A stretch of 37,818 bases of DNA. It comes from Myxococcota bacterium. Its GTDB lineage: Bacteria; Myxococcota; XYA12-FULL-58-9; JALHOP01. The notes beneath the pieces were generated by a model. It did no database searches and was not told the origin of the DNA. It saw only the letters and a program-made list of their open reading frames with translations. Shown here one piece after another: positions 1 through 37,818 of this stretch. Numbering within the stretch: position 1 is the first letter of the stretch; the number at the start of each line of letters is the position of its first letter. The position numbers were made by a program, and so were the translations under genes. The DNA lies in NCBI GenBank assembly GCA_041288095.1, contig JBGGMJ010000190.1, positions 1 through 37,818 on the forward strand, written 5' to 3'.

Positions 1-567
1 GCGAAGGACAAACACGTCGTCATCCTCGGTGGTGGCGATACCGGCGTCGACTGCCTGGGCACGGCGCATCGTCAGGGCGCCAAGAGCGTCACACAGCTCG
101 AGCTCCTGCCGCGGCCGCCCGACAAGCGCGCGGCGAACGACCCCTGGCCCAACTGGCCGACCATCTTTCGTAGCTCGGCGGCTCATGAAGAGGGCGGCGA
201 GCGGGGCTTCGCGCTGCAGACGACCGCTGTCCTCGGGAACGGGAAGATCGAAGGCCTTCGCCTTGCCGAGGTCCGCTGGGACGGCGGCAAGCCCGTCGCC
301 GTTGCCGGCAGCGAGCGCGAGATCCCGTGCGACCTCTTACTCATCGCCATCGGCTTCACCGGCGCCGAGAACGCGCCCCTCCTGGAGCAGCTCGGGCTTT
401 CGTTGAGCCCGCGCACCACGGTGCCCGACACCGCCTATGCCACCGCGACTCCCGGGGTTTTCGTCGCCGGCGACATGCGCCGGGGAGCCAGCCTCATCGT
501 TTGGGCGATCGCCGAGGGCCGGGAAGCGGCCCAAGCGGTGCATGCGTTTCTCACGCAACCGACATAG
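1..567 (+). CDS. gltD: Glutamate synthase small subunit, 3' part (truncated by window start)
   Basis: Not in the ORF track. Frame +1 reads AKDKHVVILGGGDTGVDCLGTAHRQGA...PWPNWP...AHEEGG...GVFVAGDMRRGASLIVWAIAEGREAA, all typical GltD motifs. Stop TAG at 565-567. Confidence 0.95.
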   Translation, partial: AKDKHVVILGGGDTGVDCLGTAHRQGAKSVTQLELLPRPPDKRAANDPWPNWPTIFRSSAAHEEGGERGFALQTTAVLGNGKIEGLRLAEVRWDGGKPVAVAGSEREIPCDLLLIAIGFTGAENAPLLEQLGLSLSPRTTVPDTAYATATPGVFVAGDMRRGASLIVWAIAEGREAAQAVHAFLTQPT

Positions 568-611
568 CGCCAGGCCGATAACCAGGGTCGAGCGCGACGA
601 TACTGTGGGGC

Positions 612-1166
612 TTGCACGTGAACCTGGACCCTCTTGATGGTGGGCTTCGCCGAGCGACCGGACTTCCCAGAGGGCCACGCGTCAGCTACGACCACCCCGT
701 ACGCACCCTCTCCGGCAAGCCGGCCAATCTCGCCGACTATCGCGGCCAGGTGATGCTCGTCGTGAACACCGCGAGCGGCTGCGCCTTCACGCCGCAATAC
801 AAGGGTCTCGAAGCGCTCTATCGCCAGCACAAAGACCAGGGCTTTGCGGTCCTCGGGTTCCCGTGCAACCAATTCGGGCACCAAGAGGGCGGCACCAACG
901 CGTCGATCGCGACCTTCTGTGAGATCAACTACGGCGTCACGTTCCCCATGTTCGAGAAGGTCGACGTGAACGGCCCGAAGGCGCACCCGTTCTATGCCCA
1001 GCTCAAGGCGCTGGCGCCCGGGCTCCTTGGCACCGAGGCCGTCAAATGGAACTTCACCAAGTTCCTGGTGGATCGCGAGGGCCGCGTCCTCGCGCGCTAT
1101 GCACCGACCGACACGCCCGAGAGAATCGCCGCCGACGTACGCACGGCCATAGCCCAGCGCGTCTGA
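612..1166 (+). CDS. Glutathione peroxidase (Cys-type, BtuE/Gpx family)
   Basis: Motifs VVNTASGCAFTPQY, LGFPCNQF and KWNFTKFL. Active-site codon is TGC (Cys). Start uncertain: TTG 612 or GTG 618; no ATG near the expected start. Confidence 0.93.
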   Translation: MHVNLDPLDGGLRRATGLPRGPRVSYDHPVRTLSGKPANLADYRGQVMLVVNTASGCAFTPQYKGLEALYRQHKDQGFAVLGFPCNQFGHQEGGTNASIATFCEINYGVTFPMFEKVDVNGPKAHPFYAQLKALAPGLLGTEAVKWNFTKFLVDREGRVLARYAPTDTPERIAADVRTAIAQRV

Positions 1167-1212
1167 CAGCTGACACTTGCGGGGACAGGGCTCGGAGGGG
1201 TAACGCCGCGGG

Positions 1213-2592
1213 ATGCTGACTCTCGCCGCCGTCCTCCTGATCGCCGCACCCTACGACCTCGACGCTCAAGCCAAGGCGTTCCGCGCCAACCTCGAAGCGT
1301 TCGTCAAAGCGGACACCACGAACCCGCCTGGTAACGAGGCGCGCATCGTCAAGCTGGTCGCCGCGCGACTCAAGAAAGAGGGCATTCCCTACACGGTGCA
1401 GGACTTCGCTCCCGGCCGGCAGAACATCATCGCCCGCATGAAGGGCTCGGGGGCCGAAAAACCCTTGCTGCTGCTCGCGCACATCGACGTCGTCGGCACC
1501 GCGAACCAAGCGTGGAGCACCGACCCGCACACGGTCGTCGAGAAAGACGGCTACCTCTACGGCCGCGGCGTCATGGACGACCTCGCGAGCGTGGTGCTCA
1601 ACCTCGAGACGTTCATCGCCCTGAAGCGCAACGGTGTGAAGCTCCGGCGCGATGTCATCCTCGCGCTCACGGGCGACGAGGAGTCGGGCGGCGCCGGCGC
1701 GCGCTATCTGCTCGAGCATGACGCGTCCATGAAAGAGGTCGGCCTCGTGCTCAACGAAGGCGGCGGCTTGGTGCGTGACGTTCCCGGAGGCAAGGCGCGC
1801 TTCGTGGCGCTCGAGGTGGCGCAGAAGACCTACCAGGACTTCGTGCTCACGACCGCCGGCATCACCGGCCACTCGTCGCTGCCGCAGAAGGACAACGCCA
1901 TCAATCGCCTCGCCGATGCCCTCGCGCGTCTCGCCAAGGCGGAGCAAGAGCCGCGGCTCATGCCCGCGACCCGCGCCTTCTTCAAGGAGCGCGCCCGCTT
2001 CGAGGACGGCGAGATGCAGAAGGCCATGAACGCCGTGGCCGCCGCGAAGGACAAGCTGCCGCGCGAGGCCGTGCAGGTGCTCGAGAAGAACCTCTTGTTT
2101 AGCGCGCTATTGCGGACAACGTGCGTCGCCACCATGGTCGAGGGCGGCACCAAAGCGAACGCCTTGCCGCCCAAGGCGAGCGCCAACGTCAACTGCCGCA
2201 TCTTGCCCGACGAGACCATCGAGCAGACGGAAGCCCGCTTGAAGACGATCATCGGCGACCCGCGGGTCGAGGTGACGCGCGCGCCCGAGTTCGGCACCAA
2301 CATCGCGTCTTCGCTCGAGGGTGAGTTTCCGACGGCGCTGAAGGAGCTGCTCGCCGAGAATCATCCCGGCGTGCCGATCATCCCCGCCGTCATGACCGGC
2401 GCTACCGACTCGCGCTTCTTCCGGCAGTACGGCATCCCCGCCTACGGCTTCGTGCCGATGGTCATCGTCGAAGGGGACGAAGCGCGTTGTCACGGGATCG
2501 ACGAGCGCATCGAGGTCGAGTCGATCCGGCCGGCGCTCGAGCTCAACATGAAGATGATGGTGAAGCTCGCGGCGCTCACACCCGGGAGCTGA
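1213..2592 (+). CDS. M20/M25/M40 family metallopeptidase, probably exported
   Basis: Zinc-ligand motifs LLAHIDVV, YGRGVMDD, GDEESGG, NEGG, GHSS, GATDSRFF and HGIDERI; short hydrophobic N-terminus. Confidence 0.92.
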   Translation: MLTLAAVLLIAAPYDLDAQAKAFRANLEAFVKADTTNPPGNEARIVKLVAARLKKEGIPYTVQDFAPGRQNIIARMKGSGAEKPLLLLAHIDVVGTANQAWSTDPHTVVEKDGYLYGRGVMDDLASVVLNLETFIALKRNGVKLRRDVILALTGDEESGGAGARYLLEHDASMKEVGLVLNEGGGLVRDVPGGKARFVALEVAQKTYQDFVLTTAGITGHSSLPQKDNAINRLADALARLAKAEQEPRLMPATRAFFKERARFEDGEMQKAMNAVAAAKDKLPREAVQVLEKNLLFSALLRTTCVATMVEGGTKANALPPKASANVNCRILPDETIEQTEARLKTIIGDPRVEVTRAPEFGTNIASSLEGEFPTALKELLAENHPGVPIIPAVMTGATDSRFFRQYGIPAYGFVPMVIVEGDEARCHGIDERIEVESIRPALELNMKMMVKLAALTPGS

Positions 2593-2985
2593 TCAACCCG
2601 GCAAGAATTCGCTGTACGACACGCGCGCAAGCTCTCGTGGGAGCTCGGCGTGCCGCGTCACCGCTTCGCACAAGACGATGAGCTTTTGGCGCAGGCCCGG
2701 TCGCTTCTCGACGAGCTCGCCGATGCGCGTGGCGAGCGGGTGCGCGACGGCGGTCTTGCTGGTGGCGACCACCAGCACTGGGGCGTCGAGGTTCACCTTG
2801 CTCTTCGGGTCGCGCAGGTCGGCGAATGCCCAGCGCCTATCGGTGGCGACCTGACGCAGCGCCGCGTTGGTCTGCTCGGCGGACGCTCCGGTGAAACCCA
2901 AGATCGCCACAGCTGACATGCCGCCCAGATCTTCGATCAGGCGGGCGGTCGGCGAAACCAGGTCGAGCTCGATGAGCTGCGTCAT
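2593..2985 (-). CDS. Hypothetical 130-aa protein, possibly a degenerate stand-alone AAA+/P-loop domain
   Basis: ATG overlaps the upstream TGA (ATGA, 2982-2985). Element order AVAILGFTGAS / PVLVV / KLIVLCE / ELPRELAR parallels an AAA core. Confidence 0.7.
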   Translation of the reverse strand: MTQLIELDLVSPTARLIEDLGGMSAVAILGFTGASAEQTNAALRQVATDRRWAFADLRDPKSKVNLDAPVLVVATSKTAVAHPLATRIGELVEKRPGLRQKLIVLCEAVTRHAELPRELARVSYSEFLPG

Positions 2986-4577
2986 CCGCCTAGTTGGTAC
3001 ACGCGCGAGGCGGTCGGTGTCACCATGATCGCGACGAGCTGGCCCCGGCGCTGGACGATGCGGGCGCGGCCGGCGACGTAGCTCGAGCTGCCGACATGTT
3101 CCCAGCGGCCGGACAGGCTGTTCAGGTCGAGCTGGAAGACCTCTTTGCTGGGCTTACCGTCGGCGTCGAAGCCGCCGACATAAGTGATCTTCTCCTCGGA
3201 GAGAAACACCTGGCCCATGCCCACTGCCTTGGGTAGCGCGGGCAGCGTGTACCATTTCTCGCCCTGCGCGGTGTCGCACAGGTAGAGCTTGCCGTCGCGC
3301 GCGTTGCCCGGTCCGACGACGAAGACCCGGCGGTCGCTGGCCACCGAAGCGCCGGTCGTGTCCTCGGGCGGGGCGCTGCGCTCGATCCACTTCTGATGCT
3401 GGAGGCGGCGGAAGGCGCGCTCGACGATCGGCATGCGGAAGTCATCGCCCTTCTTCTCTTCGGCGAGCTTGGTCACACCGTCGGTCACGTAGAGGTTGCG
3501 ATCGACGATGGCGATGACCGGCCAAGCCGCGGGCTTCGCCATCTCGGTACCATAGCGCCACTGGTCGGGGGCGAAACCGGTGTGCGCGGCGTTGCTCAAG
3601 GGATACGTGAAGACGGCTGCGCTCGTCTTGCCGTCGGTGTAAGCGCCGCCGTACAGCCGCACCTCGTCGTCGATCACGGCCATGGACACGCCGTTCGGCG
3701 GGAGCTTGTCGGGCGTCGCGATCTCGCGGAAGCACGCGCGTCCGTTGACGCTGTCTTCGATCCACAGGCGCGTCTGGCCGCCTTCGGTGCGCTGGCTCGT
3801 GAGCAGGATGATGCGGTCACGCCACACCGCGACTGAGCACAAGTCGTCGGCGAGACCGGTCGGCGGGCCGGGCGCTTCAGTCGCCTTGAGGCGCGGCGCG
3901 CAGAGGTTACGGAGCAGGCTCGAGAGAGGCTGCGCGCCGGTGCTGCCGGCGCCGAAGTTGAACAAGCCGCCGAGAAACGACTTCTCCACGACCTGGGGCG
4001 TCTGCGCGGTGCGTAAGAGCAGATCGACGACGGACACAGCCTCCTTGGCGAAGGGGCCTTCCTCGACGACATCGCTGCCGCTCATCAGCGTGGCGTCGCG
4101 GTCTTTGACGTAGAGCGTGGCCGGCTGCGGGCGATTTCCGCTATAGAAGACAGAAAGCCACTTGTCGAGCGCCGCGCTGCGCATCTCTTCTTGCTTCCAG
4201 GAGGGGTAGCGCTGGGTGCCCATGTCCGAGAAGGCGGAGGTCGCCTCCCTCAGGTAATCCTGAGTCACGCGGTCGCGTGCGACCGGAGGGAAGACCCAGG
4301 TCTCGCTGGCTCGCGAGCCTCTGCCGACGACGATGGGAAAGAGGTTGTCACCGGCGGCGATCGCGAACACCGTATCGTTGTTGCGGCGACCCATGGCGAG
4401 CCGCTCGGCGGGGCCGGCCGAGACCGCGTCGCACAATGGTCCGATGATCTTCTTGCGGATGGGCTGCAAGAGCTCGTGCGCGTCGCCAGGGGCCGCGGAG
4501 CGCAGCGTATCGACGCTGCGGCGCAGGGACGGGGCTTCGAAGATCGGAAATGGATGAGCGTTGATCATTGTGGTCAC
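2982..4577 (-). CDS. Kelch-repeat beta-propeller protein with an unknown ~230-aa N-terminal domain
   Basis: Kelch-like blades VRLYGG..VFTY..W, LYVTDG, VFVVGPG..W..LP and ITYVGGF..VFQLD..W. GTG start overlaps the giant gene's TGA (GTGA, 4574-4577); alternative ATG at 4568. Confidence 0.8.
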   Translation of the reverse strand: MTTMINAHPFPIFEAPSLRRSVDTLRSAAPGDAHELLQPIRKKIIGPLCDAVSAGPAERLAMGRRNNDTVFAIAAGDNLFPIVVGRGSRASETWVFPPVARDRVTQDYLREATSAFSDMGTQRYPSWKQEEMRSAALDKWLSVFYSGNRPQPATLYVKDRDATLMSGSDVVEEGPFAKEAVSVVDLLLRTAQTPQVVEKSFLGGLFNFGAGSTGAQPLSSLLRNLCAPRLKATEAPGPPTGLADDLCSVAVWRDRIILLTSQRTEGGQTRLWIEDSVNGRACFREIATPDKLPPNGVSMAVIDDEVRLYGGAYTDGKTSAAVFTYPLSNAAHTGFAPDQWRYGTEMAKPAAWPVIAIVDRNLYVTDGVTKLAEEKKGDDFRMPIVERAFRRLQHQKWIERSAPPEDTTGASVASDRRVFVVGPGNARDGKLYLCDTAQGEKWYTLPALPKAVGMGQVFLSEEKITYVGGFDADGKPSKEVFQLDLNSLSGRWEHVGSSSYVAGRARIVQRRGQLVAIMVTPTASRVYQLGG

Positions 4578-7500
4578 TTACCCGGCGACTGGTTGGAGCG
4601 TTCCCAGCAGCGTAGGGCGACGTTCGCGAACTGGTGGACGAATTGCGCGAGGTTGCGCGCGTACAGCGAGTTGTCACCGAACTGCAGTACGCCTTTGCAC
4701 TCGGCGCCGATGCCCGCGGCGACGACGCTGTAACCCTTGGCGACTGCTTTCTGCAGAGTGCTGTGCGCGCCCGGCAGACCTTGGCCGTCGCCGAACGAAA
4801 CGATCTGACCGATGTCGGCTTCGATCATGTCGAGCAGCGCCGCGCCTTCGGCGATGCCGCGCTCGTCGTCGGTGGCGTCGCCTTCGCAGCGGATCTGATG
4901 GAGCAGGTGCGCCTTGAGCTCCTCGTTCCATTCCTGGTCGAAGCCGGCGTGTAGACGCACGCGATCCGAGTAGCCGATGACCGCGATCTTGATGTTTTGA
5001 TCGACCGCCTTGAGCGCATCGCCGTAGGCAATCAGCGCCTCGATGTTGGCGCGCGCCTTGTCGCTGTCGCCCATGCTGGACGACTCGTCGATGGCGAGCA
5101 CCACTTGTGCGCGGATCTCGTCGCTGCCCTTGTTCTTCTTGAAGATGTTCAAGACCGGCATCTTTTGCGCGAGGCCCGACACGTAGAGCGGGATCTGATT
5201 TTCGTCGAGCAGTGGACCGGAGGTCTGCTTGCGCAGGCGCTCCATGCCGCCGGCGCGTGGCAGCGACATGGACACGGCGTCGCGCAGGCGCGAAGCGGTG
5301 CCGTCGCGCTGATGCTTCGCCCAGAGCTCGGCGACTTTTGCCCGGCAAGCGCGGTAGCTCGCGGTCGACGTCGCCTTCTGTTGGGCGAGCTCGAGCTGCT
5401 TGCACACGCCGTCGTAAATGGCGCGCGTGGCGAGCTGATCGACGTCGCGCGCGTCGCCGGTCGAGCCCAAGACTTCGTTCGGCTCGTTGGTGGTCGGGAG
5501 TGCCGCCTCGAGGCGCAGCGATGACGCCATGGGGCCGGGCGAGCCAGCCGCCGACAACGGGGTGTCGAGGATGGCCGTGCCGATGCCCGCGCCCTTCGCT
5601 TCGACGCGTCCGCGGAAGCGGCCTTGGTTGCTGACGAGGCACTTCGTGAGGAGGCTCGCCGCGCCGTCGACCGCGCCGCGGAAGGAGGTCACGTGCATGC
5701 CGAAATCGCCGGCGACCGACTTCAGGTTCTTGGCCTCGCTGAAGCCGAGCATGGCGACGCCGACGCCGTTGGCACGGGCTTGATCGATGAGGGCGCGGAT
5801 CTCGCCGGCGTTGTTCACCTGCGCGTCCGTCATGATGAGGATGAGCTTGTCGTTCGACTTCGATGTGAACTGGCCGAGCGCGGTGTTGATCGCTGGGATG
5901 ATGATGGTGCCGCCGTTGGCGTTGCCGCACACACGGTAGGTCGCGTCCGCCGAGTCCGGCGTCAGCGGCTGGCTCATCGGTTTGTGAACCCAGACCTGGG
6001 CGCCTTCGATGTTGGTGCCGGGGGCATAGCTGCCGACGCCGATGTTGTCGCCGAGGCCCAAGACCGAGCAGCTGCCTTCGCTGCCCAGCAAGGCGCCCAT
6101 GACCATGGCCACGACCGCTTGCTCGTGACGAATGACCTCGCCCTGGGTCGAGCCGGATTGATCGACGACGACCACGACTTCGCAGGGATACTTGCGCAGC
6201 ACCGCGCGCAGGTTGTCGACGAGCCCCTGGTTCTCGGCGCAGAAGCGCTCGAACGCGTTTTTCGGGCGAGTCTCGTCGGGGGAGGCACCCACCAGGCGCT
6301 GGGCGGCGAGGGCGGCCTGCATCTCGTCGACCGTGTTCTGCACCGCGACGTCGCTGAGCTCGATGACCTCGATCTTGCCGCGCCCGTTTGTCGGACCATC
6401 GCCGACCTTGTTCTGCGGCGCGTTGATTTCTCCCGTCGGCGTCTTCGGGTCCGCGAGGGGGGCATTGCCTTCGGGCTCGTCCGCGGGTGGTGCATCGACC
6501 GCTTGGACACCGGTGCCGTCGCCGGCCCCGCCTGCGATGCCTTCCCCGCCGGAGCCGACACCAACGGTTCCGCCGGCGGTGCCCGTGTCGGACTTGCCGC
6601 CGAACAGGGCGGTCAGCCCGCTGCTCGGGGGGCTCGTCTGGTCCTGCGACGGTGCCCAGGTGGCCTGGTGCACGCGACCCATGTTCGTCGTTGCAGCCTG
6701 CGAGGCCTCCGACTTGGGCGCCGAGACCTCGAGGCCGCGAATGTTGCCGCTGAAGTACTTCGACGCGACACTCGCGACTTGCTTGGCGACCGCGCGCGCC
6801 TCGACGTCGAGCAAGCCGAGCATCGCTTCGACCACCGTTTGGGCCTGCTGCAGGGTCGCGACGCTGGGTTTGTTCTTGCCGAGCTTCGCCAAGTACTCGC
6901 GCAGCTTGAGAGCCATGCCCTCGAAGTGATTGCTCGATGCCGCGTCGCCGGCGTAGCGCTCGGCCTCGGCACGGAGCTCGCGGAGCTTGTCGGATGCCTT
7001 CTCGAGCTCGCTACCGAGGCCGGGCACGCTCTGGGCCTTCTGGACCGCGTCCATGAGCGACACGACCGCGGCCGCGACGCGTCCGGAGTAGGGGCCCTTG
7101 GTCATGGCGTTGGCGGCGCCGGCGGCATCGAGGAGCTCGTTGATCAGCGCTGCCGGCGAACCCGAGGTCGAGTCGAACGCGGCGAGCGCGCGCTTGGAAG
7201 CGCCGAGGCGGGCGATCGCCGCTTCGCGGTCCTTCAGATACGGCGCGACGCCGCTGGTGAAATGGTCGGCGACGCGAGCAGCGTCGTCGTTGAAGAGCTC
7301 ACCGTGGAGGGCGCGTAGATGCGATTCGATGTCGCGCCCGGCACTGGCGAGCGGACCCATCAGGTCGGCGACGAACGGCGCGACGCGGTCCGCCGCGACG
7401 TCGATGGCGGCGACCAGTTTGTGGCGTTCGAGCGACGACAGACAAACTTCGTCCACGGCCTCGGCGAGCTTGAGATAGTCGGCGAGCTGGCGGTCGGTCA

Positions 7501-10500
7501 CCTTCGTCTGGATGTCGAGGCGGCCGCCGAGCTCGGTGAACGCGGCGGCGACTTCGGCGAGACAACGCTCCGCGGTAGCGGTCGGCACGTATTGCGCGAG
7601 CTCGTCGCGGAACCCGGCCGCTTTGGTGGACAGCTCGCGGGCGCCCGCTGCTTCGTTGCCGGTAAGGCCCTCGCCGAGCTGGGCGAGACGCGCCGCCATG
7701 CTGTGGAACAAAGCGCGGCGCGAATACGCGGTGATCGCCGCCGAGTCGTTGCCGAGCGCGTCGATGATCTCGGCGAGCCTCGCCAGAGCCATGGCATCTT
7801 GGCCACCGGCGCTCGAGTCTCCCGACTTCGGCGCGAGCTCTTGAACCTCATCGAGCTGCGAACGCGCGCTCATGGCGAAGCGCGTGACCTCGCGCGCCAG
7901 GACGGTGCTGTCGAAGACGAGCTTCAGGTCGCGCCCGGCTTCGACGATCTTCGCGAGCTTGGCGGTCGCGGCCGCCGGGAAGAGCTCCGAAGGCTCGACC
8001 ACCGCCAGCACGCGGGTCAACGCTTCGAGGGCGGCGTCGAGGCTGGTCTGCAGGGCAGGGATGTCGGCGTCGCTGCCGCGGGCGAGCGCGTCGAGGGCAT
8101 CTTTCGCCGTGTTGAAGGTCGCGGAAGCCCGCTGCCAGGTGCTGCCCTGCGTCGCCTTCTCCAAGGCCGCGAGCAAGGTGCGTGCTTCGGTGTGCGATCG
8201 CGACAGGCGGTCGCCCGCGGCGACTGTCCGCTCGAGCACATCGTCCATGGCGCGGCGCACCTGGTCGCGCGTCGAATCGCTCTCGCGCCGGGTAACGTGC
8301 TGCGGCGGCTTCAGACCGACGGTCGACAAATCGAGGAGGCGTAGCTCGGTGTCACGCACCGTCATCACTTGGGCTGGCGCGGGTGAAACGATGCGCGACA
8401 GCGTGGTCGGCCCCATGCCCTTTTCACGGTCGCTCGCGAAGGCCTCGCCGTCGAGGGCGTTGCGGATGCGCTCACCGTGGCTACCGCCGCGACCTGTCCC
8501 CGAGGACAGCATCTCGAATATGGCGTCGACGCCGGCGTCCTGCAGGGTTACCGACTTGGCGGTCGTCTGGGCGCCGAGGAAGGCGCGCTTGAGCTCGATC
8601 ATCTCCTGCTCGAGCTGTTGTAGCTGCGCGTCCGGCTTAGCGGACTTGGCCGCCTCTTGATAGCGTTGCAGAGCCTGGTCGAGCGCCGTGATGCAGGCCC
8701 GAGCCGACTTGTCGCGCAGTGACTGCTGGCGGATGACCTGCGCGGCGCGCATGGTCGCTTCGATGACGTTGGCGAAGCCGTAGGCGACACCCGACTTCGC
8801 GGCGAACCTCGAGGAAAGATCGTCCGCGACTTGGGAGAACGCGGCGACTCGCATCAACAGGTTGCGCGCCGTGGCATCCGGACCCAAGCGCGCGATGGAA
8901 GCTTGCAGCGCGCCGGAGATCTCGACGTTTTCGCGGGCCGCCTGATGGAGCGCGGCGTAGCGCGACGAAGCGAGACCCAGCGTGTCGGAGCTCGCGAGCA
9001 CGTCTTCGATGGCGCCGCAGCTGGCGATATGGCTCTCGAGCGGGCTGATGTCCGGCAGGCCGGCCATGGTGTGGTTGACGCGCTCTTCGATCTTGGCGAG
9101 CGCTTCTTCGACGAGCTTGCAGGCTTCGTCACGGTTCGGCGCTTCGTGCTGGCGCATGTAGAGCGGCATGCCGCCGTCGTCGATCATGCGCCCGAAGCCG
9201 AAGCGGCGGCGCAACCCGTCGCCCCAGGCGCGTGCTTCACCTTCCGCGGTGCGCAAGGCGGTGCGCGCGTCTTCGATGGCCCGCGTCGTGGTCGTGTCCG
9301 CGGCATCTCCGAGCTGAGTCGCGAGGAGTTGGAGATCCTTGCCGAGGGCAATGGCCGCCATCGCGTTGCGGCTGGCGCTGCGCTCGACGGCGCTCTCCAC
9401 GCGTTGCCGATAGGCGGTCTCGTATTCGGCGGCCTTCTTCTTCTCGAGCTCGGCCAAGACCTTGCGCTTGGTCTCGGCGATGCGCGACCCGCTCTCTTGT
9501 TCGAGGCGGCCCAGAGCGTCTTCGTATCTGGCTTGAGCAGCGCTCGACCGCGCCTGCTGAGTCGGCTGCGCAAGGCCGGTGTCACCCAAGGCCAAGTCGT
9601 AATCGGCAAAGAACTTGTCGACCGGCGGGGCCTTGCGATCCATCGTCTCTTGCGCGAGCTCGGCGAACAGTTCGGCGCGCGCTGCTTCGACCTTGTCGCG
9701 CTCTTCGGCTTTAGCTTGCTGCGTTGCCTCGGCCTCGAGCTCGGCCTTGCTGGCCCGGTGGGGTGCGTCGATTTTGAGCGGGCCCGACGGCAGCTGGAGG
9801 AACTCGGCGCGCGAGAGATCGCTCGCGTTCTTCTTCACGCGGCCGAGCGTCGCCAACATCTCCTTGGCGGTGCGGAGGGTCTTCACCTGGCCGAGGTGAC
9901 CCAGGAGCTCGTCGACCACTTCACGGGTGCCACGCTGAGCGTCGGCGACGGCGCGGCGGAGATCAGCGGACTGTTCGGCGATGCGGATGCCTTCGAGCGC
10001 CGAGCCGGCGGCGCGCAGTGCCGACAGCAAGCCGGAGACTTCGTCGCGGGTTGCGCCGCGGTCGTCGTGTGCCTCGCGCAAAGCATCGAGCGCGTTGTGC
10101 AGCTCGGCGAGGTGGCCGCGCAGCTGGTGGTGGTTCTTGAACAGCGGCGTGCCGGTGACCCAGTCCCAGCGCTCGATGACCTTCTCGTAGCGCTCCTGCA
10201 GGACGTTGTCCGTGCCACCGCCGTGCTGGCGGTAGGCCTCGAGGGCGTCCTCGACGGAGTCGCGGACCTGTCGGATCGTGCCTTCGGCGGCGCTTGCTTC
10301 GAAGCGCTCGGTGACCGACGCGAGCTCGCGGCGGGCGGCATCCGCGGCTTCGGAACCGAAACCGGCGCAGAGCGCGAAGGCGTCAGCGTAGCGGCTGATG
10401 ATCTCGCAGCGGTGCTCGAGGTCCCAGAGGCGCGCGCCGCGCATGAACTCGAGCACGTCGCCTTCGAGCGGCTTGCTCGCAAAGCCGCTCTCGTCGATGG

Positions 10501-13500
10501 CCTTGATCAGGCGCTCCGCCGCGTTCTTGGTCTTGACGGTGATCTTGGTAACGCCGGGCTCGCTGTCGAGGAGCTTGCTGCACGCGCGCTCGATCTCGGC
10601 GGGCAACAGACCGCCGGTGGGGAGGCGCGCCACGAGCATGCGTAGGTCGGCCTCGGTGCCGCCATCGATCAAGCGGGTCACGGCTTCCTTGGTCGATTTG
10701 AGGACCGCGGCGGTGAGCACGGCGGCGACGCCGTCGTAGTCTTTCTTGAGTGTTGCGAGGTGCGGGTTCGCGACGATGTCGACCGCGTTCGAGCTCTGCG
10801 CGGTGAGAATGCCCGACGTGCCGTAGAGCTGCGCCAAGCACGTTGCGACAGCGGCGGCGACGCCGTCGTGCACGGGCAAGCGCTCGACCGGAGCGAGGAC
10901 GTGGCGCACGATGGCGCTGGTGACGATATCTTGCAGGTCGGCGTCGGAGTTCGCCGCGGCGCGTGCGACGTCGCTCGCGAGGAACAGTAGACGTTGTCCG
11001 TCAAAGCGGATGAGCTGCCGGTCCTGCAGGCTGACGCCGGTGATGCTCGCGTCGGCGGCGGCGATCAGGTCGACGAAAGCAGTAGCCATGGCGGAGCCGC
11101 CGGGCACGCCGGCGAGGATGTGGCTGGTCAAGGCGATGAGATCGTGGCGCTGCGTGACGGGCTCGGCGCGGACGCGGGTACAGGCCGCCGCGAGCTCCTG
11201 CGGGAGCGGCGGGTCGCCGGTGGAGGTCTGGAGCACCAAGCGCAAGCGCTTCTGCTGGATCTCGAGCTTGCCGTCGCGAATGCGTTCGACGTTGTCGGTC
11301 CCGGCGACCTCCGACAGGCGCATGAGCAAGTCGCGCGGCAGGCGCGCCGCGTTGCGGATGAGCAGGATCGAGGCTTCGCGCTGGGCTCGCCAAACGAGAC
11401 CTTCGTAGCGCTCGAAGCGACCGTCGTCGTTCTGCACCAAGCCGCCGAAGAGTGACGACTCGGAGAGCTGCTCGTTGCCTTCGATCTCGATGATCTCCGA
11501 CGCCGACAGGCGCGCCATGCTCTGGATGGCGGCGCGGCCGACGAAGGGATCGCCATGGATCTGCAGCGACTCGGCGAACTGCGCCGCCGCGAACTCCTTG
11601 CTCTGGATCTCGTCGAGGCCTTCGACGCGGGGCAAGATGGCTTCGTGCTGCGGCACGCCCTTGCGAATGCCGCGGCTGTCGCGGGGCACCGACCATTCGC
11701 CGAAGCGGACGAAATGTTGAGTCGCCGAGACGTCGGTGCCGGCGGGTGCCGCGATGCCTTCGCAGATGAAGCGTTTGGTGAGGTGCGAGAAGAGCGCGCG
11801 GTCGCTCTCGTTGTCGAAGCGCTCGCCGTAGACGTCGACGATGAGGCGGTGCAGGGTCTCGACTTCGTCGGTGACCGCGCCTTGCGCCGTGAGGTGCTTC
11901 AAGCGGCGTGCGACGGCTTCGGCGTCGCGGTTCAGGAACGAGCCGATGGCGAGGGCAGAGGCAAACTCGCCCTTACGCAAGAGCTCGTTCATGCAGATGT
12001 GGAACCGCGCCAACAGGCGCGCCGAGTCGACGGAGATCTGCGTGCGGTGATGGATGTTCTCGAGCAGCTCGGAGGCGGCGCGGGACAAGACCTCTTGGGT
12101 CGGCGCCTGCACCCGTGTCGACAGCAGCGGAGTCAGCAGGCGGTTTTCGAGCGCCGGCGAGAACTCGTGCGGCGAGCCCGGCTTGCGCAGCATGATCATG
12201 CGGAAGTTGGGATTGGCCTTGATGGTACGGGCCGACCGCGGCAAGTCGATCGATTGCCGGCCGTCACCGAGCGAGTTCAGGCGCTCGAGCTTGGAGCTGG
12301 GGATGGAGCCGCAGCCGCGCAGGACGAGGAGGTGGCCGTTCTGAACCGCCTGGGCGATCTCCTGCATCTCGGGCGTGAAGCCGCCCTTCACCGTCGGATC
12401 GTCGGTGAGGACCAGCTTCTCGATGAGCTGCTCGATGTCGGTGTTCGGAGTGAGGGTGACCACCACGAGGCGCTTGCCGAGCAGACGCGCGTACTCGCGT
12501 AGGGTCTCCATCGACTCGCCGTTGGGATCGTCGGTGAGCGACATCGGCCGGCCGCGGCCCATGACGTCGGCGTCGGCGATGCACGAGAGGTTTTGCACGC
12601 GCGCCGGCGTGAGCGGGAAGCGCTCGTTCGACGGACGCCACGGGGTCTCGGCGCCGAGCGGCACTCGGGTGTTGCCGAAGTAGACGGCGTCGCCTTCTTG
12701 GCGCGGCACGAGTAGGTCGACGGCTTCGCTCGCGGCGTGGCCAAAGGTGCGGGTGATCCGCGCCAGTGCCTCACCCTCGAGGTCACGCGGCATCTTGGAG
12801 AGGAGGGTGAGCTCGGCGGCGCGCATGGCCGACCCGGCGACGCCCGTGGTGCGTCGCTTCTCGATGTAGAGCTCGAGGAACGAGGAGAGGACGCGCGGCG
12901 TGAGCGGTGAAGCGCCCGCGCCCGCTTGCAGGGTGCGCAGATCGTCGAAGAAGGAGACCAGGCGCGCCACTTCCTCCGCCGAGGTCAGGCGATCGCCGAC
13001 GACGATGTTGGCGTTCGCGACCTTCATTGCCTCGACCGACAACGAGCCGGCCGGGACCATGCCGGCGACGCGCGCCGCCGACTGCGGATCCTTGGCTTTG
13101 ACGAGCAGCGCCGAGATGAGCTCGCGCAGCGGCGCGAACTTGTCGCCTTTGAACTGCCACAAAGCGAGTGCGAGGGCGCGCTCTTGTTCCGGCGTGAAGG
13201 CGAAGATTGGCGTCGTGGCGAGCGCGAGCACGAGCGTCTTCTGGAAGTGAGCCTCGTCGCGCTTGCCGGCGCCGACCAGCCCCTTCAAGAACGTCATCAT
13301 GCCCTTGGGCGGATCGACGTCGATGCAGGCGAGCTTCAGGGCATCGCCGAAGGCGTTTCCGGGCCTGCAGATCTGCAGCAAGGCGTCGCGTGCGCTATTG
13401 CGGTCAGCCGCTTCGAAGCTCTGCGGCGAGCGCAGGAGCTCACGGGGCTCCCCGTCGCAGTAGTCGCGCTGAGCGATCTCGTTGAGCTCGTCGAAGCCGC

Positions 13501-16500
13501 GTGGCTCGCGAATGCCGACGATCACCAAGCGGCTGGCTTCGGGATCGGAGAAGCCGTCGGCGCGGATGTCGTCGCCGTTGGTGGTGAAGATCTGGCGGAA
13601 CTCGGGATGCCAGCGATCTTCGGGCGGGCCGCCGCGGCGGCGCAGGGTGCGCGACGGACGCGACGGGATCTTGATCTGCGAGCCTTCGGTGACCGGGTTG
13701 AGCGACTCGCGCGTCTGATTGGGGAGAGTCAGGAGCTCGTCGCCGCAGTACCAGGCGCCGATCTGCGCCGCGATATCGAGCGGCGACTCTTGGAAGCGCA
13801 CCTCGCCCTCGGGCGTGAGCACCGTCGTGCCGAAGATGTTCTCCTCGGACATGTCGGCGTGGTACGCCTGCTCGAGCAGCGGTTGGTTCAAGTGGTGTGC
13901 GAGATAGCGGACGAGCATCGTCTTGCCCGAGCCGGTGATGCCGACGATGGCGAGCGGCTGATCGAGCTCGAGGGCGAGCAGCGCATCCTCGAGGAAGTCG
14001 AGCTGCGCCCCGATGGGCTCGCCGATGCGATCCTTGCTGGGCACCATGGCTTGGTGCACCGGGTTATCGAGCTTGCGGACGGGATAACGCGCGACGCCGA
14101 CCTTGAGGTACTCGACGCCGTCGACGGTGATACGCTCGACGCCATTGGGTCGCGTGAGCTCGTGGACGTCGGAGCCGAAGTGGCGCTTGATGAGTGTCTC
14201 GAAGACGCGCTGCGCGGTGTCCGGCGCCTGGAGCAGGCCGCGAACGAGCCGCATGGTCTCTCGACCCAGCACACGGCGCTGCTCGTTCGGATCGGTGATG
14301 CCGTCACGCTTGATCAGGTGCTCGGCGCGTCGCGCCGCTTTGAGCATGTCGCGCTCGGTGCAGGTGAGCGGCCCGAACGTCTTGCCGAGCTCGCCACGAC
14401 GCTCGTTCCACACCGCTTCGAGGTCGACGAAGAACTTGGCGATGGTGAGGACCGGGTCGAACGACTTGTCGGAGAAAAAGCCACCGGCGCTGGTGCGCCA
14501 CTGGCGTGCTAGGCCGCACTGCGATGCGACGATGTCGGCGCGCTCGTTGACCGGCTTTTCGCGCACCATGACGCGGAACATGCAGTCGTCGATGACGGGC
14601 GGCTGTTCCTTGCGGCCGCGGGTGCCGAGTGGATTCTCCGCGAAGTAGAGAATCGAAGCGCCGATGGAGCGAGGCAACCCGGTGTCGGGGTCGATGACGG
14701 CGCGGCGGTGATCGAGCAGGGACTTCATGCTCATCATCGCTTCGGTGCTGAGGTTGCGCTCGTCGCCGATCCACGCGCCTTCGGTCTCGAGCGTCGCCTT
14801 GATCAGCGGCCCGCTGACCATCTGGAACTGCACGCCCTGCTCGGTCTTCACTGGGCTCAAACCGCCGTAGAGGTCCGACGCTTCGGTGGCCGCCGAGAAA
14901 TTGTAACGCTCCGGCGTCCTGTCCGCGATGGCGGACCAGAGTATGCCGAGCACGGTTTTGCCGGCGGCGGCCTTACCAACGGTGAGCACTGGACGCTCGA
15001 GCTTGTAGGCGAGGGCCAGCGGCAGCAGGGTGTCGGCCATGCTGGGTGTGAGGTCGAAGCCGGTGGTGGCGACGCGTTGGCTCACGTCGGCTTGGCTTAA
15101 GCCCATGACCCGCATCCACACCGGCGGTGTGCCGTCGGCGAACCGCGGAAGCTTGGCGAGCGCCGGGCTCTTGGCCTCGTCGAAGAGCAAGCGAGCCGCG
15201 TGCGCTACCGCTTGGTCAGCTGGCACGTGCGCGGCAAGGAGCGTCGCGGCGCCGGCGAAGTCGCGGGAGCGTTGCAGCTTGAGCAAACCGATCTGGGGGG
15301 CTTCGGCGTGGATCTCGGTGGCGACGCGCTCGATGAGGGCGCGCAGCTCGGGCGAGGCAGCGGCCGGGATGAGGCTGAAAGCGTCGCTCAAGCTCGGTGA
15401 GTCGAAGCGGATCTCGGTTAGCAAGGCGCGCTCGCGCGCCGGGGGTGTGCGCCGCGTCCGGTCCGCTCCAGCGGTCGCCGAGAAGTAGATGCGACTCTCG
15501 GGGTGGACCGGAACGGTCACGGCCTGACCATCTTTCATGATGGTCAGCGAGGTCTTCTCGACGAGCCGTATGAGGGCCTCCTGGCGCTCGAGCGACAGGT
15601 GGTCGATGTGGTCGAAATAGAGGATCTTGCCGTTCAGCAACGCATCGGTGATGACGCCGGGCACGAACTCGACGCTGCCGTCCTTCTTGAAGACTGGGCG
15701 CTCGATGAGGCTCTGCGGATCGACGCCCGGGTGGCAGGTGACGGTGACGAGGTCGCGCCCGAAGCGGCGAGCGAGCTCGTTCACGAGGCTCGTGGAACCC
15801 GCCTGACCGGGAGCGGTGAACATGACCGGCTCGCCGGCGAGATGCGCGGCTTCGGCCTGCGCCATGGCTTCGACCTGCGCGCCGATGGGCGTCCAGCCGC
15901 CGTCTGGGGTCGCCGCCGTGAGGGGCTGCGGGGCGGGATGACCGTCGTTCGTGATCACCGCGCGGAGCGCCGCCTGTGAGCCTTCGCTCGCGAGGCGCGT
16001 ACCGTAGATGCCCCAGATTGCGTTCGAGATGTCCTGCGGTTGCGGCGTCGGCAGGTTCTTCAGACGCCGCGCGACGCGCTCGAGCATCGGGTAAGCGAGC
16101 GGAAACCCGCGGCCGAAGTCGATCTGCTGCTCGGGCTGGTCGCTCGTTTGCCCAGCCTTGATGGTCTCGTGTTTGTCGGCGAGCTTGCTCGCCAGTGCAC
16201 GGCTGATGCCGACGCGCTCGCTGAGCAGGCGTACGTGATCGTCGCGCGTATAAGCGCTCACCTCGGTCAGAGCGCAGACGGAGGTCAGCTCCGCGCTGCA
16301 ACGCGCGCGGTTGCTGGTCATCAGTACGAGGCGAAAATCGGGGTGCACCGGCACGATCTTGCCGGAGACTGGGTGGTGGAACTCCGCCACGCCCTTGGCG
16401 AGACCGGAGAGGATCGCGAGCACGTCTTTTTCCGCCTGCTCGAGACACTCGGCGACGAATACACCGCCGTTCATGATGCACTCGGTGAGCGGCCCGTGGT

Positions 16501-17047
16501 GGACACGCAAGCGTCCCTGGGCGTCAGGGCGCAGGGCGCCGGCGAGCGAGTCGAGCGAGGTAATGCGCGAGATGCGTTGGTGACGGTAGGGAGTGCCGGC
16601 GACCTCGAAGAACCAGCGGGCCGTGGCGCCGCCATCGACGCCTTCGGGCAGCGAGACCAGCGCCGGGACGCCCGACTTGAGGACGTCCGCGAGTGAGCGG
16701 ATGACCTCTTCCTGGGGCCGCAGGATAGTCAGCTCGGCGGCTTTGTCCGACGGAACCGGCAGCGTCAACGTGCCGACACGTAGCTCGCCGTTGCCGTGCT
16801 CGACCTTCTGGGCCGCTTTCAGCGCGCTCTCGAGGCCCTCTTGGGTGACTCGGGTCTCACGTGCCTCGTTGACGGCACGATGGGTGCGGTCAAGGACGTC
16901 AGCGACGACGTTTTGCACCTTCTGTTGGCGTGCGCCCTCGGGTTGGTCCGGGGCCTTCTGCTGGTCGCGCTCCGGGGTCTGGGCGTTGTGATCGCCTGCC
17001 GTCGGGCGCTGCCATGGTCGAAATCCTGCTCCAGCGGTATCGGTCAT
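4574..17047 (-). CDS. Giant midasin (Rea1/Mdn1)-like protein: six AAA+ modules, helical linker, two vWA/MIDAS domains (4157 aa)
   Basis: Uninterrupted 12.5-kb ORF. Walker A GKAAAGKT (14954-14977) and GITGSGKT (13919-13942); Walker B WIGDE and WYCGDE. Four further degenerate modules, including VHPDFRL, VHPESRI, ANPNFRM and SPALENR signatures. MIDAS motifs DQSGS (6149-6163) and DESSS (5075-5089). Confidence 0.88.
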   Translation of the reverse strand: MTDTAGAGFRPWQRPTAGDHNAQTPERDQQKAPDQPEGARQQKVQNVVADVLDRTHRAVNEARETRVTQEGLESALKAAQKVEHGNGELRVGTLTLPVPSDKAAELTILRPQEEVIRSLADVLKSGVPALVSLPEGVDGGATARWFFEVAGTPYRHQRISRITSLDSLAGALRPDAQGRLRVHHGPLTECIMNGGVFVAECLEQAEKDVLAILSGLAKGVAEFHHPVSGKIVPVHPDFRLVLMTSNRARCSAELTSVCALTEVSAYTRDDHVRLLSERVGISRALASKLADKHETIKAGQTSDQPEQQIDFGRGFPLAYPMLERVARRLKNLPTPQPQDISNAIWGIYGTRLASEGSQAALRAVITNDGHPAPQPLTAATPDGGWTPIGAQVEAMAQAEAAHLAGEPVMFTAPGQAGSTSLVNELARRFGRDLVTVTCHPGVDPQSLIERPVFKKDGSVEFVPGVITDALLNGKILYFDHIDHLSLERQEALIRLVEKTSLTIMKDGQAVTVPVHPESRIYFSATAGADRTRRTPPARERALLTEIRFDSPSLSDAFSLIPAAASPELRALIERVATEIHAEAPQIGLLKLQRSRDFAGAATLLAAHVPADQAVAHAARLLFDEAKSPALAKLPRFADGTPPVWMRVMGLSQADVSQRVATTGFDLTPSMADTLLPLALAYKLERPVLTVGKAAAGKTVLGILWSAIADRTPERYNFSAATEASDLYGGLSPVKTEQGVQFQMVSGPLIKATLETEGAWIGDERNLSTEAMMSMKSLLDHRRAVIDPDTGLPRSIGASILYFAENPLGTRGRKEQPPVIDDCMFRVMVREKPVNERADIVASQCGLARQWRTSAGGFFSDKSFDPVLTIAKFFVDLEAVWNERRGELGKTFGPLTCTERDMLKAARRAEHLIKRDGITDPNEQRRVLGRETMRLVRGLLQAPDTAQRVFETLIKRHFGSDVHELTRPNGVERITVDGVEYLKVGVARYPVRKLDNPVHQAMVPSKDRIGEPIGAQLDFLEDALLALELDQPLAIVGITGSGKTMLVRYLAHHLNQPLLEQAYHADMSEENIFGTTVLTPEGEVRFQESPLDIAAQIGAWYCGDELLTLPNQTRESLNPVTEGSQIKIPSRPSRTLRRRGGPPEDRWHPEFRQIFTTNGDDIRADGFSDPEASRLVIVGIREPRGFDELNEIAQRDYCDGEPRELLRSPQSFEAADRNSARDALLQICRPGNAFGDALKLACIDVDPPKGMMTFLKGLVGAGKRDEAHFQKTLVLALATTPIFAFTPEQERALALALWQFKGDKFAPLRELISALLVKAKDPQSAARVAGMVPAGSLSVEAMKVANANIVVGDRLTSAEEVARLVSFFDDLRTLQAGAGASPLTPRVLSSFLELYIEKRRTTGVAGSAMRAAELTLLSKMPRDLEGEALARITRTFGHAASEAVDLLVPRQEGDAVYFGNTRVPLGAETPWRPSNERFPLTPARVQNLSCIADADVMGRGRPMSLTDDPNGESMETLREYARLLGKRLVVVTLTPNTDIEQLIEKLVLTDDPTVKGGFTPEMQEIAQAVQNGHLLVLRGCGSIPSSKLERLNSLGDGRQSIDLPRSARTIKANPNFRMIMLRKPGSPHEFSPALENRLLTPLLSTRVQAPTQEVLSRAASELLENIHHRTQISVDSARLLARFHICMNELLRKGEFASALAIGSFLNRDAEAVARRLKHLTAQGAVTDEVETLHRLIVDVYGERFDNESDRALFSHLTKRFICEGIAAPAGTDVSATQHFVRFGEWSVPRDSRGIRKGVPQHEAILPRVEGLDEIQSKEFAAAQFAESLQIHGDPFVGRAAIQSMARLSASEIIEIEGNEQLSESSLFGGLVQNDDGRFERYEGLVWRAQREASILLIRNAARLPRDLLMRLSEVAGTDNVERIRDGKLEIQQKRLRLVLQTSTGDPPLPQELAAACTRVRAEPVTQRHDLIALTSHILAGVPGGSAMATAFVDLIAAADASITGVSLQDRQLIRFDGQRLLFLASDVARAAANSDADLQDIVTSAIVRHVLAPVERLPVHDGVAAAVATCLAQLYGTSGILTAQSSNAVDIVANPHLATLKKDYDGVAAVLTAAVLKSTKEAVTRLIDGGTEADLRMLVARLPTGGLLPAEIERACSKLLDSEPGVTKITVKTKNAAERLIKAIDESGFASKPLEGDVLEFMRGARLWDLEHRCEIISRYADAFALCAGFGSEAADAARRELASVTERFEASAAEGTIRQVRDSVEDALEAYRQHGGGTDNVLQERYEKVIERWDWVTGTPLFKNHHQLRGHLAELHNALDALREAHDDRGATRDEVSGLLSALRAAGSALEGIRIAEQSADLRRAVADAQRGTREVVDELLGHLGQVKTLRTAKEMLATLGRVKKNASDLSRAEFLQLPSGPLKIDAPHRASKAELEAEATQQAKAEERDKVEAARAELFAELAQETMDRKAPPVDKFFADYDLALGDTGLAQPTQQARSSAAQARYEDALGRLEQESGSRIAETKRKVLAELEKKKAAEYETAYRQRVESAVERSASRNAMAAIALGKDLQLLATQLGDAADTTTTRAIEDARTALRTAEGEARAWGDGLRRRFGFGRMIDDGGMPLYMRQHEAPNRDEACKLVEEALAKIEERVNHTMAGLPDISPLESHIASCGAIEDVLASSDTLGLASSRYAALHQAARENVEISGALQASIARLGPDATARNLLMRVAAFSQVADDLSSRFAAKSGVAYGFANVIEATMRAAQVIRQQSLRDKSARACITALDQALQRYQEAAKSAKPDAQLQQLEQEMIELKRAFLGAQTTAKSVTLQDAGVDAIFEMLSSGTGRGGSHGERIRNALDGEAFASDREKGMGPTTLSRIVSPAPAQVMTVRDTELRLLDLSTVGLKPPQHVTRRESDSTRDQVRRAMDDVLERTVAAGDRLSRSHTEARTLLAALEKATQGSTWQRASATFNTAKDALDALARGSDADIPALQTSLDAALEALTRVLAVVEPSELFPAAATAKLAKIVEAGRDLKLVFDSTVLAREVTRFAMSARSQLDEVQELAPKSGDSSAGGQDAMALARLAEIIDALGNDSAAITAYSRRALFHSMAARLAQLGEGLTGNEAAGARELSTKAAGFRDELAQYVPTATAERCLAEVAAAFTELGGRLDIQTKVTDRQLADYLKLAEAVDEVCLSSLERHKLVAAIDVAADRVAPFVADLMGPLASAGRDIESHLRALHGELFNDDAARVADHFTSGVAPYLKDREAAIARLGASKRALAAFDSTSGSPAALINELLDAAGAANAMTKGPYSGRVAAAVVSLMDAVQKAQSVPGLGSELEKASDKLRELRAEAERYAGDAASSNHFEGMALKLREYLAKLGKNKPSVATLQQAQTVVEAMLGLLDVEARAVAKQVASVASKYFSGNIRGLEVSAPKSEASQAATTNMGRVHQATWAPSQDQTSPPSSGLTALFGGKSDTGTAGGTVGVGSGGEGIAGGAGDGTGVQAVDAPPADEPEGNAPLADPKTPTGEINAPQNKVGDGPTNGRGKIEVIELSDVAVQNTVDEMQAALAAQRLVGASPDETRPKNAFERFCAENQGLVDNLRAVLRKYPCEVVVVVDQSGSTQGEVIRHEQAVVAMVMGALLGSEGSCSVLGLGDNIGVGSYAPGTNIEGAQVWVHKPMSQPLTPDSADATYRVCGNANGGTIIIPAINTALGQFTSKSNDKLILIMTDAQVNNAGEIRALIDQARANGVGVAMLGFSEAKNLKSVAGDFGMHVTSFRGAVDGAASLLTKCLVSNQGRFRGRVEAKGAGIGTAILDTPLSAAGSPGPMASSLRLEAALPTTNEPNEVLGSTGDARDVDQLATRAIYDGVCKQLELAQQKATSTASYRACRAKVAELWAKHQRDGTASRLRDAVSMSLPRAGGMERLRKQTSGPLLDENQIPLYVSGLAQKMPVLNIFKKNKGSDEIRAQVVLAIDESSSMGDSDKARANIEALIAYGDALKAVDQNIKIAVIGYSDRVRLHAGFDQEWNEELKAHLLHQIRCEGDATDDERGIAEGAALLDMIEADIGQIVSFGDGQGLPGAHSTLQKAVAKGYSVVAAGIGAECKGVLQFGDNSLYARNLAQFVHQFANVALRCWERSNQSPGK

Positions 17048-17268
17048 GGCTCGTGTTCGTCGTGGGTGATGATGTCCGATTGGCTGCGTGGGAGCGCCGC
17101 CTAAGCATCGGAGTTATCGTTCAGTCCGCCCCAGGGTTGCGCCGTGCGACATGACAGACCCCCCGCGATCGGGTGTCAGAGTGGCACCGGGAAGATCGGG
17201 GTCAGAAGCACCCCGACGACGTGTCGGCCCGATAACAGGAATCGAGACCAACGAAATTGGGGTTAGTC

Positions 17269-17922
17269 ATGGCCATTCAGCCCGCGCACACCTTCCATCA
17301 CGCTTCGCAGGCCCACGCCGCCCTCATGGCCGCCGGCAGCCAGGTCGCCGAGCTCGGAGCACGGGTCACCGGTGCCCTGAAGGCGTCCGCTGCAACCCTC
17401 GACACCTACGGGCCACGGGGCGCGACTCCATCGTTCGCGCATGACCTTCGCACTCATGCAGGCGCGCTGGAGCAGTCGCTCGCGGGCATCGCTGCCCTCG
17501 TTGCGATGGGCGACAAATACTACGCGCACGTGGCATTGCATGGTGGCGAGACCGCGTTCATCGCCAACATGACTGAGACGCTACCTTATCTCGAGTCGAC
17601 GGCGGCCGAGTTGGAGCGAGCCATCCCCTTCGCGGAAGACCAACAACGGACCGCGGGGGTCGTCGCTCAGGTGAGCCACGTTGTCCAGGCAGGGGACGCC
17701 GTCGCCGCCACCATTGACGACGTGAATGCAAACCTCGCGAGGACCATCGAGCACTTAGCGAGCCGGGCGGCCAGCACTCCCGAGGCGCCGAGTCGCGTCG
17801 ACGCGACCGCTGCACTCCGCGCCGCCAACGCCACGAGCCGGGCGGACCTCGAGCGTTACAGCGCGCAGCTCGTAGCCGATCGCCAGCGCGGTCGAAACAC
17901 GAACCCCGCGGCCAAGGGCTGA
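17269..17922 (+). CDS. Hypothetical Ala-rich alpha-helical protein
   Basis: ORF fills the gap between the giant gene and carB with plausible codon usage. ATG 17269 preferred over TTG 17257. No recognisable motif. Confidence 0.7.
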   Translation: MAIQPAHTFHHASQAHAALMAAGSQVAELGARVTGALKASAATLDTYGPRGATPSFAHDLRTHAGALEQSLAGIAALVAMGDKYYAHVALHGGETAFIANMTETLPYLESTAAELERAIPFAEDQQRTAGVVAQVSHVVQAGDAVAATIDDVNANLARTIEHLASRAASTPEAPSRVDATAALRAANATSRADLERYSAQLVADRQRGRNTNPAAKG

Positions 17923-17964
17923 GCCTAGCCAAAGGTCCCGGATCGGCGTAAACGACCGGCACTC

Positions 17965-20900
17965 ATGCCACGTCGTAACGACCTGAAACGTATCCTCGTC
18001 GTTGGTTCCGGCCCCATCGTCATCGGACAAGCCTGCGAGTTCGACTATTCGGGCACGCAGGCCATCAAGGCGCTGCGGGCCGAGGGCTACGAGGTCGTCC
18101 TCGTGAACTCGAACCCGGCGACCATCATGACGGACCCGGAGCTCGCCGACCGCACCTACATCGAGCCGCTCACCGTCGAGACTCTCGAGGCGATCATCGC
18201 CAAGGAGAAGCCGGACGCCATCTTGCCCACCGTCGGTGGCCAGACCGCGCTCAACTTGACGCTCGCTTTAGCGGACAAGGGCATTCTCGACAAATACAAG
18301 GTCAAGATGATCGGCGCGCAAGCCCAGGCGATTCGCGTCGCCGAGGACCGCCAGCTCTTCCGCGAGGCCATGACCGAGATTGGTCTCGAGACCGCCAAGA
18401 GCGTGGTCGCCACGACCTTGGAGCAAGCGCGCGCCTTCGCCGACAAGACCGGCTTCCCGATGATCATCCGCCCATCCTTCACCCTCGGCGGCAGCGGCGG
18501 CGGCATCGCCTACAACGCCGAAGAGCTCGAGACCATCGTCAAGCGCGGTCTCGCGCTGTCGCCGACCGGCCAGGTGCTCGTCGAAGAGTCACTGCTCGGC
18601 TGGAAGGAATTCGAGCTCGAGGTCATGCGCGATCACCGCGACAACGTGGTCATCGTTTGCAGCATCGAGAACGTCGATCCAATGGGTGTGCACACCGGTG
18701 ACTCGATCACGGTCGCGCCAGCGCAGACGCTCACCGACCAAGAATATCAGCGCATGCGTGACGCTTCCGCGGCCATCTTGCGCAAAGTCGGTGTCGAGAC
18801 CGGCGGCTCGAACGTCCAGTTCGCTGTCGATCCCAACAGTGGGCGGCAAATCGTCATCGAGATGAATCCCCGCGTTTCGCGCTCGTCCGCTTTGGCGTCC
18901 AAGGCCACCGGCTTTCCCATCGCCAAGATCGCCGCCAAGCTCTCCGTCGGCTACACCCTCGACGAGATCGCCAACGACATCACCAAGAAGACGCCGGCCG
19001 CCTTCGAACCGACGCTCGACTACGTAGTCACCAAGATCCCGAAGTTCGCCTTCGAGAAGTTCCGTGGCAGCGACGAGACGCTGGGCACGCAGATGAAGTC
19101 GGTCGGCGAGGCCATGGCCATGGGGCGCACCCTGAAGGAGTCGTTCTTCAAGGCGCTCCGTTCGATGGAGGCCAAGAACCCCTACCGCCCGTGGGACCTG
19201 CCGCGCGAAGAGATCGTCAAGCGCCTGCAGTCACCGAACGAGAACCGCATCCGCATCGTCATCGCGGCGCTCGAGAACGGCTTCTCGGTCGACGAGGTGG
19301 CGCGTCTCACGCACATCGACCCGTGGTTTCTCGATCAGTTCGAGCAGTTCGCTTCGTTGCAGCGCGACCTGCGCGGCATGAAATGGAAGGACGTCGACGA
19401 CGACACCCTGCGCCGCGCCAAGGAGTACGGCTTCTCGGATCGCCGCATCGCCGACCTGGTCAAGATCTCCGAGAAGGAGGTGCGCGACCGCCGCCATCAG
19501 ATGGGCCTCATCCCCGTCTACAAGCGCGTCGATACCTGCGCCGCCGAGTTCGAGTCGTACACACCGTACTTCTACTCGACCTACGAGCAAGAAGACGAAG
19601 CCAAGCCCGAGCCCGGCCGCAAGGTCGTCATTCTCGGCAGCGGTCCCAACCGCATCGGCCAAGGCATCGAGTTCGACTACGCGTGCTGCCACGCGAGCTT
19701 CGCCCTGCGCGAGGCCGGCGTGCAGAGCATCATGATCAACTGCAACCCCGAGACCGTTTCGACGGACTACGACACGAGTGACCGGCTCTACTTCGAGCCG
19801 CTCACCCTCGAGGACGTGCTCGAGGTGGTGAACGCCGAGAAGCCCGAGGGCGTCATCGTCCAGTTCGGCGGTCAGACCCCGCTCAATCTCACCAAGCCCT
19901 TGGCCGAGGCCGGCGTGAAGATCATGGGCACGCCGGCGGACAGCGTCGACCTCGCGGAGGATCGCGAGCGCTTCAACAAGCTGCTCGACCAGCTCGGCGT
20001 TACCTATCCGCCGCACGCCTTCGCGACGCGCGCCGAAGACGCCGTCGAGATCGCCAAGAAGGTCGGCTTCCCCGTGTTGGTGCGCCCGTCGTTCGTCTTG
20101 GGTGGTCGCGCCATGGCCATCGTCTACAGCGAGAGCGACCTCATGCAATACGTGCGCGAGGCATTCGACGCGGCGCCCCCGAACGGCAGCGTGCTCATCG
20201 ATCGCTTCCTCGAGGACGCGCTCGAATTCGATGTGGACGCTTTGGCGGACGGTAAGGACTGCATCATCGCTGGTGTCATGCAGCACATCGAATATGCCGG
20301 TGTGCACAGCGGTGACTCGACCGCGGTGCTGCCGGCCTATCAAGTCGCGCCGGAGATAGAGCGCGAGATGCGTGAAACGACGAAGAAGCTCGCCAAGGCC
20401 CTGAAGGTCGTCGGCCTGATGAACATCCAGTTCGCGGTCACTGTCGGCAAGGTCTACGTGCTCGAGGTGAACCCGCGAGCTTCGCGCACCGTGCCGTTCA
20501 TCGCCAAGGCATCCGGTGTGCCGCTCGCCAAGATGGCGACCCGCCTGATGCTCGGCGAGACCTTGGCGTCGCTCGGTCTCACCAAGGACATCACCGTCGA
20601 CCGTTTCTTCGTGAAGGCTCCGGTCTTCCCCTTCGTGAAGTTCCCCGGCGTCGACCCGAAGCTCTCGCCGGAGATGAAGTCGACCGGCGAGGTCATGGGT
20701 ATCGCCAAGGACGTCGGCGAGGCCTTCTACAAGGCGATGCTGGGCGCTGGTACGCGCTTGCCCAAGGACGGCACGCTCCTCGTCACCGTCTCCGACCGCG
20801 ACAAGAAGGCGGCGCTGCCGGTGGTGAAGCGTTTCGCCGAGCTGGGCTTCAAGCTCGCCGCGACCGGCGGCACCGCGAAGTTTCTCCGCGAAAACGGACT

Positions 20901-21171
20901 CGAAGTGCGCGATATGTTGCGCCTCTCCGAGGGTCGCCCGAACATCGACGACTACATCAAGAGCGGTGAGATCGCCCTGATCATCAACACCCCGTTCGGC
21001 GGCACGTCATTCAAGGACGGAGCGCGCATGCGCTCGACGGCGGTGCAGCACAACGTGCCGATCATCACGACGATCCCCGGAGCGGACGCCGCCGCATCGG
21101 CCATTGCTTCGATGCGAGCGGGTCGCGCGTCCGAGGTCGTCTCGCTTCAGGAGATTTACGCCTCGGCGTAA
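17965..21171 (+). CDS. carB: Carbamoyl-phosphate synthase large subunit
   Basis: [55 protein letters not shown], duplicated ATP-grasp and C-terminal MGS domain; 1068 aa. Confidence 0.99.
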
Positions 21172-21185
21172 ACCCTGAGGGGAAA

Positions 21186-21635
21186 CTAGTTCGACTTCTC
21201 TTCTTTCTTGGGCGGAGTGCAGTCGAGATTCACCGGAACCTCGCTGATCTTCTTGCCGAGCGCCGTGCGCACACCGGCGATGGCCGCGAGGTTGGCCTCC
21301 GCGACGCCGAGGGTCTTCTGGGCGCCTTCGATCAGCGGCGATTCCGGGGTCTCGGCCGGCGCCATCTTGGTGATCGACTGGAAGACGAGCTCCGCGGCGG
21401 AGCAGCGGAAGGTCTTCTCGACCGTGTTACCGACGTTCTGGGCCTCGGTGGTGAGGTAGTCCTTGGTCTTTTGCAGACCGAGGCCGGCCTTAGCGGCGCC
21501 GATGGCGACATCGGCCTGAGCGCTGACCACGCCAAGCTTCTTTAGGGCCTTCTGGCCCGCTTCGTTGATGGCCTTCTGGTCGTCGGCCTGAGTCGGGACT
21601 TGCGGGGTGGACGGCGGTGCCGAAACGCTGGTCAT
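21186..21635 (-). CDS. Hypothetical 149-aa protein
   Basis: ATG preceded by a GAGGA Shine-Dalgarno; strong high-GC codon bias; Ser/Pro/Thr-rich N-terminus followed by helical sequence. Confidence 0.78.
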   Translation of the reverse strand: MTSVSAPPSTPQVPTQADDQKAINEAGQKALKKLGVVSAQADVAIGAAKAGLGLQKTKDYLTTEAQNVGNTVEKTFRCSAAELVFQSITKMAPAETPESPLIEGAQKTLGVAEANLAAIAGVRTALGKKISEVPVNLDCTPPKKEEKSN

Positions 21636-21739
21636 AGAGTTCCTCGGGAAATAGCGGGTGGCTGTGTGGCCACGTTATCGACACCGCCCGAAGCGCGTTG
21701 CGTGACACAATGACGTGACGACAGTGACGCCGTTGCGCG

Positions 21740-22348
21740 TCAGCTCTGCTCGCGCGTGATCCAGCGCCTAACCTTCGGCATCGGATGGGTCCGTAGCGCC
21801 TGAACGAGGCCTTTGGCGTCGGTTTCGACCACGAACAGGCTCTGGTGGGTTTCGGGTACGAAGCCCTGAGTGACAGCCGTTTCGATCATGCGAATGAGCG
21901 GGTCGAAATAGCCCGCGACGTTCAGGATACCGATGGGCTTGGCGTGGATGCCGAGCTGCGCCCAGGTGAGGATCTCGAAGAGCTCGTCGAAGGTGCCGAA
22001 GCCACCAGGCATGGCGATGAAGGCGTCGGCGAGGTCGCTCATCGCCTGCTTGCGGGCGTGCATGCTCTCGACGACGGTCAGCTCGGTGAGGCTCGCGTGC
22101 ATGACCTCTTTCGAGGCGAGGCCGCGCGGGATGACGCCGTGGACCCGGCCGCTCTGAACCAGGATTTCGTCGGCGAGGACACCCATGAGGCCGACCGAGG
22201 CGCCGCCATAAACCAGCTCGATGTGCTCCTTGGCGAAGACGCGACCCAGCGCCCCGGCTGCTTCGGCGTATTCGGGATGCGCACCCATGGACGAGCCGGT
22301 GAACACGCAGATTCGGTTGAGCTGACGGGGGGGCATTGGGTCCTTCAT
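21740..22348 (-). CDS. LOG family nucleoside-monophosphate phosphoribohydrolase (TIGR00730-type)
   Basis: ICVFTGS, LVYGGASVGLMG, MHARK and PGGFGTFDELFE motifs. ATG at 22348 overlaps the upstream TGA (ATGA). Confidence 0.95.
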   Translation of the reverse strand: MKDPMPPRQLNRICVFTGSSMGAHPEYAEAAGALGRVFAKEHIELVYGGASVGLMGVLADEILVQSGRVHGVIPRGLASKEVMHASLTELTVVESMHARKQAMSDLADAFIAMPGGFGTFDELFEILTWAQLGIHAKPIGILNVAGYFDPLIRMIETAVTQGFVPETHQSLFVVETDAKGLVQALRTHPMPKVRRWITREQS

Positions 22349-23802
22349 AACACGCTTGCGACCTCGGGGCGCTCGCACGTCCACAGCACGATCGGGCTGC
22401 GCCGCCTATTGTGTTCCGGGTTCAAACGATAGGCGAGTTGGTCGAAGAAGCTACTCCTGAAGACCGCCTCGCGCCGGCAGTCGAGAGCCATGGCCTCGAG
22501 CAGCAGCTCCATCTTGAAGCCGTCGCTCTCGAACGCGAGGAAGCGATTCGCGGGCGTGTCGTCGGCGTCGAGGTCGCGCATGGCCCGCCTGAGCCAGACC
22601 GCGTCGACCTCTCCGTTGCGGCGGACAGGGAGCGGGCTGTCACCGAGGAAAAAACTCGGCACCTCGGGGCCCAAGGCGATGACCGCGCGTGCCTCCGCGT
22701 CGTGTCTCAGGCGAGTAAGCGCCTCGCGTTGACCGGCTTGGCTCTGATGGGTGACCGCGACCCCTAGGGCCACGGCGTGCACGGCCACGAACCAGACGGC
22801 GAGTGCTGGTTGCATGCGACGTGCGAGGCCCGCCGCGAGCAACACCAAGAAGAGCGGCAGCGCCGGCGCCATGAAGCGCTCCTCCTTGTGTGGGATGAGC
22901 ATGTGGGCGAGCACGAACAAGAAGAACGGCAGCCAGACGAGCCGCAGGCCGCGGGCTTCGCGCCACATCGCCGGCACGAGGGTGATGGTGACGGGCGGGA
23001 TGGTGAGCACGAGCCAGATCCACAGATAGGTCGTCGCGCTCATCCGCGTGAGCGTCTCGTGCGGAGCCGCGTTCGCCAGGATGTTGTTCCAGAGCGGTTG
23101 GAACGGCACTCCGACGGTGCTCTTGTCGAAGCGCCCCTGGATGACGAGCGCGAGCAAGCCGCCGGCCGCGAGGTACGCCAGGTCGCGCCAGCGCCTCCGC
23201 AGGGCGAAGTGCGCGGCCACGCCGATGGCGATCACCGCGACTTGGTAGCGCAACCAACAGGCGAGGCCGATGAGGATGCCCGCGAACAAGACGCCGAGAC
23301 CCGTCATGGTCGCGCACCACAAGCCGAAGATCAGGGGCGGGATGGCCATGGCTTCGATGAGCAGACGCGTGCCGAGGTAGGGCATGGCGAAGTGCACCGC
23401 CGTGAGCCACGTCGCGATGCGCGCGCCTTTCGGCGGTAGGAGGACCGACGCGAGCAGCCACATGCCCCACACCGCGAGCAGCGAGTACGCTCCAGCGCAC
23501 AGGTGCAAGATGCGCAGCAAGCTCTCGGGCTCGGTGACGCCGGCGGCGCGCGCAATGAAGACCACGAGCTCCACGAGCCGCGGGACGAGCTGTGACCGCA
23601 AGCCCGCGCCGGGCAGATCGCTCGTTTCCCAGACGAAGGCCGGGTCGTCGAGCCAGGCGAGCGCCGGCGCCAGCACGTGGAAATAGTCGTCGCGGGCATG
23701 GAAGCCGATGCCGACGAGGGCGCTGACCAGACGCGCCAGGGCGCCCGCGACCAACGCCGCGAGCAGGGTGTGCCGCGTCAACCATTCGACGATGCGGGTC
23801 AC
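22345..23802 (-). CDS. GT22 (PIG-B/Alg9-like) multi-TM mannosyltransferase, GT-C fold
   Basis: First-loop motif FHARDDYFHVLAPA and late motif HMLIPHKEERF; many hydrophobic segments. GTG 23802 overlaps the upstream TGA, so the ORF-track start at 24024 is unlikely. Confidence 0.8.
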   Translation of the reverse strand: MTRIVEWLTRHTLLAALVAGALARLVSALVGIGFHARDDYFHVLAPALAWLDDPAFVWETSDLPGAGLRSQLVPRLVELVVFIARAAGVTEPESLLRILHLCAGAYSLLAVWGMWLLASVLLPPKGARIATWLTAVHFAMPYLGTRLLIEAMAIPPLIFGLWCATMTGLGVLFAGILIGLACWLRYQVAVIAIGVAAHFALRRRWRDLAYLAAGGLLALVIQGRFDKSTVGVPFQPLWNNILANAAPHETLTRMSATTYLWIWLVLTIPPVTITLVPAMWREARGLRLVWLPFFLFVLAHMLIPHKEERFMAPALPLFLVLLAAGLARRMQPALAVWFVAVHAVALGVAVTHQSQAGQREALTRLRHDAEARAVIALGPEVPSFFLGDSPLPVRRNGEVDAVWLRRAMRDLDADDTPANRFLAFESDGFKMELLLEAMALDCRREAVFRSSFFDQLAYRLNPEHNRRRSPIVLWTCERPEVASVL

Positions 23803-24698
23803 GGGTTGGGATGCGTGCGCAGCTTGTACGCGAGAAAACGCCGTACCTGGCGCAGTGTCCGCTCGCCCGCCTGCGTCCGCCAGCCGCTGGCCTTGCAGTA
23901 GGCGTGGACGAAGCGCTCTTCGGCTTCCGGCCGGCGCGGCACCACGAAACGCAGCGCCTGATAGAGGTTGATCATCCGCTTTCGCGGTGTGAGATGGAAG
24001 GCGACGCGGCCGAGGTCGAGCCACACGAGGCCGTAGGTCTCGCCTTTGGGCTCGGGCACGAACGCGTGAAACCCCTTCAGGTCGCCGTGGAAGAAGCCGA
24101 GCGCGTGCGTCGATGCGAGTGCCCGCGCGGCGCGGTCGAGCGCCTCGTCGCCACCCATTTGTAAATCGGTCTCGAGGACGTCGGTCCAGGTGGGCAGGGT
24201 GGGATCGAGCTCCGTCTGAATCTGGATGGCGCGCCGCAATAGCGGACCACTGCGCAGCTCGAGATAACCAGCGCTCTTGGTGGCGGCGAGCTCGAGGGTT
24301 TCGGCGCGCAGCTGGTTGTGGTGCTCGCGTCGCGCTATCGAGCGGCCGAGCAGCCCGTGCACGGTGTTGCCGAAGCCGACGGTCTCGGCGACCTTGATGA
24401 TGCGCGGCCCGGCCTCGGTGTGGAGGGGCACGACGAAGCGCTTGAGGCGGCCTTTGCGCAGCGCCTCGCGCTTGCCGTCGCGGTCATCCTTGGCTGACCC
24501 GAGATCGGCGTGCGTGAGCAGCGGCAGCTCCTGTGACAAGACGCGGTCGCGTACGGTCTCGATGATGCGCACCAGTCCATCCGCGTCCTCGCCAATACCG
24601 ACAGAGCCGCGGACGAAGCCGCTCTGCGTGGCGCGCTCGATGGTCTGCCAGGGGGTGGTCAAGCGGAGCCCGTCATATTCGGGAAGGGGGCATCTCAC
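23799..24698 (-). CDS. Lipopolysaccharide kinase-like protein (Kdo/WaaP/InaA superfamily)
   Basis: IIK, RREH, FFHGDLKGFH, WLDLGR and RMINLYQ...FVHAY match the WaaP/InaA-like layout. Start uncertain: GTG 24698 or GTG 24752. Confidence 0.72.
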   Translation of the reverse strand: MRCPLPEYDGLRLTTPWQTIERATQSGFVRGSVGIGEDADGLVRIIETVRDRVLSQELPLLTHADLGSAKDDRDGKREALRKGRLKRFVVPLHTEAGPRIIKVAETVGFGNTVHGLLGRSIARREHHNQLRAETLELAATKSAGYLELRSGPLLRRAIQIQTELDPTLPTWTDVLETDLQMGGDEALDRAARALASTHALGFFHGDLKGFHAFVPEPKGETYGLVWLDLGRVAFHLTPRKRMINLYQALRFVVPRRPEAEERFVHAYCKASGWRTQAGERTLRQVRRFLAYKLRTHPNP

Positions 24699-24754
24699 AA
24701 CCTGGTTGGGCCTCAAGTTGCAGGCCGCCCTCCCGCCGACTATCACTCCCACCC

Positions 24755-26104
24755 GTGATCGTCTCCGCTGCCCGCATCTACGTCGACGGCGTCGTCAAGA
24801 AGGACGTGGCGCTCGAGCTCGGTCCCGATGGCCGGGTCAAAGGTCTGGTGCCGCGAGTCCAGGCGAAGCTCGACCTAGGCGAGCGCCTACTGGTGCCCGG
24901 CGCCGTGAACGCGCATTCGCACGCCTTTCAGCGCTTGCTGCGTGGCCGGACTCAGGCGGCGAGCTCCACGGACGACAACTTCTGGTCGTGGCGCGAGATC
25001 ATGTACCGCGCCGCCGGCACGCTCGATCCCGAAGGCATTCGCACCGCCTCACGGCAGGCGTTCCTCGAGATGGCGCTCTCGGGCATTACCACCGTTGGTG
25101 AGTTTCACTACCTGCACCACGCCCCAGATGGGACTCCGTACTCCGATCCGCTGGCGACGGCGCGTGCGCTGATTGCCGCCGCTGGTGATGTCGGCATCCG
25201 GCTTTGCCTCATTCGGACCATCTATCTGCGCGGTGACTTCGACACGCCGCCCTCGGAGCTGCAGCGTCGCTTTTGCGATCCGTCCCTCGACGCCGCCTGC
25301 GCCGCCATCGACGAGCTGGTGAAGCTCGAGACGCCGATGGTCAGCGTCGCGGTGGCCGCCCATAGTGTGCGTGCCGTGGCGATCGGGGACATTCGCGCGG
25401 CCAAAGAACGCTATCGCGGACGGTCTTTCCACCTGCACGTCTCGGAGCAGCCGCGCGAAGTCGAGCAGTGCCTGGCCAAGACCGGCAAGGCTCCGGTGGC
25501 GCTCCTCGCGCAGGCAGGCGTGCTCGACAAGGACACGACGCTGGTGCACGCGACGCACCTGCGCGACGGTGAGGTGAGCGCGATCGCCCAGTCCGGCGCG
25601 ACCGTTTGCATTTGTCCGTCCACCGAAGCGGACCTGGGGGACGGCCTGGGACCGGTGCGCGCGCTCTTCGATGCCGGCGTGCCGATGGCTCTGGGGACCG
25701 ACGGCCAGACGCTCTTGTCGCTGCTCGAGGAGGGCAGGCGGCTCGAGATGCATGCGCGCTTGCAGCACCAGCGGCGCAACGTCGTGACCCGCGCCGGCGG
25801 AGACTCGAGCGCCAAGGCCTGTTTCGACAGCATGACCGTGCACGGCGCCCGCGCGCTCGGCATCGATGCGGGTCGCTTCGCACCCGGCTCGATCGGTGAC
25901 TTCGTGACCTACGATCTGCGCGACCCGGCGCTCGTTGGTTGCGATGACGACTCGCTGCTCGCCGCGTTGGTCTTTTCGACGGACAGCCGCGCCGTCCGTG
26001 ACGTCTGCGTCGGTGGGCGCCTCATCGTGCGTGACGGCAAATACACCCGTATTTCCGAGCACAGCGACGCCTACGTCAAGCTGACCCGGCAGCTCTTCGG
26101 CTAG
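24755..26104 (+). CDS. hutF: Formimidoylglutamate deiminase (amidohydrolase family)
   Basis: PGAVNAHSHAFQR, FWSWREIMY, VGEFHYLHH, AHSVRAV, HVSEQPREV and CPSTEADLGDG motifs. Confidence 0.93.
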   Translation: MIVSAARIYVDGVVKKDVALELGPDGRVKGLVPRVQAKLDLGERLLVPGAVNAHSHAFQRLLRGRTQAASSTDDNFWSWREIMYRAAGTLDPEGIRTASRQAFLEMALSGITTVGEFHYLHHAPDGTPYSDPLATARALIAAAGDVGIRLCLIRTIYLRGDFDTPPSELQRRFCDPSLDAACAAIDELVKLETPMVSVAVAAHSVRAVAIGDIRAAKERYRGRSFHLHVSEQPREVEQCLAKTGKAPVALLAQAGVLDKDTTLVHATHLRDGEVSAIAQSGATVCICPSTEADLGDGLGPVRALFDAGVPMALGTDGQTLLSLLEEGRRLEMHARLQHQRRNVVTRAGGDSSAKACFDSMTVHGARALGIDAGRFAPGSIGDFVTYDLRDPALVGCDDDSLLAALVFSTDSRAVRDVCVGGRLIVRDGKYTRISEHSDAYVKLTRQLFG

Positions 26105-26128
26105 CCAGCCAAGAAGCGCAGGCGGTCG

Positions 26129-26158
26129 TTGACACCGCGGCGCGGCTTACGTTAGATG
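26129..26158 (+). promoter_or_regulatory. Sigma70-type promoter of tRNA-Pro
   Basis: Perfect TTGACA at 26129-26134, weak -10 (TTAGAT or TAGATG) 17-18 nt downstream, then a GC-rich discriminator just before the tRNA. Confidence 0.6.
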
Positions 26159-26168
26159 CCGCCTCCCT

Positions 26169-26242
26169 CGGGGTGTAGCTCAGCCTGGTAGAGCGCTTGG
26201 TTCGGGACCAAGAGGTCGCATGTTCGAATCCTGTCACCCCGA
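26169..26242 (+). tRNA. tRNA-Pro (anticodon CGG)
   Basis: Acceptor stem CGGGGTG/CACCCCG, D arm GCTC/GAGC, anticodon arm CTTGG-TTCGGGA-CCAAG, T loop TTCGAAT, discriminator A. Followed by CCT, so CCA is not fully encoded. Confidence 0.96.
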
Positions 26243-26247
26243 CCTGT

Positions 26248-26284
26248 AAGCCCGCAGCGTCTTTCATGGTGCTGCGGGCTTTTT
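26248..26284 (+). terminator. Rho-independent terminator after tRNA-Pro
   Basis: Perfect 11-bp stem AAGCCCGCAGC/GCTGCGGGCTT with a T run. It also lies just past the stop of the convergent lipoprotein gene. Confidence 0.85.
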
Positions 26285-26285
26285 C

Positions 26286-27587
26286 TTACTGCTCCACGCA
26301 GAGGACCGGCCGGGGGACATCGCAAGCGCGGTCGATGCCCGCGAAGGCGACGGACAACACGTTCCCGGTCCCGGTTACGCCGTTCAGCCCGGCGTTGTCC
26401 GAGAGCCAGTTGGCGCAGCTGTTTCCCGGCTCCCAGATGTAGGCACCGGCGACCACTGCGATCTGGATCCCGGTCCAATAGACGTCATCTCTCCCGGTCG
26501 TCGTGTTCTGTGGCGGGTCGGTGAGCTCACCCCGGGCGCTCGCGCGCGCAATCACTGTCGCGCCGTCGCCGCGCACGTAGTTGTAGCCCGGCTTCATGAC
26601 CCAGGTGGCCGTGTTCGGAAGCCGAGTGCTCGCGATGAGCAACGCCTTGTACGAAGCGGCGCCCTGCAGGCTGCACCCTAAGTCAGCGGCAAGCAGCCAG
26701 CTGACGCCGCCCCAATCCACGGTGCTCGGCGCCAGCTGGTTCGACAGCACGATGCGACGCTCTTCGTCGACGACAGTGACCTCGACCGTGCCCGCGGTTG
26801 CTCCGGCGTACGCCGCGTCGCCGGATGTCGGGCCGAAGCCGACATGGAACACGAGGTCGCCATTGCGGACGTCGTCGTCGAAGGCCGACATCGTAACCGG
26901 CACCGGAACGTTCCAATTCGAGGCATCGAACAGGAGTGAGCTCGGCGATACGCTGGCGCGCACGCTCGACCCGCTGCTGACCGGCACCGTCACTGTCCCG
27001 GCGGGCCTGGTGGCGAGCGACACGGTCGTCACCTCGAGCGGCGGACCAGTCTCGAGCAGCGTTCGCGCGGTCATCGAGCTCAAGACAATAGAGGCCACGT
27101 CATCGTCGACGACGGTGACGATCACGTCGGGAGCAGCGAGGTCTCCGTACGTCGGATCGGCACTCGATGCCACGCCGAGCACGACGGTGACGCTTTCGTC
27201 ATTGTCATCCACCGGTGGCTCATCATCGAGCCCGGTGACGTCGACGGTGACCCCCGTGCTCCAGTTGAAGGCGTGGAGCGTGATGGTCGCGGGGCTGAGC
27301 GCGACCCTGGCCGCGGGTGAGGCGCTGACAGACAGGGAAACGGGAGCGGTCGGCCGCGTTCGCAGGCTCACCCGAAAGGTGTCCTGGGCTCCAGTCTCGC
27401 CAACGACCACCCCGCCCGCGGTGTCGACGATGAAGCCCGGCACGTCGTCGTCGGTGTGAACCTCGCAGCGGTCCCCATCACCGTCCGCCACAGCGTCTTC
27501 GGTACAATCTTCGTCTCCCGCACCCGCCGGCGGGAAGCTCAGGCACGCGGGAAGTAGGAGTATGGCGAGCGAAGCGGCACAGCGCAC
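26286..27587 (-). CDS. Lipoprotein with two Calx-beta/cadherin-like repeats and a C-terminal DUF1554 (endostatin-like) domain
   Basis: Lipobox LLPAC. Two ~110-aa repeats (ETG..VSL.TRP..V..SP..NW..V..DD..D..Y..V.VVDD/E). C-terminal GG..AD..C..YKALL..W..KP..Y.R.DG..YWTG pattern. Confidence 0.75.
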   Translation of the reverse strand: MRCAASLAILLLPACLSFPPAGAGDEDCTEDAVADGDGDRCEVHTDDDVPGFIVDTAGGVVVGETGAQDTFRVSLRTRPTAPVSLSVSASPAARVALSPATITLHAFNWSTGVTVDVTGLDDEPPVDDNDESVTVVLGVASSADPTYGDLAAPDVIVTVVDDDVASIVLSSMTARTLLETGPPLEVTTVSLATRPAGTVTVPVSSGSSVRASVSPSSLLFDASNWNVPVPVTMSAFDDDVRNGDLVFHVGFGPTSGDAAYAGATAGTVEVTVVDEERRIVLSNQLAPSTVDWGGVSWLLAADLGCSLQGAASYKALLIASTRLPNTATWVMKPGYNYVRGDGATVIARASARGELTDPPQNTTTGRDDVYWTGIQIAVVAGAYIWEPGNSCANWLSDNAGLNGVTGTGNVLSVAFAGIDRACDVPRPVLCVEQ

Positions 27588-27685
27588 CCAAGGACTATAG
27601 CCCGGGCGCCGAGGTTGCGCTCACAACCCCGGGTTGAGGGCGCGTGGGGGCCCTGGCATGCTCTCAGTGGCCGTCCAAAAGGCAC

Positions 27686-29926
27686 ATGTCGACAACCCAC
27701 GCCCAACCCCCTCAGCAACAGCTCGGACGGTATCGCCTCGAGCGTGAGCTCGGCAGGGGCGGCTGGGGCACCGTGTATCTGGCGCACGACACGACGCTGA
27801 ACGTGAACGTGGCGCTCAAGGTCCTGACGCCCGACATCTCGCGCGACCGAAGCGCGTTGGAGCGCTTCAAACGCGAGGTGCTCCTCGCCCGCAGCGTGAG
27901 TCACCCCGGCATTTGCCGGGTCTTCGATCTGCACGAGCACGAGGGCACCCACTTCATCACCATGGAGCACATCGACGGTGAGAGCCTCGAGCGGCTGCTC
28001 CAGGACGAGGGCGTGCTGCCCATCGCCCACGTCGTGCGCATCGGTCGCGGCATCGCGATGGCGCTTGCGGCGGCGCACCAGGCCGGCATCGTGCATCGTG
28101 ATCTCAAGCCCAGCAACGTGCTCATCGCACACAACGGAAAGCCTTCGTTGCTCGACTTCGGCTTTGCCACGACGCCGACGCTGACGTCGCTGACTACCCC
28201 GGGGTTCATCGTGGGCTCGCTGCACTACGTCGCGCCCGAGACCCTGCGCGGCGAAGTCTTGAGCGAGAGCAGCGACGTCTACGCGTTGGGTGTCCTCCTC
28301 TACCGCTGTGTGACGGGGCGCCACCCGCACGAGGCGGCGGACGTCACCGAGCTGTTGGAGCTCATCGAGACCCGGCGAGCCATGCCGCCCAGCCAATACA
28401 ACTCGCAAAGCTTTCCCGAGCTCGACGAGCTCATCCTGCGCACCATCGCCGCGCCGGCCGAGCGCTTCCACTCGGCGCTCGAGGTCGAGCGCGAGCTCGC
28501 CGCCCTCGAGACCGACACGTTGACCAAGGTCGAGCGCGCCCGGCCACTTTCTCCGTGGGATCGCGACATCGACTCGCTGGTGTCACTCGCCATCCAGAGC
28601 CCAACCTACTCGTCGCTGCTGCAGCAGAAGGTAAGTCACACGACGGTGCTGTTCACCGACATCGTTGGCGCGACCTCTTACTTCGACCGTCATGGTGACG
28701 TGCGCGGCTACCGATTCATCGATACCCACAACAAGCTGCTCCTGCCGATCGTCGAGAGTCATGGCGGCGTCGTCATCAAGACGATCGGCGACGCCATCAT
28801 GGCGACCTTCGCACGCGCCGACGGCGCCGCATCGGCCGCGATCGCAATGCAGGAAGCACTCGCGCGTCACAACGCTTCGATCCATGACAGCGGCGGTCGC
28901 ATCAGCGTGCGCATCGGTATCCACAGCGGGCAAGCCGTCGTCCAGCGGAGCGACGTCTTCGGCAACTGCGTCAACGTCGCGGCGCGTATCTGTGCTCTCG
29001 CGGAAGGTGGCGACATCCTCGTGTCCTCCTCGACACGCGACATGCTGCTCGATCCGAAGCTCGTCACCGAATTCCATTCGTCCCCCGAGCTCAAGGGCAA
29101 GCAGGGGAGCTACGCGCTGTTCAGCGTCACCTGGGATGACGACACCCAAGTGACGGAGCGCAGCCCACCGCCCAGCCGGGAGACGCCGGCTCCGAGCCCG
29201 CTGCAAAGCCGCCCACCCATCGTCGGCCGCACGCGGGTCGCTTGGTTCATCATGGCGGCGGCACTCGGGCTGCTGTTCACCGCGGGTGCGTTGACGATGT
29301 GGTTCGACGTTGGCGATCAGCCTGAGCCGGAGCTGACGTCCGCGGCGACGCCCGAGGCCGCCCCCATCGCCGATGTGCCTCTAGAACCGCCAACTCCTGT
29401 CCCGCCTTCCGCGCCGCCGCCCGCGCCACCACTCGCTCCTCCCGCGCCACCCCCCAAGCCCGCGATAGCGGTCAAGAGCACGACGACCTCTCGACCGCCA
29501 CGTGGGGGGAGCGGTCGCAAGACCGTGTCCGACGCCGATCGCACCCACGCCGAGCTCACGCGCCTAGCGACCGACACCGCCGCCGCCGTGCGCGGCCACG
29601 GTCTGGTCGATGGGGACGTTGCTCAGCTCGACGAAGCGCAGCGTGACTTGCAGCGCGCGGTGCGCGGAGGCGATGGGGAGCACGCCCGCGACGCCGCGGC
29701 GCGCGCTGTCGCAATCGCCTCGCATCAGGCGATCGATCGGACCTTCATCAGCAGAAAGCTCACGCGACTGAATGGGCGCTATGATACGATTTCCAAGGGC
29801 GGCGTCGTGCCGAAGCTCGACGACGCTCTTGCGTCCGCTGCAGCGGCGTTCGCCCACGGCGACTTTCGGGGCGCCAACGGGGCGCTCAACCAAGCGTACG
29901 ATTTGATGGAGGCGATGCGCCGCTAG
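27686..29926 (+). CDS. Hanks-type Ser/Thr kinase fused to a class III adenylate cyclase, TM helix and Pro-rich extracytoplasmic region
   Basis: Kinase motifs LGRGGWGTV, VALK, HRDLKPSN, DFG, APE. Cyclase motifs LFTDIVG, KTIGDAIMA, RIGIHSG, DVFGNCVNVAAR. TM segment VAWFIMAAALGLLFTAGALTMWF. ATG 27686 has AAGG upstream. Confidence 0.92.
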   Translation: MSTTHAQPPQQQLGRYRLERELGRGGWGTVYLAHDTTLNVNVALKVLTPDISRDRSALERFKREVLLARSVSHPGICRVFDLHEHEGTHFITMEHIDGESLERLLQDEGVLPIAHVVRIGRGIAMALAAAHQAGIVHRDLKPSNVLIAHNGKPSLLDFGFATTPTLTSLTTPGFIVGSLHYVAPETLRGEVLSESSDVYALGVLLYRCVTGRHPHEAADVTELLELIETRRAMPPSQYNSQSFPELDELILRTIAAPAERFHSALEVERELAALETDTLTKVERARPLSPWDRDIDSLVSLAIQSPTYSSLLQQKVSHTTVLFTDIVGATSYFDRHGDVRGYRFIDTHNKLLLPIVESHGGVVIKTIGDAIMATFARADGAASAAIAMQEALARHNASIHDSGGRISVRIGIHSGQAVVQRSDVFGNCVNVAARICALAEGGDILVSSSTRDMLLDPKLVTEFHSSPELKGKQGSYALFSVTWDDDTQVTERSPPPSRETPAPSPLQSRPPIVGRTRVAWFIMAAALGLLFTAGALTMWFDVGDQPEPELTSAATPEAAPIADVPLEPPTPVPPSAPPPAPPLAPPAPPPKPAIAVKSTTTSRPPRGGSGRKTVSDADRTHAELTRLATDTAAAVRGHGLVDGDVAQLDEAQRDLQRAVRGGDGEHARDAAARAVAIASHQAIDRTFISRKLTRLNGRYDTISKGGVVPKLDDALASAAAAFAHGDFRGANGALNQAYDLMEAMRR

Positions 29927-29939
29927 CGGCGCTCGAGGA

Positions 29940-30680
29940 GTGCGATTGGGCCTCGTGTTGGCGACACTGCTACTGGCCACGGGCGACTCGAGCCCCGATG
30001 TGCTCTGCATTCGTTCGCTCGAGGTGGTGGGCCTCGAGCCCGCCGCGTCCGCGAAGCTGAGCGACTCCATCGCGGCCACGCTGCGCAATCAAAACGTGAC
30101 CGAGTACCTCGGCGCCGAAAGCTGCCCAACGTCGGCGCTCGGTGTCGTGACCATCCAGGTCCTGCGTGCCGGCAACGCTTTCCATCTCTCGCTGCGTGCA
30201 GTCGACGCGAACGGCGTCACGGAGATCACCAAGGTCGACAGTCAGCGACCGCGCGTCTCCGACACCGTGAATCTCGACCAGGAATTGCTCGAGATCGTCA
30301 GCGCGTTACGGGCTCACCGGGCCGCGTCGGTCGTCGCCGCCCCACCTCCGGTGAGCATCGCCGCGCCGGCAAGCCAGTCCGAGCCTGGGCTAGTCGCGCG
30401 CTTCGGCGTGGCACCGCTTGCGCTCTGGGGCACGGGCGCCGTGAGCCTGATCGTCGCGGGGGCGTTTCAGCTCAACGCCTACAAGCATCACGGCGCGCTC
30501 GACGAAGGCGACTACGATGCGCACCGCAGTGCCGGCATTCACAGTCAGAACGTCGCGCGCGTGACCGGCGTCGTAGGCCTTGCCGCCATCGCCGTTGGCG
30601 TCGTGCTCTACTTGGTGCGCGATGACGACGGGGTGGAGACCACCGGCGATGGGACGGGCGCTGTTCTCGTGCGCTTCTAG
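29940..30680 (+). CDS. Hypothetical exported/membrane protein, likely co-transcribed with the kinase-cyclase
   Basis: Signal-peptide-like N-terminus, Pro/Ala linker and two C-terminal hydrophobic segments; starts 13 bp after the kinase stop. Confidence 0.75.
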   Translation: MRLGLVLATLLLATGDSSPDVLCIRSLEVVGLEPAASAKLSDSIAATLRNQNVTEYLGAESCPTSALGVVTIQVLRAGNAFHLSLRAVDANGVTEITKVDSQRPRVSDTVNLDQELLEIVSALRAHRAASVVAAPPPVSIAAPASQSEPGLVARFGVAPLALWGTGAVSLIVAGAFQLNAYKHHGALDEGDYDAHRSAGIHSQNVARVTGVVGLAAIAVGVVLYLVRDDDGVETTGDGTGAVLVRF

Positions 30681-30729
30681 AGCTGCGCCGCTTGCGCTTG
30701 CGCTTGCGAGGCCGTGGCGCTGGCGCATA

Positions 30730-31255
30730 CGAGCCGTTTTAGCGTCTGCTGTTTGGGGCCTCGGTGGATCTGCACCGAGGGGGTTGAGGAGACCCGGGGG
30801 CCTTCGCCGGCTTTGGGGCTGTGCTTTCTGCATGAGCCGGAGGGGTTGTGCTGCGCTGCCGGGGGCTTGGGCTATGTCGGTGTGTCCGCTTTGGCGGAAT
30901 GCGCGTCAACGCGCATTTTGGTGGCGAACGTGATCTTGTGGTCGAACGCCGAGCTCTTCGACGCAGTAGGTGCGAAGACTCGTGTACCCGTGGTGCCCCG
31001 CAAATGCCCGCGGATGCGAAAATCACGGAAGCCGCCGCAAAAACGCAACAGTCGTTTTTTCGCACGCGCGCGTACGCAAAATACGCGTTAGCGCGCATTT
31101 TCAAACGTCCGCTATAGCGCCAGGCCCCATTGCGAAGCACAACCTCCGGCCCGCGCAGCAATCAGACGCCAAGGCAACCGCCCGCCCCCGGGTCTCCTCC
31201 ACCCCCTCGGTGCAGATCCACTGAGGCCTCAAACAGCAGACGCTAAAACGGCTCG
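30730..31255. repeat. Long non-coding inverted-repeat element (MITE/REPIN-like)
   Basis: 30730-30801 and the reverse complement of 31184-31255 match at 69/72 nt by manual alignment. Degenerate similarity continues inward to about 30920 and 31077. Internal hairpins are present. Confidence 0.9.
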
Positions 31256-31320
31256 CGAGTGACCGCCAAACAAGCCGAGGACCGGAGCACCACGTCACCG
31301 TCGCAGCACGAGGTCCACGT

Positions 31321-32100
31321 CTACTCGCACGCTCCCGCCCGCAGACATTCGCAGACGCCGGCGCTGCAGAAGCTCGTGCTTGGACACGGGGTGAGCCTCG
31401 TCGGATATTCGCAGGCCCCGGTGTTGGTATCGCATTCGCCCTGGGTCTGGTACGTGCGCACCGTGGCATCGTCGTGACAGTCAGCGGCGGGAGGCTGAAG
31501 GCACCGGCGCTCCGTGCCGATGCAGGCGCCGCTGGGGTTGCAGGTGTCGTCGTCGGTGCAGGCGTTACCGTCGTCGCACGGGACGCCGGCGGGGATGACG
31601 ACCTGCGAGCAGGCACCGGTCGCCGGATTACACTCTGCCACCTCGTGGCAGGTATCGATCGCCTCACAGATGACCGGGTCCGTGCCCCGACACACGCCAC
31701 TGACGCAGGTGTCGATTTGCGTGCAAAGGTCGTGGTCATCGCACGACACGGAGGTCGGCGTGCGCTGACAGGAGCCGTTCACACAGTCGTTGACGATGCA
31801 GAGGTCGCCGCCTGGGCAGTCGTCGCGCGTCGTGCACAGGCAGCTGCCCGCGTTGCAGACGCACGCGCCGTCGATGCAGGTCTCGAAGGCTTGGCAGTGA
31901 AACAGCGACGACGCGTAACCGCAGGTGCCGCTCGCGCGGTCGCAGGTGCCGCTGGCTTCGTAGCTGCGAACGGCTTGACCGTCGCACGCCGCGGCTGGTG
32001 GGTCATCGCAGAGCGCGTCGGTGCGACGACACGCGTCGGCTCGCGGAAAGCTCAGGCATGCGGGGAGTAGGAAGAGGGTGACTGCCCCGGCGCGGCGCAT
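31321..32100 (-). CDS. Cysteine-rich repeat lipoprotein
   Basis: Lipobox [18 protein letters not shown] and [13 protein letters not shown] repeats; N- and C-terminal PPAA.C...VR.Y...G.CD...G.C.Y repeats. ATG 32100 preferred over 32106. Confidence 0.82.
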
Positions 32101-32167
32101 GTGCATGAGTATAGCCCAGGCGAGGTGGGCGGTTGTTCCGGGCTCGACTTCATTTCATAGTCCCGCC

Positions 32168-33085
32168 ATGCCCGTGATCGCTCGCCTGTCGACTCTTGGC
32201 GTCGTCCTCCTCGTGCTTGCTTGTGATGGTGACGCTGGTTCCACTGGCCCGGAAGGGCCTCCTGGGGCGGAAGGTCCTCGAGGGCCCGCGGGTGATCCGG
32301 GGCCGGCAGGCGATCCTGGACCGCAGGGCGCACCTGGTGACGCCGGGCCGCAAGGTGAACCCGGAGTCGCGGGCGGCATCGCGGGTGGAGCGCTCGCCGG
32401 GACGTATCCCAACCCCGACATCGCCACTGGAGCGGTCAACGCGGGACACATCGATGCGTCGCTGATCGACGCCGATGCCGCGAGCCCGAGCCTGCGCACG
32501 CTGGGCACCGGCGCAAGCCAAGCCGCTGCCGGCGACGACGCGCGCCTCGCCGATGCTCGCACGCCCACGGGTACGGCGGGCGGAGCGCTCGATGGGACCT
32601 ATCCCTCGCCGACGCTCGCGGCTGGGGTCATCAGCAGCCCAGGATTCTTTTCGAGCGGCGCCTTTCCCATTGCGCGCTACAAGCCCGAGACGACCCAGGA
32701 GTTTCCCGCGGGGACGGCGACGGCTGTCGTCTGGCTGGCACCGGCAAGCGCTGATTCCTTCGAGAGCGAGGCGTTTCTTTCGTCGGACGGCTTGCAGCTC
32801 ACGCCGACGACGCCGGGCATCTACCGCGTCTCCGCGACCATGGTGTTGAGCCCCCTGACCGGTACCTCGGGTGCCAACGTGCGGATCAGTCACTCGACGC
32901 TTGGACAACTCGACGTCGACGGGCGCACCGCCGCGGGCGGGGCCGTGCCCCATCTCGATTCCCTGGTCCCGATGCAACAAGGCGACTACGTCGAAGTGAC
33001 GGTGACGTCGGGAGTCGCGTCGACCTTTGGCATCGAGAGCCAATCGTTCGTAAGCATTCAGTGGGTCGCGCCGCTCATTCCCTAG
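32168..33085 (+). CDS. Collagen-like lipoprotein with fibre-like repeats and a probable C1q/TNF-like C-terminal head
   Basis: Lipobox VLAC; ~16 consecutive Gly-X-Y triplets (~32228-32371); two AGGAL.GTYP.P repeats; beta-rich tail with PGIYRVS..GDYVEV. ATG at 32168. Confidence 0.8.
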
Positions 33086-33099
33086 CTTGGAGTTGCGAC

Positions 33100-34008
33100 G
33101 TGATCGCACTGTTGACCGCTATTGCAGTTGGCCTCCCAGCGGGTGGTTGGTACCCCAAGAATCGCGAGGCGTTGGAATCGATGCTCAAGGCGGTGAAGCC
33201 TGGTGACATCGCCACCTTCGACTGGGACAACACCAGCGCCTTCGGCGACATCGGCGAGAACGTGTTTTTCTATCAGCTCGAGCGCATGGAGATGCTGCTC
33301 ACGCCGAGTCAGGTTCACGAGCTGATGCCCGAGCCGCTGCGACCGAGGATGGTCGCGGCGTACGTGGCGCTCAAGTCCGGCAAAGCGGTCATCGGCGACG
33401 CCACGCACAAGGAGTTCCGGGAGACTTGCGCCGGCTTGTACGCGAAGCTCGAAGAAGACCCCAACGTCCCGCGCGCTTACACCTATGCCTGGATCGGTTA
33501 CTGGCTCGCGGGGATGACAGCCGAGCAAGTGCGCGCGCTCGGGGCGAAGGTCGCGCCGCTGGTGACCAAGCCGCAGCAAGAGATCAAGGACCTGATGTCC
33601 GCTATAACAGCGGCCGGCGCGCGGGTTTACGTCATTTCGGCGAGCCAGCAGGAGCTGGTGCGCGGCGCGGCGGCGACCTTTGGTTATCCATTGCCGGCGG
33701 ATCACATCTACGGCCTCCGCAACGCCATGGCGGAAGGAAAATATCTGCCCCGCTACGAGCCGGCGTATCCGATCACCTGGCGCCAGGGCAAAGCCGACCT
33801 CATCGACACTGTCTTGCCCAAGGGCCGGCACATCTTCGCGGCAGGCGATGCCAACACCGACGTCGAGATGCTGCGACACGCCGAGTACCGCTTGGTCATC
33901 GACCGCCACCCCGACGGCGACCTTGCAAAGCTCGTGCAGGAGCCCAGGGTGATTTTGCAGGCCCGTGACGAGAAGACGGGCGCCATGGTTCCGCGCCCTA
34001 GAACATAG
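33100..34008 (+). CDS. HAD-superfamily phosphatase, probably exported (phosphorylcholine phosphatase-like)
   Basis: HAD motifs I FDWDNT, II VISAS, III GK and IV AGDANTD. GTG 33100 with GGAG upstream; hydrophobic N-terminus. Confidence 0.85.
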   Translation: MIALLTAIAVGLPAGGWYPKNREALESMLKAVKPGDIATFDWDNTSAFGDIGENVFFYQLERMEMLLTPSQVHELMPEPLRPRMVAAYVALKSGKAVIGDATHKEFRETCAGLYAKLEEDPNVPRAYTYAWIGYWLAGMTAEQVRALGAKVAPLVTKPQQEIKDLMSAITAAGARVYVISASQQELVRGAAATFGYPLPADHIYGLRNAMAEGKYLPRYEPAYPITWRQGKADLIDTVLPKGRHIFAAGDANTDVEMLRHAEYRLVIDRHPDGDLAKLVQEPRVILQARDEKTGAMVPRPRT

Positions 34009-34015
34009 GGCAGCG

Positions 34016-37000
34016 CTACAGCGCTTCGCGCGACAGCTGGACGTAGAAACCCGAGCACACGTCGGTGAACGAGACGCGGTCATCGCCGGGCGCGACGCCG
34101 ATCCCCGACAGGCACGCCGTAGCGGACATCGGCGCATCTTCGCGCCGGTTACCGTAGATGGTGATGAGCTCGTCGTCGCCTGTCGCGACGCCGTCATCGC
34201 CGGCGAGAACCTGACGCACCGTGAAACCGCTGGCGACGAATAGGTTCCCGAAGCTGTCGACGGCGACGCTGCGCGGCGAGGTGATGGCGACGAAGCGCGC
34301 GGTTCCCGAGCCGGCGATCCCCGCGGACCCGTCACCGGCGATGACATGAACCCGCTGCGCCACGCGATCGACTCGCCGTACTTGATGGTTTCCGGTGTCG
34401 GCGATCAACAGATTGGGAAGGCCTCCACCAACGCGCTCGAGCGTCACGCCCTCCGGAAAGAACAGGTGTGCGTCGTCGAGCGGCACACCCGTCGGAACGT
34501 CGAAGTCCGGCAGGCCGACGGTCGGGATACCCACCACGGTCGTGACGCTCGTGGCATCGACGGCGCGGATGACGTGATTGCCGCGATCGGCGACGTAGAG
34601 AATGCCGCTGCTCTCGTCGTAGGCGAGCCCCATCGGCTGACGGAAACGAGCCGAGGCGCGAGGACCATTGACGTGGTCACCCGTCGAGCTGCCGGCGTAA
34701 AGGCTCACCAGCCAGGTGCGCGGGTCCGCCGGATTGACGAGCGATGAGACGAAGATTTGATTCCCCGCGGCATCCGCGATGAACAGCCGCATGGGTGAGG
34801 CCGTGGTGTCGAGGGCCACACCGGCTGCATCACCGAAGGAGCCGCGGTAGCGCGCGACCACGCCGTCGTTCGTCGGTCCGAACCCGTAGCCGACAAGACC
34901 GTCGATGCGCCGGCGTACGTGATCCACGGCGGCGACGTTGAAGCCATTGGCGACCCACCAGACGTCCGCTCCAGCGGCTGTCGGCGCGTGGAGGATCTGT
35001 CGCGGGCGCTCGAGGTTGCCGGCGGTGAAGCTCCCGGTTCCCAAGGGATCCGTCTGACCAATGAGGGTCGAGATGATGCCGGTGCTGCTCACTCTCTTCA
35101 CACCGCCGTCGTAGTTCGCGACGAACACATCACCGGTCGCCGAGCGCGCCACGTCGACGATGTTACCGATGCACCAGTTGAGCGCGCTGACGCCATCGGA
35201 CGCGGAGGTGCAGCCGATGGCGTCGGTTACACCCGCGAACGATGCGGTGGCGCCGCTGACGCTGTAGCGTCGAACCTCGCCGTCGAAGCCCGCGAGCAGG
35301 CTCTGGCTCGCATCATCGAACGCGAGACCGCTCGAGAAAGAAAAGTTCGTGGCGGCATGCAGGCGCTCGACGTTGGCGCCGCCGGCGACGATGCGCCGTA
35401 ACGTCGTGTTCGTGCCGTCCCCGTCGAAGAAATAGACGTCACCGTTCGCCGCGACAGTCACGGCGCGTGGTCCTTGCAGGGTCGCCGTGGTGCGCGGTCC
35501 GCTGTCACCGCAGCTCGCCGGGCCGGCGCAGGCGATACCCGTGCCGACGAACGTCGACGTGCTGCCCGTCGGGTCGATGCGGCGAATGCGAAACCCACCG
35601 AGGTCGCTCACGTAAAGGGATCCGTCCGGCGCCGTGGCGATGTCGCTGGGAGCGGTGAAGCTCGCGGCCGTCGCTGCTCCACCGTCACCGCAGGGCGCGG
35701 TCGTCGGCGCGCAGGTGACACCGTTGCCGGCGATGGTGCTCAAGATGTTGCCGGCGCGTGCAATGCGGCGCAGACGGCCGGTCGGTCCGTCGAAGAAGAA
35801 CACGTTGCCAGCCGCGTCGGCGGCAAGACCGGTGTCGTCGCGGTAGAACGTGGGGACGGTGTCCGCCGCGAGGCCATCACCACACGGGTTGGTCGGGTCG
35901 GTGCAGGTCACGGCGCTACCCGAAAGGCGGTAGATGAGTCCGTCCGGATCGACGCGATAGAGGCGGCGCGATGGACTCTCGCCGACGAAGGCTGTGCCAT
36001 CGGCCGCGGCGGCGACGATGCGTGGCTCTTGAAACTTCGAGGCGGTGCCGGCGGTGCCCGAGTACACGGGCTCGCTGATGCGGCTACCGCCGATGGTCTC
36101 CAAGCGGTAGGTCGCGCCGTTCGGTGTGAGCCGGCGAATGCGCCGGGCCCCATCGATGAAATAGACGCTCTCATCCGGACCCAAGGTGATGGCTTGTGGG
36201 CCATTGATCCCGATGAGCTTTGCGTCCTCACCGCTTTCGCAATCTCCGCTGCAGGGTCCGCCGGTGCCCGCGATAGTGGACACAGTGGTCGGCGTGACGA
36301 GACGAATCTTGTTGTCGTTTCGGTCAGCGATGAAGATCATATCGCCAAGCTCGGTGGCGGCGAGGCTTACCGGATAATTGAATCGGCCGCCCGTGACCGC
36401 ACCGTCGCCGCAGCTCGAGGTCGGGCTCGCGCAGGCAATGTCCCCGGACACCGTCTGAAAACCACCTCCAGAGGTCCAGCGGGTGAGCTTATGGTGGAAC
36501 GGCGAGGAAGCGTTGGTCTCGGTGTAAAGCAAGCTGTTCGTGCCGTAGGCGGCGACCGCCTCGGGCGAATCGACGCCGCGCCACTGCGAGATCGTGCCGT
36601 TGGGGGAGATGTAACGCAGCCTTCCCGAGAACGACCCGGTCGTCAGCAACTCGTCCGAGACGTAGATGCCACCGACGTTGTCGAGCGCGACGTCCAGGGG
36701 GTAGCCCATCCCCGCTGCCAAGGCGGGTCCGCCATCGCCACAAGTCCCGGTGAAGCAACCGTAGCTCCCCGCGACGCGGGTGATGACCTGTGTGCGGTAG
36801 TCGATGCGGAGAATCCGGTAGTGGCCTTGATCGACGACGAAGAGATTGCCAAGTCGGTCCGTTGCGAGGCCCATCGGATAGTAGAGCGAGGCCTGCATTG
36901 CCGGCATGCCTTCGTCGTTCGCGACCGGGGCGCGGCCGGCGTAGATGCGAGCGCGACGACTTCCTGCTTCGACGCGCCAGATGACATGGCGCGACCAGTC

Positions 37001-37675
37001 GCTCACATAGATGTTGCCGGCGGGATCGACGGCGATGTCGCCGACCAAGCCGAAGTAGACTTCGTCGAGATTGCCGCCCCACGGACCGTAGCCGATGTCC
37101 TCCGCGACGCTCCACGAGGTGAGCACGCATTGGCCGCAACCGTCGTTGTCGTCGTCGTTACCGTCCTCACAGGTCTCGACGCCGACGTTGATGATGCGAT
37201 CGCCGCAAACATTGATGAGGCACGAGGTAAGGCAGCCGTCGGTATCCGCCGGGTTGCCGTCGTCACACTCCTCGACGCCTGTGTTCACGAAACCGTCGCC
37301 GCAGGTATTGCTCCTGCAGGTCTGCAGACAGGCGTCCGCATTGGCGGTGTTGCCGTCGTCGCACTCTTCACCCTCGTCGACGACACCGTTGCCACAGACC
37401 GTGCAGCTGCCGCGAAAGCAGGTTCCGTTCTCCCCGCCATCGGTGGTGCATTGATTGCCGTCGGCGGCGGTCCTGAAATCCGCGCCGGCTGCCTCCACGC
37501 AGGGGCGCGCTCCCGTCGTGCAGATGCCGACATCGAGGATGCAGCTCGTTCCCGTCGGACATTCGCTGCTCGACCGGCAAGTGACGACCGCGCCGCTTGG
37601 AACCGCCAGATCGACCCCGCAGGCGACGAGCCCTGCTGTCGCGATGATGGCCAATCGCCTGCGTCGTATCGTCAT
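34016..37675 (-). CDS. Large lipoprotein with Myxococcus-type Cys-rich repeats and multiple NHL beta-propeller repeats
   Basis: Signal/lipobox MTIRRRRLAIIATAGLVAC; three CG(N/D)..V..GEECDDGN-type repeats; many NHL units (P..(I/V)A.D..GN(I/L)(Y/F)V.D...(H/N).IR), several with GDGG.A. ATG 37675 preferred. Confidence 0.87.
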   Translation of the reverse strand: MTIRRRRLAIIATAGLVACGVDLAVPSGAVVTCRSSSECPTGTSCILDVGICTTGARPCVEAAGADFRTAADGNQCTTDGGENGTCFRGSCTVCGNGVVDEGEECDDGNTANADACLQTCRSNTCGDGFVNTGVEECDDGNPADTDGCLTSCLINVCGDRIINVGVETCEDGNDDDNDGCGQCVLTSWSVAEDIGYGPWGGNLDEVYFGLVGDIAVDPAGNIYVSDWSRHVIWRVEAGSRRARIYAGRAPVANDEGMPAMQASLYYPMGLATDRLGNLFVVDQGHYRILRIDYRTQVITRVAGSYGCFTGTCGDGGPALAAGMGYPLDVALDNVGGIYVSDELLTTGSFSGRLRYISPNGTISQWRGVDSPEAVAAYGTNSLLYTETNASSPFHHKLTRWTSGGGFQTVSGDIACASPTSSCGDGAVTGGRFNYPVSLAATELGDMIFIADRNDNKIRLVTPTTVSTIAGTGGPCSGDCESGEDAKLIGINGPQAITLGPDESVYFIDGARRIRRLTPNGATYRLETIGGSRISEPVYSGTAGTASKFQEPRIVAAAADGTAFVGESPSRRLYRVDPDGLIYRLSGSAVTCTDPTNPCGDGLAADTVPTFYRDDTGLAADAAGNVFFFDGPTGRLRRIARAGNILSTIAGNGVTCAPTTAPCGDGGAATAASFTAPSDIATAPDGSLYVSDLGGFRIRRIDPTGSTSTFVGTGIACAGPASCGDSGPRTTATLQGPRAVTVAANGDVYFFDGDGTNTTLRRIVAGGANVERLHAATNFSFSSGLAFDDASQSLLAGFDGEVRRYSVSGATASFAGVTDAIGCTSASDGVSALNWCIGNIVDVARSATGDVFVANYDGGVKRVSSTGIISTLIGQTDPLGTGSFTAGNLERPRQILHAPTAAGADVWWVANGFNVAAVDHVRRRIDGLVGYGFGPTNDGVVARYRGSFGDAAGVALDTTASPMRLFIADAAGNQIFVSSLVNPADPRTWLVSLYAGSSTGDHVNGPRASARFRQPMGLAYDESSGILYVADRGNHVIRAVDATSVTTVVGIPTVGLPDFDVPTGVPLDDAHLFFPEGVTLERVGGGLPNLLIADTGNHQVRRVDRVAQRVHVIAGDGSAGIAGSGTARFVAITSPRSVAVDSFGNLFVASGFTVRQVLAGDDGVATGDDELITIYGNRREDAPMSATACLSGIGVAPGDDRVSFTDVCSGFYVQLSREAL

Positions 37676-37710
37676 CCCCGAGGTTGTGGCCCAAACTCGC
37701 GCGGCGAGCA

Positions 37711-37745
37711 AAAGGCCCCCCGCGGCTCCAGCCGCTCAGGCCTTT
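37711..37745 (-). terminator. Hairpin, possible terminator after the upstream partial gene
   Basis: AAAGGCC..GCGGCT-CC-AGCCGC..GGCCTTT inverted repeat with only a short T run on the minus strand. Confidence 0.35.
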
Positions 37746-37818
37746 CGAAGCGCCGCGGCTTCCTGCGCGAATGCCTGCTCGAGGCGCTCCGCGCGGCCTT
37801 CGAGGTCGTGGACGCGGT
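37736..37818 (-). CDS. 3' end of a gene entering from beyond the window
   Basis: Minus-strand frame reads RVHDLEGRAERLEQAFAQEAAALRKA-stop (TGA at 37736-37738) with typical codon usage. Confidence 0.55.
   Translation of the reverse strand, partial: RVHDLEGRAERLEQAFAQEAAALRKA

Follow-up and report, generated by a model that had tools for sequence, protein, structure and literature searches.

A rare operon of the Myxococcota type joining a midasin-architecture giant protein to Kelch-like and small AAA+-like companions: a candidate protein-remodelling machine

Among the described AAA+/vWA systems, midasin (Rea1/Mdn1) is a eukaryotic protein of pre-60S ribosome remodelling, whose single chain runs from six AAA_5-type modules through a very long linker and a low-complexity tether to a MIDAS-type vWA domain at the C-terminus, and its MIDAS ligands, Rsa4/NLE1 and Ytm1/WDR12, have the order N-domain followed by propeller. 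Mdn1 is reported to use its MIDAS domain on two substrates. In bacteria, MoxR-vWA pairs such as NorQ-NorD, CbbQ-CbbO and RavA-ViaA consist of a MoxR-clade AAA+ ATPase that works with a MIDAS-type vWA adaptor. In this study, a stretch of 37,818 nucleotides from a Myxococcota bacterium (the window) was investigated, and we observed a bacterial giant protein that shares the architecture of midasin and is encoded with a partner that likewise ends in a beta-propeller, as well as with a third, dead AAA+-like protein that has no counterpart in the midasin system.

The three genes, like all the features described below, lie on the minus strand. The giant gene (P0001, 4574..17047; 4157 aa, ATG start) is followed by the Kelch-like gene (P0002, 2982..4577; 531 aa, GTG start) and the mini gene (P0003, 2593..2985; 130 aa, ATG start), and their GC3 values of 0.87, 0.86 and 0.85 are typical of genuine genes in a window of 67% GC. 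The initial annotation had described these genes as joined by 4-nt stop/start overlaps, and both were read from the sequence, GTGA at 4574..4577 between giant and Kelch and ATGA at 2982..2985 between Kelch and mini; the minus-strand reads across the two junctions, in that order, are ggtaaGTGAccacaATGatc and ggcggATGAcgcag. In the alignment, the start Met of five Kelch homologues (P0004-P0006, P0008 and P0010) falls on residue 4 of the 531-aa ORF, so the true start of P0002 may be the ATG at 4568-4566, which would give a 5-nt spacer after the giant stop instead of the overlap; both arrangements are compatible with translational coupling. Between Kelch and mini, an equally tight junction (GTGA, ATGA or TGATG) was seen in all six other loci having the pair, which is more than the chance of a single genome.

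The giant matches Pfam AAA_5 (E 5e-45) together with VWA and VWA_2, and displays in a single polypeptide six AAA_5 modules (a count that includes modules 1 and 6, whose AAA_5 segments fall under the Pfam cut-off), a linker, a tether rich in Gly and Pro and two vWA domains of the MIDAS type; six bacterial homologues have about 4100-4245 aa. Module 1 (residues 153-249, 16301..16591; E 0.008) has a degenerate P-loop without GK[ST], and module 6 (residues 1842-1927, 11267..11524; E 0.007) is degenerate as well. Module 2 (residues 417-514, 15506..15799; E 2.5e-10) harbors a P-loop GQxGxT without Lys and DH at the Walker B position in seven of seven giants, while module 5 (residues 1516-1636, 12140..12502; E 2e-6) is without Walker A or B and also shows a weak match to AAA_lid_7, the midasin lid. 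Intact Walker A and B motifs, the latter DE in both cases, were noticed only in module 3 (residues 687-791, 14675..14989; E 2.8e-4; Walker A GKAAAGKT) and module 4 (residues 1032-1160, 13568..13954; E 4e-15; Walker A GITGSGKT), a pattern common to all seven giants, and judged by these motifs the two modules are the only ones predicted to be able to hydrolyse ATP. The linker (residues 2080-3440, about 1,400 aa; 6728..10810) is rich in Ala, Leu, Arg and Glu and matched no Pfam family at E<=1 when the protein was scanned by segments. The tether (residues 3470-3560, 6368..6640) is rich in Gly, Pro, Ala and Thr (Gly 24%, D+E 12%), and its length varies among the giant homologues, as seen from the gappy alignment.

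Both vWA domains display a complete MIDAS motif in the window. In vWA1 (Pfam VWA, residues 3624-3775; 5723..6178), it reads D-Q-S-G-S ... T ... D with DxSxS at 3629, and DxSxS..T..D is kept in 7/7 giants. In vWA2 (Pfam VWA_2, residues 3982-4088; 4784..5104), which aligns weakly to the Rea1 MIDAS domain, it reads D-E-S-S-S ... T ... D with DxSxS at 3987 and is kept in six of the seven, P0021 being without it. Just N-terminal of vWA2, the alignment disclosed the peptide RKQxSGPLxDExQ(L/I)PLY (residues 3939-3955, 5183..5233), with Q3941, S3943, G3944, P3945, D3948, E3949 and Q3951 invariant, which is possibly a docking or autoinhibitory motif.

The best solved relatives of the giant are midasins (PDB matches, E 1e-35), and hhalign placed giant modules 1-4 on fungal midasin modules 3-6 in a colinear alignment of 960 columns (probability 99.7%, E 3.7e-27); with the six AAA_5 modules and the two vWA domains, the initial description of the giant as midasin-like was borne out. 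However, the two proteins are out of register by two modules in this alignment, and the per-module scores show no 1:1 correspondence. Walker A is found in two of the six modules of the giant and in all six of the two midasins examined, the giant has two vWA domains where midasin has one, and its tether is Gly/Pro-rich whereas that of midasin is D/E-rich. The linker showed no sequence similarity to the midasin/Rea1 linker and was not alignable to it in the PDB search and hhalign.

For the 531-aa protein, with 8 homologues found, the AF2 model consists of an N-terminal alpha/beta domain (residues 7-195, 3993..4559; predicted order helix2-strand4-helix2-strand3-helix) and a six-bladed Kelch beta-propeller of 24 strands (residues 218-531, 2985..3926). 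The propeller agrees with what had been annotated: the Foldseek top 50 are all Kelch-type, mostly Keap1 (E 3e-15, TMt ~0.7), although the Pfam Kelch matches stay under the curated cut-offs. For the N-domain, the proposed analogy with Rsa4/Ytm1 would call for a UBL-type domain with a conserved acidic residue, but no match was found in Pfam, NCBIfam or Atlas, UBL families included. It is homologous over its full length in all loci carrying the Kelch gene, with only G76, A177, R189 and P194 invariant and none of them acidic; the conserved acidic residues sit instead in the propeller, in the loop GPGNARDGKxxxCDTAQ, an acidic stretch that is the most conserved of the Kelch family, where D435 is invariant and D428 nearly so.

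The 130-aa protein had been called a mini-AAA, and of this name the fold stands but the nucleotide-binding part does not. Its AF2 model (pLDDT 86.7) shows an AAA+-like alpha/beta core without a lid domain or nucleotide-binding motifs, and every one of the 50 best PDB neighbours listed is an AAA+ protein, though the matches are weak (E 1e-3 to 5e-3, TMq 0.33-0.52); the viral library gave the same picture, and RFC, DnaC, Hda and DNA polymerase III delta are among the structural neighbours. Walker A or B was found in none of the 52 family members inspected, and a profile search of the PDB gave no sequence relative. The family comprises 74 representatives at 50% identity, more than the giants found, and the mini domain occurs as a C-terminal fusion to FRG-domain proteins in P0055 (hhalign probability 99.3%, E 5e-20), in P0091 (hhalign 95%) and, more weakly, in P0096. 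The mini domain is, thus, not exclusive to the giant-containing machine.

A search of 185,579 species genomes with a profile of the giant C-terminus disclosed 7 giant homologues at 7 loci (L001-L007). When the neighbours of these homologues were checked, as the initial annotation had proposed, a Kelch homologue downstream of the giant with a mini homologue immediately next to it, stop and start overlapping or abutting, was observed in six of the seven. Three layouts were recognized: the Kelch-mini pair is adjacent to the giant in the window, L001 and L002; it follows DcrB-like and ClpB-like genes in L003, L004 and L006, with the Kelch gene directly after the ClpB-like gene; and it follows a DcrB-like gene only in L007, where, in addition, a ClpB-D2-type AAA+ domain is fused to a Kelch propeller. 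Independently, this fusion ties Kelch propellers to AAA+ unfoldases within the system. The four more distant loci also hold further conserved genes. In L005, no Kelch, mini, DcrB-like or ClpB-like gene was detected in the 14 kb examined, about 10.6 kb of upstream contig lying outside this range. Since L001 and L002 share the flanking M20 peptidase of the window, they are taken as orthologous and counted with it as one evolutionary observation. Divergence runs in parallel across the loci, from 89 to 41% for the giant C-terminus, 73 to 26% for Kelch and 77 to 22-29% for mini. These data support the Kelch and mini proteins as conserved companions of the giant and as a conserved unit. The proposed three-gene, self-contained system is therefore only partly upheld, because the trio is the conserved core but stands by itself only in the clade of the window.

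Our preferred reading, to which we give a probability of roughly 0.55, is that the trio forms the core of a rare operon of the Myxococcota type, a core that is conserved and codes for a mechanoenzyme of midasin architecture together with an accessory module of two proteins dedicated to it; the nearly constant company of the two small genes suggests a protein-remodelling machine not described before. By turning over ATP, the ring would remodel the linker and pull whatever the tethered MIDAS domains hold, a force-generating mechanism that is carried over from Rea1/Mdn1 by analogy only. The Kelch-mini pair would not simply happen to lie beside the giant but would act as the receptor or adaptor of the machine, its propeller taking up a peptide ligand that comes either from a client protein or from the giant itself, for example SGPLxDExQ before vWA2. 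The dead AAA+-like mini domain would link both proteins to an AAA+ partner. Where the operon is larger, the extracted clients are probably processed by the ClpB-like unfoldase and the small DcrB-like protein. Our best guess at the purpose is that a large protein assembly may be remodelled or disassembled, perhaps in a setting of conflict or defence.

A more specific form of that setting, in which the operon is an anti-phage or anti-invader conflict system of the MoxR-vWA 'thresholding' style in social bacteria, is regarded as a tentative alternative; the giant would then be an NTP-dependent gatekeeper, and the task of Kelch and mini would be to sense, or to recruit, an effector or an invader protein. 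The mini-FRG fusions give a weak lead towards such a role, FRG being described in PMC9503650 as a predicted antiviral effector of the ART superfamily, and the FRG part of P0055 matches the PADLOC candidate system PDC-S15 (E 1e-15). Additionally, one L007 protein gives a zincin (ATLF-like) match that stays under the threshold, and the ClpB-like neighbours match PADLOC DolB and PDC-M37B, although both of these matches may be generic AAA_2 similarity. MoxR-vWA conflict systems are reported to concentrate in multicellular prokaryotes (PMC7159879), and five of the seven loci carry the label Myxococcota, Myxococcales or Deltaproteobacteria; L004 is given as 'delta proteobacterium' and L001 as 'Bdellovibrionales'. 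However, the three window proteins reached a best E of only 0.015 against the PADLOC models, which is not meaningful, and the window version is without a recognisable effector (nuclease, protease or NADase). The operon is flanked in the window by housekeeping genes (M20 peptidase and CarB), the M20 peptidase stands beside it in L001 and L002 as well, and the GC content is flat across the operon region, so that no island signature is displayed; a plasmid copy of the operon was looked for and none was found.

It is somewhat less probable, and in our view unlikely, that the 531-aa protein is a direct MIDAS ligand which inserts an acidic side chain into the vWA metal site, making the trio a self-contained remodeller. 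The full MIDAS motifs, the order of N-domain and propeller that mirrors Rsa4/Ytm1, the acidic propeller loop and the strict linkage in 6/7 loci are consistent with it. Yet the N-domain offers neither a UBL match nor an invariant acidic residue, DxSxS of vWA2 is lost in P0021, and the system is not self-contained in four of the seven loci. Moreover, the Kelch gene lies after the ClpB-like gene in three loci and the L007 fusion points the same way, making the unfoldase at least as likely a partner as the MIDAS domains. The reading of Kelch and mini as unrelated passengers beside a large AAA+ gene, their overlaps being compact packing in a GC-rich genome, deserves hardly any credence: four-nucleotide overlaps are frequent in bacterial operons, and the orthologous L001 and L002 would share neighbours by descent alone, but four more loci, with other gene orders and flanks, again have the pair downstream of the giant, at only 22-35% identity to the window proteins.

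Returning to the conserved-core reading, its parts can be compared with other known systems. In the fold of its alpha/beta core, the mini protein is like degenerate AAA+ subunits (clamp-loader delta, Hda-like), but it has only about 130 residues, no lid and no Walker A or B, and the matches are weak (E ~1e-3). The propeller resembles the six-bladed Kelch domains of the Keap1/KLHL receptors (TMt ~0.7 to Keap1 and KLHL20), which bind short acidic peptides, whereas P0002 is without a BTB/BACK domain or ubiquitin-ligase context, its N-domain is unrelated and the identity is about 15%; compared with Rsa4/Ytm1, the partner propeller is Kelch instead of WD40. Taken one by one, modules of the giant show matches to NorQ and CbbQ (E 7e-10 to 6e-8). 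The MoxR-vWA ternary conflict systems of the beta-propeller subtype, as described in PMC7159879 (Kaur et al. 2020), are alike in having a propeller, in favouring social bacteria and in being without a conventional effector; there, the ATPase is single-module and homo-hexameric, the vWA protein is separate and carries a fused propeller of about four blades, and the third component consists of TPR plus propeller. The present operon, in contrast, has all six modules and both vWA domains in a single fused chain, while its six-bladed Kelch propeller belongs to a protein of its own, accompanied by a dead AAA+-like one. The trio would accordingly represent a variant of the AAA+/vWA remodelling kind, a conserved core that is not always self-contained.

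In this study, the Kelch-like gene and the small gene that follows it (encoding a 130-aa protein, here called mini) were found to accompany the giant midasin-like gene well beyond the window, and we consider, with a probability of roughly 0.55, that the Kelch-mini pair serves a midasin-type remodelling motor as a conserved accessory module. The C-terminal 278 residues of the giant were made into a profile, which was scanned against one genome per species for 185,579 species, and 70 stretches fitted the pattern, seven of which encode a giant relative (L001-L007). All seven are MAG sequences, with labels of Myxococcota, Myxococcales, Deltaproteobacteria or delta proteobacterium, except for one that bears the label Bdellovibrionales. 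The three-gene grouping put forward in the initial annotation is upheld across these genomes, as tblastn and ORF analysis revealed Kelch and then mini downstream of the giant in six of the seven loci, with the mini start overlapping or abutting the Kelch stop in all six. In the remaining locus, L005, no Kelch, mini, DcrB-like or ClpB-like gene was detected in the 14 kb examined, where the contig stops 3.3 kb beyond the giant and a further 10.6 kb upstream lies outside the stretch. Kelch and giant are separate ORFs in 6/6 Kelch-bearing loci, and the idea of a fusion or split gene was accordingly ruled out.

In the window, the ORF list places the giant gene at 4574-17047 (minus strand, 4157 aa, ATG start), the Kelch-like gene at 2982-4577 (minus strand, 531 aa, GTG start) and the mini gene at 2593-2985 (minus strand, 130 aa, ATG start). 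With a window GC of 67%, the three genes show GC3 values of 0.87, 0.86 and 0.85, respectively, and the codon-position pattern of true genes. The 4-nt stop/start overlaps described earlier can both be read on the minus strand, as ggtaaGTGAccacaATG between giant and Kelch and as ggcggATGAcg between Kelch and mini; the second stands as it was, while the first may instead be a 5-nt gap after the giant, with the Kelch gene starting at an ATG at 4568, because five of six full-length database homologues (P0004-P0006, P0008 and P0010) have as their first residue the Met that aligns with residue 4 of the 531-aa protein. The promoter scan gave no sigma-70-like promoter inside the operon, the only terminator-like site there, on the other strand, is no stronger than shuffled sequence would give, and neither promoters nor terminators exceeded shuffled expectation at the two operon ends. 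The mini stop (minus strand, 2595-2593) abuts the stop of a convergent M20/M28 peptidase gene (plus strand, 2590-2592) with zero intergenic bases, and no terminator-like hairpin was found at this junction (2590-2595).

Some other genes of the window were also recorded. Divergent from the giant start lies a 221-aa ORF (17257-17922, plus strand) with no Pfam family and a moderate coding signal (GC3 0.78), which might be a regulator or no gene at all. A 760-aa protein (27644-29926, plus strand) carries Ser/Thr protein kinase and adenylate/guanylate cyclase catalytic domains, a 433-aa protein (26286-27587, minus strand) carries DUF1554, and a 1231-aa protein (34016-37711, minus strand) carries teneurin-type NHL propeller repeats together with DUF4215 repeats. 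Proteins of the teneurin-NHL/DUF4215 and DUF1554 kinds are typical of large myxobacterial-type genomes, which agrees with the taxonomic labels given to the related loci. Gene calls are uncertain at 31321-33109, where overlapping ORFs with ambiguous coding signal occupy both strands, including a collagen-triple-helix-repeat match (32021-33085, plus strand, GC3 0.73) and a weak DUF7107 match (31321-32106, minus strand).

The loci differ in how much surrounds the pair. L001 and L002 are orthologous loci with the layout of the window, namely giant, Kelch, mini and the convergent M20 peptidase, the last being a flank common to all three. L003, L004 and L006 share a longer order of giant, DcrB-like gene, ClpB-like gene, Kelch, mini and three more conserved genes, in which the ClpB-like two-ring AAA+ protein has 885-908 aa, Kelch 508-512 aa and mini 144-153 aa; in L007 the order is giant, DcrB-like gene, Kelch and mini, the last two encoding 542 and 147 aa, with further genes after them. 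By tblastn, no DcrB-like, ClpB-like or other extended-operon gene was detected in the window, whose trio represents the operon in its minimal form.

The DcrB-like genes of about 150 aa directly follow the giant (L003:10822-11271, L004:10822-11271, L006:10809-11273 and L007:10693-11265), and their similarity to DcrB (PF08786, formerly DUF1795) passes the Pfam cut-off in L006 only; some DUF1795 proteins act as chaperones for effectors of type VI secretion. After mini comes a gene for a protein of about 1000 aa (L003:15922-18849, L004:15964-18936 and L006:15644-18922), then genes for proteins of about 240 and 370 aa, and no Pfam family was obtained for any of the three in these loci. The ~1000-aa protein gives weak matches to SMC-like PADLOC models, probably of the coiled-coil type. 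In L007, an 813-aa protein (L007:15703-18144, plus strand) in the same operon as the giant, Kelch-like and mini genes joins a ClpB-D2-type AAA+ domain (AAA_2, ClpB_D2-small) with a Kelch propeller at its C-terminus. The operon ends with an 881-aa ORF (L007:18148-20790, plus strand) that has a sub-threshold match to the zincin-like anthrax lethal factor N/C-terminal domain (24.4 against 27.4 bits); it could be a protease component, the match being too weak to call.

The mini protein is best described as a nucleotide-free domain resembling the AAA+ core, judging from its predicted structure. Its AlphaFold2 model (pLDDT 86.7, pTM 0.83) is a five-stranded alpha/beta domain, and the 50 PDB neighbours listed are without exception AAA+ proteins (DnaC, NSF, p97, katanin, Msp1, RFC, Vps4 and dynein), with weak scores (E 1e-3 to 5e-3, TMq 0.33-0.52). 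Neighbours in the viral structure library were mostly AAA+ or clamp-loader proteins among the named rows, with similarly weak scores, and those among the Atlas models were mostly of AAA+ type. No Walker A was found in any of the 52 family members examined, no conserved acidic residue occupies the Walker B position of the family, and the 130-aa chain stops after the core, with no helical lid domain. Pfam, NCBIfam and PADLOC gave nothing meaningful for mini, and its profile against PDB sequences gave chance-level matches only (E >= 0.28). Of the earlier label mini-AAA, the fold is thus tentatively retained through weak structure matches, and the Walker motifs and the lid are not.

Among 1.84 billion representatives, a search with the mini profile gave 74 family proteins at E <= 1e-3, 55 of these at E <= 1e-10, mostly standing alone at 120-155 aa. 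In three proteins, P0055 (530 aa), P0091 (783 aa) and P0096 (758 aa), the domain sits at the C-terminus behind an FRG domain, and mini therefore looks like a portable module that is not confined to the giant's operon. P0055 was also considered as a Kelch-mini fusion and ruled out, since hhalign against the Kelch-like family alignment gave a probability of 0.3%.

The FRG fusions bear on a different reading, that the operon is a conflict system as Kaur et al. 2020 (PMC7159879) use the term, which we regard as rather unlikely. FRG is a predicted antiviral effector of the ART superfamily according to the available part of PMC9503650, the FRG part of P0055 matches the PADLOC candidate PDC-S15, the ClpB-like neighbours resemble PADLOC DolB and PDC-M37B, and the giant family is confined to social-bacteria lineages (seven loci, 185,579 species genomes). 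However, the flanks of the window are housekeeping genes (glutathione peroxidase, the M20 peptidase and carbamoyl-phosphate synthase large chain), the GC content is level across the operon region, no PADLOC defence model matches any of the three window proteins, and tblastn with the Kelch-like protein and with the C-terminal 958 residues of the giant as queries gave no plasmid match, which together argue against a mobile defence island.

The Kelch propeller proposed in the initial annotation is borne out at the level of the fold. An AlphaFold2 model of the 531-aa protein, made from a family alignment of 11 sequences and with a mean pLDDT of 80.9, displays an N-terminal alpha/beta domain (residues 7-195), a disordered hinge (residues 196-214) and a propeller of 24 strands in six blades (residues 231-530, or 218-531 by the wider domain bounds). 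The best 50 Foldseek matches in the PDB are Kelch-type propellers, among them Keap1, KLHL20 and designed SAKe proteins; the lowest E is 2.8e-15, and TMt ranges from 0.64 to 0.72. At the sequence level, all Kelch and NanM models stayed below cut-off in the Pfam and NCBIfam scans (in Pfam, NANM 26.3 against 45 bits, Kelch_6 17.7 against 25.3 and Kelch_4 15.2 against 21.6), and the family profile against PDB sequences reached a best E of 1.6e-4, for KLHDC2. The best-conserved stretch of the whole family is a propeller loop, GPGNARDGKxxxCDTAQ.

That the Kelch-like protein is itself a direct MIDAS ligand of the giant, like Rsa4 or Ytm1, appears improbable. A midasin ligand of that type has a UBL domain that contacts MIDAS by way of a conserved Glu. 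The N-domain of the Kelch-like protein has no match to UBL or any other family (Pfam, NCBIfam), gave no usable match in an Atlas search with residues 1-240, and has as its invariant residues G76, A177, R189 and P194, none of them acidic. A complex prediction of the Kelch-like protein, mini and giant residues 3880-4157 (vWA2) with Mg scored 0.00 in two runs, which weighs neither way on binding.

The giant itself matches AAA_5 (E 5e-45), VWA and VWA_2 in Pfam, and segment scans resolved six AAA_5 segments in the one polypeptide, four of them above or near the Pfam cut-off and modules 1 and 6 weak. These are module 1 (residues 153-249, E 0.008), module 2 (417-514, E 2.5e-10), module 3 (687-791, E 2.8e-4), module 4 (1032-1160, E 4e-15), module 5 (1516-1636, E 2e-6, plus a weak midasin-lid match) and module 6 (1842-1927, E 0.007). 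They are followed by a linker without Pfam match that is rich in Ala, Leu, Arg and Glu (residues ~2080-3440), a low-complexity Gly/Pro/Ala/Thr-rich tether of varying length, vWA1 (residues 3624-3775) and vWA2 (residues 3982-4088). A search of 5.8 billion protein clusters gave six further family members of 4102-4245 aa, the next matches being eukaryotic midasins at E 1e-27 and 1e-25.

Motif conservation was taken from an alignment of seven full-length bacterial giants. Modules 3 and 4 alone have Walker A (GK[ST]) and Walker B (DE) intact, in 7/7 giants, the loop of module 2 reads GQxGxT without the lysine, and modules 1, 5 and 6 are degenerate. The full MIDAS signature DxSxS...T...D is present in vWA1 of all seven and in vWA2 of six. 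Between the two domains, just before vWA2, the peptide RKQxSGPLxDExQ(L/I)PLY (window 5183-5233, minus strand, giant residues 3939-3955) is invariant in 7/7 giants; by its sequence, it is a candidate acidic linear motif of the kind bound by Kelch propellers or MIDAS sites.

By analogy with Rea1/Mdn1, ATP hydrolysis in modules 3 and 4 would remodel the linker, and the force would reach whatever is bound by the tethered MIDAS domains. Most simply, the Kelch-mini pair would be a dedicated receptor or adaptor of this motor. Kelch propellers like this one have short peptides, often acidic, as ligands. The contact could conceivably be made by the propeller with the giant's peptide or by a MIDAS domain with an acidic loop of Kelch, because an invariant acidic peptide adjoins vWA2 and the Kelch family has an invariant acidic loop. 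The pair may also serve AAA+ unfoldases in general, since the Kelch gene directly follows the ClpB-like gene in L003, L004 and L006 and a propeller is fused to such an ATPase in L007, and mini, with its dead AAA+-like domain, could plausibly be the part that docks onto an AAA+ ring. A bolder and improbable version, drawn by analogy, would make the operon a prokaryotic counterpart, possibly the forerunner, of Rea1-Rsa4/Ytm1, in which a single-chain six-AAA+ ring with tethered MIDAS domains pulls a dedicated propeller ligand, together with its dead-AAA+ companion, away from a large assembly of cellular or invader origin; if true, single-chain rings of the dynein/midasin type and their propeller ligands would have arisen in Myxococcota-type bacteria.

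To our knowledge, single-chain six-AAA+ rings (dynein, midasin, RNF213) have been treated as eukaryotic inventions. The available text of PMC3495828 has MoxR giving rise to a six-module protein early in eukaryote evolution. A full-text search, whose scope left most subscription journals outside, found no paper on a bacterial or prokaryotic midasin and none on six-module AAA+ proteins in Myxococcota, and the available part of a preprint on giant bacterial genes (10.1101/2023.11.21.568195) contains nothing on this giant family. A midasin layout in bacteria with two conserved partners would give a tractable prokaryotic model of MIDAS-mediated ligand pulling and a test case for bacterial origin of the midasin architecture as against convergence. 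It would also offer a new accessory module made of a Kelch receptor and a nucleotide-free AAA+-like domain, the latter found on predicted antiviral FRG effectors as well. Candidate roles of the operon are defence, social behaviour and the remodelling of some large complex.

The best PDB sequence matches of the giant are midasins, with an E of 1e-35 summed over several modules, and the bacterial NorQ and CbbQ come next with single modules (E 7e-10 to 6e-8). The best single-module scores are 39 bits for NorQ and 34 bits for Rea1, so that the high midasin total reflects the repeated architecture. The hhalign comparison of the seven-giant profile with a fungal midasin gave one colinear alignment of 960 columns (probability 99.7%, E 3.7e-27), which is not in the same register, as giant modules 1-4 fall on fungal modules 3-6, and each module-wise profile of the giant reaches its top scores on midasin modules 3 and 5, higher than on the other giant modules. 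Neither the PDB search nor hhalign aligned anything with midasin outside the AAA and MIDAS regions; in the MIDAS region, giant residues 3905-4104 align weakly to Rea1 4572-4772 (domain E ~1). Judged on these alignments, the giant has a midasin-like layout and falls within the AAA+ clade of midasin, with which it may share a six-module ancestor.

Like midasin, the giant has six tandem AAA_5 modules in one polypeptide and a C-terminal MIDAS domain with DxSxS...T...D. Unlike midasin, it has two vWA domains rather than one, it keeps Walker A in two of six modules against 6/6 in the two eukaryotic midasins examined (P0022 and P0023), and it lacks a sequence-homologous linker of ~1,700 aa and D/E-rich region, the tether having 24% Gly and 12% D+E. 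The beta-propeller MoxR-vWA ternary systems, as presented in the available text of PMC7159879, consist of a single-module MoxR gene, a vWA fused to a ~4-bladed propeller and a third component with TPR and propeller, and a fused giant of this kind is not described in that text. The operon differs from these systems in that no TPR component was found in the window, in that its propeller is six-bladed and carried on a separate protein, and in that the giant fuses ATPase and vWA in one chain of 4157 aa.

What the first reader, a model, noticed from the sequence alone, without database searches (positions are those of the whole stretch)
4574..17047. Bacterial protein with the full midasin (Rea1/Mdn1) architecture
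Seen: six tandem AAA-like modules (about 16740-15960, 15890-15180, 15060-14180, 14020-12720, 12620-11760, 11640-10830), a ~1350-aa Ala/Leu/Glu-rich helical linker, a Gly/Pro/acidic tether (~6750-6380) and C-terminal MIDAS vWA domains. Modules carry midasin/MoxR-clade signatures (GPL/GVI..A..G, HP(D/E)FR, SPALENR). Four are preceded by a recurring beta motif: LRVGTLTLP, LKVGVARYP, VYFGNTRVP, VRFGEWSVP. The lead-in to the last vWA (SGPLLDENQIPLYVS...NIFKK...RAQVVLAIDESSSM) resembles, from memory, the midasin pre-MIDAS segment. Known: AAA6-linker-acidic tether-MIDAS in one chain defines the eukaryotic 60S biogenesis factor, whereas bacteria usually encode separate MoxR and vWA proteins. Inference: a single-chain bacterial pulling motor, either midasin-related or a convergent MoxR-vWA fusion. 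Genes are intron-free and coupled, and flanked by bacterial genes, arguing against contamination. I cannot confirm novelty.
Basis: partly seen in the sequence, partly recalled or inferred. Interest (0 to 1): 0.95.

Follow-up and report, generated by a model that had tools for sequence, protein, structure and literature searches.

The report
Bacterial six-AAA, linker and MIDAS giant
A rare 4157-residue bacterial protein strings six midasin-like ATPase modules, a long linker and two metal-dependent binding domains into one chain, a layout otherwise known from the eukaryotic ribosome-assembly motor midasin, but whether the two share a six-module ancestor could not be settled.

Summary
The ORF at 4574-17047 (-) is a real gene of 4157 aa under purifying selection. 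Six separate AAA_5 modules and two vWA domains with complete MIDAS motifs are confirmed. A 1310-aa Ala/Leu-rich linker and a variable Gly/Pro/Thr/Ser tether match nothing known. Only modules 3 and 4 keep Walker A and Walker B motifs. Only modules 4 and 5 keep the arginine finger, and those are the fingers that would serve sites 3 and 4. This fits a ring with two live ATP sites. The family is tiny: 8 full-length representatives among 1.84 billion proteins. It always sits beside a Kelch-propeller gene and a small gene. The nearest relatives by sequence are eukaryotic midasins, then NorQ/CbbQ. "Full midasin architecture" is overstated. There is no detectable linker or N-domain similarity, no D/E-rich region and no H2 inserts. 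It has two vWA domains rather than one and two live sites rather than four or more. Module trees cannot separate common descent from independent concatenation (three AU tests, p 0.16-0.47). No fold of the ring or linker was obtained. Best reading: a single-chain MoxR/midasin-like remodelling ATPase, a new variant of a known kind.

The parts
4574..17047 (-). Giant ORF, 4157 aa (P0001): N-region, six AAA_5 modules, linker, tether, two vWA domains
   Evidence: dN/dS against the 87%-identical copy in L001 is 0.12 overall.
16796..17047 (-). N-terminal region, aa 1-84; conserved GF(R/K)PWQ and THR motifs
   Evidence: No similarity to the midasin N-terminal domain (hhalign probability 0.09%).
15923..16795 (-). 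Module M1 (aa 85-375), degenerate ATP site
   Evidence: AAA_5 E 7e-3. hhalign 99% to midasin AAA1. No GK[ST] in 0 of 11 members. No Arg finger in 5 of 6.
15128..15922 (-). Module M2 (aa 376-640), degenerate ATP site (GQ[AS]GxT, D-H)
   Evidence: AAA_5 E 2e-10. Walker A Lys present in 0 of 11 and Walker B Glu in 0 of 11.
14078..15127 (-). Module M3 (aa 641-990), intact Walker A (GxxxxGKT, aa 691-698) and Walker B (DE 762-763); no Arg finger of its own
   Evidence: (11 of 11). Its lid matches AAA_lid_7 in relatives.
12698..14077 (-). Module M4 (aa 991-1450), intact Walker A (aa 1036-1043), Walker B (DE 1103-1104) and Arg finger R1173; about 130-150 extra, variable residues in the lid region
   Evidence: AAA_5 E 8e-15..
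11708..12697 (-). Module M5 (aa 1451-1780), dead ATP site but conserved Arg finger R1636; the most conserved part of the protein
   Evidence: dN/dS 0.026.
10778..11707 (-). Module M6 (aa 1781-2090), degenerate ATP site, no Arg finger
   Evidence: AAA_5 E 6e-3. hhalign 70-96% to midasin modules..
6848..10777 (-). Linker, aa 2091-3400, Ala/Leu/Glu/Arg-rich, no known family, no internal repeats
   Evidence: No Pfam hit. hhalign to the midasin linker at most 1.1%. No self-repeats. No PDB, Atlas or plasmid hit. dN/dS 0.146.
6248..6847 (-). Tether region, aa 3401-3600; low-complexity Gly/Ala/Pro/Thr/Ser core at aa 3432-3556, variable in length and sequence among relatives
   Evidence: dN/dS 0.283.
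5408..6247 (-). vWA domain 1 (aa about 3624-3775) with a complete MIDAS motif
   Evidence: VWA E 2e-6. DxSxS/T/D in 11 of 11. hhalign 96% to the midasin MIDAS domain.
4577..5407 (-). Lead-in (aa 3881-3975) and vWA domain 2 (aa about 3982-4088 and beyond) with a complete MIDAS motif
   Evidence: VWA_2 E 7e-6. MIDAS motif in 11 of 11. hhalign 97% to the midasin MIDAS domain.
2982..4577 (-). Co-conserved partner gene, 531 aa: N-terminal alpha/beta domain (about aa 20-190), disordered stretch with invariant P194 and E198, Kelch-type beta-propeller (about aa 240-531). The ORF overlaps the giant gene's stop by 4 nt.
2593..2985 (-). Co-located small gene, 130 aa, no known family; overlaps the Kelch gene's stop by 4 nt
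   Evidence: A clear orthologue lies in the same place in L001. A weak one lies in the same place in L002 (E 1e-3).

Best explanation
The gene encodes a single-chain AAA+ mechanoenzyme of the MoxR/CbbQ/midasin (AAA_5) clade, in which six modules that other bacteria supply as six identical subunits are concatenated.

Shown. All six modules are present, and only the M3 and M4 ATP sites are intact. The only conserved arginine fingers are those of M4 and M5. These are the fingers that reach into the sites of M3 and M4 if neighbouring modules pack as in an AAA+ ring. Two MIDAS-competent vWA domains hang from the ring on a 1310-aa linker and a variable flexible tether. The gene is conserved together with a Kelch-propeller gene and a small gene.

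Inferred. The six modules close into an asymmetric ring with two adjacent live sites and four structural modules. The MIDAS sites grip an acidic residue of a target protein. That target is most likely the co-encoded Kelch protein, acting as adaptor or substrate, or whatever its propeller holds. ATP turnover at M3/M4 moves the linker or the docked MIDAS domain so that the target is pulled out of, or remodelled within, a complex. This is the way midasin strips Ytm1 and Rsa4 from pre-60S particles and the way NorQ/NorD or CbbQ/CbbO remodel their clients.

On ancestry I take no firm side. The AAA and vWA domains are homologous to those of midasin, but the six-module chain may be a sister of, or independent from, the eukaryotic one.
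For: - Six AAA_5 modules.
- Walker A Lys and Walker B DE only in M3 and M4, in 11 of 11 full-length members, and in 0 of 11 for the other four modules.
- Arg-finger column: R in 6 of 6 for M4 and 6 of 6 for M5, against 1/6, 1/6, 0/6 and 0/6 for M1, M2, M3 and M6. The same alignment reproduces midasin's published lack of a finger in AAA1 and of Walker B in AAA6 (the midasin facts come from passages of PMC6920918).
- MIDAS motifs intact in both vWA domains in 11 of 11.
- Purifying selection along the whole chain, and strongest in the dead module M5.
- Closest relatives outside the family are midasins. Bit scores fall from 316 for the weakest full-length family member to 164 for the best midasin. 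The PDB profile search gives E 7e-60. NorQ and CbbQ follow at 2e-13 to 1e-10.
- The Kelch gene lies next to the giant gene in 3 of 3 loci with DNA. A fourth pair shares a contig length.
- Kelch fold by Foldseek, E 4e-8, TM 0.45-0.53 on the target.
Against: Ring closure and linker helicity are therefore inferred. Binding of MIDAS to the Kelch partner rests on gene neighbourhood and analogy alone. The partner's N-domain is about 170 aa of mixed alpha/beta, not an obvious ubiquitin-like domain as in the midasin substrates. Two live sites out of six is fewer than in any characterised relative, so the protein could be a slow switch rather than a motor. No client complex is encoded nearby. The flanks are carB and an M20 peptidase.
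Confidence: 0.55

Rival explanations
1. The family is a true relative of midasin by descent. A single-chain six-AAA, linker and MIDAS protein existed before the split. It was either inherited by or transferred to the eukaryotic stem from a Myxococcota-like lineage, or transferred anciently from a eukaryote to bacteria. The linker, inserts and D/E region diverged beyond recognition.
For: Same order of parts. Midasins are the top non-family hits everywhere. M3, M5 and M6 score higher against midasin modules than against six NorQ/CbbQ-type singles; for example M3 against AAA5 averages 42 bits versus at most 5. Each bacterial module is more like midasin modules than like its own sister modules. 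AAA_lid_7 (the midasin lid) matches in 4 of 7 members and CbbQ_C in 0 of 7. In the tree, the odd modules M1, M3 and M5 fall on the midasin side. Clades M4+AAA4 and 'all even modules' are not rejected (p 0.156 and 0.163).
Against: There is no diagonal in the 6x6 module comparison. M2 and M4 are as close to NorQ/CbbQ as to midasin (51 and 40 bits against at most 48 and 34) and group with the singles in the tree. Monophyly of all 36 midasin modules, which would mean independent duplication, is not rejected (p 0.47). Linker, N-domain and tether show no profile similarity. H2 inserts are absent. AAA_lid_7 also matches 1 of 6 plasmid singles. Summed scores favour multi-module targets by construction.
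Confidence: 0.3
2. It is the core of a conflict or defence system of the MoxR-vWA ternary kind. The AAA-vWA giant would control the assembly or release of the Kelch protein and the small protein as sensor or effector.
For: [quoted passage not shown] The distribution is sporadic and narrow, in Myxococcota/Bdellovibrionota-labelled MAGs. In L002 a ClpB-like double-AAA gene with PADLOC matches (PDC-M37B 2.8e-28, DolB 4.9e-18) is inserted between the giant and the Kelch gene.
Against: PADLOC gives no hit for the giant, the Kelch protein or the small protein (0 of 3). P0001 has no bpMoxR match at E up to 1. The propeller is a separate Kelch gene, not a four-blade propeller fused after the vWA. No recognisable effector domain is present. 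Selection is purifying throughout, without a hypervariable part other than the tether. The context is housekeeping and is syntenic between the window and L001.
Confidence: 0.15
3. It is a cofactor- or metal-insertion chaperone like NorQ/NorD, CbbQ/CbbO or CoxD/CoxE, merely fused into one chain.
For: NorQ and CbbQ are the nearest single-AAA relatives with solved structures and on plasmids, where each sits beside a separate vWA gene. One relative's vWA1 matches VWA_CoxE (6.8e-9).
Against: No candidate client enzyme (NOR, Rubisco, CO dehydrogenase) lies in the window or in L001/L002 flanks. These chaperones need neither a 1300-aa linker nor two MIDAS domains. No CbbQ_C lid is found (0 of 7).
Confidence: 0.08
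4. It is an artefact: eukaryotic contamination, a chimeric assembly or a non-coding open frame in GC-rich DNA.
For: GC-rich DNA yields many long spurious ORFs. The best named hits are eukaryotic.
Against: dN/dS is 0.12 over 4143 aligned codons against an independent MAG with the same neighbours. Eight full-length representatives of 3880-4336 aa exist. GC is uniform. Flanking genes are bacterial and there is a tRNA. Identity to midasin is only 23-24% over 9-10% of the query.
Confidence: 0.01

Closest known systems
Midasin (Rea1 / Mdn1), the eukaryotic pre-60S remodelling AAA+ ATPase
   Same: One chain with a short N-terminal region, six AAA_5-type modules, a linker of over 1000 residues C-terminal to the ring, a flexible low-complexity stretch and a C-terminal MIDAS-bearing vWA domain. 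It is the best sequence match outside the family. Some modules are catalytically dead in both.
   Different: Here only 2 sites are intact; midasin has Walker A in all six, and AAA2-5 are needed (PMC6920918 passages). There are no H2 helical inserts in modules 2, 4 and 6 (61-64 residues between Walker A and B against 115-166). Linker and N-domain have no profile similarity. The tether has 10% D+E over about 125 aa, against 30-47% over about 600 aa in midasin. There are two vWA domains. The partner is a Kelch protein, not a UBL-WD40 protein. The host is bacterial and has no nucleolar 60S pathway.
NorQ/NorD, CbbQ/CbbO and related CbbQ/NirQ/NorQ/GvpN-family AAA+ proteins with vWA partners
   Same: Same AAA_5 clade, with HPxFR and Arg-finger motifs aligned. 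M2 and M4 score 51 and 40 bits against a NorQ-type protein. They work with a MIDAS-bearing vWA protein (abstract of PMC13036017).
   Different: Those are about 270-350-aa single modules that form homo-hexamers, with the vWA on a separate protein and a CbbQ_C lid. Here six diverged modules, a linker and two vWA domains are one polypeptide, and CbbQ_C is not detected.
MoxR-vWA-beta-propeller ternary conflict systems (Kaur et al. 2020, PMC7159879)
   Same: The combination of a MoxR-clade ATPase, a vWA domain and a beta-propeller protein in one gene cluster, in bacteria with complex lifestyles (passages).
   Different: There the MoxR is a single module (Pfam bpMoxR), the propeller has about four blades and is fused to the vWA, and a third, variable membrane-linked component is present. 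None of this is seen here.
Dynein heavy chain
   Same: Six different AAA modules in one chain, only some of them catalytic, and a long helical lever. This is from established knowledge and passages of PMC3495828.
   Different: No dynein chain was matched in the PDB at E up to 0.01 by sequence or profile. In dynein the linker is N-terminal to the ring and there is no vWA (recalled).

Membership tests
Midasin (Rea1/Mdn1) | Six AAA+ modules of the AAA_5 type in a single polypeptide | tested here: met
   Pfam finds 6 stretches, and each piece matches alone. hhalign gives 70-100% to midasin AAA1-6.
Midasin (Rea1/Mdn1) | One-to-one correspondence of module positions (M1=AAA1 ... M6=AAA6) | tested here: inconclusive
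   No diagonal in phmmer or hhalign matrices. The tree has weak deep nodes (SH-aLRT 81-87). AU tests reject nothing: all midasin modules as one clade p 0.47, M4+AAA4 p 0.156, all even modules p 0.163.
Midasin (Rea1/Mdn1) | Alpha-helical H2 insertions in AAA2, AAA4 and AAA6 | tested here: not met
   Walker A Lys to Walker B Asp is a median of 61-64 residues in all six bacterial modules (6 members each). In midasin AAA2, AAA4 and AAA6 it is 166, 115 and 150.
Midasin (Rea1/Mdn1) | Nucleotide sites intact in most modules (AAA2-AAA5 required) | tested here: not met
   Walker A and B are intact only in M3 and M4, in 11 of 11 members. The midasin requirement is taken from passages of PMC6920918.
Midasin (Rea1/Mdn1) | Linker with stem, middle and top domains homologous to Rea1 | tested here: not met
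   hhalign of three linker thirds and the whole linker against three midasin linker thirds and the whole gives probability of at most 1.1% in 16 of 16 comparisons. Fold comparison was not possible because the job failed.
Midasin (Rea1/Mdn1) | Long D/E-rich region before the MIDAS domain | tested here: not met
   Midasin P0009 has 30-47% D+E over about 600 aa. Here D+E is 10% over the 125-aa tether. hhalign gives 0.06%.
Midasin (Rea1/Mdn1) | C-terminal vWA domain with a complete MIDAS motif | tested here: met
   DxSxS, T and D are present in both vWA domains in 11 of 11. hhalign gives 96-97% to the midasin MIDAS domain. There are two domains here rather than one.
Midasin (Rea1/Mdn1) | Rea1-specific MIDAS elements and binding of UBL domains of WD40 assembly factors | not testable with these tools
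   The lead-in alone shows no similarity (0.17%). The partner is an N-domain plus Kelch protein.
Midasin (Rea1/Mdn1) | N-terminal domain homologous to the Rea1 NTD | tested here: not met
   hhalign probability 0.09%.
CbbQ/NirQ/NorQ/GvpN-type MoxR-clade ATPases with vWA partner | AAA_5 core with aligned Walker, HPxFR and Arg-finger motifs | tested here: met
   PDB profile hits to NorQ at 2e-13 and CbbQ at 1e-12.
CbbQ/NirQ/NorQ/GvpN-type MoxR-clade ATPases with vWA partner | Single-module subunit forming a homo-hexamer, with the vWA on a separate protein | tested here: not met
   Six modules and two vWA domains lie in one ORF. The plasmid singles have separate vWA genes.
CbbQ/NirQ/NorQ/GvpN-type MoxR-clade ATPases with vWA partner | CbbQ_C lid domain | tested here: not met
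   CbbQ_C is found in 0 of 7 family members at E up to 0.01, and in 5 of 6 plasmid singles.
MoxR-vWA-beta-propeller ternary system (PMC7159879) | bpMoxR-type ATPase; propeller fused C-terminal to the vWA; variable third component | tested here: not met
   No bpMoxR match for P0001 at E up to 1. The Kelch propeller is a separate gene. PADLOC gives 0 of 3.
VWA8 (animal AAA-vWA protein) | Several AAA_5 modules followed by one vWA in about 1900 aa | not tested
   No VWA8 sequence was in hand. The six hits of about 1900-2050 aa that I checked out of the 150 listed were midasin fragments. The architecture of VWA8 is recalled, with a mention in PMC10743472.

The most novel reading that the evidence does not exclude
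This small family, found in Myxococcota/Bdellovibrionota-labelled genomes, is a surviving bacterial branch of the lineage that gave rise to midasin, and through it to dynein. On this reading the single-chain hexa-AAA ring with a C-terminal lever and a MIDAS hand is a bacterial invention. It predates, or was donated to, the eukaryotic stem, rather than arising 'early in eukaryotic evolution' from single-module MoxR as currently written (PMC3495828).
Probability: 0.15. Interest if true: 0.92.

Novelty: new variant of a known kind. Interest (0 to 1): 0.7.

Why it matters
Concatenated, functionally specialised AAA+ rings such as dynein and midasin are treated as eukaryotic inventions derived from homo-hexameric bacterial MoxR-type ATPases. 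This protein shows that bacteria also built a single-chain six-module ring with a long lever and MIDAS domains. It has a very clean division of labour: two live sites with exactly matching arginine fingers, and four conserved dead modules.

Whether it is a relative or a convergent copy, it gives a bacterial, intron-free and smaller model for studying how asymmetric AAA+ rings couple two ATP sites to a distant binding domain. It also gives the question of where midasin and dynein came from a concrete sequence family to test. Its co-conserved Kelch partner points to an unknown bacterial remodelling pathway.

Tried and rejected
- Per-module register test by phmmer and hhalign: no diagonal.
- Module tree and three AU tests: nothing was rejected, so there is no verdict on ancestry.
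- Linker: all of the following gave nothing.
  - Pfam.
  - hhalign against the midasin linker.
  - Self-repeats.
  - PDB profile search.
  - ESM Atlas.
  - tblastn against plasmids.
- M3 alone against 5.8 billion proteins of 192-613 aa: no hit at E up to 1e-3 among 8000 scored candidates.
- ESM Atlas on the Kelch partner's N-domain: nothing.
- PADLOC on the three operon proteins: nothing.
- Idea that the partner mimics the UBL plus propeller design of the midasin substrates. The propeller is confirmed as Kelch. The N-domain model (pLDDT 70-90 over about aa 20-190) is about 170 aa of mixed alpha/beta and could not be searched on its own, so the idea stays open.
There is no result.
- The listing of cluster members for source names of the relatives: the database was switched off.
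- Upstream 918-bp gap: no Pfam hit above cut-off in its three ORFs and no promoter-like site.
- Literature: seven full-text searches found no paper describing a bacterial six-AAA, linker and vWA chain.
  - Garbarino & Gibbons 2002 is not held.
  - Iyer et al. 2004 could not be read.
  - The part of PMC7203096 that mentions midasin lies beyond the held text.
  - Prior description there, or in supplements, is therefore not excluded.
Full report
**What is there**

The window holds one uninterrupted ORF on the minus strand, 4574-17047, of 4157 codons. GC content is even across the window at 0.64-0.69. The neighbours are ordinary bacterial genes. They are:
- a divergent carB upstream;
- an M20 peptidase and a glutathione peroxidase downstream;
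- a LOG-family gene and a GT22 glycosyltransferase;
- an amidohydrolase;
- a Ser/Thr kinase-cyclase fusion;
- an NHL/DUF4215 protein.

There is also a tRNA-Pro. An independent genome bin (L001, labelled Bdellovibrionales) carries an 87%-identical copy between the same carB and M20 genes. Over 4143 aligned codons dN/dS is 0.12. It is 0.03-0.15 in every domain and 0.28 in the tether. This is a real, selected bacterial gene, not contamination and not a chance open frame.

**Domain anatomy**

Pfam AAA_5 matches in six stretches. Profiles of the six modules, built from 11 full-length family members, match profiles of midasin AAA1-6 with 70-100% probability in all 36 pairs.

Two vWA domains follow at about aa 3624-3775 and 3982-4088. 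Both keep DxSxS, Thr and Asp of the MIDAS motif in 11 of 11 members.

Between the ring and the vWA pair lie two segments:
- A 1310-residue segment (A 18%, L 11%, E 8%, P 2.7%). It has no Pfam match and no internal repeats. It finds nothing in the PDB profile search, the ESM Atlas or plasmids.
- A low-complexity stretch at aa 3432-3556 (G 19%, A 13%, P 10%, T 10%, D+E 10%, K+R 6%). It varies in length and sequence among relatives.

The four "beta motifs" are present as quoted, and their glycines are invariant in 7 of 7 members. That the linker is helical was not tested.

**The ATP sites**

Walker A Lys and Walker B Asp-Glu are intact only in M3 and M4, in 11 of 11 members. M1, M2, M5 and M6 lack them in 11 of 11.

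I aligned 78 modules: six family members, six midasins and six single-module plasmid ATPases. In that alignment the arginine-finger column holds Arg as follows:

| Module | Members with Arg |
|---|---|
| M4 | 6 of 6 |
| M5 | 6 of 6 |
| M1 | 1 of 6 |
| M2 | 1 of 6 |
| M3 | 0 of 6 |
| M6 | 0 of 6 |

In AAA+ rings the finger of one module completes the site of the preceding one. The fingers that survive are therefore exactly those needed by the two surviving sites. The same alignment recovers two published midasin facts: AAA1 lacks the finger and AAA6 lacks Walker B (PMC6920918 passages). That speaks for the alignment.

This pattern is the best evidence available here that neighbouring modules pack as in a ring and that the machine runs on two adjacent sites. 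M5, although dead, is the most conserved part of the protein (dN/dS 0.026).

**How rare, and who are the relatives**

A word-indexed search of 5.8 billion proteins gave six full-length relatives of 4102-4245 aa and then two midasins. An exhaustive HMMER scan of 1.84 billion representatives with aa 376-1575 gave 1112 hits at E up to 1e-3.
- Thirteen rows scored 205 to 2217 bits and belong to the family. Eight of them are full-length at 3880-4336 aa.
- After a drop to 164 bits come proteins of midasin length.
- Of the listed hits from P0019 onward, 79 are 4400-5600 aa.
- Six shorter hits that I checked all carry midasin lid domains.

In the PDB, midasin leads (E 1e-35 by sequence, 7e-60 by profile). 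NorQ and CbbQ follow at 2e-13 to 1e-10. No dynein or RavA chain appears at E up to 0.01.

In one genome per species of GTDB, only two loci were found.

**Is it a midasin?**

Features that fit:
- the order of parts;
- the AAA and vWA homology;
- AAA_lid_7 matches in 4 of 7 members, against none for CbbQ_C;
- M3, M5 and M6 scoring higher against midasin modules than against six NorQ/CbbQ-type singles.

Features tested and not met:
- Linker similarity: at most 1.1% probability in 16 of 16 profile comparisons.
- N-terminal domain similarity: 0.09%.
- A D/E-rich region: midasin has 30-47% D+E over about 600 aa, against 10% over 125 aa here.
- The H2 helical inserts of AAA2, AAA4 and AAA6: 115-166 residues between the Walker motifs in midasin, against 61-64 in every bacterial module.
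- Six Walker A motifs.
- A single MIDAS domain.

HPxFR and the Arg-finger motif are shared with NorQ. I therefore do not file the protein as a midasin. It works like one in outline.

**Ancestry**

No diagonal appears in module-by-module comparisons. In an IQ-TREE of 78 modules by 291 columns, every module type is monophyletic (support 95-100), but deep nodes are weak (81-87). The tree splits into two groups:
- M2, M4 and M6 with the single-module proteins;
- M1, M3 and M5 with the midasin modules.

Three AU tests rejected nothing:

| Constraint | p |
|---|---|
| All midasin modules as one clade | 0.47 |
| M4 with AAA4 | 0.156 |
| All even modules of both as one clade | 0.163 |

Common descent of the six-module chain and independent concatenation both remain open. 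Summed scores favour multi-module targets, so "midasin is the top hit" is not by itself evidence of shared architecture.

**Partners**

The next gene (2982-4577, 531 aa) overlaps the giant's stop by 4 nt. The gene after it (2593-2985, 130 aa) overlaps in the same way. The 531-aa protein has 34% identity (E 7e-56) to a gene near the giant in L002, and its orthologue follows the giant in L001. Its seven homologues are as rare as the giant, and two share contig lengths with giants.

The model (mean pLDDT 60) has three parts:
- a fairly confident N-terminal alpha/beta domain at about aa 20-190;
- a disordered stretch holding invariant P194 and E198;
- a propeller that Foldseek matches to Kelch domains at E 4e-8, TM about 0.5 on the target.

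The small gene is clearly conserved in L001 and weakly conserved in L002. L002 has an extra ClpB-like gene in between.

**Mechanism proposed**

The protein is a single-chain, asymmetric AAA+ ring with two live sites at the M3/M4 and M4/M5 interfaces. It carries two MIDAS hands on a long lever and a flexible tether. The hands bind an acidic residue of a client, possibly the Kelch protein or its cargo, and ATP turnover remodels or extracts that client.

The parts list, the site pattern, the conservation and the operon are shown. Ring closure, MIDAS-partner binding and force generation are inferred from what is known of midasin and of NorQ/NorD-type systems.

**What could not be done**

The fold of the ring and linker was not obtained. 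Source names of relatives could not be looked up. Metagenome neighbourhoods were closed.

Seven literature searches found no description of such a bacterial protein. One paper states that the six-module chain arose early in eukaryotic evolution (PMC3495828 passages). Key older papers could not be read, so prior mention is not excluded.

Noticed in passing
window 11708-12697 (-), module M5: The catalytically dead module M5 is the most conserved part of the giant protein (97% amino-acid identity and dN/dS 0.026 against L001, versus 0.12 overall). This suggests an important non-catalytic role beyond supplying the Arg finger.
   Followed up: partly
L002 12157-14814 (+): In the distant relative's locus, an 885-aa ClpB-like double-AAA gene (AAA_2, ClpB_D2-small) sits between the giant gene and the Kelch gene. 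It has PADLOC matches to PDC-M37B and DolB. It is absent from the window and from L001.
   Followed up: partly
window 17048-17964: There is a 918-bp gap between the giant gene's start and the divergent carB. In L001 the equivalent distance is about 230 bp, from the carB ORF end at 9770 to the codon aligned with the window's start. The three ORFs in the window's gap have no Pfam match above cut-off, and no promoter-like site was found.
   Followed up: partly
window 12698-14077 (-), about aa 1195-1440 of the giant: M4 carries about 130-150 extra residues after its Arg finger (lid region) compared with the other modules. The length ranges from 131 to 278 residues after the finger among six relatives, and part of the segment is poorly conserved.
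   Followed up: partly
hhalign matrices: Bacterial modules resemble each other less than they resemble midasin modules. Same-parity pairs (M1-M5, M2-M4, M2-M6) score higher on average than cross-parity pairs. This hints at an alternating A-B-A-B-A-B origin like the odd/even pattern seen among midasin modules.
   Followed up: partly
window 27644-29926 (+): A 760-aa protein fuses a Ser/Thr protein kinase domain to an adenylate/guanylate cyclase catalytic domain.
   Followed up: no
window 32021-33085 (+) and 34016-37711 (-): A 354-aa protein has collagen triple-helix repeats. A 1231-aa protein has teneurin-type NHL repeats and DUF4215 cysteine-rich repeats. Domain families of this kind are typical of myxobacteria-like genomes (recalled).
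   Followed up: no
window 26169-26244 (+): A single tRNA-Pro (anticodon CGG) was found by both ARAGORN and Rfam.
   Followed up: yes
L005-L008 (plasmid loci): The nearest plasmid-borne single-module relatives of M4 lie in a recurring cluster of an AAA ATPase, a DUF3150 protein and a VWA protein. The cluster lies next to RecT/lambda-exonuclease genes in 2 of the 4 such loci fetched.
   Followed up: no

Follow-up and report, generated by a model that had tools for sequence, protein, structure and literature searches.

According to excerpts of PMC3495828, MoxR gave rise to a chain of six AAA modules early in eukaryotic evolution, and bacteria carry AAA and vWA domains in different proteins, as part of PMC10743472 has it. 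In midasin, six concatenated clade-7 AAA+ modules are followed by a long linker, a flexible tether and a C-terminal MIDAS vWA domain with a preceding loop; its modules AAA2 to AAA5 bind or hydrolyse ATP, and AAA2, AAA4 and AAA6 carry large helical insertions at helix 2 (PMC6920918). The midasin tether is D/E-rich and its vWA domain is single. The CbbQ/NorQ/CobS-type pairs of MoxR and vWA proteins (NorQ-NorD, CbbQ-CbbO and CobS-CobT) assemble into homo-hexamers from subunits of ~270-330 aa, the vWA being a protein of its own. Here we describe a bacterial protein, referred to as the giant, that has the same order of parts as midasin in a single chain. It is encoded in a 37,818-nucleotide stretch of DNA from a Myxococcota bacterium, the whole of which was analysed and is called the window.

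The giant gene is an uninterrupted open frame of 4157 aa (window 4574-17047, minus strand), is present in one copy in the source genome, and has a GC3 of 0.87, similar to that of adjoining genes. Pfam models matched it as AAA_5 (E 5e-45), VWA (aa 3624-3775) and VWA_2 (aa 3982-4088), and no convincing membrane segment was seen in the protein. The adjoining carB is 94-97% identical to carB of two same-genus genomes, with gene order in common, and six other genomes hold open frames of 4123-4209 aa for the giant. Contamination, against which a first-pass annotation made from the sequence alone had argued, and mis-assembly were therefore rejected. That annotation had also placed its motifs correctly (LRVGTLTLP at aa 89, LKVGVARYP at 981, VYFGNTRVP at 1455, VRFGEWSVP at 1780, SPALENR at 1630, SGPLLDENQ at 3943 and RAQVVLAIDESSSM at 3979), and the coupling of genes that it described corresponds to real 4-base overlaps with two downstream genes. 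The N-termini of the giant and of several proteins of its operon are disordered. The features of the locus are listed below.

4574..17047, minus strand: giant gene, 4157 aa, with six AAA+ modules, helical linker, tether and two vWA domains (from open reading frame, Pfam and alignment)
16799..17047, minus strand: low-complexity N-terminal extension, aa 1-83, bearing a conserved [FM][RK]P[WH] motif
15932..16798, minus strand: AAA1, aa 84-372, preceded by a beta hairpin, lacking the Walker A Lys, predicted inactive
15128..15931, minus strand: AAA2, aa 373-640, degenerate Walker A GQ[SA]G[AS]T, predicted inactive
14132..15127, minus strand: AAA3, aa 641-972, complete site K697, D762-E763, N805, R899, with Arg finger R1173 of AAA4
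12704..14131, minus strand: AAA4, aa 973-1448, complete site K1042, D1103-E1104, N1157, R1385, with Arg finger R1636 of AAA5
13013..13459, minus strand: helical insertion of AAA4, ~150 aa, between its large and small subdomains
11732..12703, minus strand: AAA5, aa 1449-1772, no Walker motifs, SPALENR Arg finger kept for the AAA4 site
10763..11731, minus strand: AAA6, aa 1773-2095, no Walker motifs
6758..10762, minus strand: linker, aa 2096-3430, rich in Ala, Leu, Glu and Arg, helical by composition
6278..6757, minus strand: tether, aa 3431-3590, rich in Gly, Pro and Ser, poorly conserved, mildly acidic
5603..6250, minus strand: vWA1, aa 3600-3815, complete MIDAS (D3629, S3631, S3633, T3714, D3741), no finger
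5138..5260, minus strand: finger segment before vWA2, aa 3930-3970, corresponding to the MIDAS loop of midasin and, judged by position, to the finger of NorD
4598..5113, minus strand: vWA2, aa 3979-4150, CobT/midasin type, complete MIDAS (D3987, S3989, S3991, T4059, D4087)
2982..4577, minus strand: Kelch partner gene, 531 aa, ~225-aa N-terminal domain and Kelch beta-propeller, 4-base overlap with the giant gene
2593..2985, minus strand: 130-aa alpha/beta partner gene, family-less, 4-base overlap with the Kelch gene

Each of the six AAA modules read by the first-pass annotation could be aligned in 11 homologues inside the boundaries it had given, and an AAA fold was predicted for each by AlphaFold2. 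The two ring halves were folded separately: aa 80-1200 gave pLDDT 77 and pTM 0.68, and aa 965-2110 (AAA4-6) gave pLDDT 70 and pTM 0.40, with poor global superposition (TMq ~0.2). The Walker A Lys and the Walker B Asp-Glu are found in AAA3 and AAA4 only (12/12 members), and the site residues of these two modules are invariant in all 12 full-length members. The giant is thus predicted from its residues to have two complete, invariant ATP sites, AAA3 and AAA4, completed by the Arg fingers of AAA4 and AAA5. AAA1 has no Walker motifs, and the AAA2 site is supplied with no Arg finger by AAA3. The helical insertion of AAA4 is variable and is missing in P0023, the most divergent member. Aligned with midasin and NorQ modules, the giant's modules are of clade 7, with the helix-2 insert and the pre-sensor-1 hairpin; their helix-2 inserts are short hairpins only, and AAA2 spans 257-283 aa across 12 members, compared with 352-463 aa across 29 midasins. 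The intact AAA3 and AAA4 have Walker A types that match those of midasin, GPASSGKT resembling GPTSAGKT and GxTGTGKT resembling GETGxGKT, and the same types occur in bacterial two-module and triplicated proteins. By eye, the beta motif before the giant's modules resembles that before fungal midasin AAA1/2/3/5/6; the hairpin is missing before AAA2 and AAA3 in the giant and before AAA4 in midasin. A profile test of this hairpin was weak and non-discriminating (family medians −1.1 to 3.2 bits versus −1.3 to 0.0 for shuffles); 4/72 segments reached at least 8 bits, with no shuffle above 5.7, and the test was not taken as support because AAA2, which has no motif, scored as high as AAA5.

The linker showed no detectable homology to that of midasin: its first 750 residues matched the midasin stem, middle and top linker with a profile-profile probability of 0.17 (E 0.36), the profiles being shallow. 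The tether, read by the first-pass annotation as Gly/Pro/acidic, is indeed rich in Gly, Pro and Ser but only mildly acidic, with at most 18 D/E per 100 aa; the 12 members span 18-25, versus 44-52 in three midasins. The C-terminal MIDAS vWA domains it had named are two, both complete. vWA2 aligns with the midasin MIDAS vWA over 197 columns (probability 97.6), was placed with the CobT_C-type vWA domains (Atlas 0.96), and had midasin among its best PDB sequence matches. The segment before it had been likened to the pre-MIDAS segment of midasin; this likeness is not midasin-specific, since the scores of vWA2 are close throughout: 87 against midasin, 86 against other giants of bacterial type and 84 against vWA proteins of Myxococcota that stand alone. 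A complex prediction of AAA3-4 with vWA2 scored 0.00 and carries no weight for or against docking.

The giant family was found in 9/401 genomes searched, all from uncultured members of the Myxococcota group, including 2/3 other genomes of the source genus. These 9/401 genomes, and no others, also carry the Kelch partner gene. The idea that its N-terminal domain is a UBL-like MIDAS ligand was dropped, since it contains no invariant acidic residue that could serve as one. The 130-aa protein had no Pfam match and no meaningful PDB match; it is weakly similar to small genes of two-module AAA/vWA operons, and its reading as a dead AAA domain was unsupported (best profile E 0.015, probability 2.9%). 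No ribosome-related gene is conserved beside the giant. A viral origin was rejected, none of 33 pattern matches in viral contigs having been confirmed, and phage and plasmid collections gave single-module matches only (2 and 36 records). Word-indexed searches for longer relatives of AAA3-4 and of vWA2, restricted to lengths of 983-2805 aa and 523-2000 aa, respectively, yielded three and two proteins and added little. In the part of the literature covered, no published account of the family was found.

Midasin was the best PDB sequence match for the giant's ring (E 6e-71 with the AAA1-4 profile). The AAA1-4 model, which forms an arc, superposed on Mdn1 with Z 23.5 and rmsd 6.9 over 900 aligned residues at 17% identity, with Z 21.9 for dynein and 21.6 for Rea1 (Foldseek TMq 0.50-0.63). 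The full midasin architecture proposed at first is nevertheless not what the giant has: the acidic tether, the large helix-2 insertions of AAA2/4/6 and four active sites are missing, and there is an extra vWA domain. Orthology of all six modules with those of midasin was rejected (AU p 0.0004-0.006) with both LG+F+G4 and LG+C10 PMSF, even when the orthology tree itself served as guide, and both shifted registers were rejected too. On these grounds, together with its only two full sites, the giant is not a midasin. Pairing AAA3 with midasin AAA3 (p 0.57), AAA4 with midasin AAA4 (p 0.48) or both together (p 0.21-0.24) was not rejected, so that it is the four degenerate modules, with their long branches, that carry the rejection. 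A single clade of family and midasin modules (p 0.14-0.20) and an odd/even parity (p 0.07-0.15) were not rejected; the joint constraint of the family as one clade and midasin as one clade was (p 0.012-0.042, from constrained trees). Odd modules of the giant scored best to odd midasin modules, as shared pair-wise ancestry would give. The best midasin match was in register for only two of the six modules (B1-M1 and B4-M4), and B4 scored 154 to CobS-like single proteins versus 129 to M4. Bacterial two-module proteins and triplicated giants reached 276 and 310, respectively, to midasin modules, versus at most 175 for the giant's modules; as these relatives are closer to midasin than the giant family is, a separate fusion is favoured. 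Among giants of this kind, two have their odd modules grouping together and their even modules likewise, indicating that fusion by repeated duplication happens in bacteria. Each module of the giant is an old, separate clade, the midasin clades M1-M6 are each monophyletic (SH-aLRT 94-99), and B2 and B4 group with CbbQ/NorQ/CobS at SH-aLRT 93.

Of the two origins that the first-pass annotation had left side by side, a midasin relationship and a convergent MoxR-vWA fusion, convergent fusion is thus favoured over midasin orthology, though not proven. It is unlikely, in our estimate, that the giant is a true prokaryotic sister of midasin, such that a chain of six modules and vWA arose once in bacteria, midasin and via it dynein descend from that chain, four modules decayed and long branches now hide the orthology. 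Myxococcota-group genomes would then keep the whole series, with one module and a separate vWA, two modules and a separate vWA, and six modules with a fused vWA, a history to which we give the same low weight. Such a sister would explain why midasin is the best sequence match for ring and vWA2 and the best structural match, why AAA3 and AAA4 may pair with their midasin namesakes and share matching Walker A types, why parity survived testing, why each module forms an old, separate clade, and why the parts come in the same order. It is difficult to reconcile with the rejection of all-six orthology and of both shifted registers, with only 2/6 modules in register and B4 nearer to CobS-like proteins, or with the differing hairpin pattern and apparently unrelated linker, and the shared Walker A types are also those of two-module and triplicated proteins. 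Uptake of a eukaryotic midasin gene by a predatory bacterium, followed by erosion and rearrangement (loss of the helix-2 insertions and acidic tract, duplication of the vWA), seems very improbable: a rare, patchy family and the unsupported position of B3 beside midasin AAA5 in the free tree would suit it, but no module nests in a midasin module clade, identity to fungal midasins is only 22-27%, and bacteria already have closer relatives of midasin modules.

With slightly better than even confidence, we explain the giant as a cytoplasmic single-chain AAA+ ring machine in which bacterial midasin-type (CobS/NorQ-related) modules were fused to each other and to their CobT-type vWA co-chaperone, separately from midasin. 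The data support a genuine bacterial chain of six AAA modules and MIDAS domains from the midasin branch of the MoxR clade. The machine probably works as an ATP switch or remodeller with two sites, onto which its own vWA, the one with the finger, docks. The six modules would close into a ring, with the four inactive ones as structural subunits, and ATP turnover at AAA3 and AAA4 would open and close it. The giant would then act as a switch or as a remodeller of short stroke, and not as a processive motor, an argument also made for RNF213, for which passages of PMC7311170 propose a two-site switch with AAA3/AAA4. With the long linker and floppy tether, the finger of vWA2 could reach and dock in the ring in the manner of NorD and of the MIDAS domain of midasin (a finger-in-pore mechanism of NorD with a parallel in midasin, in the portions of PMC13036017 drawn on here). 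A protein gripped by the MIDAS sites might then be twisted or pulled off its complex, and the Kelch and 130-aa proteins may be dedicated adaptor and cofactor, or client.

The patchy distribution and the AAA-rich operon suggest a specialised assembly or conflict system rather than a housekeeping one. A role in predation or conflict, in which the operon would be a cargo or assembly system (a machine for exported effectors, or an intracellular system against invaders comparable to the MoxR-vWA ternary ones) and the ring a trigger releasing or assembling an effector complex, is somewhat unlikely as a specific proposal; it concerns function and is compatible with the mechanism just outlined. The gene next in line is DcrB-like in five loci and is followed by a ClpB-like gene in four of these, with further degenerate AAA genes farther along. 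DcrB/DUF1795 proteins may act as adaptors of secretion effectors. The patchy presence, extending to 2/3 other genomes of the source genus, and the disordered N-termini fit such a role, as do the propellers, inactive NTPases and radical SAM genes of ternary systems recorded in sections of PMC7159879. However, Pfam found no nuclease, toxin or other effector domain in the operon, and the DcrB- and ClpB-like genes are missing from it in the source genus. The type III secretion export-gate genes do not discriminate: they occur in 5/5 genomes tested, one of them without the giant. The giant could also be a fused metal-insertion or enzyme-activating chaperone of the NorQ-NorD, CbbQ-CbbO or CobS-CobT type, acting on a metabolic enzyme; its nearest single-module relatives, CbbQ, NorQ and CobS, with which B2 and B4 group, and its CobT_C-type vWA2 speak for this. 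We regard it as distinctly improbable, since such a job requires neither a 1300-aa linker nor four dead sites, and the giant neighbourhoods share no conserved enzyme that might be the target, apart from a radical-SAM-like gene (motif seen by eye) at two loci.

That six modules and MIDAS domains are fused in a conserved family of bacteria contradicts the exclusivity of the eukaryotic plan. Since the same phylum also has two-module relatives, real intermediates are at hand for testing how midasin and dynein originated. With only two adjacent sites live, the giant is a natural minimal model for the way in which rings made of concatenated modules, such as those of midasin, RNF213 and dynein, become specialised. 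Its two MIDAS domains in tandem and its obligate Kelch partner suggest a bacterial remodelling system that is as yet undescribed.

Among known systems, midasin shares the plan but differs in its four modules that bind or hydrolyse ATP, its helix-2 insertions (the giant instead has an insertion inside AAA4), its D/E-rich tether and its single vWA, and the giant lies in a bacterial operon with a Kelch partner. The CbbQ/NorQ/CobS-type pairs share the AAA clade and the CobT-type vWA with finger, and finger-in-pore remodelling is probable for them and for the giant alike; they lack its six diverged modules, four of them dead, and two vWA domains in one chain. RNF213 (mysterin) is likewise a single chain of six AAA units, of which AAA3 and AAA4 alone have complete catalytic sites, according to parts of PMC7311170, but ends in a RING E3 module where the giant has two vWA domains; Pfam scans found no RING domain in the giant or its operon. 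Neither the PDB sequence matches of the giant nor its top structure matches included RNF213, and a distant relation is conceivable. Dynein resembles the giant in ring geometry (TMq 0.50-0.63, AAA1-4) and in a helical insertion at AAA4, at 10-14% identity and without vWA domains; its main ATPase is AAA1, dead in the giant, and its AAA4 coiled-coil stalk carries a microtubule-binding domain, whereas the short, variable helices of the giant's AAA4 insertion, absent from P0023, support no stalk. The MoxR-vWA ternary conflict systems (VMAP, iSTAND, FtsH and beta-propeller types) have a MoxR-clade ATPase, a vWA, conserved additional components such as a propeller, and a patchy distribution as well, but, as far as excerpts of PMC7159879 describe them, with single-module MoxR and the propeller fused to the vWA, whereas the Kelch protein is separate here; no VMAP, iSTAND or FtsH gene was seen near the giant. 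The giants P0026, P0104 and P0121 also combine six midasin-type modules and a C-terminal CobT-type vWA in a single chain. They are built of module-pair repeats in which Walker A is mostly intact, contain HExxH segments and are ~25% identical to midasin; the six modules of the present family diverged anciently, and the family has two vWA domains, no HExxH and its own operon. It follows the six-AAA-plus-vWA plan but founds a small family of its own.

The giant protein is encoded by one uninterrupted frame of 4157 aa (window 4574–17047, − strand, contig C190), present in single copy in the window's genome (5.85 Mb, 66% GC, 90% complete). Its GC by codon position (GC3 0.87) agreed with that of the neighbouring genes. 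These are of ordinary bacterial kinds (carB, M20 peptidase, glutathione peroxidase), and the surrounding gene order was common to two same-genus genomes. Every motif quoted in the first-pass annotation was present at its place in the giant. Pfam matched AAA_5 (E 5e-45) and, in two separate stretches, vWA; NCBIfam gave nothing near cut-off. A sequence search of the PDB placed midasins first (E 1e-35) and NorQ/CbbQ next (E 7e-10 and weaker). Elsewhere in the window the following were seen:

17257–17922, + strand: 221-aa gene with no Pfam family, divergent from the giant's start
26286–27587, − strand: DUF1554 protein
27644–29926, + strand: Ser/Thr kinase with a fused adenylate/guanylate cyclase domain
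34016–37711, − strand: 1231-aa protein, NHL/teneurin-NHL and DUF4215

A gene 40% identical to the 221-aa gene lies elsewhere in a same-genus genome. In a same-genus genome, two additional genes are inserted downstream of carB (L035:4307–6212); going by their N-termini, they presumably resemble an RloB-type and ABC-ATPase defence pair.

The giant belongs to a genuine family. A word-indexed search with residues 1–2100 reduced 1708 candidates to 16 proteins: ten family members, 39–91% identical across that whole region (eight of 4131–4208 aa, two partial), and six midasin-type proteins. A profile was also run against 1.84 billion representatives. Among the 150 best matches, 133 were collinear midasin-like proteins, 14 were rows of the family and three were other giants with several modules; P0023 (3880 aa), the member that diverges most, retained six modules and two vWA domains. 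The genome search gave eight family loci, all metagenome-assembled and labelled Myxococcota, Myxococcales, Bdellovibrionales or Deltaproteobacteria. One further locus came from the metagenome search and none from the viral contigs searched. Of the 401 phylum genomes searched, 11 gave matches: nine with true members and two with weak single-module matches. The carriers were the window's own genome, 2/3 others of its genus, 5/20 genomes of family f12 and 1/11 of f23; none of the 172 genomes of f17 had the giant. One member (L021:10001–22563) is broken into frames of 2402 and 1826 aa with the rest of its operon intact, reflecting either a pseudogene or an assembly error.

Full-text searches of papers outside subscription listed no description of a bacterial six-AAA plus vWA chain. 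A passage of PMC3495828 gives the six-AAA protein an early eukaryotic origin, and one of PMC10743472 has AAA and vWA in separate proteins in prokaryotes. Ternary systems are treated in a section of PMC7159879. In the relevant excerpts, a huge-protein paper mentions midasin as eukaryotic only (PMC11573180), and a giant-protein paper merely names AAA_5 in a figure legend (bioRxiv 2023.11.21.568195).

The six AAA modules aligned cleanly, and AlphaFold2 predicted an AAA fold for each. The AAA1–4 model formed an arc that superposed on Mdn1 of S. pombe (Z 23.5, with 900 residues aligned at rmsd 6.9 and 17% identity), on dynein (Z 21.9) and on Rea1 (Z 21.6) in a register that is not fixed, the matches covering Mdn1 856–2115 and Rea1 1019–2297 (about AAA3–6) and also Rea1 287–1583 (about AAA1–4). 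Because the AAA4–6 model contained AAA folds without a reliable arrangement (pTM 0.40; TMq ~0.2), we only infer that the six modules would close into a ring. The Walker A Lys, Walker B Asp-Glu and sensor-1 Asn of AAA3 and AAA4 were invariant in 12/12 full-length members, as were two Arg fingers, one in AAA4 and one in AAA5, that would complete these two sites. Walker motifs were missing from AAA1, AAA2, AAA5 and AAA6, and AAA2 gets no Arg finger from AAA3. AAA4 also carries a variable 150-aa insertion.

Comparison of shallow profiles over the first 750 linker residues detected no homology between the giant's linker and the midasin stem. The family tether has 18–25 D/E per 100 aa, compared with 44–52 in three midasins. 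Since no 19-residue window exceeded a hydropathy of 1.66 in any of 16 members, the giant is probably soluble. All five MIDAS ligands were kept in both vWA domains in 12/12 members (one Thr replaced by Ser), and the finger segment was confined to the second, vWA2. The vWA2 profile scored 87 with midasin, 86 with other giants, 84 with stand-alone vWA proteins of two-module operons and 39 with NorD-type, so by profile score vWA2 is equally close to the first three and more distant from NorD-type. Against the PDB it matched the Chaetomium midasin MIDAS entries 6qt8/6qta and 8ql1, titled NDE1, whose sequence is by eye a midasin-type MIDAS. The Atlas placed vWA2 among CobT_C-type vWA.

The giant gene and a Kelch-propeller gene of 531 aa overlap, as do the latter and a 130-aa gene; both partner genes follow the giant in 8/9 loci having downstream DNA. 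A Kelch profile built from eight loci, to which at least two of the matched genomes (G083, G132) contributed no row, matched 9/401 genomes, exactly the giant's carriers. In G083 the Kelch gene is on a different contig, behind a ClpB-like gene. At the five loci outside the window's genus a DcrB-like gene comes first, followed in four by a ClpB-like gene, with further degenerate AAA genes downstream; tblastn found no such DcrB-like gene in the window's genome. The f12 operon tail (L020:12928–22908, L038:16039–19687, L025:5013–12001, L036:281–5493) is long and conserved, with DcrB-like, ClpB-like, 990-aa coiled-coil, 240-aa, 635-aa and radical-SAM-like genes (the last motif by eye) and degenerate ClpB-type AAA segments in several genes. 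A fusion of ClpB-D2 with Kelch occurs in genome G091. That genome has six type III export-gate (FHIPEP) genes and G095 has seven, compared with one or two per genome in the window's genus.

Other bacterial proteins carry related modules:

L089:8100–12143, L090:7853–11686, L091:3798–9146: two-module AAA proteins, 1277–1782 aa, Myxococcota-group
L092:12–10718 (window's genome, contig C130): vWA of 1591 aa, then a 133-aa gene and a 1847-aa two-module AAA protein whose second module is dead
P0026, P0104, P0121 (4005, 6708, 4471 aa): AAA pair present in three copies, with HExxH segments and a CobT-type vWA

The proteins of L089–L091, from three other genomes of the phylum, end in two intact midasin-type modules. 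These lie nearer to midasin modules than do those of the six-module family, and are candidates for the 'primordial pair' of six-module rings. In L089 and L090 the AAA gene is followed by a 143–153-aa gene and a separate vWA gene, a layout shared by the diverged L092 operon. The small proteins of two-module operons are weakly similar to the 130-aa partner (E 8e-4, probability 25%). The AAA pairs of P0121 are near-identical, which points to a recent triplication. One-, two- and six-module forms all occur in bacteria, which thus possess the components of a midasin-like machine. Genomes G076 and G108 of the same phylum (0.5 and 0.3 Mb, listed 91% and 87% complete) have a NorQ-like ATPase.

Modules for comparison came from 12 family members (B1–B6) and 29 midasins (M1–M6), of which 3 were named fungal proteins and 26 were drawn from the 133 unnamed midasin-like matches, leaving 107 unused. 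The set was completed by 15 single-module ATPases, 4 two-module proteins and the 3 other giants. In profile–profile comparison odd family modules favoured odd midasin modules (B3–M5 175, B3–M3 157, B5–M3 146, B1–M1 118), and the best midasin match was in register for B1 and B4 only. B4 was nearer CobS-like single proteins (154) than M4 (129). Its closest single-module relatives are plasmid-borne CobS-like ATPases (L083, L084, L085, L086), which adjoin RecT/YqaJ recombinase genes, two also with DUF3150 and vWA genes. Other bacterial modules were far nearer midasin (two-module T1–M3 276; giants' even modules to M2/M3 310).

In a module tree (94 rows and 250 columns, with five family members and six midasins; LG+C20 PMSF, quick search) each family module and each midasin module formed a separate clade, with little resolution between clades; in two giants odd modules clustered with odd and even with even. 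AU tests used 92 rows, after removal of two long rows of the outgroup, under LG+F+G4 and LG+C10 PMSF. All-six orthology was rejected (p 0.0005 and 0.006, and 0.0004 and 0.003, respectively); shifted registers gave p 0.001–0.011, and a family clade and a midasin clade simultaneously were rejected (p 0.012–0.042). Not rejected were family modules as a single clade (p 0.17–0.23), a clade of family plus midasin (0.14–0.20), parity grouping (0.07–0.15), and pairing of AAA3 (0.57), AAA4 (0.48) or both (0.21–0.24). These tests lower the probability of common six-module ancestry with midasin without eliminating it, because the searches were short and dead modules form long branches.

In NorQD, according to part of PMC13036017, the vWA finger goes into the pore and MIDAS holds the client, and the midasin MIDAS loop acts as that finger does. 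By this analogy we favour, with modest confidence, a mechanism in which ATP turnover at AAA3/AAA4 would make vWA2 dock and release, remodelling a complex in the grip of either or both MIDAS sites; the operon partners, the Kelch protein and the 130-aa protein, may be adaptor, cofactor or client. A role in predation or conflict is plausible but less likely than not; no effector domain was found in the operon.

The giant probably works like midasin, from outside the midasin family. Its live-site pattern, AAA3 and AAA4 only, is that described for RNF213 in a section of PMC7311170, whereas midasin needs AAA2–5 (in a passage of PMC6920918) and has large helix-2 insertions that are missing from the giant.
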